From IMG/VR virus record IMGVR_UViG_3300035689_000007, positions 14,635 through 78,634 of that record: a DNA stretch of 64,000 nucleotides. The stretch is one strand, 5' to 3'. The notes under the pieces were generated by a model. That model searched no databases. It worked only from the letters and a program-made list of their open reading frames with translations, and had not been told where the DNA came from. How positions within the stretch are numbered: position 1 is the stretch's first letter; each line of letters begins with the position of its first letter. Below are positions 1 through 64,000 of this stretch, piece by piece. Source of the stretch: a virus. Position numbers and translations under genes: made by a program.

Positions 1-144
1 AAAGAATCAAAAGTACAAATAAAACGTCAACTAGGCAGAATATACAAATTGTCATTTCCCAAAATTACAGAAAAGGACATTGGAGATATGACAATAGAAA
101 AAATACAAACATCCATTTTGTCAAATATGAAAGGAACATATTGA
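1..144 (+). CDS. C-terminal end of DNA primase (Toprim-type), truncated by window edge
   Basis: Frame 1 open from base 1: KESKVQIKRQLGRIYKLSFPKITEKDIGDMTIEKIQ...TY*. KDIGDM resembles the KD(P/I)xD motif at the end of DnaG Toprim domains. TGA overlaps the next ATG (TGATG). Confidence 0.55.
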   Translation, partial: KESKVQIKRQLGRIYKLSFPKITEKDIGDMTIEKIQTSILSNMKGTY

Positions 145-890
145 TGGCTAAAATAATAGCTATATCTGGAAGAAAACAGTCTGGTAAAAATACTGTAGCT
201 AATTTTATTACTGGGTCTATTCTGAAAAATAAGGGTATGATCCAAGATTTCAATATAAATAATGATGGTAATCTTGAGATAAAAACTACCAATTCTAAAA
301 ATGAAGTTGGTTGGGGCGTACTAGATTTAATGAGAAAAGATGAAATTTTTATTAACTATGCAGAAAATGAATTGTGGCCGCACGTAAAAATCTATCACTT
401 TGCTGATCCACTAAAAGAGATTTGCACAAATCTATTTAATATAGATACAAAAACTGTTTATGGTAATGATAAACAAAAAAATAACAAAATCAATCTTAAC
501 TGGGAAGATATGCCAGAAAATCATGATAGTAAAAAGGGACGCATGACTGCTAGAGAATTCATGCAACATTTTGGCACAAATATATTAAGAAAAATGAAAG
601 ACGACATTTGGGTACAAGCTACAATCACTAGAATATTTGGTGAAAATTCAGAAATTGCTATTATACCAGATGTCAGATTTCCAAATGAAATAGAAGCAAT
701 TAAAGACAATGGCGGAACTGTTATCAGACTTACAAGAAATGTATTCAACGATCCACACCATTGTGAGAGTATTCTAGATAAAAATGTGTATGATTGGTCA
801 AACTTTGATTATGTAATAGAGAATCATGGTGTATCTGTCAAAGATTTGACATGCGAGTTGAACAAAATTAATAACCTCTGGAACATATAA
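144..890 (+). CDS. deoxynucleoside monophosphate kinase (T4 gp1-like)
   Basis: P-loop ISGRKQSGKNT, then FADPLKE, TAREFMQHFGT and IIPDVRFPNE motifs typical of phage dNMP kinases. Confidence 0.9.
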   Translation: MAKIIAISGRKQSGKNTVANFITGSILKNKGMIQDFNINNDGNLEIKTTNSKNEVGWGVLDLMRKDEIFINYAENELWPHVKIYHFADPLKEICTNLFNIDTKTVYGNDKQKNNKINLNWEDMPENHDSKKGRMTAREFMQHFGTNILRKMKDDIWVQATITRIFGENSEIAIIPDVRFPNEIEAIKDNGGTVIRLTRNVFNDPHHCESILDKNVYDWSNFDYVIENHGVSVKDLTCELNKINNLWNI

Positions 891-891
891 T

Positions 892-1911
892 ATGATTGTA
901 ACATATATTCGGTCTTCTAGTTATAATAACTACTCGTATTGTGAAATGCAGTATTTCATAACGTATGTGCTTGGATACCAACCGGTTAGTGGTAAAAAGG
1001 CAGATTTAGGAACAATTACCCATAAGGTTATGGAAGTATTAGCAAAGCTAAAAAAAGAATTACAGGATAATCATAATCAAAAAACTTTACTAGTCAATGA
1101 TGACGCATTGGGAAAAATCAGTACATCTAAATCAGATTTTTCTAGTGATAAGCTAGTAGATAAAATACTGGACAAAAGTTTTAGTTTCTATTCGTCTAAA
1201 TCTACTCATACTTTTACAAAAGCCGATAAAAATACATGCTTAGATATGTGCTGGTCGGCTTTAAGTTTTAACAATGGACAATTTGATCCAAGAAATAGAA
1301 ATATAGTTGCAGCAGAGCCTCATTTTGATATTCCAATAGATGAAGATTGGGCGCACTACGAATATGAAATAAATGGTAAACTTATTAAAGGGCAACTGGC
1401 TATTAAAGGCACAATAGATCTAGTAACTGAAATTTCTAATGGCACACTTGAGGCTGTAGATTGGAAAACTGGTAAAAGGCTAGATTGGGCAACTGGTGAG
1501 GAAAAAGACTACGAAAAATTAAATAAAGATCCACAATTACTACTCTATAATTACGCCCTATCCAAGTTATTTCCAGAATACGAACAGTCAATAATGTCCA
1601 TCTTTTTTATTAAGGATGGAGGTCCATTTTCTCTATGTTTTGACAAGTCTGATCAAGACAGATTTCTTAGTATGCTAAAAGACAAATTCTCAGATATACA
1701 GAAAAATAACCTACCAAGACCAATATCTGTAGATCGTACCAATTGGAAATGCACTAAATTATGCCACTATTGTAAGACAAATTGGCCCGAAACGGATAAA
1801 AATATGTGTATCTATATAGACGAGTACTTAAAAAAACACGGAATGCAAAAAACTGTAAACGATTGTACAAGATCTGGATTTGACATAGGATTTTATGAGG
1901 CTCCGGGTTGA
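892..1911 (+). CDS. PD-(D/E)xK exonuclease, Cas4/RecB/AddB-like, with probable Fe-S cluster
   Basis: GTITH, AAEPHF, GTIDLV, AVDWKTG and QLLLY motifs; N-terminal Cys (YCE) plus C-terminal CTKLCHYC. Confidence 0.85.
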   Translation: MIVTYIRSSSYNNYSYCEMQYFITYVLGYQPVSGKKADLGTITHKVMEVLAKLKKELQDNHNQKTLLVNDDALGKISTSKSDFSSDKLVDKILDKSFSFYSSKSTHTFTKADKNTCLDMCWSALSFNNGQFDPRNRNIVAAEPHFDIPIDEDWAHYEYEINGKLIKGQLAIKGTIDLVTEISNGTLEAVDWKTGKRLDWATGEEKDYEKLNKDPQLLLYNYALSKLFPEYEQSIMSIFFIKDGGPFSLCFDKSDQDRFLSMLKDKFSDIQKNNLPRPISVDRTNWKCTKLCHYCKTNWPETDKNMCIYIDEYLKKHGMQKTVNDCTRSGFDIGFYEAPG

Positions 1912-1912
1912 A

Positions 1913-2770
1913 ATGTCAAAATTATTAACCATAGGAATGGCTACTTATGATGATTTTGATGGTGTTTACTTCACCATACAGGCTCTTAGGTTGTATCACC
2001 CAATCTGTAATTCTGGAGATGTGGAAATTATTGTAATAGATAATAATCCAAATTCAAATCACGGTGCCACTAATAAACAATTTATCAGTTGGGTCAAAAA
2101 TGGTAGATACATTCCATACACTCTAAAAACAAGCACGGCGATCAGAAATGAAATTTTTAAACAGGCCCAAGGCAAGTACTGCATATCTATGGACTGCCAC
2201 GTATTGCTTTGTGGGGGCGCTATTGAAGCATTGCTAAAGTACTATGAAGTCAATCCAGACTGCAAAAATATCGTACAGGGACCACTAGTTTACGATCATC
2301 TAGATTTTGATTCTGCGTCAACACATTTTAATCCGTGTTGGGATTCTTGTATGTATGGCAAATGGGCAACCAATCATGAAAAACTCAATGAGGGAAAACC
2401 GTTTGAGATTCCTATGCAGGGTTTAGGAGTGTTTTCTTGCGAAACAAAAAATTGGGTGGGTTTTAATAAACATTTTAAGGGTTTTGGTGGAGAAGAAGGA
2501 TATATTCATGAGAAGTTTAGACAATTTGGTGGCAAGGCAATATGTCATCCAGAATTTACTTGGGTGCATAGATTCAATAGACCAAATGGTGTTAAGTATC
2601 CACTAATCTTAGAAGATAGAATATGGAACTATTTTGTTGGGTGGTTAGAGTTGACCCAAGATCCAAATCATACAATTATCCAAGAAATATATAATCATTT
2701 CAAAGATAAGATTCCAACAGGCAGTATAGATAATATTTTTCAAATGGCAAAAAACAAAATTTTAATATAA
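1913..2770 (+). CDS. glycosyltransferase family 2 (GT-A fold)
   Basis: LTIGMATYD, EIIVIDNN, RNEIF..AQGKY, MDCH (DxD-like), GFGGEE. Confidence 0.85.
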   Translation: MSKLLTIGMATYDDFDGVYFTIQALRLYHPICNSGDVEIIVIDNNPNSNHGATNKQFISWVKNGRYIPYTLKTSTAIRNEIFKQAQGKYCISMDCHVLLCGGAIEALLKYYEVNPDCKNIVQGPLVYDHLDFDSASTHFNPCWDSCMYGKWATNHEKLNEGKPFEIPMQGLGVFSCETKNWVGFNKHFKGFGGEEGYIHEKFRQFGGKAICHPEFTWVHRFNRPNGVKYPLILEDRIWNYFVGWLELTQDPNHTIIQEIYNHFKDKIPTGSIDNIFQMAKNKILI

Positions 2771-2779
2771 GGAGATATC

Positions 2780-3769
2780 ATGCCCCTTCCAAACAGAAAT
2801 AAAGATGAAAAAAGAGACGATTTTGTTGCTAGATGTATGCAAAACGACACAATGAAAAGTGAATATCCAGATCAAGCTCAAAGAGTAGCTATATGTATTA
2901 GGCAGGCTACCGCTGATTGTAGCATGATAGAAGCAGCAGACTTCGAATTACAAATGGAATCTGGATATGAAGAAGAATTGACAGAAGATAATTTCTACAT
3001 ACCCGTAGCAGCAGAATATGTAGATTTTGGAGAAACAGCAGAAGAATGGGATTGTGCTAAAGAACGTCCCGGATTGTGGGAGAATATTAGAAAGAAAAAG
3101 GAAAGAGAAGGTAAAAACTATAAGCCAGCAAAGCCGGGAGATCCAGATAGACCAGATAAAGACGCTTGGAAAAAAGCCCAATCCGATAGCGGAAACGAAA
3201 TGGCTATTGAACAACTACAAAAAATGCATGATCAATTAATGGGAGTTGTCATGAAATTAAAACTTATGGAAGTTGAATTTCAAGATTGGACAAAAGATAT
3301 GATTTCTAAAGCAGAAGTATATATTCAAAATGTCTTTGATTTTGTTACATATTATGAACCCGGAAAATATGAAGACGAATATGTAGAGGAACCATCAGAA
3401 ATAGAAGATGAGGAAACAGAATCTAAATATCAATATGAAGATCCAGTTACTAGAGAAGTATTTACATATACGCAGAGAAAAACATACAAAAAAGATGGCA
3501 AGACTTTAATCTATCTAGGTGAAGCTAGTGAATATCAAGGTAGAAAGGTACAACTAAATAAGCCATTTAGAACACCAAAGGGTCCAAAAAAGTTTAGCGT
3601 ATACGTTAAGAACGAAAAGGGTAATGTGGTCAAGGTAAATTTTGGTGATCCAAATATGAAAATAAAGAAAAATATACCGGAACGAAGAAAAAGCTTTAGA
3701 GCAAGACACAATTGTGATAATCCCGGCCCCAAGTGGAAGGCTAGATATTGGTCATGCAAAGCTTGGTAA
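2780..3769 (+). CDS. modular phage protein with C-terminal DUF6321-like module (possible internal head protein)
   Basis: AGGAG RBS; C-terminal KKFSVYVK...KVNFGDPNM...RRKSFRARHNC...ARYWSC and other short modules recurrent in large-phage proteins. Confidence 0.6.
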   Translation: MPLPNRNKDEKRDDFVARCMQNDTMKSEYPDQAQRVAICIRQATADCSMIEAADFELQMESGYEEELTEDNFYIPVAAEYVDFGETAEEWDCAKERPGLWENIRKKKEREGKNYKPAKPGDPDRPDKDAWKKAQSDSGNEMAIEQLQKMHDQLMGVVMKLKLMEVEFQDWTKDMISKAEVYIQNVFDFVTYYEPGKYEDEYVEEPSEIEDEETESKYQYEDPVTREVFTYTQRKTYKKDGKTLIYLGEASEYQGRKVQLNKPFRTPKGPKKFSVYVKNEKGNVVKVNFGDPNMKIKKNIPERRKSFRARHNCDNPGPKWKARYWSCKAW

Positions 3770-4005
3770 AGAAATGGAAGGATCATCTCGACTCTAATAA
3801 CATGACATACTGTGAACATTGGATGTTTGCAGTGTGTCATGGGTTGAGATGTATAAAAGCCGGATTTTGTCTTATATTACATGGTAATTTTCCATGTTTT
3901 TTAGTGCATACTGGTAGTGAATTGATACATAAATTAGAACAAGATTTTACTAAGAGAGAAAAGGATATTGATGATGAAAAAACCAATACTAAGACCGTTA
4001 AGTAA
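3754..4005 (+). CDS. small DUF6356-like protein
   Basis: HLDSNNMTYCEHWMFA...ILHGNFPCF matches the HL..xxYxEH...hH.hhP pattern of this family as recalled. Confidence 0.55.
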   Translation: MQSLVKKWKDHLDSNNMTYCEHWMFAVCHGLRCIKAGFCLILHGNFPCFLVHTGSELIHKLEQDFTKREKDIDDEKTNTKTVK

Positions 4006-4054
4006 TGGCCCTAGATCTTCTGACAAAGAACCAAAAAAAAGACCTCTCTTGCCG

Positions 4055-4083
4055 TTGAAAAATTCTTGATCGTAGGGTAAGAT
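4055..4083 (+). promoter_or_regulatory. sigma70-like promoter upstream of dnaE-N
   Basis: TTGAAA (4055-4060), 17-nt spacer, TAAGAT (4078-4083); AGGAG RBS at 4106-4110 before TTG start at 4120. Confidence 0.55.
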
Positions 4084-4119
4084 AGAGTATCGACACGTTG
4101 CACATAGGAGAAATATACA

Positions 4120-5712
4120 TTGAATTGGTTTCCACTTAAAAACTTGACACATTACAGTTTGTTAAAAGCGTTTTCTAAGCCAAAAGAATTAGCATCTCTA
4201 TGTGCTAAGTTCGATTATCCAGCCTGTGGAATATGTGATTATAAATCTATATCTGGTGCAGTGTCGTTTTTTCAAGCTTGTAAAAATGTTGGTATAAAAC
4301 CAATTATTGGCTGCACGTTTGATAATAACACCGTGTTTGCAAAAAATAAAAATGGATGGCTGGATCTAATTACTCTTGTATCTTCAATGGATGATAACGG
4401 TCAAATACCAAATGACATCGTTCAAGATATCAACGATAGAAAAAATCTTATATATGTAAATGAGATCGGCATTAACAATAGTTTTTATACTAAACCGGAA
4501 CATGCGAACTTACACAGAGTATTATTATGCTCAGAATTAAAGACTACACTTCCAAAGATTCAAAAGCAGGTTCGTAAAGGAGAATTATCTGAAGATATAT
4601 CAGACTACTTTAAAAGTGATAATAAGCATATTGTTCCACAAAAAGTATGCAAGAAATTACAAGAAGTTTATAACACATGCGAGGATTATGACATTCTTAG
4701 TAAGCCAATTTTACCAAAGTTTGAGTGTCCAAATAATTTATCCGAAGAGGAATATCTTAAAACGTTGGCTAGGAATGGATGGAGAGAATTGCTAATTAAC
4801 ACTGGCAAGGTAAAAGACAGTCATAACAAAGATATCTATCTAAAAAGATTTAACCTAGAACTAGAAGTAATTAAAAATGCAAACTTGTTCGGATATTTTC
4901 TCATAGTACAAGATATTATGAACTATGTCCAAAAAATGGGATGGATGATAGGACCGGGAAGAGGTTCTGCCGCAGGGTGTTTAATATCATACCTTATAGG
5001 TATAACACAAATAGATCCAGTAGAATATGATTTATTGTTTGAAAGGTTCTATAATGCTGGCAGAAATTCAGATGATCATATATCATTACCAGATATAGAT
5101 ATGGATGTGCCAGCACAAAAAAGAGATTCTGTAATACAGTACTTAAAAGAAAAATATGGACATCAACATGTAAGTCAAATGATCACTTTTGGAAGATTGC
5201 AGGGAAGAAGTGCCATCAAAGAAGTATTACGAATTAATGAGGCTTGTTCTTTTGCTGAGATGAATGCTATCACAAAGAGTGTTCCAAATGAAGCAGAAAT
5301 TTCAGATCAGCTTGCAGAGATGGATGATGAAGATCGATCAATTATCAAGTGGTCACTAATAAATAGATCTAAAGAATTACAAGATTTCTGTTATCTAGAT
5401 GATAATGGAGCATTGCAGGGACAATATTCTGAATTTTTTCAACAAGCAATAGAAATAGAAGGGACATTTAAAACACAAGGCAAACACGCTGCCGGGGTTG
5501 TTATATCAGCAAATCCTCTGAATGGTGTATGCCCAATGGTTAAACCAAAACATGGTACAGAAAAGGTGGCTGGACTAGAAATGTCGGACTTAGAGGCTTT
5601 AGGTCATGTTAAGTTTGATGTTCTTGGGATTAATCTGTTAGATAAGTTGATGAAAATTAAAGACATAACAATGAACGATACTAACAAAGCATCGGAGACA
5701 ATATATGGCTAA
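4120..5712 (+). CDS. dnaE: DNA polymerase III alpha, N-terminal fragment (degenerate PHP + palm/thumb)
   Basis: HYSLL, GIKPIIG, GPGRGSAAG, LLFERF, PDIDMD, GKHAAGVVI, KFDVLG; ends shortly after the third catalytic Asp. Confidence 0.95.
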   Translation: MNWFPLKNLTHYSLLKAFSKPKELASLCAKFDYPACGICDYKSISGAVSFFQACKNVGIKPIIGCTFDNNTVFAKNKNGWLDLITLVSSMDDNGQIPNDIVQDINDRKNLIYVNEIGINNSFYTKPEHANLHRVLLCSELKTTLPKIQKQVRKGELSEDISDYFKSDNKHIVPQKVCKKLQEVYNTCEDYDILSKPILPKFECPNNLSEEEYLKTLARNGWRELLINTGKVKDSHNKDIYLKRFNLELEVIKNANLFGYFLIVQDIMNYVQKMGWMIGPGRGSAAGCLISYLIGITQIDPVEYDLLFERFYNAGRNSDDHISLPDIDMDVPAQKRDSVIQYLKEKYGHQHVSQMITFGRLQGRSAIKEVLRINEACSFAEMNAITKSVPNEAEISDQLAEMDDEDRSIIKWSLINRSKELQDFCYLDDNGALQGQYSEFFQQAIEIEGTFKTQGKHAAGVVISANPLNGVCPMVKPKHGTEKVAGLEMSDLEALGHVKFDVLGINLLDKLMKIKDITMNDTNKASETIYG

Positions 5713-6385
5713 TAGAGACTATATCATTTTTGACTTTGAAACCGGATCTAGAAATCCACACAAAACTCAACCAACCCAAATTGCCGCAATAGCACTAGAT
5801 GGAAGAAATTTTTCAGTCAAAGGTACTTTTAATAGTGAAATATGTCCAATTTTTGATGAAGAAGAAGCAATAAAACTTGGATTAGATCCAGTAGAAGATG
5901 AAGCTCTCAAAATAACACATAAAACAAAAGAACAGCTAGAACAAGCTCCAGATGTAAAATCTGTTTGGAAAAAATTTGCTAAGTTCGTAGAACAATACAA
6001 TTGGAAAAATGATCCATTTTTTAATCCTGTTCCAGTAGGATTCAATATTATTGGGTTTGACATGATTATTGTGAATAGGTTGTGTCAAGAATATGGCCCT
6101 TGGGACAAACAAAAAAACGTACAGAAAATATTTAGTAAAGTCTATAAGATAGATATTATGGATATGATATTTTCTTGGACTGAGGGCGATCCAAGCATAA
6201 GATCAATAAGTATGGATTCTTTAAGAGACATTATGGGATTATCAAAAGATAATGCACATGACGCATTACAAGACGTAAAAGATTCAGCAAATATCTTCAT
6301 TAAGATGATGAAAACCCATAGAGCGGTTTATAGAAATATAGAATTTGAACAAGCTTTTGCTAATGGAAATTTATATGTCAAATAA
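5705..6385 (+). CDS. dnaQ: DnaQ-like DEDDh 3'-5' proofreading exonuclease
   Basis: ExoI FDFETG, ExoII GFNIIGFD, ExoIII HDALQD. Confidence 0.9.
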   Translation: MANRDYIIFDFETGSRNPHKTQPTQIAAIALDGRNFSVKGTFNSEICPIFDEEEAIKLGLDPVEDEALKITHKTKEQLEQAPDVKSVWKKFAKFVEQYNWKNDPFFNPVPVGFNIIGFDMIIVNRLCQEYGPWDKQKNVQKIFSKVYKIDIMDMIFSWTEGDPSIRSISMDSLRDIMGLSKDNAHDALQDVKDSANIFIKMMKTHRAVYRNIEFEQAFANGNLYVK

Positions 6386-7058
6386 TATAGTAGCTTTTAG
6401 TAATTACGATAATAACTTTTCGGCTGTTAACAGTATAACATATCCACACAATAAAACATACTTTGATAAGCATGACATAGAATATATTGTGTTTAATAAC
6501 AGCGCAATAAATATGATTAAAACATCTAGTCAACATGTAACTAAGTGCTATTATATTAAGTGGTTATTACTTCAACACATGCTAGAAACAAGGTATGATG
6601 TTGATTATTTTTTTGCTATAGATACAGATATAATCATATGTGACTTTGATATAGATTTAAGGCTTTTTACTAAGCTATCGAATAGGGATATTTTGTTGTG
6701 TTCTGTAGAAGACTGTTCGCCAAATATGTTTTGGAATATAAATGCTGGATCTATGATTGTAAAAAATAGCGATGCTGTTAAATCTTTCATACGTGCATAT
6801 TTAGAGATAGCAAAATTGTACGACTATAATATTATTGACCAAGTACTATTGCAGGGATTTATAGATAAAAAGCCAGAATACAGACATCTATTTGCTATAT
6901 TTCCATCTTGCACATTTAATCACGGTGGAGTTGATTCATTCTTATATCACGATTGTAGCATTAGTACATCTAATAGATCTTTAGAAGAATGTATAGCAAC
7001 AAAGACACGCAATTTAAAAACCGCTATTAATAAACTAACCAATAAACATGAACAATAA
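6375..7058 (+). CDS. GT-A fold glycosyltransferase (GT34/galactosyltransferase-like)
   Basis: YFDKHDIEY, KWLLL, FFAIDTD (DxD), INAGSMIVKN, IDQVLL. Confidence 0.7.
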   Translation: MSNNIVAFSNYDNNFSAVNSITYPHNKTYFDKHDIEYIVFNNSAINMIKTSSQHVTKCYYIKWLLLQHMLETRYDVDYFFAIDTDIIICDFDIDLRLFTKLSNRDILLCSVEDCSPNMFWNINAGSMIVKNSDAVKSFIRAYLEIAKLYDYNIIDQVLLQGFIDKKPEYRHLFAIFPSCTFNHGGVDSFLYHDCSISTSNRSLEECIATKTRNLKTAINKLTNKHEQ

Positions 7059-7422
7059 ACAAACAATACAACATAGAAAAAAATGGATAGATACATATAA
7101 AATATCCAGAGGTTGCGATATTTGTGGCTACAATAAGCATCCAGCCAGTTTATGTTTTGATCATTTGCCTAATTTTGAGAAAGCAGAAATAACTAAAAAC
7201 GGATGTTCAAAAAGAAGTTGTGCTGGTGGTATGTTTATGATGTATGGTAAAAAATACGATGTTGAAGAGTTGATTTCTGAGATCAAAAAATGTAGAATAC
7301 TGTGTCACAATTGCCACATGGAGTGTACCCATAAAAAAAACATACATCTCAATATTATTCCAGAAATGACAGTTGAAGATTTATTCACAAAGTTGAGAAA
7401 TGAAAACTATGAAATACAATGA
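7048..7422 (+). CDS. HNH-type Zn-binding endonuclease (free-standing)
   Basis: CDICG, CFDH, EIKKCRILCHNCH..H. Confidence 0.75.
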   Translation: MNNKQTIQHRKKWIDTYKISRGCDICGYNKHPASLCFDHLPNFEKAEITKNGCSKRSCAGGMFMMYGKKYDVEELISEIKKCRILCHNCHMECTHKKNIHLNIIPEMTVEDLFTKLRNENYEIQ

Positions 7423-8968
7423 TGATAAAACATGGCAGCTATTTGCAGAAGGCAAAACTAAGGGAATCTTTCAATTAGAAAGCAACCTTGGAAAGTCTTG
7501 GTCTAAAAAGTTGGCCCCAACAAACATAGAAGAATTATCTGCTTTAATTGCTATTATTAGACCGGGATGTTTAAAAGCATATGTAGATGGAAAATCTATG
7601 ACACAACATTTCGTAGATAGAAAACACGGAAGAGAAGAGATAACATATCTTCATCCATCGCTAGAAGAAGTGTTGAAAACAACATATGGCGTTCTAGTAT
7701 ATCAAGAACAATCTATGCGTATAGCACAAAAAATAGCTGGATTTGATTTACAAGAAGCAGATATGTTAAGAAAAGCCATAGGAAAGAAGAAGGCTGATCT
7801 TATGGCTAAAGTGAAAAAGTCTTTTATAGAGGGTGCTGCAAAGGTTAATATAGTTACTAAAGAAGAGGCAGAAGAAATATTCGGCTGGATAGAAAAATCT
7901 TCAAGATACGCTTTTAATAAGTCTCATAGCATTTCATACGCCGTGTGTTCATATTGGAGTGCTTATCATAAAGCTCATTTTACCAAAGAGTTTTTTCTTT
8001 CTTATTTATACTACGCTCATGAAAAACAAGACCCACATCAAGAAATATATGAATTAGTTTCTGAAGCTAAAATATTTGATATACAGACTAAAACTCCTAG
8101 TGTTAAAAACTTTGCTGAAAAATTCAACATAAAGCATAACAAAATCTATTTTGGATTAAAGGATATCAAATCTTTGAGTGGAAAAAATGGAGACGCAATA
8201 ATAGAAATTATTGGCGAAATACAAAAAGAACACAAGAAAAAAATTCATGAGTTTACTTGGTTAGAAATATTATTATTTATGTCTCCAAGAATCAATTCTA
8301 CAGCATTCAAGGCTTTAGTATCTATTGGATTCTTTAGAGATTTAAAAGATCAAGTAACAAGAAACAAAGCTTTATATGACTTTGAAATCATAAAAACTCT
8401 AACTAAAGCAGAGTTTAATTGGGTACAACAAAATTATCATACTAATAAGTGGGAAGATTTAATATCATGTTTAAGATCTTTAGCACCGACAAAGAAAAAT
8501 GGGGGAGGAACGCACAGTGAGGATAGAAAACAGTCTATAGAAAATGAAATCAACTTATTAATTAATCCTCCGTATGATTTAGAAGATGATCCAAACTGGA
8601 TTATTGATCAAGAAACTAAATTCTTAGGATGTCCCGTCAGCATGACTAAGATAGAAATATCAGACACATCATCCGCAAATACTTACTGTAAAGATATTGT
8701 TAATGGAAAACGTGGTAAAGATTTGTGCATTGTGGGTAATATAGTTAAGTTGTCAGACTATAAAATCAAGAAAGGTGAATCAAAAGACAAATTAATGTCA
8801 TTTTTGACTATTGAAGACGAAACTTGTATTCTAGATAGTGTAATAGTTTTCCCAAAAGTTAAAGAAAAATATAAGTATATCCTATACGAAGGTAATAATT
8901 TACTTTTTTGCGGCTCTGTAAGCGGACAAGATAATGCTTTCATAGTTGATAAAATTCATGAAATTTAG
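7409..8968 (+). CDS. dnaE: DNA polymerase III alpha, C-terminal fragment (fingers, HhH, OB fold)
   Basis: GIFQLES, IIRPG, TYGVLVYQEQ, LRKAIGKKK, YAFNKSH, FGLKDIK, MSFLTIED; alternative start at 7400. Confidence 0.95.
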   Translation: MKYNDDKTWQLFAEGKTKGIFQLESNLGKSWSKKLAPTNIEELSALIAIIRPGCLKAYVDGKSMTQHFVDRKHGREEITYLHPSLEEVLKTTYGVLVYQEQSMRIAQKIAGFDLQEADMLRKAIGKKKADLMAKVKKSFIEGAAKVNIVTKEEAEEIFGWIEKSSRYAFNKSHSISYAVCSYWSAYHKAHFTKEFFLSYLYYAHEKQDPHQEIYELVSEAKIFDIQTKTPSVKNFAEKFNIKHNKIYFGLKDIKSLSGKNGDAIIEIIGEIQKEHKKKIHEFTWLEILLFMSPRINSTAFKALVSIGFFRDLKDQVTRNKALYDFEIIKTLTKAEFNWVQQNYHTNKWEDLISCLRSLAPTKKNGGGTHSEDRKQSIENEINLLINPPYDLEDDPNWIIDQETKFLGCPVSMTKIEISDTSSANTYCKDIVNGKRGKDLCIVGNIVKLSDYKIKKGESKDKLMSFLTIEDETCILDSVIVFPKVKEKYKYILYEGNNLLFCGSVSGQDNAFIVDKIHEI

Positions 8969-8997
8969 TTGTTTTTTTGATGTGTACCAGCTAAAAT
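8969..8997 (+). promoter_or_regulatory. sigma70-like promoter upstream of ssb
   Basis: TTGTTT (8969-8974), 17-nt spacer, TAAAAT (8992-8997); AGGAG RBS before ATG 9016. Confidence 0.45.
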
Positions 8998-9015
8998 ATA
9001 AAGATAGGAGTTAAT

Positions 9016-9339
9016 ATGAATAATTGTTGTTTTACTGGCTATTTAGTTGATAATCCTAATACTTCTGTGGTAAACGATGTTGTATTAGCAGAATTTACAA
9101 TAGTGGTATATACTTATCGTAGAACTAAAAGTACTGGAGAAAAAAGTAGAATTCCAACATATATAAAGTGTGAAGCTTGGCATACTGGGGCAGAAACTAT
9201 AGAACGGTTTGCTACGAAAGGTACTAAAATCAGTATACAAGCATCTGCTAAAAATCCGTCAAAAAATAGTGATGATATAATTTTTAGAGTTAATGAATTC
9301 GATTTATGTGACACAGAAGACTTTGAGGATTGTATATGA
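9016..9339 (+). CDS. ssb: single-stranded DNA-binding protein
   Basis: MNNCCFTGYLVDNP...FTIVV...YIKCEAW..GAE...KG OB-fold pattern with acidic C-terminus. Confidence 0.8.
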   Translation: MNNCCFTGYLVDNPNTSVVNDVVLAEFTIVVYTYRRTKSTGEKSRIPTYIKCEAWHTGAETIERFATKGTKISIQASAKNPSKNSDDIIFRVNEFDLCDTEDFEDCI

Positions 9340-10994
9340 GAAAGAAACGTATTTTATTTTGTAGCGAGGCCACTTTTCTTAATACCGGCTACGCCACATA
9401 CACAAGGGAAATATTACAATATCTATATCAAACTGATAAATACGAATTGGCAGAATTAGCTGCTTATGGAGATAGCGGCGATAGAAGATCTCTATATATA
9501 CCTTGGAAATTTTATGGGGCTACCCTACCAAGAAACGCATCCGAAGATCAAAAAAGATTATATCAATCAAAGTATTCTTATCAGTTTGGAGAGTACGCTT
9601 TTCATGATGTATGTCTTGATTTTAAGCCAGATATAGTGTGTGATATACGAGATTTTTGGATGTTAGAATTTGTTGAGAGGTCACCATATAGACCTTTCTT
9701 TAAGTGGTGTATTATGCCAACTGTCGATGCCTATCCACAGGCAAGACAATGGATTTCTACATATCAATCAGCAGACGCTTGTTTAACTTATTCTGATTGG
9801 GCTGGCGAAGTATTAAAAAAACAGTCTAATGGAAATATTAATTACTTAGGATCTGCACCACCTTCAGCACATGCAGCGTATTGCATGATTAGAGACAAGA
9901 ACGAATCTAGAAAATACTTAGGTATACCAGATCATTGCAAAGTTGTTGGAACCGTGATGAGAAACCAACGTAGGAAGTTATATCCAGATTTATTTAAAGC
10001 GTTTAGATTATTACTTGACAAAGTAGAAGATCCACAAAATTATCTTTTGTATTGTCATACAAGTTATCCAGATATGGGCTGGGACATACCAGAATTATTA
10101 CAAACATACAATTTATCGTCAAACACAGTATTTACATACGTTTGTACTGAAACCAAGAAGCCATTTGCTTCTTTTTTTCAAGGCCCACACGTAGTATCAC
10201 CATTTACTAAAAAATTAACTGGTATTATGTCTAACGTTAAGTGCGGTATAGATTATCCAGAATTAGCAACTATTATGAATAGTTTTGATATATATGTACA
10301 ATATGCTAATTCAGAAGGTTTTGGTTTACCACAAGTAGAAGCTGCCGCCTGTGGAATACCAGTAGCGTCTGTAAATTATTCAGCAATGGAAAGTGTTGTT
10401 AAACAATTAGGTGCAATACCACTAGATGTAAAGGCTCTATATCAAGAAATGGAAACTGGATGTATGAGGGCTGTTCCAGATAATCAAGATACTGCACAAA
10501 AACTATATGAATTTTTTCAGCAACCATCATTCAAAAGAAGTAAACTTGGTTTTGATATAAAACAGAATTTTTTGAAATATTTTCAGTGGGATATTAGCGG
10601 ATCTGTATGGGAAAGATATTTTGATAGCGTAGAAATATTGGACGAAAGAGAAACTTGGTTTTCTACCCCTAGAATATTTAAACCGGCATCAAAGCCAGAT
10701 TTCAAAAAGTTTAGTGATATACAGGAATATGCCACGTTTCTAATTAAACATGTTCTATGTAAAGAAGAAAAAATTAATACGTTTTTTCATTCTAAACTGG
10801 TTAGAGATTTACTATATGGTTTTACTACCGGTATTTCTGGCGGGGTATATCAAAATGATAGCTCTATGATAGCTGATGGTAATGTTCAAAAAATATCTTT
10901 TGATTTTGATAGAGCTTATGAATATATGCTATCAATACGACTAGAAGAAAATGCAATAGAACAAAAAAGAGCGGAGGTATTTAAATTACTATGA
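9336..10994 (+). CDS. glycosyltransferase family 4 (GT-B)
   Basis: TGYATY, RNQRRK, EGFGLPQVEAAACGIP (E-x7-E). Confidence 0.9.
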   Translation: MRKKRILFCSEATFLNTGYATYTREILQYLYQTDKYELAELAAYGDSGDRRSLYIPWKFYGATLPRNASEDQKRLYQSKYSYQFGEYAFHDVCLDFKPDIVCDIRDFWMLEFVERSPYRPFFKWCIMPTVDAYPQARQWISTYQSADACLTYSDWAGEVLKKQSNGNINYLGSAPPSAHAAYCMIRDKNESRKYLGIPDHCKVVGTVMRNQRRKLYPDLFKAFRLLLDKVEDPQNYLLYCHTSYPDMGWDIPELLQTYNLSSNTVFTYVCTETKKPFASFFQGPHVVSPFTKKLTGIMSNVKCGIDYPELATIMNSFDIYVQYANSEGFGLPQVEAAACGIPVASVNYSAMESVVKQLGAIPLDVKALYQEMETGCMRAVPDNQDTAQKLYEFFQQPSFKRSKLGFDIKQNFLKYFQWDISGSVWERYFDSVEILDERETWFSTPRIFKPASKPDFKKFSDIQEYATFLIKHVLCKEEKINTFFHSKLVRDLLYGFTTGISGGVYQNDSSMIADGNVQKISFDFDRAYEYMLSIRLEENAIEQKRAEVFKLL

Positions 10995-12103
10995 AAATAC
11001 TATATGTGGGCCACTATAAAGAAAATAGTGGATGGTCTAATGCGGCAATTAATAATATATTGGCATTAGATTCTATAGGTGTTGATGTAGTGTGTAAAGA
11101 TATTAAACTGACAAACAAGCCATTCAATATTCCTAATAGAATTTTAGAATTAGAACAAAAATCTCTTAATGGTGTAACACATTGCATACAGCATATCTTA
11201 CCACATCATATGGTAGGATCTGATCAATTCAAAAAGAGCGTTTGTTATTATGTTGGAGAATCAATACATACTAAGAAAAATAGCTGGCATTCTTATTTAG
11301 AACTCGTTGATGAAGTTTGGGTTCCAAATATTGATTTGCATAAAAATACTCAACAGTTCGTTAGCAACGCGGTGCGTATACTTCCACACACATTTGATAT
11401 AAATAAATATCGTCAGGAGTTTAAGAAGATAAATTTTGGATCTGAATCAAGTTTTTTTAAGTTCTATACTATTGGTGACATCAATGATCGAAAAAATATG
11501 ATTGAAACCATTAAATGTTTCTATCACGCATTTTCTAGCGATCAAGATGTGTTATTCATTGCTAAGATTAAGAAGCATGGATTAACACAATCTAATCTAC
11601 AAAAATATACAGAACAATTATGTGAATCTATACAAAATAGTATGAAATTATATTCAGATAAGACAAAATATGGAAACGTAAGATTTATTACGAGTGATTG
11701 CGATGACGATTTCATATATGCATTGCACAACTCTTGTGATTGTTTTCTTAATATTTCACATGGAGAAGCTTGGTCTATACCATCTTTTGAAAGCATGTGT
11801 TTTGGAAATACGCCAATATGCTCTAATGAAGGTGGTCCAGCGATGTATATAAATGATGATAAAGCACACGGAACATTGATAGATGGCACATATACCATAT
11901 GTAATCAATCTGACGCTGCTTTTGATCATATATTCACCGGTTCAGAATTTTGGTTTCAACCGAATCATATATCAACAGTAAATGCCATGAAATTTTACTA
12001 TGAACACAGAGATGTTAAAAACAAGGAAGAGTGTTTAACTTATGCATCTAAGTTTGATTATAGTATTATTGGACAACAAATAAAGGATATGTTAAATGAC
12101 TAA
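10991..12103 (+). CDS. glycosyltransferase family 4 (GT-B)
   Basis: MKILYVG, DEVWVP, DRKN, SHGEAWSIPSFESMCFG. Confidence 0.85.
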   Translation: MKILYVGHYKENSGWSNAAINNILALDSIGVDVVCKDIKLTNKPFNIPNRILELEQKSLNGVTHCIQHILPHHMVGSDQFKKSVCYYVGESIHTKKNSWHSYLELVDEVWVPNIDLHKNTQQFVSNAVRILPHTFDINKYRQEFKKINFGSESSFFKFYTIGDINDRKNMIETIKCFYHAFSSDQDVLFIAKIKKHGLTQSNLQKYTEQLCESIQNSMKLYSDKTKYGNVRFITSDCDDDFIYALHNSCDCFLNISHGEAWSIPSFESMCFGNTPICSNEGGPAMYINDDKAHGTLIDGTYTICNQSDAAFDHIFTGSEFWFQPNHISTVNAMKFYYEHRDVKNKEECLTYASKFDYSIIGQQIKDMLND

Positions 12104-13079
12104 ACTTGCATCACTATTTCGTAAACTCAGCGATGTAGAAAAATATAACATTATTACCTTTCCAACACACGAAAGGTATGAAACACAGTTATGCAAAACT
12201 GGACACAACTTCTTTTCTTTAAATAGGGAAGGAAGAAAAACTTGGAATACTCAACAGGTTAATATTCCAGAAAACTACTTTATACAAAATGGTAAATTCA
12301 ATTCATATATAACATATGACATGATATTAGTTCAAAGTAGATTTGATGATCAATTTAGCTTGGCGCACCAAATAAAACAAAGTTTAGATATACCAATTAT
12401 AGTATTAGATCATAGCTTACCACCACCAGAAATCAATACAAAAATAAGAGATATGATAAGAAGTTATTCTGGTAATGTCAATGTATTTATTTCTGAATTT
12501 TCTAGGGACTGTTGGCAAATAAACAGTCAAAATAATATCGTTATACATCACGGTATCGATAGTAATACATTTACACCTAAAGATAATATAGATAAACAAA
12601 AATATGTATTAACAGTTGCAAATGGATTTACACAACGAAAAGATTTACATTTCAACGATTGGTTAGAAATAACTAAAAATATCGAAAACAAAATTGTGGG
12701 AGATAATCCCGGTTTATCTGAATCTGCCAAAGATGTCAATCATCTAGTTGAAGAATATAATAAGTGTAGTGTCTATCTTAATACATCGCGTACACCAATA
12801 CCAATGAGCTTATTAGAAGCAATGTCTTGTGGGTGTGCGGTTGTTACAGTGAAAGATAGTATGATGGTTGATATCATAAATAATGGAGTAAATGGCTTTA
12901 TTAGTAATGACACTAAAGAACTTACCGATATGATAAATTTGTTAATGGGCGATGAAAATTTAAGAAAGTCAATTGGAAATAAAGCTAGAGATACAATTTT
13001 ACACAACTTTTCAGAACAATCTTTTATAGATAAGTGGAACACATTATTTAAAGATACATACGAAGGAAAATATCAATGA
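12096..13079 (+). CDS. glycosyltransferase family 4 (GT-B)
   Basis: VIHHGID, YLNTS..PIPMSLLEAMSCG, IINNGVNGFI, IGNKAR. Confidence 0.85.
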   Translation: MTKLASLFRKLSDVEKYNIITFPTHERYETQLCKTGHNFFSLNREGRKTWNTQQVNIPENYFIQNGKFNSYITYDMILVQSRFDDQFSLAHQIKQSLDIPIIVLDHSLPPPEINTKIRDMIRSYSGNVNVFISEFSRDCWQINSQNNIVIHHGIDSNTFTPKDNIDKQKYVLTVANGFTQRKDLHFNDWLEITKNIENKIVGDNPGLSESAKDVNHLVEEYNKCSVYLNTSRTPIPMSLLEAMSCGCAVVTVKDSMMVDIINNGVNGFISNDTKELTDMINLLMGDENLRKSIGNKARDTILHNFSEQSFIDKWNTLFKDTYEGKYQ

Positions 13080-13501
13080 ATTTAAACTTTACATACAAAA
13101 CAAATCATATTGAAAATTTTATCAACATAGATGCTACGTCCGACAAATTAGAAGCAGAACTGAAACGTATATCAGCTTCATCTTGTAGTAATATTATTAT
13201 TTCAGAATCTATCAATTATCTTAATTATGATGAATCAAAAACAACACTAGTAGAAATAATTAGTAAATTGAGAAAGGGTGGAAATATTTCTATATCTACT
13301 GTAGATTTTGATGCAATATCAACAAATTTTATTAATGGTGATATAGACATACCATATCTGTGCAACATACTGAGTAGTATTAAATCCATAATACCAAATC
13401 AACATGTAATCAGCCTAGTGAAAGATCATAATGTCAAAATAATTAGCATTGAAAAAAGAGATTTTTTGTTTATTATACGTGGTTATAGAGAAAATACATG
13501 A
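13076..13501 (+). CDS. degenerate class I SAM-methyltransferase-like protein
   Basis: NFINID...ISESINYL...KLRKGGNISI..VD follows the small phage MTase layout, but the glycine-rich motif I is missing. Confidence 0.45.
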   Translation: MNLNFTYKTNHIENFINIDATSDKLEAELKRISASSCSNIIISESINYLNYDESKTTLVEIISKLRKGGNISISTVDFDAISTNFINGDIDIPYLCNILSSIKSIIPNQHVISLVKDHNVKIISIEKRDFLFIIRGYRENT

Positions 13502-14265
13502 AGACAAAAAGCTGTATAACATCTACCAAAAAAAGCCATAAAGCAGTAGAACAAGTAAAACATGATTGTTTTGTGAGCGTTGTTTTAATACATGATCAGC
13601 AGATTAATAGAATGAAATCGTATATGCCATTAGCATTATTACAAATAGATGATAATAACACGCTGTTAGATTTGCAGATCAAGGCTATAGAAAAAAAGTT
13701 TCAAAAATATGAAGTTATAGTGACGGCAGGATCTCATATAGAAAAAATAGTAAGACACATCAAACAAAAATATAGAAATCAAAATATTAGAGTTATAGAA
13801 AATACGATGTCTCAAGAAACTACAAACGCAGAAAGCACCAGATTATCTTTAAATAACATCAACAATGATAAAATTTTTATTATTGACGGCCACCTATTTT
13901 TTACTGACAAAATTTTTGAAGAAATAAATCCCAATGAATCTTTTGTTTTATGCAATAGAGAAAAAGATGATAGTTTAGAAATAGGCGTAAACGTGGGTGA
14001 ATTAGACAATGTTCAATATTTTTCTTATGGGGCTAATTTCGCATGGTCTGAGGTAATATTTTTAAATGCCTCAGTTTCCGTTGAACTAGAAAAGATACTG
14101 TCTACAAAACAATTTCAACAAAAATTTCTATTTGAAGCTATAAATGAAATGCTAAAGAGAACTAACATAAAACAAAAATACGTTGATGTAAATAATGTCA
14201 TCAAAATCAAAAACAATAAAACATATCAAAGAGCTAGGAGTAGACATGAAATTCATAGTCGATAA
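13498..14265 (+). CDS. sugar/choline-phosphate nucleotidyltransferase-like protein (LicC/GlmU fold), possibly inactive
   Basis: RMKSYMPLALL, TLLDLQI, EVIVTAG, VIEN, TTNAES, IIDGHL; lacks the AAGxG signature. Confidence 0.6.
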   Translation: MKTKSCITSTKKSHKAVEQVKHDCFVSVVLIHDQQINRMKSYMPLALLQIDDNNTLLDLQIKAIEKKFQKYEVIVTAGSHIEKIVRHIKQKYRNQNIRVIENTMSQETTNAESTRLSLNNINNDKIFIIDGHLFFTDKIFEEINPNESFVLCNREKDDSLEIGVNVGELDNVQYFSYGANFAWSEVIFLNASVSVELEKILSTKQFQQKFLFEAINEMLKRTNIKQKYVDVNNVIKIKNNKTYQRARSRHEIHSR

Positions 14266-15091
14266 TTATAGCGGCAATGCTACATCGCAATCTCTATACA
14301 TATATAAACATATTAGTGAGAATACGAACCATCAATGTTATTTGAACAATGGACAAATATCAACATTTGATCTATTGGATGATGTTAAACCGGAGGTGTA
14401 TATAAGCAATTTATCTGTGTTGTCTAGAGATGTAATACAATATATAAGACAAAATCAATATGATATGAAACTAATGATAAATATTGATAATGTAAAACTG
14501 GGCAATATTCTAGATGTAGAAGAAGTATTAGTAGATGAAAAAATCAATTTTAGATTTTTTGGCAATCTGTCTGGAATAAATCCAACAAAAGTTAGAAAAA
14601 CCAAAATATTTAACTTATTAGACGGTTATGATAGCAATATAGAATCTTCAAAAAAGGTGTGGGATAAAAAAATAAACCATCTAATTGTTGTAAAGAGTGA
14701 TGTAGATATAACCAATATTGATCTAGAAAAATTAAAAAACAAGACATTTCATGTTGCTTCATTTGAAAGCACAGTTGAGATACACACAAATGTAATAGAT
14801 GCAATCAAGAATCTGTACCACAATTATGATAGCGTAATATTTGCTAATCTAGAATATGGTATACCGCAACCATTTTTTGATTGCCTATATCAAAACTGTA
14901 AAGCTTTTTTTGTTTCCAAAATGTATGGCAAAGAAATAAATAATACGCTAACTAAAATACTAAAAATTAATGGCAATTTAAATTTTAATGACGATGACAA
15001 AATAGAAGATTTTAATGAGATTTTTGACACTGTGAAACAGAATCATAGTTATGTGCGCCGCGTAAACAGTTTGCTTTCACAGGTGTCTTGA
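14246..15091 (+). CDS. hypothetical protein, possibly GT-B-derived
   Basis: AGGAG RBS; FDLLDDVKPEVYI and C-terminal VKQNHSYVRRV reminiscent of CgeB/GT-B ends; lies in GT cluster. Confidence 0.4.
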   Translation: MKFIVDNYSGNATSQSLYIYKHISENTNHQCYLNNGQISTFDLLDDVKPEVYISNLSVLSRDVIQYIRQNQYDMKLMINIDNVKLGNILDVEEVLVDEKINFRFFGNLSGINPTKVRKTKIFNLLDGYDSNIESSKKVWDKKINHLIVVKSDVDITNIDLEKLKNKTFHVASFESTVEIHTNVIDAIKNLYHNYDSVIFANLEYGIPQPFFDCLYQNCKAFFVSKMYGKEINNTLTKILKINGNLNFNDDDKIEDFNEIFDTVKQNHSYVRRVNSLLSQVS

Positions 15092-15093
15092 AC

Positions 15094-15843
15094 ATGATTA
15101 ATACAAAGAAAATACAGACTCACGCTTTTTTGTGGTATAAAGATACACATGAATATATATTAACAAAGTTAGCGAAGGCTGGAATAACTCATTTAAATCT
15201 ATCACTAGAAAGTGGGAATAAAAATAATAAAACTATCATAACTGCTGCAAAAAAATTGATTCCAAATGTAAGGTATATTAAAGTTAGACCTTGTGGTAGT
15301 GATCAACTTGGTTTTTATTGTTCAGCAATCAAATATAACAAAACAAAAAAAGATTGGATATTATATTGTCACGATAAAAGCAAAACAAAGCAAAAGTGGG
15401 TAGATAGTATTTTAGATCCAATATTACAAGATAAAATAAATGATATCATTGTAGATAATAATATTGGCATAATATCGTCTGGTCATCCAGATTATTTTAA
15501 ACAATTATGGTCAGAAGAAGATTTAGTTAAACTAGATCATCAAACGTTTTTTCATGACAAAAAATGCATAGTAGAATGTAGACATACTCTAACTTGGCTC
15601 AGAGAGTTACAATACATATTATTTAGAAAACACGGCCTAATGGATAAAGAAAATCTTAATTTTAACTTTACTGCTGGAAATATGTTCTTGATAAGAAGAG
15701 ATGTATTACAGGTGGCTCATTCGTGTATTCATAGTAATTTTTTCCCTAATAATTATAGGGCCGATGGAGATGTGTCACACGCCCTAGAAAGATTTTATTA
15801 TTACGTATCGATTTGTATGAAATACAAAAATGAATTTATATAG
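15094..15843 (+). CDS. RgpF-like (rhamnan synthesis F) glycosyltransferase
   Basis: HAFLWY, GSD..GF, HDKSK, FTAGNMFLIR, SHALER. Confidence 0.7.
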   Translation: MINTKKIQTHAFLWYKDTHEYILTKLAKAGITHLNLSLESGNKNNKTIITAAKKLIPNVRYIKVRPCGSDQLGFYCSAIKYNKTKKDWILYCHDKSKTKQKWVDSILDPILQDKINDIIVDNNIGIISSGHPDYFKQLWSEEDLVKLDHQTFFHDKKCIVECRHTLTWLRELQYILFRKHGLMDKENLNFNFTAGNMFLIRRDVLQVAHSCIHSNFFPNNYRADGDVSHALERFYYYVSICMKYKNEFI

Positions 15844-15853
15844 GAGATTTTAA

Positions 15854-16294
15854 ATGCATAATTTTGCTATATGTTTGACTAACGATGACAATGTGGCAAA
15901 CATTGTATTAAACGTCTTGTACAAAAAAATAAAACAAGAAATTCCCAAGTCAAATATATCTGTATTTGCTAGCTCACACGGTAATTTCAGTTTTGACTGT
16001 GGTATATTTTGCTTATCAGAACTGTGGTATTTTGCTGGAGAAATATTTGTTTTTGATATGGATTCAATCGAATATATTAACAATTTACATCAAGACATCA
16101 AAATAAATTTTGTGTTTTTTAATCAAAATTTAGATATCAAGAAAATGATGGAATTATTAAACGACAATATAGTCAATATTCATCTAGACAGGTCTTCATT
16201 AGACAATTTTTCAAGAATAACTGGAAGAAATTCTATAAGTCTAGATAAGTATATAGAACTATGTAAGAATATAGAGGTAAAATCAAATGAATGA
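15854..16294 (+). CDS. hypothetical protein
   Basis: 146-aa ORF with AGGAG RBS, coupled to neighbours. Confidence 0.6.
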   Translation: MHNFAICLTNDDNVANIVLNVLYKKIKQEIPKSNISVFASSHGNFSFDCGIFCLSELWYFAGEIFVFDMDSIEYINNLHQDIKINFVFFNQNLDIKKMMELLNDNIVNIHLDRSSLDNFSRITGRNSISLDKYIELCKNIEVKSNE

Positions 16295-17054
16295 ACAAAA
16301 AATTATCGATATGTACAAAGAGAAAAAAATGAGTACATATGAAATAGCGAAAGCTTTAAATACATATCCAAATAAAATACGAAGATTGTTGATCAAACAT
16401 GGTGTCGAACTAAATGATAAAAGTACGGCACAAAAATTAGCTTTAGAAAAAGGTATAGCCAATATTCCTACAAAAGGAAAAACCAGAACACGCGAAGAAA
16501 AACTAAAAATTAGTAGATCTTTAAAAGACAACTGGGAAAATATAGGCGATAAAGAATATGCAAAACGAGTAGAATTAGCTAAAGATAGATGGTCCAAGCT
16601 ATCACAATCAGCTAAAACAAAAATGAACGAAGCAGCAATACAAGCTATACAAAAAGCTGGCAAGGAAGGATCTAAACTAGAAAAATTTATACGTAATGAA
16701 TTATCACAATATGGATATAAGGTAGAATCTCATAAAAAAAATCTTATTCCTAATTACAATCTAGAAATCGACATGTACTTTCCAGAGGTCAAGGCTATAA
16801 TAGAGATAGACGGGCCTTCTCACTTTCTGCCAATTTGGGGTGAAGAAAAATTGAAGAAACAAATCAAGGCAGATGCAGATAAAACAGGTTTAATATTAAG
16901 TAGAGGGCTAGCGATCATAAGAGTAAAAAATCTTTCTGATTCTTTATCATTAGCTTCTCAAGAAAACTTAAAAACAAGATTGATAAACATACTAGATAGT
17001 ATGAAGAATAATTTTCCAAAAGAGTCTGAAAGATATATTGAAATTGAAGTATGA
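16287..17054 (+). CDS. free-standing homing-endonuclease-like protein (HTH + NUMOD3-like + Vsr/DUF559 nuclease)
   Basis: STYEIAKALNTYP (HTH), KGKTRTREEKLKIS (NUMOD3-like), SKLE...EIDMYFP...IEIDGPSH. Confidence 0.7.
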   Translation: MNEQKIIDMYKEKKMSTYEIAKALNTYPNKIRRLLIKHGVELNDKSTAQKLALEKGIANIPTKGKTRTREEKLKISRSLKDNWENIGDKEYAKRVELAKDRWSKLSQSAKTKMNEAAIQAIQKAGKEGSKLEKFIRNELSQYGYKVESHKKNLIPNYNLEIDMYFPEVKAIIEIDGPSHFLPIWGEEKLKKQIKADADKTGLILSRGLAIIRVKNLSDSLSLASQENLKTRLINILDSMKNNFPKESERYIEIEV

Positions 17055-17077
17055 AACATATTAAGAAAGGACTAAAC

Positions 17078-17845
17078 ATGATTGCACCAGAAGTAGAAAA
17101 TTTATTTGAAGGAATGTCGGGCGTAGATTCGGTAGTAGATGTAGACACTTCTGTTAAAAATGTTATAAGGGGAGACGAGCCATCTATGCTATCTCCAGAG
17201 TGGCATGATTATGCTATGGGATTATTTCATGAAACAGAGTTGTTAGATGGACATCCTCTTGTGAATGGTTTAAGAAGGGTAGCAGAATTGGTTTTAGGAC
17301 CAATTAGATTTAGTGGGCCTACGCAAGTATTCCCAGTACAGCGTGATGATCATCACGGTAGAGCAACCGTTATTTTTACTATTGAGTTTGCAAGCGGTTT
17401 AAAGTGTGCGGAAGTGGCCGATTCTTGGGAGGGTAACACAGATGATACATTCTGTGCTTACGCTGTTGCGATTGCAAGCACTAGAGCAGAAGCTAGAGCA
17501 TTACGAAAAGTACTCAAAATACGCGGCGTGGCAGCGGAAGAATTAACTAAGAAGGATACTGCAAAGATAGTACGCGAAATGTCAAATTCTAAGTCATCAA
17601 GCACTGGCGACTATGATGATCAAAGTAGGATGAGTGAAGCTCAATATAATTTCATAGATATTAAGTGTAAGCAACTTAATGTTGATGCACTCAAATTGAT
17701 GAATGAAGAATTTAAAGTAGATCCAAATAAAAAGGTGTCAAAGAAGGTAGCTAGTGATATTATAGATAGGCTGAACGATTATCAGCGTGATAAGAATAGT
17801 ATTCCAGAAGCTTTACTGGGTTACAATGTAGCGTGGAGAAACTAA
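17078..17845 (+). CDS. putative ssDNA-annealing/recombination protein (Rad52/Sak-like)
   Basis: GLRRVAE, ATVIFTI, AIASTRAEARALRKVL..VAAEEL, C-terminal SEAQ..FI module; alternative start at 17051. Confidence 0.5.
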   Translation: MIAPEVENLFEGMSGVDSVVDVDTSVKNVIRGDEPSMLSPEWHDYAMGLFHETELLDGHPLVNGLRRVAELVLGPIRFSGPTQVFPVQRDDHHGRATVIFTIEFASGLKCAEVADSWEGNTDDTFCAYAVAIASTRAEARALRKVLKIRGVAAEELTKKDTAKIVREMSNSKSSSTGDYDDQSRMSEAQYNFIDIKCKQLNVDALKLMNEEFKVDPNKKVSKKVASDIIDRLNDYQRDKNSIPEALLGYNVAWRN

Positions 17846-18177
17846 TGAAACTAACATATACTACAAAAAATGGTAGAGTAAAAGTAGAACTAGAGGGTGA
17901 ATCTCAAAAGGACATTTTTGAGGCAATTAGTAAATTTCAAGAAGTGTTTGATGAAACTAATTGTGGAAAGTGTCAATCTGAAAATTTACGATTTGTTGTA
18001 AGAAACGTAGATGATAATCTATATTACGAACTACGATGTCTAGATTGTGGTGCTAGATTATCTTTCGGTGTACACAAGAAGGGTGGCGGTTTATTTCCAA
18101 AAAGGAAAGATGGAGATAAGTGGCTACCAGATGGCGGTTGGGTAAAGTGGAACTCAAAGACAGAATCTATGGAATGA
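17845..18177 (+). CDS. Zn-ribbon protein
   Basis: CGKC...CLDC pairs; TAATG coupling with upstream gene. Confidence 0.65.
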   Translation: MKLTYTTKNGRVKVELEGESQKDIFEAISKFQEVFDETNCGKCQSENLRFVVRNVDDNLYYELRCLDCGARLSFGVHKKGGGLFPKRKDGDKWLPDGGWVKWNSKTESME

Positions 18178-18188
18178 AGTAGTGAATG

Positions 18189-18217
18189 AGGGGGGTAGGA
18201 TTACTACCCCCTTTTTT
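18189..18217 (+). terminator. intrinsic terminator at the junction of convergent arms
   Basis: GGGGGTAG-gatta-CTACCCCC stem followed by TTTTTT. Confidence 0.85.
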
Positions 18218-18960
18218 CATAAATAGTCTACTGTGAAATATAATCCATATTGAGTCTTTTCGCCAATATCGTTTGGAGAAGAACTTAGTGCCACATACCA
18301 ATCGTGTCTTAAAAATTCTCCAGTACCACCTTCGTTATAATCCGTGGCAGTCAAACCCAAAGTGGTGGTTAGATAAGTTTGATACTCTCCAGTAATATCT
18401 AATGCCGTTGTATTAAGACCGCTTGGGCCGGGTGAATTTGTTAATGCCATTGGTGTTGGTATACCACCAACTGTTGGATCAAATTCTGTCCACACATTTG
18501 TATTGGAAGCTCTATGAGATAAATTTGTAGCGGCTTGATTTGTTAGTGGGTGTCTTACTTCATAAACAAAAGTGGTTACTCCAACCGCATGATTATTGAC
18601 AGAAGAACGGTTAAATATTATTATTCTAGGTTGAGATGTTCTTACAGCGGTAGTATGTTCAAATCTAATATTTAATGTTGCTAGATAATTAGGCAAATTA
18701 GCCAAATTAATTGCATTCGCTCCATTTAACTTAACGGTTGTTGTTTCATTAGCTGTATTTATGGGATATTGACAATTATTTAATTGGTGACCAATAGCAG
18801 TGCCATTACTAGTAGTAATCCACGTTGTAGATTGGGTTTCTCCAATTGGTACTGGAGCAAAAGCTTGAGAACCAAAAAATCCAATACCACTACCGGCTTG
18901 ATGATTAATCAAGTCAGGTGTACCATTTAGGACGTTTCCGTAAAACGTAATTGTTGCCAT
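18217..18960 (-). CDS. probable virion structural protein
   Basis: 247 aa, Thr/Asn/Gly-rich beta-type sequence, GGAG RBS, preceded by late-promoter-like motif. Confidence 0.55.
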   Translation of the reverse strand: MATITFYGNVLNGTPDLINHQAGSGIGFFGSQAFAPVPIGETQSTTWITTSNGTAIGHQLNNCQYPINTANETTTVKLNGANAINLANLPNYLATLNIRFEHTTAVRTSQPRIIIFNRSSVNNHAVGVTTFVYEVRHPLTNQAATNLSHRASNTNVWTEFDPTVGGIPTPMALTNSPGPSGLNTTALDITGEYQTYLTTTLGLTATDYNEGGTGEFLRHDWYVALSSSPNDIGEKTQYGLYFTVDYL

Positions 18961-18974
18961 ATTTTATCTCCGTT

Positions 18975-19002
18975 TAGAGTACTCTATAGTATTATACACA
19001 AA
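18975..19002 (-). promoter_or_regulatory. putative late promoter TTTGTGTATAA with downstream palindrome TAGAGTACTCTA
   Basis: Identical 11-mer and same spacing to a TAGA-starting palindrome at 52440-52469. Confidence 0.6.
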
Positions 19003-19004
19003 CT

Positions 19005-22000
19005 TTATGCAATATTAACAATAAAATGGTTGGTTAATTGCGGTCCAGTAGTGTATTCTGGCTCATCGTGTAAAACAAACATAATATCATTATGTACGTG
19101 AAAATAAAGCTCATATTGACCCTTATATTTAGCGTCTGAATTTCCAGAAATTTGTAAACTGGTAGATTTTTTACTATATATACGGTCTTGACCCTCGCCG
19201 CTAGAACTGGTTAATCTTGTTCTATTTGATCTTGGTTTTGGTCCAGCATCCCATTCTAAGGCATCATAGCACAAACCTTCAGTAAATTTTATATATCTAG
19301 ATGGGCCACCATTCTTGGGCTTAATAATAAATTGTTTTCCAAGATTTTGTGGAAAATCAGATGGTAAAAATCCACTGCCCATATATGCATAAGTTAAGTT
19401 TTGAGTTACTACTGGATTATAAGAAATATCACCGCCAACCGGCATAGATCCTAAATGTTTAGTAATTAAATCTTGAATTCTATATAGTTTTACTATGAAT
19501 CTATTTGGATTAGCCGATTTATATTGTACTATTACTCCACCGGGTAGTTCAAATTCGTCATCTTCTGCAAAATTATCAGCCCAAGGATAAGTTTCATTAG
19601 GTATAGTGCTATCGGGCATAAGTGTCAATGTTGTCCATTTTACACCTATGACTCTTTTATGATAAAAATACCCATATTTTGTCACCAATTTGCCTCTACG
19701 ACTAATATCAATATTCCATAATGGTTCTGTTCTTAATATAGTACTATGATTAATAGTTGCTCCAGCAGGAACGGTAACACCATCATTTCCATATCCAGAT
19801 GCTGGCACAGTAGATAGAAATCTAAGATCTACTAAAGCTCCGGCACTAGTACTAGTAGCGTAGGCTGGAAATGAAGATAGAGTTTGATTTTGATTGGTAA
19901 AAGATTTCGTCTCACCATAAGTCGGAACTCTATAATCTACATCTGTTTTAGGTGGAAAGTAATAAATATCCTCTTGTGGTAAAGATTCCCATTCATCGCT
20001 GTATGGCCTCCTGACGGCGTTAGCGTAATTTGCAACTTTTATTTTTTCTGGACGCTCTACAGCCCTGTCATACGGACCATTAGATCCGGGAAACGTTGGA
20101 TTAAAATGTAAACATGTAAAATACTGAGGAATCCACACGGTTTGTTCTTCGGGCCAATAATCCCAAGCTTGAACGTGTATCGCCGCTGTACCAAACTGAT
20201 CAATATTATCATTCCCTCTAGTACCCCAAGTTGGGACTACGCCCTCTATTCTTCTTCCGCGATTATCTGTACTCCATCCTAAAAGCGCCCCAAGTATTGT
20301 AACTTCAATATTTCCACCACCTCCACCGCCGAACCATCTACCTTTCATTCCAAATTGTTCCGTTGTGTTAAATGTAGCAGTCCAAGAACCGCCACTTCCT
20401 TGGTTCATAATTAACCTTGCCGCCGTAATGCCAACACCGTTAGAGCCTCTATATGGAGTATATAAAGCTAAATCTCCACCCCACATAGTCAATGCCCCAA
20501 CTGGCGTATTTAAAGGTTCATATTGCACATATAAATCATATGGAAGACATGGCGATATGTTAGTTACTCCAGCCCCATTCAAAAAAGACCCTTCTCTATT
20601 GAGTAGACCCGCAGGTGGAGATGCAGAACGTCTTGCTAAAGTTTTTTGCGCTAAAATACTACCCTCTCCATAACGCTGAGTAGAACCTGACTGTTCTAAT
20701 ACTCTATTTAATATAGAAGCAGAAGATGTATTAAATGCCCTAATTACATCGCTTCTACTTACACTGCCATGTATTCTATCCGGCCACCAAGGCGCGTCGT
20801 AGTTAGCCACCGTATCGGAAGCACCAACTAATTCTGCACTCAATAAACTAAATTGTATTGTTAATGGATCGTTTGGTTGCACAAAACCAGAACCATATAC
20901 TGGATAATCAGATCTATAATTTGGATAGAATGGATAATTAACATTAGACATGTTTAGATGACCATAAGGCCAAAAACTTAGGTTAGCTTGTTCTTGATTG
21001 AATCTTCTTATTAATTCTACAGAATATTGCGCTAAATTATTTGGCATTGCCGCAAAAGCTGGAACTTCATTTTTATCTGTAAAATTACATTTCCATCTAT
21101 TATTAGGTCCAGAGCGTGGAGAGGTTAATCTATTTACCACATTTGTCATTCCTCCGGGGAACATTGGACCCCAAAATAAAGGATAATATATTTGATCAAA
21201 TTGTCCACCAGTTTGACCCTGCGGTGGAATTGTAACATTGATTTTATTGAAAAAGGTTAATAATTGCGATGGAGTAGTAACTTCACCATCGTCACCAACT
21301 TCTGCTTGTGTCTCTTGTATTAAATCAAAAACTTCCCAAGGATAATATGGAAATATAGTACCTTCTACCCAACTATTGTCATAATTATTACCCACCGGTT
21401 CATTGGACATAAATGTAGAATAGGCGTAATAATACTTTTTACGATATAGTTGTATGACTTCTTCTGGAGTAATTGATGGTCTAGCAATTAAAGGTGGTAA
21501 AACCATTGTTCTAAAATACTCATCAGAATCCGCATAAAACTGAGAAAAAATCCATCTTCCCGGCCTTGGTGGAAGTTGAACAATATTATCAGAAGTATAT
21601 TTGCCAATTATAAACTCACCATCTATTTTATGTACTGTAACTATTTCTCCGCGCTTGAAACTAATATTAGATCTGTTAACTACACGTATAGTTTCCACTT
21701 TAGATGATGTTTTACATTTAACAATATGTGGACCAAAGCAGTGTGGATTTTTATTATTCATTCCAACAGGAGCCGCCGTACCAGTTGTAAAAGAAGACAT
21801 TTTGTTTGGAGCATTACGTCCATAAAAATCAGAAGCGGTTCTACCTTGAATATTATTAGTGTCTAACGCTATATCAGAAATTTCTACGGGTTCAACATCT
21901 GTTAATAATTTAGCTAAAAACGTAGAAGAAGCTTCAAATTTTCCCGTATTTGGATTATAATTTAAGTCTAATTCTCCAGCAATGGCGTTTTTAGGATCAT

Positions 22001-22637
22001 GCAAAATATCTCCACCCTCAAACGTTCCGGTTTGTCCAGTTTTATTTGTTAGTGATGCAGAATACGGAGTACCAGCAACTGTTTTTGGAACTCCTACAAA
22101 GCCTATATCAGTTCTAAGACCTAGAGTATTATTGTTAGATTTTTTACTATCAGTTTTATTTTCTTGTAAGTAAATTTTTATTTTTTGACTTCTATCAGCA
22201 CTATTATCACCTTCTATATATCCATATTGACTATTATTAATTTCTTCTATAATTCTTTCTGTAGCCGCGTTCGAATCACTCTCTCTTGATTCTAAAGAAG
22301 TATTTTCTACATAAGTAATATATGAATCAATTTGTGAGGTAGTTAAAACATTAGGAACAAATTCAGATTGAACCTGTCTATAAAATGTCCAGTTTGATAC
22401 TCCGCTACCCCAAGGACCACTGCTACTTAAAAATGATAAGAACGAATTAGTATTATTCCATATATTTACATTTTGTGAGTTTAATGTGTTTTTGTGTGAT
22501 TGAGCAATTTTATTATTAGTATCTCTTAAAGCATCATAAGATTGTTTGGACAATTTATCAAATCCTGCCACATTTAACAATCTAGGTATTTCAGCCCAAT
22601 GTTTTGATGGTGGGTCATATATCCTATTTGAAGCCAT
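19005..22637 (-). CDS. large tail-tip/structural protein (unknown)
   Basis: 1210-aa ORF in post-TMP tail block, AAGGAG RBS. Confidence 0.6.
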   Translation of the reverse strand: MASNRIYDPPSKHWAEIPRLLNVAGFDKLSKQSYDALRDTNNKIAQSHKNTLNSQNVNIWNNTNSFLSFLSSSGPWGSGVSNWTFYRQVQSEFVPNVLTTSQIDSYITYVENTSLESRESDSNAATERIIEEINNSQYGYIEGDNSADRSQKIKIYLQENKTDSKKSNNNTLGLRTDIGFVGVPKTVAGTPYSASLTNKTGQTGTFEGGDILHDPKNAIAGELDLNYNPNTGKFEASSTFLAKLLTDVEPVEISDIALDTNNIQGRTASDFYGRNAPNKMSSFTTGTAAPVGMNNKNPHCFGPHIVKCKTSSKVETIRVVNRSNISFKRGEIVTVHKIDGEFIIGKYTSDNIVQLPPRPGRWIFSQFYADSDEYFRTMVLPPLIARPSITPEEVIQLYRKKYYYAYSTFMSNEPVGNNYDNSWVEGTIFPYYPWEVFDLIQETQAEVGDDGEVTTPSQLLTFFNKINVTIPPQGQTGGQFDQIYYPLFWGPMFPGGMTNVVNRLTSPRSGPNNRWKCNFTDKNEVPAFAAMPNNLAQYSVELIRRFNQEQANLSFWPYGHLNMSNVNYPFYPNYRSDYPVYGSGFVQPNDPLTIQFSLLSAELVGASDTVANYDAPWWPDRIHGSVSRSDVIRAFNTSSASILNRVLEQSGSTQRYGEGSILAQKTLARRSASPPAGLLNREGSFLNGAGVTNISPCLPYDLYVQYEPLNTPVGALTMWGGDLALYTPYRGSNGVGITAARLIMNQGSGGSWTATFNTTEQFGMKGRWFGGGGGGNIEVTILGALLGWSTDNRGRRIEGVVPTWGTRGNDNIDQFGTAAIHVQAWDYWPEEQTVWIPQYFTCLHFNPTFPGSNGPYDRAVERPEKIKVANYANAVRRPYSDEWESLPQEDIYYFPPKTDVDYRVPTYGETKSFTNQNQTLSSFPAYATSTSAGALVDLRFLSTVPASGYGNDGVTVPAGATINHSTILRTEPLWNIDISRRGKLVTKYGYFYHKRVIGVKWTTLTLMPDSTIPNETYPWADNFAEDDEFELPGGVIVQYKSANPNRFIVKLYRIQDLITKHLGSMPVGGDISYNPVVTQNLTYAYMGSGFLPSDFPQNLGKQFIIKPKNGGPSRYIKFTEGLCYDALEWDAGPKPRSNRTRLTSSSGEGQDRIYSKKSTSLQISGNSDAKYKGQYELYFHVHNDIMFVLHDEPEYTTGPQLTNHFIVNIA

Positions 22638-22653
22638 AACTTACTCCTTATTT

Positions 22654-25600
22654 TTATCCGTATTGAGTACCATTTGGTAGTTGTCCATTCTTTATGGTTG
22701 GTAAACCATCTCCTCCAGATCTACTATATGGATAAAATATATCAGTAATATTTGCTTGTCCAGTTGTAGATTCTGATACTCCAGCGTCCACGGGATTGCT
22801 AGCAAGAATACTTGCGGCATAAGCCATTTGATCATTTGACATCATACCGCCGTGTACATCTTGTTGAGAATTAGGGCTTTGATATGCTCCATTAGAATTT
22901 GGCGCACTTCCCGGAGAATTAGTTACAGATGCAGTTATCATGGTTCCTACCTGAGAATGTCCCTTTTCGTGAGAAGAATAAAATCTATTTGCAAAACTTT
23001 CAACACTTTGTAATTGATTGATCATCTTAGCAAATGTAACATTAGATTTTTGTCCCTTGCCCATATTTCTTCTAATTAAATCGTTTCTTTCATCTGTTAT
23101 TTTTTGTTTCAGCCTATTTAACTGTTTAATATTATCGGATCTTTGTTTTTGCATTTTACCAAATGACGCTGTATATATGTCCATAGAAACTGTTGTGCTA
23201 ATGCCATCAGAATCTACTTTGGTAGAAATATTAGTAACAAGTGGCCCTAAGTTTAATAAATAAGTTCCAAGTGTCCAACCAGATGGAGCGGTTGGAATTG
23301 TAAATCCACCCCTTTCATTCATTAGTGAAGCACTTGTGCCAAACTCAGCAAGTAATCTACCAGCCTTATCCATTAAATTATATCCACCATAATTCCAAGG
23401 TGCCAGAGATTCATCATGAATAAACTCCATTTTTCCACCAATTTGTTCAAAGTCAGTATAAGCAGATAGCCAAGGGCCATAACAACGTTCTACGGAGCGT
23501 AACGGTAAAGCTACTAAATCTGGATAAATTGGTGATGGTGAAATAATATTGACTCTATTTGTAAGATCGTATGTTAAACCTTGATATGCTTTTTTAATTG
23601 CTTCTTTTGCGGCAAATTGTATTCGTCTACCCCTTTCGCCACTTGGCATATACATATAGTCTATTGCTCTATATTCTCCACCAGTTGTTGGACCGGCGGA
23701 ATTTAATCCCGGCATACCACGAACGACATCTAATAATAGATAGTGTTTTAAGTTCATTGCGTTTATTTGCATATTCATACCATCTCTAAATCTTGTGGTC
23801 ATAGTAGGAACGGCACGTTCTGGCAAAGTTATTAATGCGTACACATGTTTTGGTTTTTCTTGTTCTACATAATCCCAACATTTAGATAAATCCATTTGTT
23901 CTAATTCTTGAAATTCAGGACTTTGTGTAACTATTGGATAAATATATAAGTATCTCATTCCATATGATTTTACTAATTTACAACCGTCTGCCTCCAATAC
24001 GTCTTTTGGTTCTGTGGTAATACGATGAAAGTTATATTGATTTCCGTGTAGTTGAGAACTAGCCATTATAATAGGAGGAGCAAAATAAAAATCTGGATCT
24101 AAGTCAACTTTAATGAACGCACAAGCATTAACTGGAGTAGTTGAGGTGCCACCTATATTTACAACATTTTGAAATGCTGGAGCGGTTTCATCTAGTTTAT
24201 CTGTTGGATTGTTAGAATTTTCCATTACATATGATAAATCTGGAATATAGGCGTTACGTATAGGGTCTATAAATTGTTGACTATATGAATCTTTAGAAAA
24301 AGAAGAAAGACTAATAATATGACTATGATCATATCTTATATATGGTTTTATTCTACCATTATCTGATTTTAAGAATTTATTATCTATTGGCTCTAATAAT
24401 AACGCACTAGGTTTTATACCGGTAGCAAAATAATACCAACCACCCTCTGGTTCTGGATAATAATTAAATGAGTATTCTTCATTTGCTCGATTAAAACCTA
24501 TTTTTAGCGCTCCAGCATAACCGGTTGGTTCTGATAATACTAATGCTTCTGGAGGATTCAACATATTTTCATTCATAAGTGGAGAAGTATCTATGATACT
24601 CGTAGGCATTGTCCACGTTGGAGAATTGGTAGGATCTCTTGGCATAAAACCAAATGGGCCAGAAACAATAAATTTTGTAGGTTCCCCAAGGGTATTAATT
24701 GTATTGGTTACGATATTTTCTGCGTTGTATCTTTTATTTACTCTTTGTGGAATTTTTACAAGAAATTTCTTTCCTAAACATTCGTCAGCAACCTTTTTAA
24801 TAAAGGCGTATATAGTTTTGACATTTTGTAAGCCCATCCTAGATACTTTATCAGCAACCGCTATAATAGAAGCCTGCGCCGTAGTTTGAATTGTAGCCCC
24901 CATGCTACTTTCATATGTGGGTTGATTTGGAGAATTAGAAGAATTAGTTCCATATACTTTTCTATTAGAATTTAAATTATTCAATTGTTTTTGCGCCCTA
25001 GCAGAAAATCCAGCAGATCCAGCCATTGGAACCCCGATATTTTTGGCTCTCTGCCAATATAGAGGCCACCCATACGGTGGACTACATGGATTTAATGGTA
25101 TGTCGGTTCCAGCAACAAAACCGTCTTCAGACGGGTGTGGTGGAGAAACGCACCTAGGAACAGTAATATCATATGTATTTGAAAGCTCTAAAATTTGACC
25201 ATTTCCCGGTAGAACTTGGGCATAGTACATATCTTGAATATCGCCACCTTCAACAGATTCGTAATATTTGTCATTATACATTAGTAAGAATTCTATCCAT
25301 CTTTCCATAGATATAGAAGCTGCTCTAAGTTCTAACTCTGTGGCGACGTAATATTTTCCAACACCGTCTGCTAATAACTCTCCAGCATCTAATGTAATTT
25401 GCTGATAAGAACCAAAGCCCCTTGGGATAGTAACAGTTTTTGGTGCAAGTGTTCCATAATAAGGTAGTATTTGTTGATTTAAACTATTGTTTATTTGATG
25501 CATACCAAACACCGGAGTAGGTGCTTGATATCTAGTAAAATAATACATTGCAACTTCATCTGCTCCAGTAACAAACTTATCTGTTGGCTCATTAGTTAAT

Positions 25601-26913
25601 TCATATCCAAAATCTTTAACAGTAACTGGATCTGGAATAGAATCTAAATATTCTCTAATTTTACCGGGTAGCGGAGGTATGCTCTTATTTATAGTAACTA
25701 CTTTTATGATTCCGGCGATCATATTTGTTGGAGTACCCGTATTTCTATTATTCCACTGCCACGTTACGCTACATGCTGAATGATTAATAACTGGAAGTAA
25801 AGTAATAAAAACTTCATGATTTGTAGCATCACATATTTCCATAATCAAATCTAATAAATTCAATTGATCATATCCTAAACGATAATGATATGGCAAGGTG
25901 GGTAAACCGCTTAAATCCACAACATATTTTAGCCCACGAAAATAAATATATCCACCATATCCGGCATTTACATATTCTTGTTTTTGACTGTCGCTTAGTG
26001 GATTATTAACAGTTAAACCCATCATATAGTTGACAGCTTGGGCAACTCTATAGTATGGTATACCGGCGTCTGTTCTCCTTGACATACCAGTGCCAGTTAT
26101 TGGAAAACCAGTATACAAAGATTTAATGTATATGTCTGCCTGTTGCGCCGCTCGATTAACAGCATTACTAGTTGGTAATCCCAAACTTCCATAATATACA
26201 TCAGTACCAGTTCCATCGGCTTGTAATTTTTTAGAGACTGAAGGGTTGTCAAATGATCTTTGTAAAGCATTGTCTAATACGTCATGCTCTAAAAATCCAT
26301 AAACATTAAGTAGGTTAGCATTGTTGGCTGTTGACCCAGCGTAATTATTAAGAATTAAAACACAGTTAGATAAAATTTCTCTTGGATCAGTAACAATAAC
26401 ATTATATAGTGTTCCTCCATCTGGACTTTGTGTTTGAGTATAGGCTTGTAATATACCACCAAATACAAAATGATAATATCCTTTATCGCCACCTGTAACG
26501 TTGCCAAAATTAGTACCGGGAGTCCAATCAAAACTGGGAACTATGGCATCATTTGTACCATAATAATCATCAAACGCTTTTTTGAAAGCTTCATCTACAG
26601 TAGCTCTTATTCTACCAAAATTAAAAAACACTGGAGTACCAACTGGTGGAGGTCTAAATCTATCTCCCGGAATCGCTCCATCTTCTCCAACTCCGTCGTG
26701 ATATACATCGTGTCCTTGGCCTATAGGTGTTTGGTCTGAAATATTAAAAGAATCAACAGCTAAATCTACAGAAAGTTGTGAAGAAGTGTCTCCAAATCCA
26801 GCAGTAACATTAAAACCGGCAATAGAACAGCCCAAAAAAGTTTGCTGTTGCATAATGTAGGGACTTGGAAAACTAGACCCAACCGATCTACTTGTTGAAT
26901 GTGCTGTAGCCAT
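22654..26913 (-). CDS. large tail-tip/hub-like structural protein
   Basis: ~1419 aa. N-terminal TFLGCSI..FNVTAGFG..SSQLSVDL and C-terminal VTNISTKVDSDGISTTVS resemble hub/Tal-type beta-barrel elements. ATG at 26913 follows upstream stop. Confidence 0.55.
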   Translation of the reverse strand: MATAHSTSRSVGSSFPSPYIMQQQTFLGCSIAGFNVTAGFGDTSSQLSVDLAVDSFNISDQTPIGQGHDVYHDGVGEDGAIPGDRFRPPPVGTPVFFNFGRIRATVDEAFKKAFDDYYGTNDAIVPSFDWTPGTNFGNVTGGDKGYYHFVFGGILQAYTQTQSPDGGTLYNVIVTDPREILSNCVLILNNYAGSTANNANLLNVYGFLEHDVLDNALQRSFDNPSVSKKLQADGTGTDVYYGSLGLPTSNAVNRAAQQADIYIKSLYTGFPITGTGMSRRTDAGIPYYRVAQAVNYMMGLTVNNPLSDSQKQEYVNAGYGGYIYFRGLKYVVDLSGLPTLPYHYRLGYDQLNLLDLIMEICDATNHEVFITLLPVINHSACSVTWQWNNRNTGTPTNMIAGIIKVVTINKSIPPLPGKIREYLDSIPDPVTVKDFGYELTNEPTDKFVTGADEVAMYYFTRYQAPTPVFGMHQINNSLNQQILPYYGTLAPKTVTIPRGFGSYQQITLDAGELLADGVGKYYVATELELRAASISMERWIEFLLMYNDKYYESVEGGDIQDMYYAQVLPGNGQILELSNTYDITVPRCVSPPHPSEDGFVAGTDIPLNPCSPPYGWPLYWQRAKNIGVPMAGSAGFSARAQKQLNNLNSNRKVYGTNSSNSPNQPTYESSMGATIQTTAQASIIAVADKVSRMGLQNVKTIYAFIKKVADECLGKKFLVKIPQRVNKRYNAENIVTNTINTLGEPTKFIVSGPFGFMPRDPTNSPTWTMPTSIIDTSPLMNENMLNPPEALVLSEPTGYAGALKIGFNRANEEYSFNYYPEPEGGWYYFATGIKPSALLLEPIDNKFLKSDNGRIKPYIRYDHSHIISLSSFSKDSYSQQFIDPIRNAYIPDLSYVMENSNNPTDKLDETAPAFQNVVNIGGTSTTPVNACAFIKVDLDPDFYFAPPIIMASSQLHGNQYNFHRITTEPKDVLEADGCKLVKSYGMRYLYIYPIVTQSPEFQELEQMDLSKCWDYVEQEKPKHVYALITLPERAVPTMTTRFRDGMNMQINAMNLKHYLLLDVVRGMPGLNSAGPTTGGEYRAIDYMYMPSGERGRRIQFAAKEAIKKAYQGLTYDLTNRVNIISPSPIYPDLVALPLRSVERCYGPWLSAYTDFEQIGGKMEFIHDESLAPWNYGGYNLMDKAGRLLAEFGTSASLMNERGGFTIPTAPSGWTLGTYLLNLGPLVTNISTKVDSDGISTTVSMDIYTASFGKMQKQRSDNIKQLNRLKQKITDERNDLIRRNMGKGQKSNVTFAKMINQLQSVESFANRFYSSHEKGHSQVGTMITASVTNSPGSAPNSNGAYQSPNSQQDVHGGMMSNDQMAYAASILASNPVDAGVSESTTGQANITDIFYPYSRSGGDGLPTIKNGQLPNGTQYG

Positions 26914-26915
26914 AG

Positions 26916-27770
26916 TTATGTCACCGTGGGCCAATAAAATGGATTGTTAAAAAAAGAATTAATCCAAGTTCCATCATTAGTAAAATCTACCAGCGTTGCA
27001 TTGGAATATGGGCTATATGTTGTAATACGTGTAGCATCTATATTTCTATTTCTTCGTTGTATAGGACTATCTGGTGTAACTATAAATGGAGTTAAGTTTC
27101 CTCTAACTATTATTTCGCCACTACGTCTATTTGGTGTAAAACTAAAGTTTACTAGATTATAGTGTACATAATTAAAAAATTCCAAGTCATCGTAAGAAAA
27201 ATATTCTTGTGAAGAAGAGAGTGGGTTTTTACTGCTACTACCATAAATAGTATCTGGATTATTAATATTTGTTAATCTAGGATATGTATTAACACCTTGT
27301 GTAACATTAAATTGTGGTTTTAATATAGAAACTGGTTGGTTTGATGCTAATGTTGTTGATATATATCTATTTGTACCAACTATTTGATCTATAGATAATA
27401 TAGTGCCAAGAAAAGCAACAGAAAGAAAACCTTTCCTCCATGTAGCGCCGGTGGAAAAATCAACGAATTCATCGTCTAACGACTCAAGAGATTGTGGGTA
27501 GTGAGTCCAAGGATCTTGATATTTAAATCTGTCATGAAATTCTGTTTTAACTTCATCTTCGTATTGTTCTTGAAGTTTATCAAACTCTTCTCCAAGCGCA
27601 TTAGATAATGCGGGGGTATATGGTCTATATTGTCTGCGGGTATTTTCAAATGATAAACTCTTAAAAAGAGCAGAAATTAATCCATCTAGAAAATATTCTT
27701 TGTTAGAATTATTTATATCTGAATAATCTGGAAATGTATTATGTTGATCTGAGTTTGTTGGATATGGCAT
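26916..27770 (-). CDS. hypothetical structural-module protein
   Basis: 284-aa ORF tightly coupled in tail operon. Confidence 0.55.
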   Translation of the reverse strand: MPYPTNSDQHNTFPDYSDINNSNKEYFLDGLISALFKSLSFENTRRQYRPYTPALSNALGEEFDKLQEQYEDEVKTEFHDRFKYQDPWTHYPQSLESLDDEFVDFSTGATWRKGFLSVAFLGTILSIDQIVGTNRYISTTLASNQPVSILKPQFNVTQGVNTYPRLTNINNPDTIYGSSSKNPLSSSQEYFSYDDLEFFNYVHYNLVNFSFTPNRRSGEIIVRGNLTPFIVTPDSPIQRRNRNIDATRITTYSPYSNATLVDFTNDGTWINSFFNNPFYWPTVT

Positions 27771-27772
27771 AA

Positions 27773-29500
27773 TTATTCACTAAGTTCATATGTCCAAGAA
27801 AGATTTAAAGTATATCTACCCTCTGTTGCATTCCAAGTTTCTGATGGCGCATTTTGAAAATATCTTCTAATGCCCGGTTCGTTTGCCGGGCTATATATAC
27901 CTATTAATCTATCTAGCTCTCCTCTAAATGGTTCTAAAAGACTTGGTTTAGAATATAACAAGTTTCTTCTCAAAACGGGATTTTCTAAATTACTAGCTCT
28001 ACCATATCCTATCCAAGTTTGATCTAATATAACCTCAATAGATAAATCTCGTTTAAATTCAGTTCTACCATAAGTATATTGCAATACCGGGCCGGTTGGT
28101 CTGCCCAATATTGGTATAACAGCAAAAACATCTCCGGGATAAGTATCGGTAACTTCGATTTTTTCTGACATAACTTTAGAAAAGAAATTTGTGGGCCTAG
28201 AATCAAACTCAAGATTATATGTAATTTCACCATTTATTGGATTAGTACCTATAGCTACTGATAGTGGTTGACTATTTAAAGTTAATCCAGTAAGAGCATT
28301 ACATCGTTTGTATATAGAAGATAAATTACCAAATTGACCATTGCTAGTTAATTTTTGATAAGCAATTTTAGCCCTTTCAGCTTCTCCGCCCTCCATAGAG
28401 GATAGAGTAGTTCTATTTGTAGTATCAAAAATTCCAGAAGCGTACTCTTCTGGTATCCACTCTGATAATCCTTTAATTGTACCATCGATAGAGATTTTAT
28501 GATATGGAGAATCTTGACCATTTGTGATATTGTGACTAAATGTTTCAATGGCCTTAGATCCAGTTGGAGCAATAATAAACGTATCTGTAATACTATAAGA
28601 ACCTTCAGACACGTTTTCTTGTTCAGATCTTTCCCAATTATATAGTTGTAATTGATCACTTCCTGCATTGTCAACATTGCGCGTATCGCTAAAAATTTTA
28701 TTACGTATTGCTAAACGTAGAGCGAGTGGATCTGTGTCTGAAATATAATGATAAAGAAAACTTTTAGCTAAAATACAAGATTTTACTCCCGGTATATCTT
28801 GTCCAAGCATTAGTCCAGTTTGTGGTCCATCTCTGCCTATTATGCCGCTATACACCGCATCATAAATAATTGGTTTACCAGTTGCCTGCAATGTCCTAGT
28901 ATATTTGAAATATCTATTAGTAATTGGATAATGTTGTGCGTCTGATCCGTCATGATAACAATATCCATATTCACCAGTTATCGGCTCTATAGATATATCC
29001 TCACTTAGGCTACTTATAACAACTGGGTTGTTAAGCTCTGGAAATTCTTCTATATTACTGCAATTTATTCCTGGAGTAGAATAGCTTCCTTCCCACTTAT
29101 CATAAGCTTTAAAGGTAGCGGTGAATTTACAATATTGCCAATATGTTCCTTCCTCAAAATCTAAAGTTTGTAATATTGGAAAATATGTGGCTTTACAAGC
29201 GCCATTAACATCGTTTAATTCTAATCTAAGTTTTTTATCGGTAAAATATTCTCGTAATCTTTCTTGCCCCTCAAATGCTGCGCCGACTCTAGTACCACCC
29301 GGAGTAGATTGTGGTGGAGGATTAAAAGTACCTTGAGCAGAACCAGAAGTCATAATATAACCATTTAATGTTATATCATATTCTTCTCCATAAGACCTTT
29401 GATGATCTCTAAGGTGATTAACAGAAATAGATACAAAAGGCGTTGGATCTAAGAATATTCGTCCACCTTCGGTATAAATATATAGCGCATTTGTAGCCAT
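27773..29500 (-). CDS. probable distal-tail/tail-tip protein
   Basis: 575 aa; recurring G-x-(Y/I)-(S/T)-h strand motifs (GSYSITDTF, GEITYNLEF, GRYTLNLSW); position after TMP and giant protein. Confidence 0.45.
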   Translation of the reverse strand: MATNALYIYTEGGRIFLDPTPFVSISVNHLRDHQRSYGEEYDITLNGYIMTSGSAQGTFNPPPQSTPGGTRVGAAFEGQERLREYFTDKKLRLELNDVNGACKATYFPILQTLDFEEGTYWQYCKFTATFKAYDKWEGSYSTPGINCSNIEEFPELNNPVVISSLSEDISIEPITGEYGYCYHDGSDAQHYPITNRYFKYTRTLQATGKPIIYDAVYSGIIGRDGPQTGLMLGQDIPGVKSCILAKSFLYHYISDTDPLALRLAIRNKIFSDTRNVDNAGSDQLQLYNWERSEQENVSEGSYSITDTFIIAPTGSKAIETFSHNITNGQDSPYHKISIDGTIKGLSEWIPEEYASGIFDTTNRTTLSSMEGGEAERAKIAYQKLTSNGQFGNLSSIYKRCNALTGLTLNSQPLSVAIGTNPINGEITYNLEFDSRPTNFFSKVMSEKIEVTDTYPGDVFAVIPILGRPTGPVLQYTYGRTEFKRDLSIEVILDQTWIGYGRASNLENPVLRRNLLYSKPSLLEPFRGELDRLIGIYSPANEPGIRRYFQNAPSETWNATEGRYTLNLSWTYELSE

Positions 29501-29501
29501 T

Positions 29502-32500
29502 TTATAGACTTCCTCTTGTCCTAAGTTGTAGTATCGTGTCCGTTTTGGCTATACCACTACTATATAATTCCATTACTCCAGATGGAGAAGCTAAACCACT
29601 AGCTATTAGTGGCATATTGCCAGAAGATTGTAATAAATTGAATGTATACAAATCCATCATATTATACACATTATTGCTTTCTGGACCATAATTCACTAGT
29701 GATAAAGAGCCAGAAACAAATGGTGGAGCGCCATCTACAAATAGATTTATATCTTCATATACAGGCGTTCCATGTAAAAATGATCCACGAATATGTTCAA
29801 TATACGGTCTATGTACAACATAACCGCGAGGAACCTTATCTTGTCCAGACGCCTCTATAAATATTTCTCCATTAATATTTGATAATACAATTCCATTAAA
29901 TAATACCTTTTGATCAAAATTATTGTCATTCTTAAATGTAAATGTTGTATAATCACTTGGTTTTTGATATTCTCCATAAACTCTACCAGCAATAAATGTG
30001 TCTGGATGAGAGAATGCTGGCCTGAGACTTCTTAACATTCCGTCGAAAGCATATGTTGAACCAATATTATCAAATACATTTCCACTAGTTGAGAATGGAT
30101 GGTTCATAGCCCCAACTGCTAGTATATAGTCTCCATCGACTCTTCTAGCTCTATCTATTGCTATAGCGTTTCCAAAGAATGTATTTTCTCCAGAGTTTTG
30201 AATTCTAGCATATGGACCTTGTGCCACAAGTTTGTGTATGGGAGTCCACTCTTGAGTTTTAGAACCCCAATTATTAATTTTGTTTTCATATGTAAATACA
30301 GCGCCGTGATTAAACACTACAGTTCCACTAGCTCCATATTGTTCTCTTTCGGAGGGGATTGCTAGATCATGTATTATTCGTTGTTGAATATCAAATTGCT
30401 CATTAAATTCTTTTCTTATGAACGGCGCTGGCGTGTCTTCTGAATAGTTTTCAAACCTATGGCAAGGAGCAGATATAGCTAATATATCTCCATTTAGAGC
30501 TATGTCATATCCAAACATATCTGATACGAACGCTAGATTCTTTAATTTATCATTAGAATAATTATTGTTACCAATAACTGTAGAAGAGTTGGATGTTGTT
30601 AATCCGCTAAAACCAACACTTATTTCTTCTGGTCTAAACTTTCTTGTTACCGTCCAAGGTATTCCAGTTGTTTTTTGCTTAGACAGATTTACAGAACCAA
30701 GACCACTTCCAACATTTCCAACCTTTTCAATTAAATATACTGCGCCAGCACCGCCGTTGAATCCTACTTCTTTGCCATGCTGCATACCGCTAGCAATAAT
30801 AGTAGACCAAGGAGTAATTTCTTCCGTATTGTATGGTGAGAATGGAGCGCCAACATATACTTTGTCTTTATGTATCTTTACAGAATATCCAAATAAATCT
30901 CCGGGATATCCAGAATAAAATACATCTAAGTCTAAATGATCTTTTCCGATAGCTCTTAGTATTGGTGGAATTCTACTATAAATTCCAGCGTCTCTATAGA
31001 GAGTTCCATTATATGTATCTTGTATTTTAGATGTAGATCCGTAGTGTTGTTCAACTATGTTAAAATTATCTATATACCAAGCTTGTCTTAGTGCCGCTTT
31101 TTCTTCTTCAGTATATGGTGGAGGTGGAGATAATTCAATTCTAAAGTGTCCGATATCGCTATTGAATAATGGCAACATTGGATCAGTTGGTTGTGGCGGT
31201 TTTTTACCGGCTATTTCTATTTTACCTTCTAAATCACTATATTTTGTAGCTGGTAAGCTGTTACTTGTAAATTGACCAAAGCGATAATTTAATCCACTGT
31301 TTTCTGGATAAGCATTAACTAATCTACTTGGACTTGATCTTTCTGGTGATATAATCTTAAATGCTGTTTCATATTGTCTTCCAGATCTTGTTGTATTAAA
31401 ATTAGTATTTGGATATAGACTTGCTAGGAACCAAGCTAGATTTGGATTAATAGTATTTCCACCTTCGGACAGAATTGTTCTACCTTGTATTAAACTGGGA
31501 TCACTTATAACTGTAATTCTAGATTTATTATATCCATTGAAATATCCACCTTGATGATAAACTGTCTGCGCCATAACTACTGGGCCGTCAGCAATATCAA
31601 CACCCGGTGTGCCATATCCTTCTGGAGGATCATTTGAACATATACGATTATTTGATATGCAATATTTAGAGCTATCTGTACTAATTTCTCTATTAAATAA
31701 TTGTGTATACGAAGTATCTGGTGTGCCGGGAATGGTAACTACTTCTGTTTCATAAATAGGCCACCTAGCTGTAGAAATAATAGTATTTGATGGTATTCTA
31801 ACACCAGAAACGCTCAACAGTCTAACAGTTCGTAATTGTTTTGGATTTTGTTGTAATGGATAGCTAGCAGAATGCGTAAAATACATATCTAGTGTTTCTT
31901 GACCAGATGGAATTTGTACATATAGGTCAAGACTATCGTATAATTCTTTTGTATATCCGGCAGACACATAAGTTTGTTTAACGTTATTATTTTCATCAGT
32001 ATCAACTAAAAGTATATTTCTTCCTACTGGTCCAATTGGTTGATTAAGAACCGACGTATTTACAAACTCTGAAGCCAAACAATTTCCAACAACTAAATTA
32101 ATTGGAGAAATTTCTAAAGAACTTTCTTTCAAAATATTGAATCTTAACTTGAATAAGTTATAGTCATCATGCTCTTCAAGTTTTTCTGGAACTGTAAACG
32201 ATACTTTAGTTATGCCAGTATTAAATTTTGGAACTCCGATAGAAAATTGTTCTGTGTCTGTAACTGGAGCGTCAAAAAAAGCTAAATTAATAGCATTCCT
32301 ATTATTAATAGGAACAAATTCATGTGTAAATCCGTTTGGTACTGGGTACGGTGGACGATCTGAATATGGAACTGTAACAGCGCCATCTCCATATCCGACA
32401 TAAGAATTACTACTTGCAAAAGAAGAATTTTCGTCTAGCCCATCATATAAATATGTGTTTGCGGCAATTGATAATGAAGATGTTAACTGGCCGATGTTAT

Positions 32501-35500
32501 CAGTTCGAATATCAGATCTATCGGCATATTTATTTTTTCCTTCTAAGAATAGCGGACTCATTGATAGTCCTAATTGTTCGCAAATATACTTTGCCACATT
32601 TGCAGATCTAACATTATAAGCAGATATTGTAGATGTCATAGAGCTAGAATCTAAATTATATGTATATGTTGTATTATTACTTATTTCATCTCCTAATGAT
32701 GGCTCTTGACCATAAGTAATTATCAATGTTTTATTTCCCATGTCTAAGAATCGTTTAATATTCTGTATATCTTCACTTGATGGCATATTGTCAGTATTAG
32801 CAATCCAAGCTGCTGTATAACCTTTAGAAATATCATATAGATCTTGTGTTAAAACATTTAAGTCGCCCATATCAATACCAACATTAGTCAATTGTGCCTG
32901 TATATCAGATTTATTATATCCATCAGTATATGAAGTTCTATTTGTAAATCCGCCAACTTGTGCAACTTTTGCATTACCATCAGCATCAGTTGCTAATAAG
33001 TTAAAGTATAGATTAATATTTCTATCGCCCGCAGAGGATAATAAAATATTTCTACTTTCATACATAGTAGCAGCAATTAAAACTATTTTTGAAGTTGTAC
33101 TATATTGTTCTGAAGCAATCATGCAAACATTGGGTTTGATATTAATCAATTTAGTTGCAGATTGATTAGAGATCGTAGATCTAGCTTGTAGTACAGCATC
33201 GTTTCCATTATATTCACTTGGATCAAAAAACAAACTATTACTTACAGTATTATTAATATTGTAGTTTAATTCTGTATAATTACTGTCATCGTTTGACCAA
33301 ATAAATGCAACGCCACTATATACAGCATTTCCAAATGTTGTTCTTACAGATGTAGAAGAATCATAACCAACTAATTTGGATCTTAATTCTTCAGTGGGTG
33401 CAGAGCCGGGAACAATTATTGTTTTAGGTATTGCTTCATATGCTGACAAGATCGGTACTGGCTCACTCTTTGTGTTGAAATTGGGATTTTTACCTCTTTC
33501 TTCTCCTTCGCAGCCCCAATCAACAATATTGTGTGTGCCATATTGAAAACCAAAATTTCTTTCATAACTTATCCATGCTGGACCTCTGGGAGTCATTATC
33601 TCACATTGATCTATATATTTGGATCTTAAATCTCCCTCATGAACAATGGGCATTTCGCACTTATCATGAAGTTCTCTATATGTTCTTTTTCTTTCAAAGT
33701 CAAAACTGAATGGATCAGAAGAACCACTTGGTGGTTTATCGCATATATATAAATCTGATATGTTTGTATCATATAATCTAATGTCTCCAACACCAGAACC
33801 TCTTAATGGAACTGGATAAGCTATGGCGGGAGTAGATTTAGCTGGTACAAAAGAGTTTTGAACATTGTAAAATGTATTTGTGTTTTGCATTAATGCTTCA
33901 TATTGATTTCTAGCAGCATAAATGCGCATATTGACATCTAGTTCTTCTAATATATAGTTAATAATGTTGTTTGAGTTAAAGTAAGCGCCATTGGCTTCCC
34001 ACTTGGGATCATTTCCAACCAAGACCAAGTGCCTATCGCCTAAAGATAACCAATCTCTAATATTGTCAATTATCTCATCGCTAGCAGCATTAATGGCTGG
34101 AGTAATTATAAAGGCGAGTCCAGCATCTTCTGGTATTTTTAAACCTTCAGCAAAACTTGTTCTAGAAAATGTATAACCCATACTATTGTATAGATTATTC
34201 ATAGTAAAACTAAATAATCCAGAATCCTGCGGTGGACTTAATAGTTCGTGTAGATTTCCAAACTTGTAATACTCTACAACCTTTTTATTGTGTGGATAAT
34301 AATTTCTACTTTCTAACAGCCTTATAGCTCCAGCATTGGTATAATTTTGCCACTGCCAAGGCTCTCCACCAAATGCAGTTTCTTGTCCAGATTTTATGTC
34401 ATATCTAAACCACGTTTGTGTGTAGTCTCTTTCGCCCAAACTGTCTGTTGGAGAACCGATAGCAATTAAAGATCCGTCTGAATTTATATCAACACTGTAT
34501 CCTAATCTTGGTGTTGGTATATAATTCGCCCAAAGGTCTGACCAAGCATCAAAACCAATAGGAACACCCATTTCATAAATTAAGTTGTACCTTTTAATTT
34601 GTAGGTTTTCTAAAAACTTGAAGTAAGCAAAGCGTAAACCTTCTGAAAACTTATTATATGTTTCTAAATTAAGATTTGCTATAGATTCTGTTATTGGTAA
34701 TTTTTCTAAATATTCACTATATAGATCATAACTTTCACCAAATGTAGCATTATTAATTTCTTCATAGTATCTAGGTTGTAAGAAAGATGTGATAAAATAT
34801 AAGCTGTTTAATAGCTGATTATTGAAGTTTTCGTTATATTCAAATACCTGCACTGAATGTGGAGAATATGGAGATCCTATAGCAATAACTTTGCCATCAT
34901 CACTTATTGCAACATCGTGTCCAAATCGATCAGAAGTATCATTTGTATAAGAAACTGGAGATTTGATTTCTTGAACAACTTTAAACTGTCCATTATTTTC
35001 TCTTTCAAAAATATAAACAGATCCACCACTTGGTGGTGGGTAATTAAATTCACCAGCATTTTCATTGAAGCTACCAAGATTATTTGCTATTAATTTTTGT
35101 ACATTGTTTTCTTGTAGTGTTTCAATATCAGTTAAATCTAATAAGCAGTTAATAGATTGTGCTATCCAATTTTCATCAACGTCAACCGTTACGTTAACAA
35201 ATCCTTCTGCCGGATCTCCATCAAAATCCACCAATCCATTATTCTTAGAATAGTCTTTATAGTAATCTATGAACTTATCTAGCGCCCCCTTTCTAAAAGG
35301 AATATTGTATCCTAAAGATTTAGAACCAAGTGATCTAGAATCATCTATATAGATTCCTAATAGCGGCGGTATGCCACTATGTATAGCGCTAGATGTTAGT
35401 GGAAATACTTCATGAAAAATATCTTTTAGTTCTTGAAGTATGACATCTTCTCGCTCTTGATATTCTGGAGTATTTACATTATAACTGAAATGTCTATGAG

Positions 35501-38500
35501 TAAGATACTTACTTACAAATGGCGGTTTTGGCTCTAAGAAATCTTTAGAAGTTTCACCAATACCAATATTTGAACCAAGCATTGGTTCGCAAAGTATTAC
35601 TTTAATATCAAACTTAACTGATGGGTCACAGAAATATCTATATACTAAATCTCTGTCTGATAGTTGATCTAAAATTTGTCTCCAATTAGCATTATCTGGA
35701 TCACTAACTAATTCGTTATTAAATACAAATAATCCTATAGTTACTGGAGTAGTTTGTATGGGAGCAAAAGTTCTACTCCACTCAGCGCCGGGTCCACCGG
35801 CAATTAAAATATCTGTATTGTTTCTACGGGCAGAATCTAATGAGTATCCTAATTGCCTTCCTTCTTGACCAACTATCCAATTAGTTCCTATACCCGTGTA
35901 CGGCAACAAGTTACCATATCTATCTCTAAAAGAGATATTCCTCTTATAAAAATAATCTCTTCTCCAACCAGTTGGTAAAACAATTTCTTGTTCTAACACA
36001 AAGTTAGATTTATCTAATTGATTGCTCCAATCATAACCACTTGGCTCTGGATTTTTTCTATAGACATAAATTTTTCCTGCATTATTAATTTCGTAATTTG
36101 TTTCATCGAAAATATTTTCATATGGACAACCAATCATAACCCTATCATCAAGAACTGTAACACTTTTACCAAATTTATTTCCAGAAGAGTTCACACTTGG
36201 TGTTAATTGTATTCCACTATATGCAACATCTTCATTTGTTCCATATTCCCATTCTGTCATTTCTCTTGGAACTTGTAGTATTTTATCTGTTCCTGTTTTG
36301 CCAGTAATAGTAATTGTGTATGGCGCTTGTGGTATTAAATTACTGAATTTTCTAATTCCATAAAAATGACCGCTATATGGAATATTAGTACCAAAGGCAC
36401 CAACATCTGGATTTGTGTAAACAGTTATTGGTCTAACGACTCCACCGTTAACACATTCTGGATCATACCACAGTGTGTCATGTGTTATAAGTTGATCTTC
36501 TTGACACTTAATAGTGCTGATTGTATCACAATTACCATAGCATATGGTTTGTACTCCTCTAATTTCATCAATCGCAGGAACTGACGCAAATTGATTATCT
36601 AATAATGAAATTTCTTTACCAAAATTTGTGCCATCCCACTTAAATGATTCTAGTTCATTATCTCTTTTGGAAATTGGTTTTACGTGATATAGATAGAGAG
36701 GAAATTGAGAATTAATGTTTTCTTCTTTTGGTCTACTGTTGATATATAAAGCAATATTTGCACTTGTTGGTTCCCAAGTTCTGTTTGGACCAAGTACATA
36801 TAAACCAATAGATTCTTCTGTTGAAATATCAAAAGCAGAAAGCGGAAAACCAGCCAACAACATAAAATTAAGTTGATCAACCGCTGGCTGATTTACATCA
36901 TCATATGAAAAGAGATTTAATGAGTTGCTTATAGTATTTTCTATTAAGCCGTTAACATAACAAATAATAGAATCTTCTTCATTGTCATATCCACCTTCTA
37001 CAAAAAGGCTCATGCCTAGTGGATTATTATTTCCAAATAAACTTCCAAAATTTGAATTCGATGTTGATGCATTGCCAACTTGAATGGTATATAATGGCAT
37101 TGATACATTACTGTTAAATACTCCAGAACTAATTAATGACATTATACCAGATTGTTCAATATATGTTACGCCGCTGGTGTAGATATTAATTTGGTTATTG
37201 AAAGCGCTAACATATCCCACTTCATATAATGGTAATGGAGCTTCTTGATAAGCTTTACCAGATTCATAAATTGGTAAATTGTTATTTATTTCATCAGATT
37301 GGTTAATTCCATTTAGTTCTATATCTACTGAGTGTAATTTAATTTGTGATTTGTTATATGTGCCAGATGGATAGATAACATCGTATTGCACAAACATTTG
37401 ATTTATGTCTTTAACAAAATAATTTTCTTCAAATTCTTTGTATGTAATAGTTTTATCGAAAAATGCCCAAGGTTCAGATTCATTATCCTTTAAATCTCCC
37501 AACTTAAACTTACTTTCTATCTTATTCCAGCAATCTTTTGGATTGAGATAATGAGTAGATCTGCTAATCAAGCCAAAATTTTTGGTTGGAAATAATACAC
37601 TTTCTTTAGATGGAGTATATAAACTAACTATAAGTTTAGCACCAGTTTTGCCATTGGGCCAATTAATAGTAGAATCACATTCATGTTGTACAACGCTGTT
37701 AACAATTAAAGAATCTTCAGCAACTATATAACTTCTTGGTAAGTTTTTAACCAATCTTGGAGGTAAAGAATAAAGCCTGTCTTCATTACCAGAAAGACTA
37801 AATCTTAACATGTCATTTTCTACTTGAGAATGATATGAAATACCAGATAAATGTATTGAGTTTGGTAATGTTAGATTGGTTCTGTCTTGATAAGTCTTTC
37901 CATCATTATAAAAATTATGATATAGATAGTCTTTTCCATTTCTAAATTTCATAATGTCATACGCAACACCAAAACTACAATATTTAAAAGCTCCTAATTT
38001 CCAATCTTCTGTTTTTTCATCAATAAATTGCCATAGTTTATTTCTATCATTTATGTGTGAGTCATTTACATTGCAAAAATGTGCTAAGTGGGTGTTGAAA
38101 AATAATTCAATATTGTCTTGCTGTTTAGAAGAATCTGGATTTGCATTATAGACTAGATTACCACCACCAGTATCATTATGAGTTGATATACCAATTTCAG
38201 AAATAAAAGCATTGATGCCTATTCCAGATCCAGAAGAATATCCAAATAACAAATCACTATTACCACTACTTAATACAAACTCATTTGATTCATCACATAG
38301 TATGTTTGTGCCACTGGCAATTGCGGCAATTTCACTATTAGTAAATAGTCTTAATTTACGAGATTGATTATCATTATAAGTCAATGCAATAGAAAGTGGA
38401 TATTGATAATTTTCATATGATATAGAATCTTGAAGTTCAATCAAGTTACCATTAGAATCTTTGGCATATGCTGAAAGATATCCATCTTTATATCCTAAAG

Positions 38501-41492
38501 CATATTCTAGTTCTTCTGCTTCGTCCCATTTAGAAAACAATACTCCAGAATTCCACAAGTTATAATCTACACCGCTCATGTTATAATCTGGAGAAAATCT
38601 TAAAAATACAGCAAAACCACTAGATGTTGGAACATTACCAAAATTCAAATAACCATTAACACCAGAAATGCGAACAGCGGAGTCAAACGAATCAAGTATT
38701 TTTCCATATAATTCGTGACTATTATCGGCCCAATCTAAACTGGTGTAATCTCTTATAGCGGTGGGAAATAATGATTCATTATTAAATCTTAAACCAAGAT
38801 TTCTAACTAAACTAGAAGATAGATTTGCAGTAAACAAACCGCTTACAGTACTGGGAGCATCTTCCAAACTAGATAAAACATAATTATTGTGCGTATTGTT
38901 GAAATCATAATACCCAATAGTAAATGGTTGATCAAGTTGTGGATTACTAAAAGCAAAATCAAATGGAACAGGATCAAATGGGCCACCAAAAACATTACCG
39001 CTGCAACCGCGCCATCTTCTAGCATAATTTGTTTTTAGCGTCGTTTCAGAAGTTGAATATGCGTGTGGAATATTTTCTATTAGAGATAAAGGTGAATTTA
39101 AAATGTTGTATGGTGCGTCTACAGATTTTCTGGATGATGGATAAAGTCTATTTTGTCTTCTGGCTATTTCCCTACTAAGAAAACCGGCGGTTGATAGTGG
39201 AAGAGCGCCACCGGGTTTATACTTGACAATGAGATTTGCGCTAGCAATCGAAGCGCCACTAGGAATTGGATATATATCTATATATAAAGATTCAAAATAA
39301 CTACTCATAGAGTAGTCTTTAGACATGCCCAATTCTACTTTGTCTTTGTATATCTTTAGTGGTACAGTATACTTAGTAAATGAAGTGCTATTGACTAGTG
39401 GAGATTGAGTAATTAAATAGTGATCTCCAGAATCGTTGGGAACAATATTTTTTGAGAAATATGATCGTTTATCAGATAGAGATTCTGAAGAAATTCCAAG
39501 ATCATAAACGGGACCAAAACCAGATGTAGTTGGAATAGTTCCGCTACCAGTAATTGAATTTTGTAGAAATCCACCAACATCAGAAGTAATGAATAAAACT
39601 TTATCATCACTATAACCAACAACGTCTATTGGAAAGTCATTTGTTCCGATAGCTTTTTTAGCAACAATTTCTAAGCTAATATCTTCAATAATAAAGAAAG
39701 AATCATCTCCATAAACTAATTCTATATCAGCTTTTTTAAATGGATTTGTATACGTGTTACCAAACGAAAAGTCACCACCCCTTGGAAGTTTTACAGAAAA
39801 CGGTCTTTGATGCTCATATAGTAACTGAAGTTTGCCAGATGGTGCCGTATGAGAAACTATATTTCCATCAACATATAGATTAGTAAGTCTATCTATAAGT
39901 TCTAATTGGTGTTTGTCGTCGTTAACAGTATTATTGTATGTAAGATTGTCAAGATCTGGAGAGGTTTCCCAAACATTATTTAGTCCCGTTGGATAAATAT
40001 TATTATCGAATGTGTTTAGTAAAACCTTGGTTGGATATATAACTCTTTCTATCCAAGTTCCAGTACTTTGAACCCCTAAGAAGAATGGTAGTTCAGAATC
40101 TCTCAATATACCTTCCGCTCTACCTAGATTAGCAATTTCTATTGCTGAAATTCTAATAGCGTTAGTAGGTCTAATGTGATAATCTTGAGATTGTGCAGAT
40201 AATGGAGCGCCATCCACAGCAAGATAATCGTTTTCAGAAGTATTAACAAATTTGTCATTCAAATTGGCTTCAAAGGCAAAACCTTTGGCAAATTCTTCTG
40301 TAAATGGTTGATAAAAACAGTTGCCTGTAATGTCGAAACTTAACGTATATCCACTTGGTTCTCCGAGAATGGGATATTTTAATTTCCAAGTATTTAATGT
40401 TGCATAATTTATCTCTGGCTCGCTAACATATGTAATGTAATTAAATTGGTCTTTGTCTTCAAAGTTTGCCTCGCCACGAACTTGAAAATCTTTATATTTA
40501 ACAATCAAATTGCCAGAAGGATCTTCAAACTTAATATTTGTTATGTCGTATAATGTTGGCTGATCTGTTTCATAATTAAATGTTGGCGCGGCGGCGCGGA
40601 AAAAAAAGAAACTTTCTAGTGGAGTAATTTCTGGAGTATTAACAAAGCACTTATACTTGAATGTGCCTTTAGTATAAATAGACGATGGAGTAATATATGT
40701 TGAGTCATCGTCTGAAATAATATTTCCTACGCGAGAATCTTTAGTAATATTACCTAGACACACGCCCTCATTAATACTTTCAAATAGATTAACCGGCTTA
40801 ATTTTCTCATTAACAAGAAAAATATTATTATGTTCGACTGTAATATCTTGAATAGGAAATAATTTTTGTGTTGGCGTGAAATTATCAAATTGGTTTATTT
40901 TGTTAAAATGCCCATGTAATTTTTCAAAATATTTACTTTTAACAATACCAGAGCCAGATATTCTAGTCCTAAAATTATTAATAGGGCGATTAAGACTAGC
41001 TTTTAATTCAAATCTTGTAGATAGTCTAGATAGTTTAAGATTCCAAATACACTGTGGTCCTCTAGAGATAACTAATACAGAATTATTAGAGTCTAGTGGA
41101 TCATAAACACTACTTGGAATAGCATCCCATCCACCACTAATAATGCTTGGACTATTTATATTGATTAATTGAGCTGGTAGATTTGTGGGAGATCTACGTA
41201 TTAATAATTCGGATGATAATACTTTGATATTTCCAGAAACTTTAATAATTTTTGGAGCAAAGCTTGGAAAATTAGATACAGTATTAGCAAATAGAGAGCC
41301 AAATGTGGGTGTTGAATTAGTTCCAGACCCTCTCTTAAATCCAGAATATATTACACTTACATTAAGTTTACTTAGATTGCCAGTACCTCTTGATCTAACA
41401 AAAGGTTGTACTGTTTTTTTCAAAAACGCTTTGACTTTAGCGTCTGGCGCTATTTTTATTTTTAGTCTCGACGATCCATCACAAAGAAACAT
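29502..41492 (-). CDS. giant (3996 aa) adhesin-like virion protein with LamG domain and FG-GAP beta-propeller
   Basis: LamG-like region ~38180-38660 (FSKWD, IALTYN, LRLFTN, ISEIGI); seven FG-GAP-type repeats; ~15-aa shaft repeats. Confidence 0.75.
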   Translation of the reverse strand: MFLCDGSSRLKIKIAPDAKVKAFLKKTVQPFVRSRGTGNLSKLNVSVIYSGFKRGSGTNSTPTFGSLFANTVSNFPSFAPKIIKVSGNIKVLSSELLIRRSPTNLPAQLININSPSIISGGWDAIPSSVYDPLDSNNSVLVISRGPQCIWNLKLSRLSTRFELKASLNRPINNFRTRISGSGIVKSKYFEKLHGHFNKINQFDNFTPTQKLFPIQDITVEHNNIFLVNEKIKPVNLFESINEGVCLGNITKDSRVGNIISDDDSTYITPSSIYTKGTFKYKCFVNTPEITPLESFFFFRAAAPTFNYETDQPTLYDITNIKFEDPSGNLIVKYKDFQVRGEANFEDKDQFNYITYVSEPEINYATLNTWKLKYPILGEPSGYTLSFDITGNCFYQPFTEEFAKGFAFEANLNDKFVNTSENDYLAVDGAPLSAQSQDYHIRPTNAIRISAIEIANLGRAEGILRDSELPFFLGVQSTGTWIERVIYPTKVLLNTFDNNIYPTGLNNVWETSPDLDNLTYNNTVNDDKHQLELIDRLTNLYVDGNIVSHTAPSGKLQLLYEHQRPFSVKLPRGGDFSFGNTYTNPFKKADIELVYGDDSFFIIEDISLEIVAKKAIGTNDFPIDVVGYSDDKVLFITSDVGGFLQNSITGSGTIPTTSGFGPVYDLGISSESLSDKRSYFSKNIVPNDSGDHYLITQSPLVNSTSFTKYTVPLKIYKDKVELGMSKDYSMSSYFESLYIDIYPIPSGASIASANLIVKYKPGGALPLSTAGFLSREIARRQNRLYPSSRKSVDAPYNILNSPLSLIENIPHAYSTSETTLKTNYARRWRGCSGNVFGGPFDPVPFDFAFSNPQLDQPFTIGYYDFNNTHNNYVLSSLEDAPSTVSGLFTANLSSSLVRNLGLRFNNESLFPTAIRDYTSLDWADNSHELYGKILDSFDSAVRISGVNGYLNFGNVPTSSGFAVFLRFSPDYNMSGVDYNLWNSGVLFSKWDEAEELEYALGYKDGYLSAYAKDSNGNLIELQDSISYENYQYPLSIALTYNDNQSRKLRLFTNSEIAAIASGTNILCDESNEFVLSSGNSDLLFGYSSGSGIGINAFISEIGISTHNDTGGGNLVYNANPDSSKQQDNIELFFNTHLAHFCNVNDSHINDRNKLWQFIDEKTEDWKLGAFKYCSFGVAYDIMKFRNGKDYLYHNFYNDGKTYQDRTNLTLPNSIHLSGISYHSQVENDMLRFSLSGNEDRLYSLPPRLVKNLPRSYIVAEDSLIVNSVVQHECDSTINWPNGKTGAKLIVSLYTPSKESVLFPTKNFGLISRSTHYLNPKDCWNKIESKFKLGDLKDNESEPWAFFDKTITYKEFEENYFVKDINQMFVQYDVIYPSGTYNKSQIKLHSVDIELNGINQSDEINNNLPIYESGKAYQEAPLPLYEVGYVSAFNNQINIYTSGVTYIEQSGIMSLISSGVFNSNVSMPLYTIQVGNASTSNSNFGSLFGNNNPLGMSLFVEGGYDNEEDSIICYVNGLIENTISNSLNLFSYDDVNQPAVDQLNFMLLAGFPLSAFDISTEESIGLYVLGPNRTWEPTSANIALYINSRPKEENINSQFPLYLYHVKPISKRDNELESFKWDGTNFGKEISLLDNQFASVPAIDEIRGVQTICYGNCDTISTIKCQEDQLITHDTLWYDPECVNGGVVRPITVYTNPDVGAFGTNIPYSGHFYGIRKFSNLIPQAPYTITITGKTGTDKILQVPREMTEWEYGTNEDVAYSGIQLTPSVNSSGNKFGKSVTVLDDRVMIGCPYENIFDETNYEINNAGKIYVYRKNPEPSGYDWSNQLDKSNFVLEQEIVLPTGWRRDYFYKRNISFRDRYGNLLPYTGIGTNWIVGQEGRQLGYSLDSARRNNTDILIAGGPGAEWSRTFAPIQTTPVTIGLFVFNNELVSDPDNANWRQILDQLSDRDLVYRYFCDPSVKFDIKVILCEPMLGSNIGIGETSKDFLEPKPPFVSKYLTHRHFSYNVNTPEYQEREDVILQELKDIFHEVFPLTSSAIHSGIPPLLGIYIDDSRSLGSKSLGYNIPFRKGALDKFIDYYKDYSKNNGLVDFDGDPAEGFVNVTVDVDENWIAQSINCLLDLTDIETLQENNVQKLIANNLGSFNENAGEFNYPPPSGGSVYIFERENNGQFKVVQEIKSPVSYTNDTSDRFGHDVAISDDGKVIAIGSPYSPHSVQVFEYNENFNNQLLNSLYFITSFLQPRYYEEINNATFGESYDLYSEYLEKLPITESIANLNLETYNKFSEGLRFAYFKFLENLQIKRYNLIYEMGVPIGFDAWSDLWANYIPTPRLGYSVDINSDGSLIAIGSPTDSLGERDYTQTWFRYDIKSGQETAFGGEPWQWQNYTNAGAIRLLESRNYYPHNKKVVEYYKFGNLHELLSPPQDSGLFSFTMNNLYNSMGYTFSRTSFAEGLKIPEDAGLAFIITPAINAASDEIIDNIRDWLSLGDRHLVLVGNDPKWEANGAYFNSNNIINYILEELDVNMRIYAARNQYEALMQNTNTFYNVQNSFVPAKSTPAIAYPVPLRGSGVGDIRLYDTNISDLYICDKPPSGSSDPFSFDFERKRTYRELHDKCEMPIVHEGDLRSKYIDQCEIMTPRGPAWISYERNFGFQYGTHNIVDWGCEGEERGKNPNFNTKSEPVPILSAYEAIPKTIIVPGSAPTEELRSKLVGYDSSTSVRTTFGNAVYSGVAFIWSNDDSNYTELNYNINNTVSNSLFFDPSEYNGNDAVLQARSTISNQSATKLINIKPNVCMIASEQYSTTSKIVLIAATMYESRNILLSSAGDRNINLYFNLLATDADGNAKVAQVGGFTNRTSYTDGYNKSDIQAQLTNVGIDMGDLNVLTQDLYDISKGYTAAWIANTDNMPSSEDIQNIKRFLDMGNKTLIITYGQEPSLGDEISNNTTYTYNLDSSSMTSTISAYNVRSANVAKYICEQLGLSMSPLFLEGKNKYADRSDIRTDNIGQLTSSLSIAANTYLYDGLDENSSFASSNSYVGYGDGAVTVPYSDRPPYPVPNGFTHEFVPINNRNAINLAFFDAPVTDTEQFSIGVPKFNTGITKVSFTVPEKLEEHDDYNLFKLRFNILKESSLEISPINLVVGNCLASEFVNTSVLNQPIGPVGRNILLVDTDENNNVKQTYVSAGYTKELYDSLDLYVQIPSGQETLDMYFTHSASYPLQQNPKQLRTVRLLSVSGVRIPSNTIISTARWPIYETEVVTIPGTPDTSYTQLFNREISTDSSKYCISNNRICSNDPPEGYGTPGVDIADGPVVMAQTVYHQGGYFNGYNKSRITVISDPSLIQGRTILSEGGNTINPNLAWFLASLYPNTNFNTTRSGRQYETAFKIISPERSSPSRLVNAYPENSGLNYRFGQFTSNSLPATKYSDLEGKIEIAGKKPPQPTDPMLPLFNSDIGHFRIELSPPPPYTEEEKAALRQAWYIDNFNIVEQHYGSTSKIQDTYNGTLYRDAGIYSRIPPILRAIGKDHLDLDVFYSGYPGDLFGYSVKIHKDKVYVGAPFSPYNTEEITPWSTIIASGMQHGKEVGFNGGAGAVYLIEKVGNVGSGLGSVNLSKQKTTGIPWTVTRKFRPEEISVGFSGLTTSNSSTVIGNNNYSNDKLKNLAFVSDMFGYDIALNGDILAISAPCHRFENYSEDTPAPFIRKEFNEQFDIQQRIIHDLAIPSEREQYGASGTVVFNHGAVFTYENKINNWGSKTQEWTPIHKLVAQGPYARIQNSGENTFFGNAIAIDRARRVDGDYILAVGAMNHPFSTSGNVFDNIGSTYAFDGMLRSLRPAFSHPDTFIAGRVYGEYQKPSDYTTFTFKNDNNFDQKVLFNGIVLSNINGEIFIEASGQDKVPRGYVVHRPYIEHIRGSFLHGTPVYEDINLFVDGAPPFVSGSLSLVNYGPESNNVYNMMDLYTFNLLQSSGNMPLIASGLASPSGVMELYSSGIAKTDTILQLRTRGSL

Positions 41493-41501
41493 ATTTATTC
41501 C

Positions 41502-44500
41502 TTATCGACCAACTGTTGATGAAGACTTGCTTAAAGTACCACCTTGTCCAACTTTATATTTACTGATTTCTTTAGTTACAGCCTCAATGATTTGATTATT
41601 AGCATAATCTTTGATTGCCTTAAATATTCCACCATCCATTAGGTTGACAGTAACAGTAACAGGCGCTAATGTAATATTTAAACCTAATGAACTTAATCTA
41701 TCTATATTAGCTTGAAATGCACCCAAAAACGTTGTCAAAGATTGAGAAAAATTGCTTAATGCGGCTAAATCTATTGGTGGTTGTGCGTTACCATTTGCGG
41801 GCGTAGTATTAGTCGCTATAGTAGATAATACACTTTGTAGACCACCAATAGCACTAATAATACCATCTGAATTAAATGTTGGCATCATTTGTTGTGGACT
41901 AGCTCCAGAACTACTAGTATTTTGTGGTACTTGTGGAACATTGGTTACTGGTGGCGCAGGAGTTGTAGCGACGTTTGCTGGTGGAGTAGTACCAGTTTGA
42001 GATGGTGGAGTATAATTAGTATTTGCAGCTAATCTTGCTTGGAGCGCTGGGCTTCCAGAAACATTTGCAAGCAGAGCAGAAAATGGAGAACTTGGTGCAG
42101 GTTTAGACGCTTGTGCTTCTGGTTGAGCTTGAGCTTTTGGTTCTGGTGGTGGTGCAGCAGGCTGATCGGCTTTTGGCGCTTCAGCACCTTCTGCGGCTTT
42201 ACCAGCCTCGCCAGTTCTTTCTTTAACGTTTTGTACGGCTGCTTCCATTTGTTTCTTTGCTGCTTCTTCCAAAGCCCTAGCAGCATCTAATTGTAGCTTT
42301 GCTGCTAATTCTTGATTTTGTGCTGCTGGAACTAATTGTGCTGCTAAACCTCTAGCCTCTTCTTGAATTGCTTTTTCTTCAGCGGTTGTTCCTGCGGCAA
42401 CTTCTGCCATACCCTTGAGATCACCAGACATTCCAGTATTAGCCAAACCTGCTGCATAAGCGTTTTCTGTAACCTGATCTATATTTTGACCAAACACTTC
42501 TCTTACGCCAGCTTCTTTTTGTGCTTGTAATTGTTTTGTAGCCTCTCCAAAAGCTGTAAAACCAAATTGACTAGTTAATCTTGGATCGCCAACCGCCGCT
42601 GCTGCGGCTGCTCCAGCGCCAGCTTGTTTGTTTAAAAACTCTTCTATATTTCCACTAAGTAAAGAATCGATAGCATCTTTTTCAGCTTTGTTTTTAGCCT
42701 TAACAAGTTTTAGTTCTTGACGTTTAACATCAATTAATGCTCTAATGGTTTCTTGTTCTTTAGCTGCGAGGTCTGCTAGTCTTTGTTCTTGAGCTTCAAA
42801 TTCTGGATTAATTTGTTGTTGAGCGCCCCTGTCGCCACTTGCTGCCGACTTTCTAACAGCACCAAGTTCTTCCATTTTTGCTCTAGTTTCTGCACTTCTT
42901 TGAGCAAATTCAGCAGCACTGCCTGTCTGTAGACCACTAACACCAGCTTGTGCTGAATCAAGATTTGCTTTATCTAATATTGCTTGTTTTTGCATTTCTG
43001 GAGTGACTGCCGCCCCTCCAAATTCTTCCATAATTTTAGCAGCTTCCATCTGAACATCAATAGTTTTCTTTTGAGCTTCAATGTATTTATTTTCAAGATC
43101 TATTCTTTGTTTTTGTATTTTGAATAATTGTTCTTCAGATTCTTTAACCTTTTGTAAGGCTGGAAGAACTTGAGATAATGTCTGTTCTCCAAGTTCTCCA
43201 AGAGCGTTCTGTAATGGAGCAAAGTTACCATCAACAATTTGTTGCATATCGTCTTCACTGAGTTTTCCACCCTCGATAGCTTTTTTAATTCTCTCTTTAA
43301 CTTCTGGCGCAAAATCTTTTAGTTGATTAACAACTGCCTCTCCTAAAGCTTCACGTTTTTCATCTGCCGTGCCAGTACCACGGGCAACACCTCTCTCAAA
43401 ATCTGCTTTTAATTTTGCTTTTGCTTCTTCACTCGCTTGAGCGAAGAATTTTTGAGCTTGATTAACTGCGCCTAGATTTTCTTCAAATTTCTTTATTTGT
43501 GCTGGATCGCCACCAAGTTTACTTAGTTGTCCAGAAGCTTCTTGAACAGCGCTGTTCCAATCAGTATCAGAAATACCTTGGGCAGCATTTGTAATACCAG
43601 CTTCTAGTGTAGATATTGTTTGTCCAAGTCTTGATGTGCTACCATCTTGTGCTTCAATAAGATTATTAATTCCAACAGAGGCGGCGGAAGCTGCGGCATT
43701 TACATTATTAAATCCTAAGTTCATAGCATTAAAAGCTTCTCTTGTTCTTTGAGCTTCTTTAGCTAAATTATTAAATTCCTTCTCCATTCTTTGTAATTCG
43801 CTGTCTCTACCTTTCGCCTTGGCTTCATCTTGTTCTCTTTCTAATGTTGCAACGACATTAGTTCCTTGTTCTGCGTCTCTTTGCTTTAAGAGATTAAGGA
43901 CATCTTGAAAAGATCCGCCGGAATTAGCTGTTTGTCTTTGGATTAAACCTATTCCGGGTTTTGCGCTAGCAAGAACAGTTTTATCTAATTCTTTATTTGC
44001 TTTTTGTAATTCTTCTTGTTTTTGTACTTTTTGTTGTTTAACTTCTGCATTAGAATCGACAAATCCAAAACTTAGCCAAGCTAATGCTTCCCTCATATAA
44101 CTAAATGTATCTTCTGCTAATTCTTTTTGTAGTGCGCTTAAAGCTTCTTCATTTGCCATTCTTGCTTCAACAGCCGCTAATTGTGCAGAAGAAGCAGCAT
44201 TCAAAACATCAATAGCAGAAGCGGTGCCATTTCTAAATTCTTCCATTTTTTGTGAAGTAGCATCCTGTGCATCTTGGAATTTTTCAGTTGCTTTATTTGT
44301 TAAAGCCATAGCCTTGGCGTGTTTAATTATTATGTCGCCATCTACTTCTAAGCTAGCCGTCATTGCGCCAACACCAGCACCAATGATTGCTCCTGCCGCA
44401 GCACCAATAGTAGTTCCAATGACAGGAACAATAGACCCAACAGCAAGACCAATAGCAGCACCAGAAGCAGCACCAAGACCAACATTACCTAGTTCATCTC

Positions 44501-47500
44501 CAGTTGGTCTAACCATTCTTTCTTTGGCACCAACCTCTTCTTCGGCTTTTAACACAGCCGTATTAACATCTCCCTCTTTTATAGCTTTTTCTTTTTGCGC
44601 TTTAGCAGCTTCAGCAATAGAAGATTGCCATAATGCAAATGCTCCTATAGCGCCAAGAACTGCGGCAGCTAATAATACAAAAGGATTAGCCAATACTGCT
44701 GCTAAATTAGCAGATGTTTCAGCCACTTCTGAAGCAGTATTTGCTGTATTAGCTCCAGTTTCTGCGCCCTCTGTTATAGTATTTGCGGTATTGGCTGCTG
44801 CATTAACTTTAGCAGCAGAACTCATTAATCCTACATTAACTAGCAATCCTTTAAAACCATCAACAATGCCTCCAAGAGGTATTTGTTGTAATAAAAAGGC
44901 AACAGTAGAAAATTGTAAACCTAATTCTGAAATATTTTTCTTAAAATAATCCATTGATGTAGAATTTTCATCAATTGTTGGAGCAAGCATTGCTAATGCA
45001 GAAGTGACTGCACTAAATGCGGCAAAAGCGGCCATGCCATCTCCACCGCCTCTTCTTGGAGTTCCACCACCACCACCACCACCACCACCGCCAGCGCCGC
45101 CCCTATTTCCAGCATCAGATGCTCTATTAGATGGAAGTGGAGAACTTGCCCCTTGAACAGTATTGCGTAAATCTGATCTGGCTGAACGCTCTGCCCTTGT
45201 TATCGTGGCTCTACGTTCTAATATTTCTTGCCTAGATCTTTCTTCTCTAAAACCGCCGCCACCAACGTCTCTTGATTCAACTCTAGCTCTGTATTCTGGA
45301 TCTGTAGCTAATCTTCTACCTCGTAAAATTGCTTCTGTTTTTTCGCCACCCTTAGTAAATCCAGCTTCTTGTAATTGTTGTTTTTTAGCTTTAGCTGCGG
45401 CAGTCTTATCAGACATTTCTTTGCCGGTGCGAACATCAATGCGAGACGCAGATGCTCCACTTCTAATAGTTTTTCGAGCTTGATCAAAAGCTGCTTGAGC
45501 TTGAGCTTTAATTGCTTCTTTTAATCTTTCTCTTTCTTTTTGAATAGCGTCTGTAGCAGTAATACCTCTTCTAGCTAATTGTTCTGTACTAGTATTATAA
45601 GCTAATTCTTTATTTGTAGCAGATAAAATTCTCTGTTTTACATTAGCAATTTCTTGATCGATGTTTCTATCAACTTCACCACTAGATGAAACTGGAGATT
45701 TTGTAACATCTTTACTAGTTTTTGCGGATTCTTGTTTTACTTTAGTATCTTCTAACAAAGCTCTTCCATAAGCTTCTAATCTTTCTTGAACAATTACATG
45801 TTGTGCAGTATTACCATCTAAAGATGAAATATATTGACTAATTTCATCAATAATACCAAATTGAGTTAATGATCCAAGTTTATTAGCAGCGGCGTTGTCT
45901 TTAAGAGCCGTAATAAGTGGACCTCCACTAAAACCTATAACACCTTTAATTTGTTGACTTAAAGAAGCGTAGCCAGAACTTAATTCTTGATTAAATCCAG
46001 CAAAATTAGCTATACGTGAAGATAAATTTTTGGTAACTTTATCAAGAACTTTGAAAGTTGTGGATACACCAGTGAATATACTGGGATCAAAATCCACAAA
46101 CCCCTCACTACCAGATCCTAAAAATTGTGGCGGTTTACTTTTACCACCATTGGCAAATCTTTGAACACCAACTATGCCACCCTTTGCATATTTACCAACT
46201 TTATTCATACGGTTAAGAGAACCATAACCAATATTTTGAGCAGATTGTTTATTAATTACGAACTCACCGGGAGTCAACAATGCCGGAACAGTATCTGTGC
46301 CGACATTTCCACCAGTAGCAAATCGTTTTACTGATCGATCAGCCCTTGGACCCTTTGATCTCATTGAATCAAGTGCTGGTTGTTTGCTTGCGCCCTGAGT
46401 AAATATCATGTTTGCGGTGGGTATACCAAACAATCCACCAAGGTATTCAGCAGCGCCCTTAACTCTTTTAGATTTGCTGATAATACTAATTTTGCGAGGA
46501 TCTATTTGACCTGACTTAATTATAGCTTGTAGTTCTTTACCAAATTGAGTTAATGGAGAAGATTTCAAATCTTGTAATCTTTTTGCTTCATCTCTAAAAT
46601 ATGTTTGTAGAACAGATTGTTTTGCTTCTGGAGTTTTTGCTTTGGCGTATGCTAAATCACCAACTGTTCGTTTTAGAGTACGATCAATATCTACAGCGCC
46701 GCCGCCAGACTTTATTAACGCTTGAATAGCAGAACTTGGGTTTGGCAATATAGAACCAGATGCTTGTAATATATCATCAACCATTGGGGCTGTTGCCAAA
46801 CCACCGGCAGCAAATTTTCGAATTATTCCTCCTAAGAATTTTTTTTGTTTTCTAGCAGATACTCTTTGTTCAGCGGTTGATGCCTTTTTTCTATTTTCTA
46901 TATCTGAAGTAAATCCACCAACATTTTGTGATATTAGTTCATTGGCTAGTGTAGATCTAAATCCTTCTACAAGTTTATTTGTACCTTTTTTTGCTAAACT
47001 TCCAAGAGAATCTTCAGAAAAAGTTCTTTTGGCGTCTGATATTAAAGATGAATCTAAATTAAATATTTGACCAGCAGACCCAAGACCAGAAGGAAAATCG
47101 AAAGTGTCATTTGGATTAATTTTATTTTCAGTAAATGGAGAATTAGACAAACCATTAACAAAAGCTTCAAAAATTCCACCTTCTATTTGTTCAATATTAG
47201 CTCTATTTAAAGCAGCACTAAACTTACCAGAATCAAATGGTGGATTATTTTTAAATGTCTGAGAAGCAAAAGTATTTGAAAAATTTGCTAACGATGTATT
47301 GATACCATTTTTATATTGTTCAGAAACTGTTTTAGATAATGAGCCAGATGTTATACCTATGGACACACTGTTAAATTTTCCAATTAATTCTTGAGTTAAA
47401 GTTTTAGTGGCAGATTTTCCAAGACCAGAAGTAACGGAGTTTAGCATAGAATTAATGCCAGATTTATCTATTCCTGCTACAGTTTTTCTCATTATCCCTT

Positions 47501-49199
47501 CTGGTTGTAAAAACACACCACCAATATCTAATTCTTTGTCTTGAGGATCTTTATCTCCAGCGGCACGAATAACAGCTTGAATTTGTTGATCATTTATCTT
47601 GAATGTAGAACTGACACCATCTGATTCTAATTTTTCCTGTAAATTTTTTCTCGTTCCCTGTTTTCCACCCTTTTGGAATCTATTCTCATTCATAGCAGCA
47701 AGATTACTAGCACCTAATCTATTGACGCTACTCTTTCTAATAACAAATTCGCCGGGTTGTAACATTGCTGGAACAGTATCTCTATTGCCACTGCCGGGAA
47801 CCATACCACCCCTAGCAAAATAATGAACTTGACCTCCGCGAGACATTCTTCTACCACCACCACCGCCACCTAATCCGGCTGAAATACCACCTAAAAATCC
47901 ACCAATACCTTGTGCCGCTTTAATGCTAGCAAATGTTAATAATAATGGTATAACGGGTTTTAACGAATCTGCAAGTTTAATTAGTGCGCTCGCTAATTTC
48001 AAAGTAGTATCAGCAAGAACTTGGAAAGTGCCAGTTTGTGTAATACTTCTAATTAGTGCTAGAAATTCTTCTTTAACTTTGATAATTCTTATAGCAAGAG
48101 ATTGTTGTGCAGTAGCAACGTCATTAGCCAAAGAACCCGCGCCCTCTTGTGCGACATTTAAAGCTTCTTGAGCAACAGCAAACTGTTGTAAGAGTGGAAT
48201 AACTTTACCAATCTGTCTAAAGCCACCAAGCTCTTCTGCAACGCGAATAAATGTAATATCGCCCTGTTCTAATCCACCAAGGGCTTCGCTCAATCTTTTA
48301 ATGGCTTCAAACGGTCCAACGAATTTACCCTGTAAATCTACAAGCTCTACACCAAACTGTTTTAAGAATTCAATTGTTTTGGGGCGTTGGATACGTGTAA
48401 AAATTGTACGTAAACCAGTACCAATACTTTCTGCACTTTCTCGCGTAGTCGCTCTTACGCTGGTGAACAATGCCAAGAGTTCATTAAGACTACCGCCAGA
48501 AGATTTAAACACACCGCCCGTTCTACGAACAACGTCGATCAAGTCAGATGATTCAACAGCAAACGCCGCTGAAACAGCGTTAACTGAACCAAGTTGTTGT
48601 TCTAAGGCAGCGGCACCAGCTCTAAACTGATTAAAAATAGCCACAGCGCCTTCTGTGGTTTCTGTAATATCATCGAACGTTGGCGACAATTGAGTTTGTG
48701 CTAAAGTTCTAAGTGCTATTTCTGTATCTTTGGCAGTTAAACCAGCTTGTGCTAAAATCGTTGAAACATTTATCAAACTAGAAGAACTAACACCTAAATT
48801 AGTAGCTAAAGATGTAATTGTCTCACTAAGAGAAGAAAGTTGTGTGATAGTCTTGCCAGTGACCTGACTTATACGAACTAACTCTCTTTCAAATTTTATA
48901 GCTTCATCTACGGCGCTGGAAATTGTATTAGTAAAAAGACTAACAGCCCTAGTTGCTACGGCTAGGGCTGAAAATCTTCTTACTGATGTTACGAATGTTC
49001 TGCCTAGTCTTTCTGACGCTACAGTAGCTCTATCAGTAGACTGAGTTAATTGATCTATTTCAGATCTAGCTCTTGCAGCATTATTTACCTGTATATTAAC
49101 TCTAACATTATCAAGTTGACTTTGGATTTGTCTAACAACTTGATTAACATTTGAGGGCGCTTGTATATTTAACTGTGCTGTGAGTACAAATCTTGACAT
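41502..49199 (-). CDS. tail tape measure protein (2565 aa) with internal cargo-like domains
   Basis: N-terminal PhageMin_Tail-like region (AIKFERELVRISQVTG, LAQAGL, ESAESIGTGLRTIFTRI); two lambda gpH-like FAxGG..GEFVI modules; hydrophobic/Gly-zipper segments; long Ala/Gln/Glu helical regions. Confidence 0.92.
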   Translation of the reverse strand: MSRFVLTAQLNIQAPSNVNQVVRQIQSQLDNVRVNIQVNNAARARSEIDQLTQSTDRATVASERLGRTFVTSVRRFSALAVATRAVSLFTNTISSAVDEAIKFERELVRISQVTGKTITQLSSLSETITSLATNLGVSSSSLINVSTILAQAGLTAKDTEIALRTLAQTQLSPTFDDITETTEGAVAIFNQFRAGAAALEQQLGSVNAVSAAFAVESSDLIDVVRRTGGVFKSSGGSLNELLALFTSVRATTRESAESIGTGLRTIFTRIQRPKTIEFLKQFGVELVDLQGKFVGPFEAIKRLSEALGGLEQGDITFIRVAEELGGFRQIGKVIPLLQQFAVAQEALNVAQEGAGSLANDVATAQQSLAIRIIKVKEEFLALIRSITQTGTFQVLADTTLKLASALIKLADSLKPVIPLLLTFASIKAAQGIGGFLGGISAGLGGGGGGRRMSRGGQVHYFARGGMVPGSGNRDTVPAMLQPGEFVIRKSSVNRLGASNLAAMNENRFQKGGKQGTRKNLQEKLESDGVSSTFKINDQQIQAVIRAAGDKDPQDKELDIGGVFLQPEGIMRKTVAGIDKSGINSMLNSVTSGLGKSATKTLTQELIGKFNSVSIGITSGSLSKTVSEQYKNGINTSLANFSNTFASQTFKNNPPFDSGKFSAALNRANIEQIEGGIFEAFVNGLSNSPFTENKINPNDTFDFPSGLGSAGQIFNLDSSLISDAKRTFSEDSLGSLAKKGTNKLVEGFRSTLANELISQNVGGFTSDIENRKKASTAEQRVSARKQKKFLGGIIRKFAAGGLATAPMVDDILQASGSILPNPSSAIQALIKSGGGAVDIDRTLKRTVGDLAYAKAKTPEAKQSVLQTYFRDEAKRLQDLKSSPLTQFGKELQAIIKSGQIDPRKISIISKSKRVKGAAEYLGGLFGIPTANMIFTQGASKQPALDSMRSKGPRADRSVKRFATGGNVGTDTVPALLTPGEFVINKQSAQNIGYGSLNRMNKVGKYAKGGIVGVQRFANGGKSKPPQFLGSGSEGFVDFDPSIFTGVSTTFKVLDKVTKNLSSRIANFAGFNQELSSGYASLSQQIKGVIGFSGGPLITALKDNAAANKLGSLTQFGIIDEISQYISSLDGNTAQHVIVQERLEAYGRALLEDTKVKQESAKTSKDVTKSPVSSSGEVDRNIDQEIANVKQRILSATNKELAYNTSTEQLARRGITATDAIQKERERLKEAIKAQAQAAFDQARKTIRSGASASRIDVRTGKEMSDKTAAAKAKKQQLQEAGFTKGGEKTEAILRGRRLATDPEYRARVESRDVGGGGFREERSRQEILERRATITRAERSARSDLRNTVQGASSPLPSNRASDAGNRGGAGGGGGGGGGGTPRRGGGDGMAAFAAFSAVTSALAMLAPTIDENSTSMDYFKKNISELGLQFSTVAFLLQQIPLGGIVDGFKGLLVNVGLMSSAAKVNAAANTANTITEGAETGANTANTASEVAETSANLAAVLANPFVLLAAAVLGAIGAFALWQSSIAEAAKAQKEKAIKEGDVNTAVLKAEEEVGAKERMVRPTGDELGNVGLGAASGAAIGLAVGSIVPVIGTTIGAAAGAIIGAGVGAMTASLEVDGDIIIKHAKAMALTNKATEKFQDAQDATSQKMEEFRNGTASAIDVLNAASSAQLAAVEARMANEEALSALQKELAEDTFSYMREALAWLSFGFVDSNAEVKQQKVQKQEELQKANKELDKTVLASAKPGIGLIQRQTANSGGSFQDVLNLLKQRDAEQGTNVVATLEREQDEAKAKGRDSELQRMEKEFNNLAKEAQRTREAFNAMNLGFNNVNAAASAASVGINNLIEAQDGSTSRLGQTISTLEAGITNAAQGISDTDWNSAVQEASGQLSKLGGDPAQIKKFEENLGAVNQAQKFFAQASEEAKAKLKADFERGVARGTGTADEKREALGEAVVNQLKDFAPEVKERIKKAIEGGKLSEDDMQQIVDGNFAPLQNALGELGEQTLSQVLPALQKVKESEEQLFKIQKQRIDLENKYIEAQKKTIDVQMEAAKIMEEFGGAAVTPEMQKQAILDKANLDSAQAGVSGLQTGSAAEFAQRSAETRAKMEELGAVRKSAASGDRGAQQQINPEFEAQEQRLADLAAKEQETIRALIDVKRQELKLVKAKNKAEKDAIDSLLSGNIEEFLNKQAGAGAAAAAAVGDPRLTSQFGFTAFGEATKQLQAQKEAGVREVFGQNIDQVTENAYAAGLANTGMSGDLKGMAEVAAGTTAEEKAIQEEARGLAAQLVPAAQNQELAAKLQLDAARALEEAAKKQMEAAVQNVKERTGEAGKAAEGAEAPKADQPAAPPPEPKAQAQPEAQASKPAPSSPFSALLANVSGSPALQARLAANTNYTPPSQTGTTPPANVATTPAPPVTNVPQVPQNTSSSGASPQQMMPTFNSDGIISAIGGLQSVLSTIATNTTPANGNAQPPIDLAALSNFSQSLTTFLGAFQANIDRLSSLGLNITLAPVTVTVNLMDGGIFKAIKDYANNQIIEAVTKEISKYKVGQGGTLSKSSSTVGR

Positions 49200-49231
49200 T
49201 TAGTATCCTATGCTACAAGGCTATGATATTA

Positions 49232-50083
49232 TTATAGATCTTCCTCTTCTTTAGCAGCTTTTTTCTTCTTAGGTTTTTCTTCGGGAGTAACATGGATATC
49301 ATCTTCATAGTCGGCTTGAATTAAGATCTGACCGCTATCTGATAATAAGTTGCCATCCCTATCTATGCGTTGACCTTTATCATTAATAAGCCAACCCTTA
49401 TCGTTGACTCTAGTACCGTCTACGTCTACCTTGTTACCCTCTGTATCGACCAGAGAAAGTTCTTCGTCTACTAAGTTAAACTTTTTAAGGAACTGATTTT
49501 CTGGTAGATTTTCTTCATAAGATTTATCTAGATTATAGATCATTTCACCAAGAGTCGCGGCAGCGGTGAATGCTATTTCGTCGTCTGCCTTTTCTTCATA
49601 ATCTGCTAAAGTACTATACACCTTTTCTCCATCAGAATAATATGTACAATTTGCTACTAAAAAGTTGAATTTAGCATTATCTGATAAACCTTCAGCAGTA
49701 TTAGATTCTAAGCTAATCTTTTCAGAGATTAATTCTCTAAGTTGATTTCTTAGTCTACGTATCTGAAGAGCCTTTTCTTTGCCTTCAGATACTTTTAATT
49801 TTCTACCATTAACACCTAGGGCAAGTTCTCTTTCAAGTCTATTAATTTCAGAACTAATACGACCCTGTTCTTGCTCCTTCTGATCGTTCCATATATTATT
49901 TTTTCTCATGAAGTCTTGTAGTGTTAATTTAGTGAACAAGCCTTCTTTGATAGATTCTGTCCAAACTTTTACACCAATTTTTTGAGCTTTGGTCATAAGA
50001 ATGGCAGATGGTTTTTTAACAACGATTTTGACCTTAGAACCATCCTCTAATTCCACTTCTACTTCTTTCTGTTTTTCCTTCAT
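49232..50083 (-). CDS. probable tail assembly chaperone
   Basis: Immediately upstream of TMP, charged helical protein, AGGAG RBS. Confidence 0.5.
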   Translation of the reverse strand: MKEKQKEVEVELEDGSKVKIVVKKPSAILMTKAQKIGVKVWTESIKEGLFTKLTLQDFMRKNNIWNDQKEQEQGRISSEINRLERELALGVNGRKLKVSEGKEKALQIRRLRNQLRELISEKISLESNTAEGLSDNAKFNFLVANCTYYSDGEKVYSTLADYEEKADDEIAFTAAATLGEMIYNLDKSYEENLPENQFLKKFNLVDEELSLVDTEGNKVDVDGTRVNDKGWLINDKGQRIDRDGNLLSDSGQILIQADYEDDIHVTPEEKPKKKKAAKEEEDL

Positions 50084-50406
50084 TTTTTATCTCCTAGTAT
50101 AGGTTTCACGGGCATTTCAATTTGAAATCTTAGTAATTCCACATCATATTGAGCCAACTCAGCATCAATATTTCTCATTTGATAATTTCCTTTATCTAAT
50201 ATTTCCGATCTTAGTCTAAAAAATAATTCTTTCATTTCTTCACAGTGGGGAGAATTTTCATTCCATAAAAATCCTAGATGTTCCTCTACAGAGCTTATAG
50301 CCCCGATCATAGTTGTCTGTATTCGTTTTTTAATACTATTGGATAATCTATCCTTAGAATCTTCCTTATATTTACTGTATCGTTTTGCAGAGTATTTTTT
50401 GTCCAT
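50080..50406 (-). CDS. hypothetical protein (tail assembly region)
   Basis: 108-aa coupled ORF. Confidence 0.6.
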   Translation of the reverse strand: MDKKYSAKRYSKYKEDSKDRLSNSIKKRIQTTMIGAISSVEEHLGFLWNENSPHCEEMKELFFRLRSEILDKGNYQMRNIDAELAQYDVELLRFQIEMPVKPILGDKK

Positions 50407-50408
50407 AA

Positions 50409-51449
50409 TTACTTGTTCCTTTTTGTGTGATTTTTAAACTGCTCATTGATCTGCTGCCGTCCTTCCATTTGTATGTCTGGAAGATTTTCATAACTTACAA
50501 CGCCATTTTTTCTTATAGCCTCAATTCTTTGTTTTTTAATCCATTTAGCTTGATCTGTGTTAAGTTCATCAATTTCTTTGGGACTAATATTTTTTCTATT
50601 GGTAACAAATAGTTCTTTAGATGAATTTAATTTTTCATTCTTAGATATTGCTTCTAATTCTTTTTGATTTTTTTCCTTTGCTCTCTTTTTCTTTTGAGCA
50701 ATAAACCAACCATCTAATAAATCGTCATCTTCAATAACGTCGTTTGATGGTGGATCTATAGACTCTTGAATATTATCATAGGTTTGTGACCATAAGACTA
50801 AATTTTTTTGATTGAGTGTTACGTCTACATTATCTGCATTAAAAAATAGCTTGAATTGACCCTTAGTATTTGTAATCCATAGAGATCTCCAAGGCTCATT
50901 CCGCGCTAAATATCTTATTGTATTATCAGATATAACTGAATTTTGATATTGTTCAACTATACTTTCTATTATTTTTTCTATGTGGTACAGTTTTTCTTTT
51001 TTATATGTTGTTTGTGTTAAAATCCAAGTTAATCTATGCATTTCCGCATATGATTCACAAGTATTAGAATAATATGCATTTTTTTTATGCAATTTTTCTG
51101 CTAAAATCCTTTCTATAGATCTTATTGTAGATTTTCCATATTTCAAAAAGTATGTATCTTTTCGATTTTCGTATAATTTAAACTTTGCATCCTCTAAATC
51201 TTTTGGTAATTGTTCAAGCTCTTCTTCGTCTGTTTTTTGCCAAATGCCAATAGCTTTCATCCAAGATTCAGTTTCCTCTACGGTCATTATATCTTCATTT
51301 TGAGCTTCTAAAAATGCATTTTGGTATACTTCATAAGATTCGATTACTTGTTCTATTGTTGGTGGATATATGCAAAGTGTGGGATTTTTAGTATAAACAA
51401 CTCCAGATCTAATTGAAGAAATAAGAAACTCCCGCAGACGATAATCCAT
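50409..51449 (-). CDS. hypothetical protein, probable tail assembly chaperone
   Basis: 346 aa between tail tube and TMP; WRSLW...WSQTYDNI...DDDLLDGW. Confidence 0.45.
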   Translation of the reverse strand: MDYRLREFLISSIRSGVVYTKNPTLCIYPPTIEQVIESYEVYQNAFLEAQNEDIMTVEETESWMKAIGIWQKTDEEELEQLPKDLEDAKFKLYENRKDTYFLKYGKSTIRSIERILAEKLHKKNAYYSNTCESYAEMHRLTWILTQTTYKKEKLYHIEKIIESIVEQYQNSVISDNTIRYLARNEPWRSLWITNTKGQFKLFFNADNVDVTLNQKNLVLWSQTYDNIQESIDPPSNDVIEDDDLLDGWFIAQKKKRAKEKNQKELEAISKNEKLNSSKELFVTNRKNISPKEIDELNTDQAKWIKKQRIEAIRKNGVVSYENLPDIQMEGRQQINEQFKNHTKRNK

Positions 51450-51472
51450 ATTAATCTCATCTACGGGAGTTC
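51426..51472 (-). promoter_or_regulatory. 16-bp mRNA hairpin covering RBS and start of the 346-aa gene; possible attenuator or terminator
   Basis: GAACUCCCGUAGAUGA / UCGUCUGCGGGAGUUU with G-U pairs valid only on the coding strand, AUG in the loop, followed by U-rich tract. Confidence 0.65.
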
Positions 51473-51474
51473 AC
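51457..51474 (-). other. mini upstream ORF GTG-AAC-TCC-CGT-AGA-TGA (MNSRR*)
   Basis: TAAGGA SD 6 nt upstream (51481-51486); coincides with the 5' arm of the hairpin. Confidence 0.45.
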
Positions 51475-51504
51475 TTTGTTTCCTTAAAAATCCAATTTAA
51501 TTAT

Positions 51505-52407
51505 TTATGCTATCTCAAAGAAGTTATAACCAACATATGAATATGTAATAGTTGCATTACCACCACCAGCATCTCCACCAGAATAATTACTACTAGTAAG
51601 TCTTGCTGAACTGCCCATACTAAATGTAAGACCGGCAGCAGTAACTGATACTGTTTGGTCTGATGTGATATCATTTTGATTAGTGTCTACAAAGTTTAAT
51701 CCAGTAACATTATCTGTGGCTAAGTATTCCATTTCAGCAGTAACTTCTACTGGAAAACCAGCAGCTTTATGATATGGAGTCTTACTGCCAAGTTCAAATA
51801 AATCTTCTCTAGAAAAATCTAGACTAAAAGAAGCTGACTGTAATTTAGACTTACCGCCGGGAGAAGCTGCTGTAATATCTTGTCGTCTAATAACCGCTGC
51901 GTCTGCTGTTGGATCTGTCACTACAGCATTACCAGTTGATGATCCTTGAATTGTTGGTGGGCTGTCCGTGACGCCCCACTGTAAGTTATTGCCAACTAAC
52001 GTAACGCTTTCTGTCATAGCTCCGTCGATTTGGAAATTAACAGAATAACTACTTACATATAGACCTGTAGCTTGAAGAAAATTTGATGCAGTATAAGGTG
52101 TAGAGCCATCATCAGCTACAGACATATATAAGTTTGGTCTAGCGTTACCAACATCTGTAACAGCGCCGCCAAGGGTATTCCAAACAGAGTCTCCATCTTT
52201 TAAGATGACTCTTTCAAGTGTAATTTCAACATTTGGTACACCTTCTAGGTTTTGATAAATATCAAGTCTACCTAGTTCGAAAATTTGTTCAAAGTCTACG
52301 GTGCCATTAACACCAACTGATTGCCAGCCAGAACTTAGTCCCGCACCAGCGTTTGCTGGAACAGATAGAGAAACGTTCTGAACTGCATAGAATATTCTAT
52401 TTGACAT
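51505..52407 (-). CDS. major tail tube protein
   Basis: 300 aa Ser/Thr/Gly/Val-rich; duplicated EQIFELG / EDLFELG motifs; position between neck genes and TMP; strong RBS and own promoter motif. Confidence 0.75.
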   Translation of the reverse strand: MSNRIFYAVQNVSLSVPANAGAGLSSGWQSVGVNGTVDFEQIFELGRLDIYQNLEGVPNVEITLERVILKDGDSVWNTLGGAVTDVGNARPNLYMSVADDGSTPYTASNFLQATGLYVSSYSVNFQIDGAMTESVTLVGNNLQWGVTDSPPTIQGSSTGNAVVTDPTADAAVIRRQDITAASPGGKSKLQSASFSLDFSREDLFELGSKTPYHKAAGFPVEVTAEMEYLATDNVTGLNFVDTNQNDITSDQTVSVTAAGLTFSMGSSARLTSSNYSGGDAGGGNATITYSYVGYNFFEIA

Positions 52408-52439
52408 GAATCTCTCCCTTAATGAAGTATAATTTTGTC

Positions 52440-52469
52440 TAGATCTAGATCTATCACTTTATACACAAA
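52440..52469 (-). promoter_or_regulatory. putative late promoter TTTGTGTATAA with downstream palindrome TAGATCTAGATCTA
   Basis: Same 11-mer + 5 nt + TAGA-palindrome as at 18975-19002. Confidence 0.6.
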
Positions 52470-53432
52470 TTAGATTTGTGTTGTGATTATTTCGGTTGTC
52501 ATACGCACTATTCCAGCGTACAAATTTGAGTTAAGTATTTCCATTCCTTGGACTTTAGTGTTTCTTAATAACGCTGTGCCATTAAAATATGCATTAATTA
52601 AATCTGGATATCTTTTTGCATTTGGGTTAGGATATCCCATAAAATTCAATGGAAAATCATTGCTAGATGCCATAGAATTAGTATTAAATAGTCCTATTAT
52701 TTTATCATTTTGCAAAGAAACAATATCTACTAATTTATTTCTAGTTAAATCATCTTCTGCAATACAATGGAATAAAACGTCAGTATATATAAATTGACCA
52801 CTAGGGCCAAGTTGATAGGGTTTAAATGTTCTATTTGGTACTATTTCTATGGCAATTGCTGGCAATTGTACCCTCATTTCCGCTGGAAGTTCGTAATCTC
52901 CCTTTGTGTTATCATTAAAAAAGGAACTTTTATCAAGAGTTCTATACTGAATTTCGCGTATCCAAGGTAAATTACTTGCATAAATTACGTTTATATACTT
53001 ATAACTATGTTCAGCTTGTACTTTGCTACCAGTGGGAATAGGATTATCAAATATTACCCTACCATTATAGTAATCTACCTTATGGGAATATATACCGCTT
53101 GTATTAGATGGATAAAAGGTGTCGTTAACATAAATACCAGATATTCCTGGTATATTTGGGTTATTGCCGACAAGTGGGGCTGGACTATATGGAACACCGC
53201 TTTGCCACACCCAGTTTTTTCTAAAACCTTCCCAAGCAGAACCCTGTGGATAATTATCATTAGATGATAACTTTAATAAGGAATAGTCTTGAGATCTAGG
53301 AGAAAGTTCACCCAGCGTTGCATTGAAGTAATTACCTTTTTCTAACAAACCCCAATCAAAAAATTCTACAAGATTATCTTGTAGCTCATTATTTAGCGTG
53401 GTAGAAAAAACACTATTAAATCCGTGTAGCAT
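52470..53432 (-). CDS. tail terminator/completion-like protein
   Basis: C-terminal QLPAIAIE...YQLG...DVLFHCIAE...RNKLVD pattern; position just upstream of tail tube. Confidence 0.55.
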   Translation of the reverse strand: MLHGFNSVFSTTLNNELQDNLVEFFDWGLLEKGNYFNATLGELSPRSQDYSLLKLSSNDNYPQGSAWEGFRKNWVWQSGVPYSPAPLVGNNPNIPGISGIYVNDTFYPSNTSGIYSHKVDYYNGRVIFDNPIPTGSKVQAEHSYKYINVIYASNLPWIREIQYRTLDKSSFFNDNTKGDYELPAEMRVQLPAIAIEIVPNRTFKPYQLGPSGQFIYTDVLFHCIAEDDLTRNKLVDIVSLQNDKIIGLFNTNSMASSNDFPLNFMGYPNPNAKRYPDLINAYFNGTALLRNTKVQGMEILNSNLYAGIVRMTTEIITTQI

Positions 53433-53434
53433 AA

Positions 53435-54061
53435 TTACCTCAGTGCATCTTGTAAGATTAGTGCTATTTCTTTTTCCTGTCTTCTACCAATTAATGCTCT
53501 AGTAATAAAATTGTCATCTGACGTTCCAGAATATTGTGGAGGCACTCTAAAAAATCCACCAACTTTCATATTTCCAAGTCCAGATCGACCCAAACCGGCT
53601 TTAGGGTTGTATTCATAATTAGTAACAATAGCTTCATCACCCCTTTGTAAAAGCCACTGTAACCAGTGCAAATCTCCATTTTCATACACTGTGTGACCCT
53701 CTGGAAGAGACAGCAAATTAGCAAAATCAGATGGCTGAAAATACACTATAACACCGCCACTTGTTAAAGTATTGTTAAATAGGACTATATCTACGCCTAC
53801 AGACGAAACAACCGCCGAATGTATAGCATTGAACGCGATTCTTTCATCTCCAGATAGTATTCCAAAAGCTCCAGATAAAAGACCATTTGCTAATGCCATC
53901 ATCTCATCTTGAGATGTAATCCATTTACTAGCCAGATTTCTCACTTTATTGGTAATATTTTGTTTTTGAGTTTTAATTTTTTTATTGATGTATGAGGATG
54001 AAGCATTATTGATTTTTTTAGAAAAAGACTCAAGATTATCTAAAAGCTTGATAGTTATCAT
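53435..54061 (-). CDS. neck/tail-completion protein (HK97 gp10-like position)
   Basis: LHWLQWLL..G, GLGRSG, C-terminal NFITRA; ATGA overlap with upstream gene. Confidence 0.5.
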   Translation of the reverse strand: MITIKLLDNLESFSKKINNASSSYINKKIKTQKQNITNKVRNLASKWITSQDEMMALANGLLSGAFGILSGDERIAFNAIHSAVVSSVGVDIVLFNNTLTSGGVIVYFQPSDFANLLSLPEGHTVYENGDLHWLQWLLQRGDEAIVTNYEYNPKAGLGRSGLGNMKVGGFFRVPPQYSGTSDDNFITRALIGRRQEKEIALILQDALR

Positions 54062-54540
54062 ATTCTTTTCCAAAAACATGCAAAATATCTTTTGTGTTTC
54101 AAGCCCATAGGTATGTGTTCTCCTACTCTTTCAAATCTCATTTCTTTATAGCCCTTAATATTATCATGAACAATAAGACATTTAGCGGCTAATACTTTTG
54201 GTAAATCAGACATATATCCAATAGTTTGTATAGAAGAATCTGGAGCAACTATACCAGAAGATAGCTGAATCCACTGTTTTGAATCCCAGTATATTTTGAG
54301 AACTATATCGGTCAGTACTTCTATTTCTTTAATAGAAACATTGCCCCTATTTCTATCCCCCAAACCTCTACGATGATCATTGATTGAATTAATAGTTGGT
54401 AAATTGTTGTTAGGATTGTAGTTAATTTCTTCTTTTTTTTCTATAGATACTAACTGACAAGTAGATCCAAATATATCAAAAGTTGAATCTATAACTTCAA
54501 AATATTTATCTATAACAGCTTGTGATATATTAATTGACAT
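54058..54540 (-). CDS. head-closure/adaptor-like protein
   Basis: 160 aa, FGSTCQL, C-terminal PMGL...YFACFWKR; synteny. Confidence 0.5.
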   Translation of the reverse strand: MSINISQAVIDKYFEVIDSTFDIFGSTCQLVSIEKKEEINYNPNNNLPTINSINDHRRGLGDRNRGNVSIKEIEVLTDIVLKIYWDSKQWIQLSSGIVAPDSSIQTIGYMSDLPKVLAAKCLIVHDNIKGYKEMRFERVGEHIPMGLKHKRYFACFWKRI

Positions 54541-55888
54541 TGTTCATCTTGTGTACTGTGATGTGGAAATCCATAGTTTGACCAGCAAACTGACCATTTC
54601 CAGCATAAAACGCTGCCGTAACTTCATCATTGTCAGAAACATAAGCGTGTGTTAATAATAAGTTTTGAACAAAACCAGAAGCTGGAGACATAAAGACCGA
54701 ATACTTATCGGTTGATAAAACTCCAGTAACATCAAATTTTTCTTCATGAGCGTGATGATTGCTTATCACTGGGAGAGTCTTAGTAACTATAGCATCTATT
54801 GGAAATATACCAGAAACAGCTTCAATAAAATCAACCATCTGACCAGACATTGCAACTTGAAAATCTGTAAATTCATCATAAACTCCAGAAATTTCTATAT
54901 CAACATAATCTTTAACTCCACTAACTTGCACCAGAATACTACTGGCGCTGATATCTATTAAATCTTCCAAGTGTCCAGACGCTGATATGAGTTCACCAAC
55001 TGTTGCGTATATACCAGATAAGTCTGGAATATCATCGACAACGAGATTTCTAAATGTTGGATAATCTTCTTCACAGGTTGGACTACATACACCAGTTGGT
55101 CCAGCAAAAACAGTATGAGCATCCTGCTTATTAAGAAGTATATATTGGTTTACGTCTCCACTGACCTGTATAACTAAATGAGAATTTGTTTGTTGATTTA
55201 GTGGCAGTTCACTATCTGTAAGATTGGGAGAAAAATGTACATATTGAGTTCCACCAGAATATGGAGCTTGAGTTAAACCAAGATCGGCATTAGCTCCATT
55301 TAAAGCTTGATAGTGTATACCAGTTGGTCCTACAAAATATCCAGAAGCTCTAACTCTAGATGAATATTCTTCGGCATCCCCGCCAAGATCGACACCATAA
55401 ACGGGATTAGCCTTATTAATACCTAATGCATTTAATGCATTATCAAAAACGAAATTGCTAAAATAATTAAGTACATTTTCAGAATCCCAAACAGCAATGC
55501 CTTTTCTTTGCGGAACATTAAGATTTGGCAATCCAGAACCCATCATGACAGCATGAGTTGCTGGATAAGTAATAAATACTTCTTTTACGCCGGGAGGAAA
55601 ATTGACTATGCTATTATTTGAATTACTAGTTCTGAATGGGTGGCGTTCAAGCTCGTCATATGTAATAGAGTCTTCTGGATCATAGTCTGCTCTTTTGTAA
55701 ATACCAGAGCCTATTTCATATCTAATTCCATCGGTGGCGGCATAAAATACAACCTCTTCGTGTGCGAAAAATCTACTTAATGGACTAAAACCATCAGCAG
55801 CGCCAGCTAATGCAAAATTAATCACACCTTGAGTATAGGTTAACTCTTTAACACGGTCATACAGGTTTATTGCATTTTGTTCTGCCAC
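54530..55888 (-). CDS. virion fibre/appendage protein
   Basis: N-terminal DRVKE...GA.DGF...YEIGSG.Y anchor-like domain, VFAGP...PTFRNLVVDDIP motif, helical Ser-Gly repeat region; GTG start with AGGAG RBS. Confidence 0.6.
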   Translation of the reverse strand: MAEQNAINLYDRVKELTYTQGVINFALAGAADGFSPLSRFFAHEEVVFYAATDGIRYEIGSGIYKRADYDPEDSITYDELERHPFRTSNSNNSIVNFPPGVKEVFITYPATHAVMMGSGLPNLNVPQRKGIAVWDSENVLNYFSNFVFDNALNALGINKANPVYGVDLGGDAEEYSSRVRASGYFVGPTGIHYQALNGANADLGLTQAPYSGGTQYVHFSPNLTDSELPLNQQTNSHLVIQVSGDVNQYILLNKQDAHTVFAGPTGVCSPTCEEDYPTFRNLVVDDIPDLSGIYATVGELISASGHLEDLIDISASSILVQVSGVKDYVDIEISGVYDEFTDFQVAMSGQMVDFIEAVSGIFPIDAIVTKTLPVISNHHAHEEKFDVTGVLSTDKYSVFMSPASGFVQNLLLTHAYVSDNDEVTAAFYAGNGQFAGQTMDFHITVHKMNNVN

Positions 55889-55903
55889 TATTTATCTCCT
55901 TTA

Positions 55904-56884
55904 TTATACTGCTTCATAAGCTATAGTTATATTATGTGCTGGAGGAGTGCTTCCAGAAGGATTACCAAAAACTAGTAGATCATTATATTCAGAATCTACA
56001 TAATCTCCATCTTCTTGTAAGACGTAGAATGTTAGATATTGTGGAGTTCTTTCTGCTATACCAACCGTAACCCTATCGAAATCTCCACCGCCAGTGCTAC
56101 TTGCTCTACCAGTACTTCTCCCAACTGCAACATAGTCATTATTGGCAAACAAGTTGGGCTTGAAATAAATCTTAAATTTGCCAGCAACTGGATTATCATC
56201 AACATCTCTCAATCTTTCAATTTTAGAAATATTGTACGCGCTGTGTACAGAAGCTGTATTTACTTCGCCAACACCAGAAACAGAACTAAAACTTAACCAA
56301 GCTTGGGCTGTAGATCTTCCAGTAGAAATAGTTGTAGCGTCTACATCAAACTCCATAATTGTATTACTGCCAACATGAACAATTTCTGAGGTTGTAGAAA
56401 TCCATTCAAATTGAATTCCATGCCCCGTCAAAGATGCAGTATCTCCACTTGCACGAATCCAATTATTTTCCATTCCAAGATCGCCGGTCATGGTCCTAAC
56501 ACCATTTCTATTTACATACTGTGGGTGATCATCATCATTTAAAGATGATGCAAGTAGTTGGCCGTGATCAATGCCAGTTGGGCCGGGATATGGTTGGACT
56601 TGTATTCCACCACCACCAACTGGATTATTGAATCTGACGCCACTTTCTACAATAAGTATACCACCAGCATCTCCAGCAGTATTAGTTCTAAGATGCACAT
56701 TGCTTATGAATCTAGTTCCAACACTCTCCCAATCGCCACTTGCTACAATGTACGGGATAGAATAAGCAATATCGGCCATATTCTCTCTTACATCTGCTGC
56801 ACTAATTAAGCCAGCATTATTATCAGCAAGATCACTAGTAATATTGTTAACTAATTGGTCAACAGTTTTAGCTATACGAGTCAT
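55904..56884 (-). CDS. virion structural protein with fibre-tip-like C-terminal domain
   Basis: LADNNAGLISAADVR N-terminus, DDDHPQY motif, C-terminal AQAWLSF...YNISKI...GKFKIYF. Confidence 0.6.
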   Translation of the reverse strand: MTRIAKTVDQLVNNITSDLADNNAGLISAADVRENMADIAYSIPYIVASGDWESVGTRFISNVHLRTNTAGDAGGILIVESGVRFNNPVGGGGIQVQPYPGPTGIDHGQLLASSLNDDDHPQYVNRNGVRTMTGDLGMENNWIRASGDTASLTGHGIQFEWISTTSEIVHVGSNTIMEFDVDATTISTGRSTAQAWLSFSSVSGVGEVNTASVHSAYNISKIERLRDVDDNPVAGKFKIYFKPNLFANNDYVAVGRSTGRASSTGGGDFDRVTVGIAERTPQYLTFYVLQEDGDYVDSEYNDLLVFGNPSGSTPPAHNITIAYEAV

Positions 56885-56895
56885 TTATCTCTCCT

Positions 56896-57417
56896 TTAAT
56901 AATTAAAATATCCACCCCGATGATCATGTTCGCCATAATTTCTTGTTATAAACTCGCTACCCGGAGCATATGGACCAAGTATCGCGTGTCCAGCAATACT
57001 GCTTCCTGCTCGATAGTCTAACATAGCAGATTCGAATTTATCACACAAGTCTTTGTACAAGACGGTTAGTGTACCAGCCACACCTCTAAGATCTATGGCG
57101 CTTGGACCATCTTTAATTGAAATAGCATTTGAAGCCTCTAGTCTAATTTCGCTGCCTATAATTACACATGCGGTTTTGAGACATGTAAGAATCACAAAGT
57201 CTGTATCTTTTGCACTTTCTTCAGTTGGGTCTGGAGTAATGTCACATTTTTCTACATTTATGTTATAGTCGTTTGGAAAATCTGCTTCATTTGCAACCAG
57301 ATAAGCTGATACTAGTATACTTGTTTCTATTCTTTTATCACTATATTTATAGTTAGAATAATCTAAGTCATTTATTAGATGACGAACTATAGTAGACATT
57401 TGACCTTGCCAACTCAT
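56896..57417 (-). CDS. head-tail connector/adaptor-like protein
   Basis: IVRHLINDLD...YSDKRI pattern typical of gp15/gp6-type adaptors; synteny. Confidence 0.5.
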   Translation of the reverse strand: MSWQGQMSTIVRHLINDLDYSNYKYSDKRIETSILVSAYLVANEADFPNDYNINVEKCDITPDPTEESAKDTDFVILTCLKTACVIIGSEIRLEASNAISIKDGPSAIDLRGVAGTLTVLYKDLCDKFESAMLDYRAGSSIAGHAILGPYAPGSEFITRNYGEHDHRGGYFNY

Positions 57418-57426
57418 TTTGTCACC

Positions 57427-57732
57427 TTATAAATTACAATGGACTTGAAAAGTATATATATCGGTATAATATGTGCCGCTTGGCAGATAGACTTTTGCTT
57501 GTAGTTTGTGCATTCCAGAGTCAGTCAAGTCTCCCGGTAAAGTATCGTAATATACTTTGCCATCGACTCCGTTTGTCAAAAACGTCCCAACTCGGTAAAA
57601 TACTTCGTCGTTTGGACGGCGAAAAATCATCTGGATTTGAGCAGCGCTAGATAAGTCTACAGTAGTGCCATTGTCTTGGACCGTAGCCAAGAACCTAGTA
57701 CCCACATCGTTAATGTGTATCTCGTTTGGCAT
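57427..57732 (-). CDS. BppU N-terminal-like Ig-fold structural protein
   Basis: NDVGTRF..TVQD...VDLS.A...F.RP...DGKVYY...DL..SG..KLQ. Confidence 0.6.
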   Translation of the reverse strand: MPNEIHINDVGTRFLATVQDNGTTVDLSSAAQIQMIFRRPNDEVFYRVGTFLTNGVDGKVYYDTLPGDLTDSGMHKLQAKVYLPSGTYYTDIYTFQVHCNL

Positions 57733-57792
57733 TTTACCTCTTTAGTACGCAGCTTATTAAGGAAGAAATATTGAGTGTCACTTCTATGACAT

Positions 57793-57966
57793 TCATAATA
57801 TTACAGTCCTATCTCTGTCTATATTAAGAATAAACGTACTTACTTGGTTTATGTTGCTATGTAGGCTCTCTATCTGGTTTACACTAAGTATAAAGCCAAA
57901 TACCTCACCGTTATGGTACACTGTGTCTGATGTACTAAAAGGTAAGAAACTGAAGAATCCAAACAT
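57793..57966 (-). CDS. small hypothetical protein (57 aa, not in ORF track)
   Basis: MFGFFSFLPFSTSDTVYHNGEVFGFILSVNQ...VIL*; fills gap in the operon. Confidence 0.55.
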   Translation of the reverse strand: MFGFFSFLPFSTSDTVYHNGEVFGFILSVNQIESLHSNINQVSTFILNIDRDRTVIL

Positions 57967-57989
57967 TTATACACTATTATCCATAGGGA

Positions 57990-58160
57990 TTAACTATCTT
58001 TTTTTTCTTCTGGTTGAGACATAGACTCATTTACTCTCTTTAGCTTTTCATAAAGCTGACCAACTGGCGCTAAATCCGCCGCTTTGAAAACACCCCTTTG
58101 GGTAGACATGTCCACGATTGCCATTAGATTTTGAATATCTGTCTGATTTAAATGTTCCAT
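57990..58160 (-). CDS. small conserved-type phage protein (56 aa, not in ORF track)
   Basis: MEHLNQTDIQNLMAIVDMSTQRGVFKAADLAPVGQLYEKL...; AAAGGAG RBS; RG.FK..E/D...VG.LY.KL pattern recalled from large viruses. Confidence 0.7.
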   Translation of the reverse strand: MEHLNQTDIQNLMAIVDMSTQRGVFKAADLAPVGQLYEKLKRVNESMSQPEEKKDS

Positions 58161-58182
58161 TTTCTTTCTCCTTTGTTGAAAA

Positions 58183-58503
58183 TTATTCCTGAGTTGGTGC
58201 TACGATACCCTTTTCAACACCAACCTTCTGTATATATAATAGTAGTGATTGGATAATATTTGCAAGGTCTGGATCTTCAGAACTTTTGGATAAAATACCA
58301 TCAATATTCATCCATACCCCATTACTGCCCGGTTCAGTTTCTGGAACACCGTCAAATACTCCAAATTTGACCATTCTAACAGAGCATGTGGCATCTTGAG
58401 CCGGATGAGGCGCACTAATCATCACATCTTGAATCCACAATTTATCGTAGGTTTTTGCTGGAATTACGCTTGGTTCAACTGGTGCTAATACTGGTAAACT
58501 CAT
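58183..58503 (-). CDS. hypothetical protein (fibre-associated)
   Basis: 106 aa, GAGGAG RBS. Confidence 0.6.
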   Translation of the reverse strand: MSLPVLAPVEPSVIPAKTYDKLWIQDVMISAPHPAQDATCSVRMVKFGVFDGVPETEPGSNGVWMNIDGILSKSSEDPDLANIIQSLLLYIQKVGVEKGIVAPTQE

Positions 58504-58507
58504 AAAA

Positions 58508-59083
58508 TTACTCCTCTATAAAATTGGGTGGAATATTTACTTCTCTTAAATCATCTGTATTTTTTGCATGTTCTATTCTTGGATCTTGTGTAATATCTCT
58601 TAAAAATTGTTTTTTCTTGGAAACTTTTTCAAGATTTTTAGTATCATTACGTTCCAATGATCTAATGTATTGAACATCTAAAGCTTCTAGTATCGGTTTT
58701 CTTTGTTCTCGTAATATATCTTTCCAAATATTTTTAGCTTTATTCATATTTATGATTATTTTTTTAGTTTTGTTCTTTTTCATTTCTTCATATATAATGT
58801 TATTATCAAATTTATTCTTTTGTTTATATTCTAACCATTCAGCATGACCGCCCGCTGAAAGCCCAATTCCATCTGGATTATAACTAGTATCTAATTCCCA
58901 ACTATCAAAAAAATATGTTCCATCTTTTGACGATGGAAAAGAATCTATTTGCGCATCAAATATATAGAACGGCACACCCGATGGAACAGCGCTCATAACA
59001 CAATCAATAAAATCGTATTGCTCAGATGCTGCCCCCACATTAAGAATTCCATTATCGGTAAAAGCAAAAAATTTCTGTCCCAT
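58508..59083 (-). CDS. tail fibre assembly/chaperone protein
   Basis: VPSGVPFYI...FFDSWE and INMNKAKNIWKDILREQRKPILEALD...KQFLRDIT; directly downstream of the fibre. Confidence 0.65.
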   Translation of the reverse strand: MGQKFFAFTDNGILNVGAASEQYDFIDCVMSAVPSGVPFYIFDAQIDSFPSSKDGTYFFDSWELDTSYNPDGIGLSAGGHAEWLEYKQKNKFDNNIIYEEMKKNKTKKIIINMNKAKNIWKDILREQRKPILEALDVQYIRSLERNDTKNLEKVSKKKQFLRDITQDPRIEHAKNTDDLREVNIPPNFIEE

Positions 59084-62000
59084 TAATTACCTCCTGCTAT
59101 ACATGTTGAAACATCTGTAGCCCAAGTTCCGGCTCCAGCAACTGTCTGTGTACCAATTACATAAGAAGAAGTAGATATGCTAGACTGTGCGTAAAATGTA
59201 CTTCCAACATTTGCGGAAGAAAATACTGAATATGTAGTATTCGAAACAGCTCCAGCAGCAAGATTAATTTGAAATTTTCCAGTACCTGCATGGACTCCAG
59301 TTGCTCTAATGACACTAGTAACATTATAGCTTCCAAAAAGTGATATTGGGTTGTTAGTAGATCCATTAAAACTAACATATGCATTTAATGAACCTTGTTT
59401 TGGAGTAACATATGTCGTATAATTAGAAGTATCAAGCACAGTGGCTATTGTACCACCACCGTAGCTTTGTTTACTAATATAAAATGCTCCACCAGCCCAA
59501 TACCACTGCCAACCAACTCCATTAATATGGATGCCTGTATTATTAGAATTAATCATTAAACTAGCATTATATGGACTTGAATCAAACTCTAAACCAGCCC
59601 AGCCATTTCTTGTTCCGGCTATTCTCCAAGATCCATAACTAGCATTATTAGGATAAAAATGCGCCCCATTTAATGGAGAATACAATCCACTATGATTCGT
59701 AAATTCTATCCATTCTCTACTATAGCACCTTCCACTGGTATCCCATCCGATTGGCATATTAACTCTACCGCCCGGATCTATTCTGAATCTTTCTGTTCCC
59801 CATTGAGTATTTCCACCATCTTCCCAAATAGCATATCCATGACTAGTTCCTCCCTGTATACCAGCAGCCCACCACTTTACAGATCCCTTATGATGCCATA
59901 ATCTTGGACCATCTTGTGTTCCACCTCCGTCTGTTCTAAGCTCCATAGTGCATCCATATTGACCCCATCCACCAACTGCTTCCAAAGCTTCTATAGTACC
60001 ACCATAACAAGATACTCGACCAAGTTGGCTAAACCCATTGGGATCAAGATATCTACTAAGGTCTTGCGAATCATAAAATATAGGAGCATACATAGCAACA
60101 TCGTTAGCCCAAGAACCATCATCATAACACCATGATCCCCACCCGCCAGACTGATTCAAAAATCCTATTCTGTTACTGTTACAATGTATTTGTCTTTCGC
60201 CTTCATCGCTATCTCTCATTCTTATGATAGAACTTGTTACTCCGTCACCAACATATAAATCTGAGCCTGTAATTACTAAAGCTGCAAATCTGCTAGTTCC
60301 ATTAGGATCGCAATAAAAATTAGTATCTTGACTATCATAAAATATTGGCGCTCTTAAACTAGATCCGGCCTGTAAACTATTATTAACATAAACATTAGTT
60401 GCGCCGAGAGGATCAGCACTATTATTTATACTCATCACCTGAGTACTCATATCATGGTCTGTATAGAACCTAATACCATTATAAGTAGCATTTGCCCCTA
60501 TTTTAATTCCAGTATGAAAACCTATTCTTAAATCTGGGAATGGACTAGTCCAAGCACCAGCCTCTCTATAAATTGCATAACCGGTATCGGTTGCTCCATT
60601 AAAAAACAATCCAAAACTAGTATCTGTACTAACAGCATCGATATTTGTGTATCTTTTAGCATAAACATATCCGTTTGACGCTGTTATACCAGCAGTTCCA
60701 GTAGTAAAATATGATCCAACAGCAATATCTCCACCCACATAAAGATTACTGCCCTGTCCCACATTTCCAATTTGCACATGGTTAGCACCATTACCAAATT
60801 GTAACCATAAATGCTCGCTTGATGTGCTTCCAGAAGCTTTACCCCAAATATGTCGCACTTGTAATCGTCCATCTCCATCATTACCAATACTTAGCGCTGG
60901 AACACTATCATTCCAAGCTCTAGTACTTTTAATCCAAGCTGATCCGGCGCTATCTATTCTCATAGCCTCCGCATATCCGGCCCTAGCAAAAACTATAGAA
61001 CCTGTTGTGTTACTACTACCCAAACCCAACACAAGATTACTACCATTAATTAATTCTATTAATCTGGTTTGATTAGCTGATTGATCTAATAATGTAGCAG
61101 CAGTTTGTGTTTCATCATAGTGTACTAGTTCTCCACCATTTTCATTATATACAAATGCTGATGATAAATTGCCTGCATTAGTTCTAATTTCTAAATTTCC
61201 ACCACTAGTTATTCTTAATCTTTCAACATCAGCACTAGAAGCACTACCAGCAGTTTTAGTTCTGAATGTTATATGGCTACTAAAGTTTCCATCATCTATG
61301 CATCTTATTGATGCTGGAGCGGCCACTGTCCATGATGGATAGTATGTTCCAAATCTTATCTGAGAATATGCTCCACCGCCAGATGCTGTGGTACTAATTA
61401 GTAAACCATCAAATGTTGAAGATGTTCCAGCGATATGTAATTTAGAAGCTGGACTGCTAGTACCTATTCCAACACTTCCTCCAACCAACAAATCTCCAGA
61501 TCCTTGTAATATACTGACTTTAGCATATGCTGTTCTAGTACTGCCCGACCTGTTAATTACAGAATATGATCTTAAATTATTAGTGCTATCTCCAGAAGTA
61601 AAATCAAAACGATCATTTGAATTGTCGTGATAAATTCCCCATTCAGCATATGGTTCATAATCAGCAAAAATTGCAGTCCATCCTTCTCCTGTTAATTCTT
61701 GTATTGCTATCGATGCACCAGTAGATGCTGTAGAACTAGCTGTTACTAATAATGCGCTATTATTAGCATATCCGGATCTAATATTACCATTAAAAACATC
61801 TAATTTATATGACGGATTAGTTGTTCCAATACCAACATTACCCCCCACTTGCAGTACCAAATTATTCCATGCACTTCCACCGGCACTTAAAGCACCAATA
61901 GCACTATAGGTATTTCCGGTGGATGCTCCGTTATATATTGCTAGTAAAGACCCAGTAGTTCCAAATACAAAATCTGTTGTAGTCTTATATATTTCTCCAC

Positions 62001-63999
62001 CACGAACATCTAATATATTAGATGGATTATTTGTCCCTATACCAACTCTACCAAGACTAGTTATCCTCATCTTTTCATTACTAGCGCTATTACCACTTGA
62101 TCCAGCACAAAACACAAGATCTGTTGGTATGCTAGTAGTTGTGACTGTTCCATTTATTAATCCAAATATTGCTGTGTGTTCCATGTAGGAAGTACCATTA
62201 TATCCTTCAAATGATATTTGACCAACATAATTACCATTTGCTGATATTGTTCTACTACCTACTGTTCCGTTGGCGTGTTGTAATCTAATATGTGGTCTAC
62301 CCCCACCAACTCTACCGCTATGTATGCCCTCTCCGGTTCCTAAGATATGTAAGAACGTTGTTGGACTAGTACTTCCTATACCAACATTTCCTGCTTCTGT
62401 TATTCTTAATATTTCTGACCAAGTGGATAAGTTACTTCTTTGTTGAAAAACCAATGGAACAGATCCTGCCCCCGCATCAAGATTAGCTATTCTCCATCCC
62501 CAACCATTGTTGCTTGACGCATTAACAAACTCTAAACCTCCACTAGCATTTAAAGAACCAGAGGACATTGGTCCTATTCTTAGTGATCCACCGTATGTGG
62601 CACTAGTTGATGATGAATTTAGTGCTAAAACGCTTCCATCAAAAGATAGATTACTTTCAGCATTAATACCAGTAGTTGTTCCATCGCTAGTTAATAATCT
62701 ATTATCACCATAATTTGAAATAACGGTTCCACCACCACCTCCACTAACACCAGTATATGCTATTGTTAAAGTATTAGCATTATCATCATAACTAACATTA
62801 ATACCACTAGTTCCAACTAATAAATTGTTTACTCTGTCATCAACAGCTTCATTCCAATTAGTAATATCGGTATTTAAATGAATATGACCAGATAAACTTA
62901 CTCCAGTATTGTTAACGCTTAATGATGTAAAGTTACCACTAGTAGCAGATAATAGTCCATTATTAATGGTTAATCCATTTGTAAATGTATGATCAGCACT
63001 AATAGTTCTGGCTTCATTTATATGAACATATTGAGTATGATCATCGTCACCCAAGCCGAATAAATTACCGTGATCATTTTGTGGTACACCATAAGTAGTT
63101 GTAAGAACGCTTCGTCTTAAGTCTAATATGCTTTGTAAACTACTTTTTGGAGTATTGGTAAAAGTATTATTTGTTAAGAAAATTAATCTGTATAATGGTC
63201 GTAGCTCATTTGTTGGAATATTTGTCAGGTTAATATCGGTCCAGTTATTATGATTTTCCGCACTACCCAAGCTGCTATCTTCTCTTTGTCCCATAATTGA
63301 CAATATAGGATCATTAATATCATTTGTGGCAACAAGCCACATTGCAAAATATCTATTATTTGGAACATTAATAACTGACCAAGTTCCACCAGAATATAAA
63401 TTATATAATGCCCTTGTAGCATTGTATTTAACTGGATATGGTGTTGAAGAATCTCTTACCCACTGACCAGTAACACCACTATGATAATATACTGGAAAGT
63501 ATCCAGTTGGATATAATTGTTGAGTAAATTCAATTCCATTATCACCATCAGCAATATTAATAACTATATCTTCTTGATAAAGAGTTCCATCACTAATACT
63601 AATTTGAGCATGACTATTCGAACTACCATCGCCTAATAAAATATAATTACCAATACTGAGGCCGTTGATATATTGCATACCAAAAGTATTGTGAATCCAC
63701 TTATGAGTGGAACTGTCCATTCTTATACCATGACGTTCTTCTCCAAAAAACGTACTTTGGTTAATATCACCATTCCAGTGAATATATCCAATTGGTACAT
63801 CTGTATCAAAATTAAATTCTGTAGTTTTATTGTGTAGTTGCTTAGTTGCTACATCAAAATGTAAATAATTTAATGCTGTACCACTACCAATGACAACTGT
63901 CTCAGGTGCTGTCTTAGTAAATTTTACTCCCTCGATATAAACATCATAACTAGAACCACTTGGTTGAATGGTAAAAGTTCTAGTAGAGTCATTAAAACT
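59083..63999 (-). CDS. long tail fibre protein (5' end outside window)
   Basis: Frame stays open from 63720 to the window edge; four GxVGIG(T/S)xxP..L repeats, two APIFYDSQD..Y.DPNG repeats, C-terminal AYVSFNG..SYNVTSV domain. Confidence 0.88.
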   Translation of the reverse strand, partial: SFNDSTRTFTIQPSGSSYDVYIEGVKFTKTAPETVVIGSGTALNYLHFDVATKQLHNKTTEFNFDTDVPIGYIHWNGDINQSTFFGEERHGIRMDSSTHKWIHNTFGMQYINGLSIGNYILLGDGSSNSHAQISISDGTLYQEDIVINIADGDNGIEFTQQLYPTGYFPVYYHSGVTGQWVRDSSTPYPVKYNATRALYNLYSGGTWSVINVPNNRYFAMWLVATNDINDPILSIMGQREDSSLGSAENHNNWTDINLTNIPTNELRPLYRLIFLTNNTFTNTPKSSLQSILDLRRSVLTTTYGVPQNDHGNLFGLGDDDHTQYVHINEARTISADHTFTNGLTINNGLLSATSGNFTSLSVNNTGVSLSGHIHLNTDITNWNEAVDDRVNNLLVGTSGINVSYDDNANTLTIAYTGVSGGGGGTVISNYGDNRLLTSDGTTTGINAESNLSFDGSVLALNSSSTSATYGGSLRIGPMSSGSLNASGGLEFVNASSNNGWGWRIANLDAGAGSVPLVFQQRSNLSTWSEILRITEAGNVGIGSTSPTTFLHILGTGEGIHSGRVGGGRPHIRLQHANGTVGSRTISANGNYVGQISFEGYNGTSYMEHTAIFGLINGTVTTTSIPTDLVFCAGSSGNSASNEKMRITSLGRVGIGTNNPSNILDVRGGEIYKTTTDFVFGTTGSLLAIYNGASTGNTYSAIGALSAGGSAWNNLVLQVGGNVGIGTTNPSYKLDVFNGNIRSGYANNSALLVTASSTASTGASIAIQELTGEGWTAIFADYEPYAEWGIYHDNSNDRFDFTSGDSTNNLRSYSVINRSGSTRTAYAKVSILQGSGDLLVGGSVGIGTSSPASKLHIAGTSSTFDGLLISTTASGGGAYSQIRFGTYYPSWTVAAPASIRCIDDGNFSSHITFRTKTAGSASSADVERLRITSGGNLEIRTNAGNLSSAFVYNENGGELVHYDETQTAATLLDQSANQTRLIELINGSNLVLGLGSSNTTGSIVFARAGYAEAMRIDSAGSAWIKSTRAWNDSVPALSIGNDGDGRLQVRHIWGKASGSTSSEHLWLQFGNGANHVQIGNVGQGSNLYVGGDIAVGSYFTTGTAGITASNGYVYAKRYTNIDAVSTDTSFGLFFNGATDTGYAIYREAGAWTSPFPDLRIGFHTGIKIGANATYNGIRFYTDHDMSTQVMSINNSADPLGATNVYVNNSLQAGSSLRAPIFYDSQDTNFYCDPNGTSRFAALVITGSDLYVGDGVTSSIIRMRDSDEGERQIHCNSNRIGFLNQSGGWGSWCYDDGSWANDVAMYAPIFYDSQDLSRYLDPNGFSQLGRVSCYGGTIEALEAVGGWGQYGCTMELRTDGGGTQDGPRLWHHKGSVKWWAAGIQGGTSHGYAIWEDGGNTQWGTERFRIDPGGRVNMPIGWDTSGRCYSREWIEFTNHSGLYSPLNGAHFYPNNASYGSWRIAGTRNGWAGLEFDSSPYNASLMINSNNTGIHINGVGWQWYWAGGAFYISKQSYGGGTIATVLDTSNYTTYVTPKQGSLNAYVSFNGSTNNPISLFGSYNVTSVIRATGVHAGTGKFQINLAAGAVSNTTYSVFSSANVGSTFYAQSSISTSSYVIGTQTVAGAGTWATDVSTCIAGGN

Positions 64000-64000
64000 T

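Follow-up and report, generated by a model that had tools for sequence, protein, structure and literature searches.

A probable domain slot bordered by gpH-type modules in the giant tape measure protein of an uncultured phage

The tape measure gene and its repeated modules

The window, that is, the whole stretch of 64,000 nucleotides analyzed here, belongs to an uncultured phage of 79 kb. On its minus strand lies an open reading frame for a protein of 2565 aa (P0001), and its identification as a tape measure protein (TMP), made earlier from the letters alone, was borne out. The Pfam scan placed PF10145 at aa 126-312 with 86.5 bits against a cut-off of 33.2 (E 3e-24), and the protein matched the PHROG tape-measure families 28, 4211, 1533 and 167 with E values from 7e-23 to 1e-8. 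Judged by these matches, it is a TMP of the PF10145 (TP901/PhageMin_Tail) type. Gene order backs the tail function weakly, since the PHROG and Pfam scans of the neighbours came back nearly empty: no tail family was recognisable among them, and downstream of the gene a 3996-aa FG-GAP protein is encoded. The features of the gene, all on the minus strand, are the following (nucleotide positions in the window, aa in P0001, basis in brackets).

41502..49199, minus: TMP open reading frame, 2565 aa (PF10145 and PHROG matches)
48264..48824, minus: PhageMin_Tail domain, aa 126-312, within the conserved N-terminal unit, aa 1-450 (Pfam)
47847..47942, minus: hydrophobic, then glycine-rich tract, aa 420-451, directly before module 1 (sequence reading)
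47643..47846, minus: module 1, aa 452-519, with MSRGG, FARGG, the core DTVPAMLQPGEFVI and the closing FQKGG (profile, 85.6 bits)
46839..47642, minus: segment A, aa 520-787, hypervariable with a conserved core (alignment of relatives)
46800..46838, minus: double joint KKFLGGIIRKFAAGG, aa 788-800, FLGG/FAAGG (motif location; the same joint type flanks inserted domains in relatives)
46335..46799, minus: segment B, aa 801-955, alpha/beta domain (predicted fold and conserved columns)
46134..46334, minus: module 2, aa 956-1022, with FATGG, the core DTVPALLTPGEFVI and the closing YAKGG and FANGG (profile, 89.0 bits)
46767..47708, minus: recently exchanged tract, aa 498-811 (2 differences in 942 nt from the TMP gene of IMGVR_UViG_3300042507_002118, L001)
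44364..45038, minus: three hydrophobic glycine-zipper-like stretches, aa 1388-1410, 1496-1529 and 1573-1612 (hydropathy)
47846, minus: MSRGG, aa 452 (direct motif location, as for the seven below)
47819, minus: FARGG, aa 461
47678, minus: FQKGG, aa 508
46838, minus: FLGG, aa 788
46814, minus: FAAGG, aa 796
46322, minus: FATGG, aa 960
46190, minus: YAKGG, aa 1004
46157, minus: FANGG, aa 1015

The eight motifs related to FxxGG that the earlier note had listed are thus all in place, and the basic residue that it saw before most of them is present as well (K or R precedes six of the seven five-letter motifs, and also FLGG). Such a cluster is far from what composition would produce. Seven [FYM]xxGG motifs are found in aa 452-1020, where 0.30 are expected by shuffling the whole protein and 0.58 by shuffling the region, and none of 20,000 shuffles reached seven; for [FY]AxGG the count is 5 against 0.14 expected. 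Read from the N-terminus, the protein consists of the PF10145 unit, the glycine-rich tract, module 1, A, the FLGG/FAAGG joint, B and module 2, followed by about 1500 aa of what appears to be a helical and membrane-type ruler. The hydrophobic stretches sit in this part, downstream of the cassette zone, with a weak match to Gly-zipper_Omp (E 0.0013) that is under the Pfam cut-off.

When P0001 was searched with a profile of 401 modules taken from relatives, precisely two modules came up, at aa 455-519 and aa 955-1022. A degenerate third module was also considered and rejected, there being no profile match even at E 100. The two are distinct paralogues, each 65-85% conserved among relatives that are far more diverged elsewhere. 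Folded as a monomer, module 2 gave a pLDDT below 50, and the predicted complex of three copies scored 0.01, a value uninformative either way on self-association.

The resemblance of both modules to lambda gpH, here duplicated and internal as the earlier note had it, was confirmed by the match of the profile to gpH residues 731-786 (26 bits). In a search of 177,635 PDB sequences the significant matches were solely lambda gpH 732-784 (E 9.9e-5) and the TMP gp16 of mycobacteriophage Douge (PDB 8ZDO; E 8.6e-5). Like P0001, gp16 has two internal copies in one TMP (aa 964-1010 and 1412-1458); the paper on the Douge TMP resolves only residues 1658-1699 and does not describe them. The module is also found in annotated TMPs of Gordonia, Mycobacterium, Rhodococcus, Shewanella and Nitrincola phages, and directly upstream of a lysin domain in gp47 of Streptomyces phage VWB and gp213 of cyanophage S-SCSM1. 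Besides, 322 stretches of prokaryote genome contigs encode relatives, and among the matches listed nearly all cover the module alone. Each module is a copy of an ancient TMP element that actinophages, cyanomyophages and many prophages likewise have in their TMPs.

The comparison with lambda gpH, which is processed to gpH* and gpHC, extends to the surroundings of the module. In both proteins a hydrophobic and then glycine-rich tract (about aa 690-722 in gpH, aa 420-451 in P0001) is followed by [FY]AxGG, a GEFV core and YAxGG. Lambda gpH, however, has a single module near the C-terminus, in the fragment removed during tail maturation, and carries no known enzymatic domain, whereas the two modules of P0001 bracket folded domains and lie within the N-terminal 40%, with no C-terminal copy. 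Most relatives of P0001 do end as lambda gpH does, with a module and about 95 aa. Pfam PF09718 ends at gpH residue 701, ahead of the module, which is not resolved in the lambda structures or in any other tail structure that we checked. An element shared by lambda, actinophages, cyanomyophages and hundreds of prophages is widespread, unnamed and outside Pfam, and in lambda it adjoins a maturation cut.

The domains between the modules

P0001 belongs to a family of more than 2000 metagenomic proteins that are punctuated by modules, two to six per protein, and by short (K/R)[FY]AxGG joints. The domains of 119 relatives were mapped with profiles; single-linkage clustering was dropped because it merged nearly all the segments delimited by motifs. 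The maps follow a common grammar, in which the N-terminal unit (present in 116 of the 119, median identity 66%) and a module precede A, B and other domains in varied order and number, then come a module, about 1000-1300 aa, further modules and a last segment of about 95 aa. The order of A and B differs among relatives, and joints recur at every domain boundary. Two of these proteins contain an inserted ADP-ribosyltransferase (PF03496, above cut-off), which lies between B and a module in one (P0026) and between a joint and B in the other (P0030); the inserts are bounded by QKFAQGG and QQFASGG. P0001 itself has no effector or enzyme domain recognised by Pfam, and no Pfam, NCBI-type or PDB-sequence match speaks for A or B being an enzyme. 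Both segments occur in TMPs only.

The earlier note had described A and B as two globular enzyme-like domains, a nuclease-like and a HAD-like one. The description fits B, which is predicted to be globular and HAD-like; for A what stands is a conserved sequence pattern. Its core (G674, F677, E678, then D701, then D722-A-K724) has the form GxxFE...FDF...(D/E)AK, which resembles that of PD-(D/E)xK nucleases. G674 and E678 are invariant, conservation reaches at least 90% at F677, D701, A723 and K724, and position 722 is D or E. This pattern appears in 98 of 120 family members and in none of 600 shuffles; outside the short core A is hypervariable. Searches with A gave no match to PDB sequences, either with the single sequence or with a profile, no match in Pfam (E up to 10), no usable match in ESM Atlas, and nothing against E. 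coli Mrr (hhalign probability 0.1).

The fold search of each segment, which had been suggested as a check, had a different outcome for the two. Module 1 with A, modelled from a 16-row alignment, gave an unusable model (pLDDT 48.9), and its Foldseek matches are noise. The model of B is confident, with pLDDT about 90 over aa 820-955, and its matches are weak: AphA, a HAD enzyme, is the best in Foldseek (E 4e-3, probability 0.99), and with phosphoserine phosphatase and related HAD enzymes the top matches range from E 4e-3 to 0.1. The top VIA matches of B are class C acid phosphatases (Z 6.5-6.8, a range rated common by VIA), tied with CheY-like receivers at Z 6.0-6.4.

The key residues of B are D808-D809, D837-x-D839-x-T841, S908-K909-S910 and K939. 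Following a hydrophobic strand, GGGAV-D837-I-D839-R-T841 reads as HAD motif I, its columns being invariant in 24 aligned sequences and DxDxT being kept in 92 of 105 B domains. It was this motif, together with the weak fold match, that upheld the HAD-like call. Motifs II and III have invariant candidates in S908 and K909 (or K939); an acidic motif IV is missing from its canonical position, and the last strand is not followed by an acidic pair. The near-invariant D808-D809 comes ahead of motif I, and the order might accordingly be permuted or CheY-like. B found no Pfam family at E up to 10, no curated HAD sequence model and no usable match among the named clusters of ESM Atlas, and no stand-alone B protein of 85-272 aa was found.

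Recent exchange of a TMP domain

Two exchange events could be mapped at the level of residues. One involves P0003, the TMP encoded by L001. The two proteins are about 52% identical in the N-terminal unit, yet over aa 498-811 their genes share 940 of 942 nt. Identity at third codon positions is 1.00 in the tract and drops to 0.30-0.57 over the N-terminal unit and to 0.67-0.87 over B, and the rest of the L001 contig matches the window in short patches only, at 81-93% identity. The other event is seen at the protein level in P0004, which is 100% identical to P0001 through aa 507 and from aa 795 onwards, and only about 20% in between, where it carries a different A. Related phages have thus exchanged one TMP domain at the module fences, and very recently.

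The junctions fall in module 1 and at the FAAGG joint, the left one 10 aa before FQKGG and the right one 12 aa after FAAGG. The motifs had been proposed as recombination joints, and this is partly right: the crossovers fall within conserved sequence that surrounds the motifs and not precisely at GG. The expectation that segments between motifs vary while their flanks are conserved holds at the DNA level and over the 119 relatives. What did not hold is the picture of optional, unrelated cargo. B is present in 104 of the 119 relatives and should therefore be seen as core, not optional, and the A-type signature is in 98 of the 120 family members; the exchange in the window is that of one divergent allele for another, both of one domain type. 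By homologous recombination, co-infecting phages have exchanged, reordered and inserted the domains between modules and joints.

Smug et al. (2023; PMC10684548) found sequence mosaicism concentrated in host-interaction proteins. In their survey TMPs were flagged as mosaic by sequence, and no genuine recent TMP mosaic event was confirmed; unlike there, a recent event is documented here at the nucleotide level. The near-identical tract of 942 nt in an otherwise diverged gene is the type of recent TMP mosaic that a systematic survey could not confirm.

Delivery, structure or relic

We favor, with a probability of roughly 0.6, that this stretch is a domain slot of a giant TMP and that A and B are carried in the tail and act early in infection. 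A, with its nuclease-like pattern, and B, of the HAD phosphatase-like type, would travel in the tail lumen within the TMP, exit before the DNA and act early on phosphoester substrates of host or phage, and an arms race would account for the fast evolution of A. The three hydrophobic stretches would set the N-terminal third and the C-terminal ruler on opposite sides of the membrane, an arrangement that fits cytoplasmic delivery. The recent exchange at the module fences makes it probable that exchangeable proteins enter the host by way of the tail. Whether these serve against defences or in host takeover, as the earlier note proposed, we can only infer, and the ADP-ribosyltransferases in the same slot of relatives are the best support for it.

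It is also true that three or six copies of globular domains of 150-270 aa are hard to fit, folded, into the lumen of the tail tube. Since A and B are confined to TMPs, they could be structural parts of the tail or injection channel and not enzymes. In this alternative, which we consider rather unlikely, they would catalyse nothing and belong to the channel or to tail assembly, maybe binding a chaperone, a DNA end or an inner-membrane or periplasmic host factor, and A would vary under selection by host factors or by defences that sense TMPs. The hypervariability of A beyond its short core and the lack of enzyme-family HMM matches (Pfam, E up to 10) are in line with it, and membrane defences such as SNIPE are known to act against TMPs (bioRxiv 10.1101/2025.11.03.685801). 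The invariant residues, though, are of active-site types (acidic, Lys, Thr), in DxDxT of B and E...D...(D/E)xK of A, and the occupant of the same slot in relatives is an ADP-ribosyltransferase that Pfam does recognise. Much less credible is that the motif cluster is a relic of tandem duplication of a gpH-type module and the variable segments neutral filler of tail length. TMP length sets tail length and TMP duplications are common, and the two to six modules per protein would agree with this; against it, modules 1 and 2 are distinct paralogues whose conservation stands out amid far greater divergence, B is folded and conserved, and joints mark every domain boundary, those of the ADP-ribosyltransferase inserts too.

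A different question is whether the protein is processed. The TMP might be cut at or beside (K/R)[FY]AxGG during tail maturation or after ejection, freeing A, B and, in relatives, the ADP-ribosyltransferases as effectors. Lambda gpH is cut within the glycine-rich tract directly preceding its module (PMC12617516), and in T5 pb2 a cut after R1127 sets an enzymatic domain apart (PMC10038345). The N-terminus so created, AEGGMMYPG...MGEHGTEVV, loosely recalls R-FAxGG-xVPG...PGEFV. The basic residue before six of seven motifs and the predicted disorder of the modules as monomers would also suit cleavage. The likeness to T5 is nevertheless insignificant, the module profile scoring below zero on pb2 without a match, scans of the TMP and of the neighbours covered (Pfam and PHROG) showed no peptidase domain, and a structural or recombination role explains the conservation of the motifs equally well. 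This reading seems unlikely to us. Its fullest form, built on analogy with T5 pb2 (R1127|AEGG), is slightly more doubtful: the TMP would be cut after the basic residue of each joint, the module would be a universal processing and docking signal, and nuclease-like A, phosphatase-like B and, in relatives, ADP-ribosyltransferases would enter the cytoplasm just before the DNA. Were it true, the cleavage determinant of lambda gpH would have been identified as well.

The slot proposed here has partial parallels. Enzyme-type domains inside the ruler, expected to be ejected into the host envelope, are known in T5 pb2 (peptidase), VWB gp47 (SLT) and S-SCSM1 gp213 (glucosaminidase), and there are the motifs of mycobacteriophage TMPs. 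Those inserts are cell-wall hydrolases, whereas the domains of P0001 look of phosphoester type and its relatives carry ADP-ribosyltransferases; the family also differs in having several slots, each bounded by joints. The effectors of polyvalent, MuF and Alt type (Iyer et al., 2017; PMC5512222) likewise combine several enzyme domains in one virion polypeptide with shuffled architectures and a proposed role in early invasion, and T4 Alt is injected along with the DNA. These, however, reach the host from the head, and a processing peptidase, of which none was found here, often accompanies them; that study does not mention tape measure proteins.

We found no published description of such a module-fenced TMP domain slot. 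To our knowledge, no TMP has been known to offer a bounded slot in which phosphoester-type enzymes or ADP-ribosyltransferases can be exchanged, and these would be new kinds of TMP cargo beyond cell-wall hydrolases. Should delivery prove real, phages could be engineered through this slot to inject proteins of choice. The module-rich family is, besides, a natural system in which to separate cleavage signal, docking element and recombination joint.

Tape measure gene and its modules

We have found a tape measure protein (TMP) family in which conserved modules and short joints fence off folded domains, and recombination swaps and reorders the domains at these points. The module is of the lambda gpH type, with a GEFV core between two [FY]AxGG motifs, and the joint is a short (K/R)[FY]AxGG motif. 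The assembly is one contig (78,634 bp, 34% GC), in which the TMP gene has a giant neighbor.

41502-49199, minus strand: TMP, 2565 aa, with all motifs and segments inside this single ORF
29502-41492, minus strand: 3996-aa protein directly downstream of the TMP, sole Pfam match FG-GAP repeats (E 2.6e-15)

Tape measure identity, as proposed in the earlier note, was borne out by PF10145 (PhageMin_Tail; aa 126-312, 86.5 bits) and by matches to four PHROG tape-measure families. The FG-GAP giant is probably a tail-tip or adhesin protein of the phage. Apart from one weak tail-fibre match, no PHROG or Pfam family was found for the genes scanned on both flanks of the TMP (49232-56884 and 19005-29500, both minus strand), proteins of 1210, 1426 and 1545 aa included, indicating a poorly charted phage lineage with an essentially uncharted virion gene region.

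The eight FxxGG-type motifs described before were all in place. Between aa 452 and 1020 we counted seven [FYM]xxGG motifs against 0.3-0.6 expected, a number reached in none of 20,000 shuffles, and K or R precedes six of the seven. A profile of 401 modules from relatives found exactly two modules in the window TMP, at aa 455-519 and 955-1022, and also matched gpH 731-786, confirming that gpH-like modules are duplicated and internal here. Module 2 had a pLDDT below 50 in the predicted model. No C-terminal module was found in the window TMP or its closest relatives, while most other relatives have one. A long low-complexity linker rich in Pro, Gln, Thr and Ala (about aa 2301-2440; window 41880-42299, minus strand) is followed by the C-terminal about 120 aa. 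A glycine-rich stretch with a run of 12 Gly (aa 1367-1385; window about 45044-45101, minus strand) precedes the first of three hydrophobic stretches, which lie within aa 1388-1612.

Exchange at the module fences

The family layout consists of a conserved N-terminal unit (aa 1-450 in the window TMP), a module, a slot with segment A (aa 520-787), segment B (aa 801-955) or an unknown segment X in varied order and number, a module, about 1000-1300 aa, a module, an optional second zone, a module and about 95 aa. Besides the A-B order of the window TMP, the slot was seen with X-B, with A alone or in two copies, with B-A, and with A-B extended by a 223-aa insert. The insert, in relative P0026, is an ADP-ribosyltransferase (PF03496); relative P0030 carries one too, at another position, and both are bounded by QKFAQGG and QQFASGG-type joints. 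Two A-type domains are present in P0005, and B precedes A, the reverse of the window, in P0022, P0080 and P0101.

The N-terminal unit, both modules and B share about 66-70% identity among 119 relatives. We mapped two exchanges. Relative P0004 and the window TMP are 100% identical as far as aa 507, immediately ahead of FQKGG, and from aa 795 (KFAAGG) onward, with about 20% identity in between; segments between motifs thus vary while their flanks are conserved, as had been suspected. In the second case the N-terminal unit of P0003, encoded by contig IMGVR_UViG_3300042507_002118 (L001), is about 52% identical to that of the window TMP, while over aa 498-811 only 2 of 942 nt differ. Third-codon identity was 1.00 in this stretch, 0.30-0.57 in the N-terminal unit and 0.67-0.87 in B, and the remainder of L001 showed only short patches of 81-93% identity to the window. 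Such near-identity within an otherwise diverged contig points to a homologous exchange, very recent, between two phages that are only distantly related and presumably share a host. One junction falls in the last part of module 1, the other 12 aa beyond FAAGG. The earlier observation is confirmed and its interpretation partly supported: exchange was mapped near the end of module 1 and FAAGG, but A and B are core domains and not optional cargo.

Predicted nature of segments A and B

The note had proposed a HAD-like and a nuclease-like globular domain. B was modeled with a pLDDT of about 90, and its best Foldseek matches were HAD enzymes (AphA, phosphoserine phosphatase), although weak (E 4e-3 or worse). 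In VIA, class C acid phosphatases came top (Z 6.5-6.8), tied with CheY-like receivers (Z 6.0-6.4), a range that the tool calls common. D837-x-D839-x-T841, after a hydrophobic strand, is invariant, S908-K909 and K939 are also kept, and D808-D809 further upstream is nearly invariant; together these are the residues of a phospho-aspartyl enzyme. The acidic pair precedes motif I instead of following the last strand, which would fit a permuted HAD. The DxDxT motif and the weak fold matches favor a HAD-like B; no curated HAD model matched it.

A could be followed only at the level of residues, its model (pLDDT 49) being unusable as a fold and the databases giving no match. G674, F677, E678, D701, D/E722, A723 and K724 are kept across divergent relatives. 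These residues follow the E...D...(D/E)xK order characteristic of PD-(D/E)xK nucleases, making A a candidate for that fold. Among 1.84 billion representative proteins only 56 relatives of A were found, all TMPs or TMP fragments. BLAST detected A in 21-35 of the 119 relatives and an iterated profile in 48; since the core pattern is present in 98 of 120 family members (0 of 600 shuffles), A is a universal but hypervariable domain.

Both domains may be carried in the tail lumen and ejected ahead of the DNA. The hydrophobic stretches would place the N-terminal third on one side of a membrane and the C-terminal ruler on the other, consistent with action in the cytoplasm. The hypervariability of A might reflect an arms race; TMPs are known defense targets (bioRxiv 10.1101/2025.11.03.685801). 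Cleavage of the window TMP would have precedents in the TMPs of lambda (gpH) and T5 (pb2), the latter cut after R1127 (PMC10038345). The T5 site (L117, aa 1120-1160), ...SFVPR before the cut and AEGGMMYPG...MGEHGTEVV after it, loosely resembles the module order basic-FAxGG-xVPG...PGEFV, a likeness without statistical support, the module profile not scoring the site.

The module in lambda and other phages

Among all PDB sequences the module gave significant matches only to lambda gpH 732-784 and to the TMP gp16 of mycobacteriophage Douge (8ZDO chain S), which has two internal copies at aa 964-1010 and 1412-1458, about 450 aa apart. Pfam does not cover it, PF09718 stopping at gpH residue 701. 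The cut of gpH into gpH* and gpHC has been placed somewhere within a glycine-rich tract (PMC12617516). The lambda module lies just after this tract, and the window TMP likewise passes from a hydrophobic stretch through a glycine run into module 1.

The literature already covers TMP-embedded lysins, lambda and T5 TMP processing, polyvalent effectors delivered from the head, and mosaicism of phage proteins. We found no paper describing a TMP slot that is fenced by modules and exchanges non-lytic enzyme-like domains, or describing duplicated internal module copies; the polyvalent-effector paper does not mention tape measures (PMC5512222), and a study of phage protein mosaicism could not confirm a recent mosaic TMP (PMC10684548).

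Proteins annotated as TMPs carry the module in phages of Gordonia, Mycobacterium, Rhodococcus, Shewanella and Nitrincola and in others. Two proteins encoded in TMP position and labelled lysins in their records, gp47 of Streptomyces phage VWB and gp213 of cyanomyophage S-SCSM1, have the module a short distance upstream of an SLT or glucosaminidase domain. Relatives are encoded by 322 stretches of prokaryote genome contigs from many phyla, nearly all of the matches listed spanning the module alone. With such a spread, duplicated internal copies are not unique to the window phage. At locus L092 (3001-3810) the match runs for about 810 nt, yet the TMP ORF ends at 3309; in this and about 30 comparable prophage loci of Burkholderiales and Lysobacterales, the small gene that follows the TMP seems to hold a second module-like piece.
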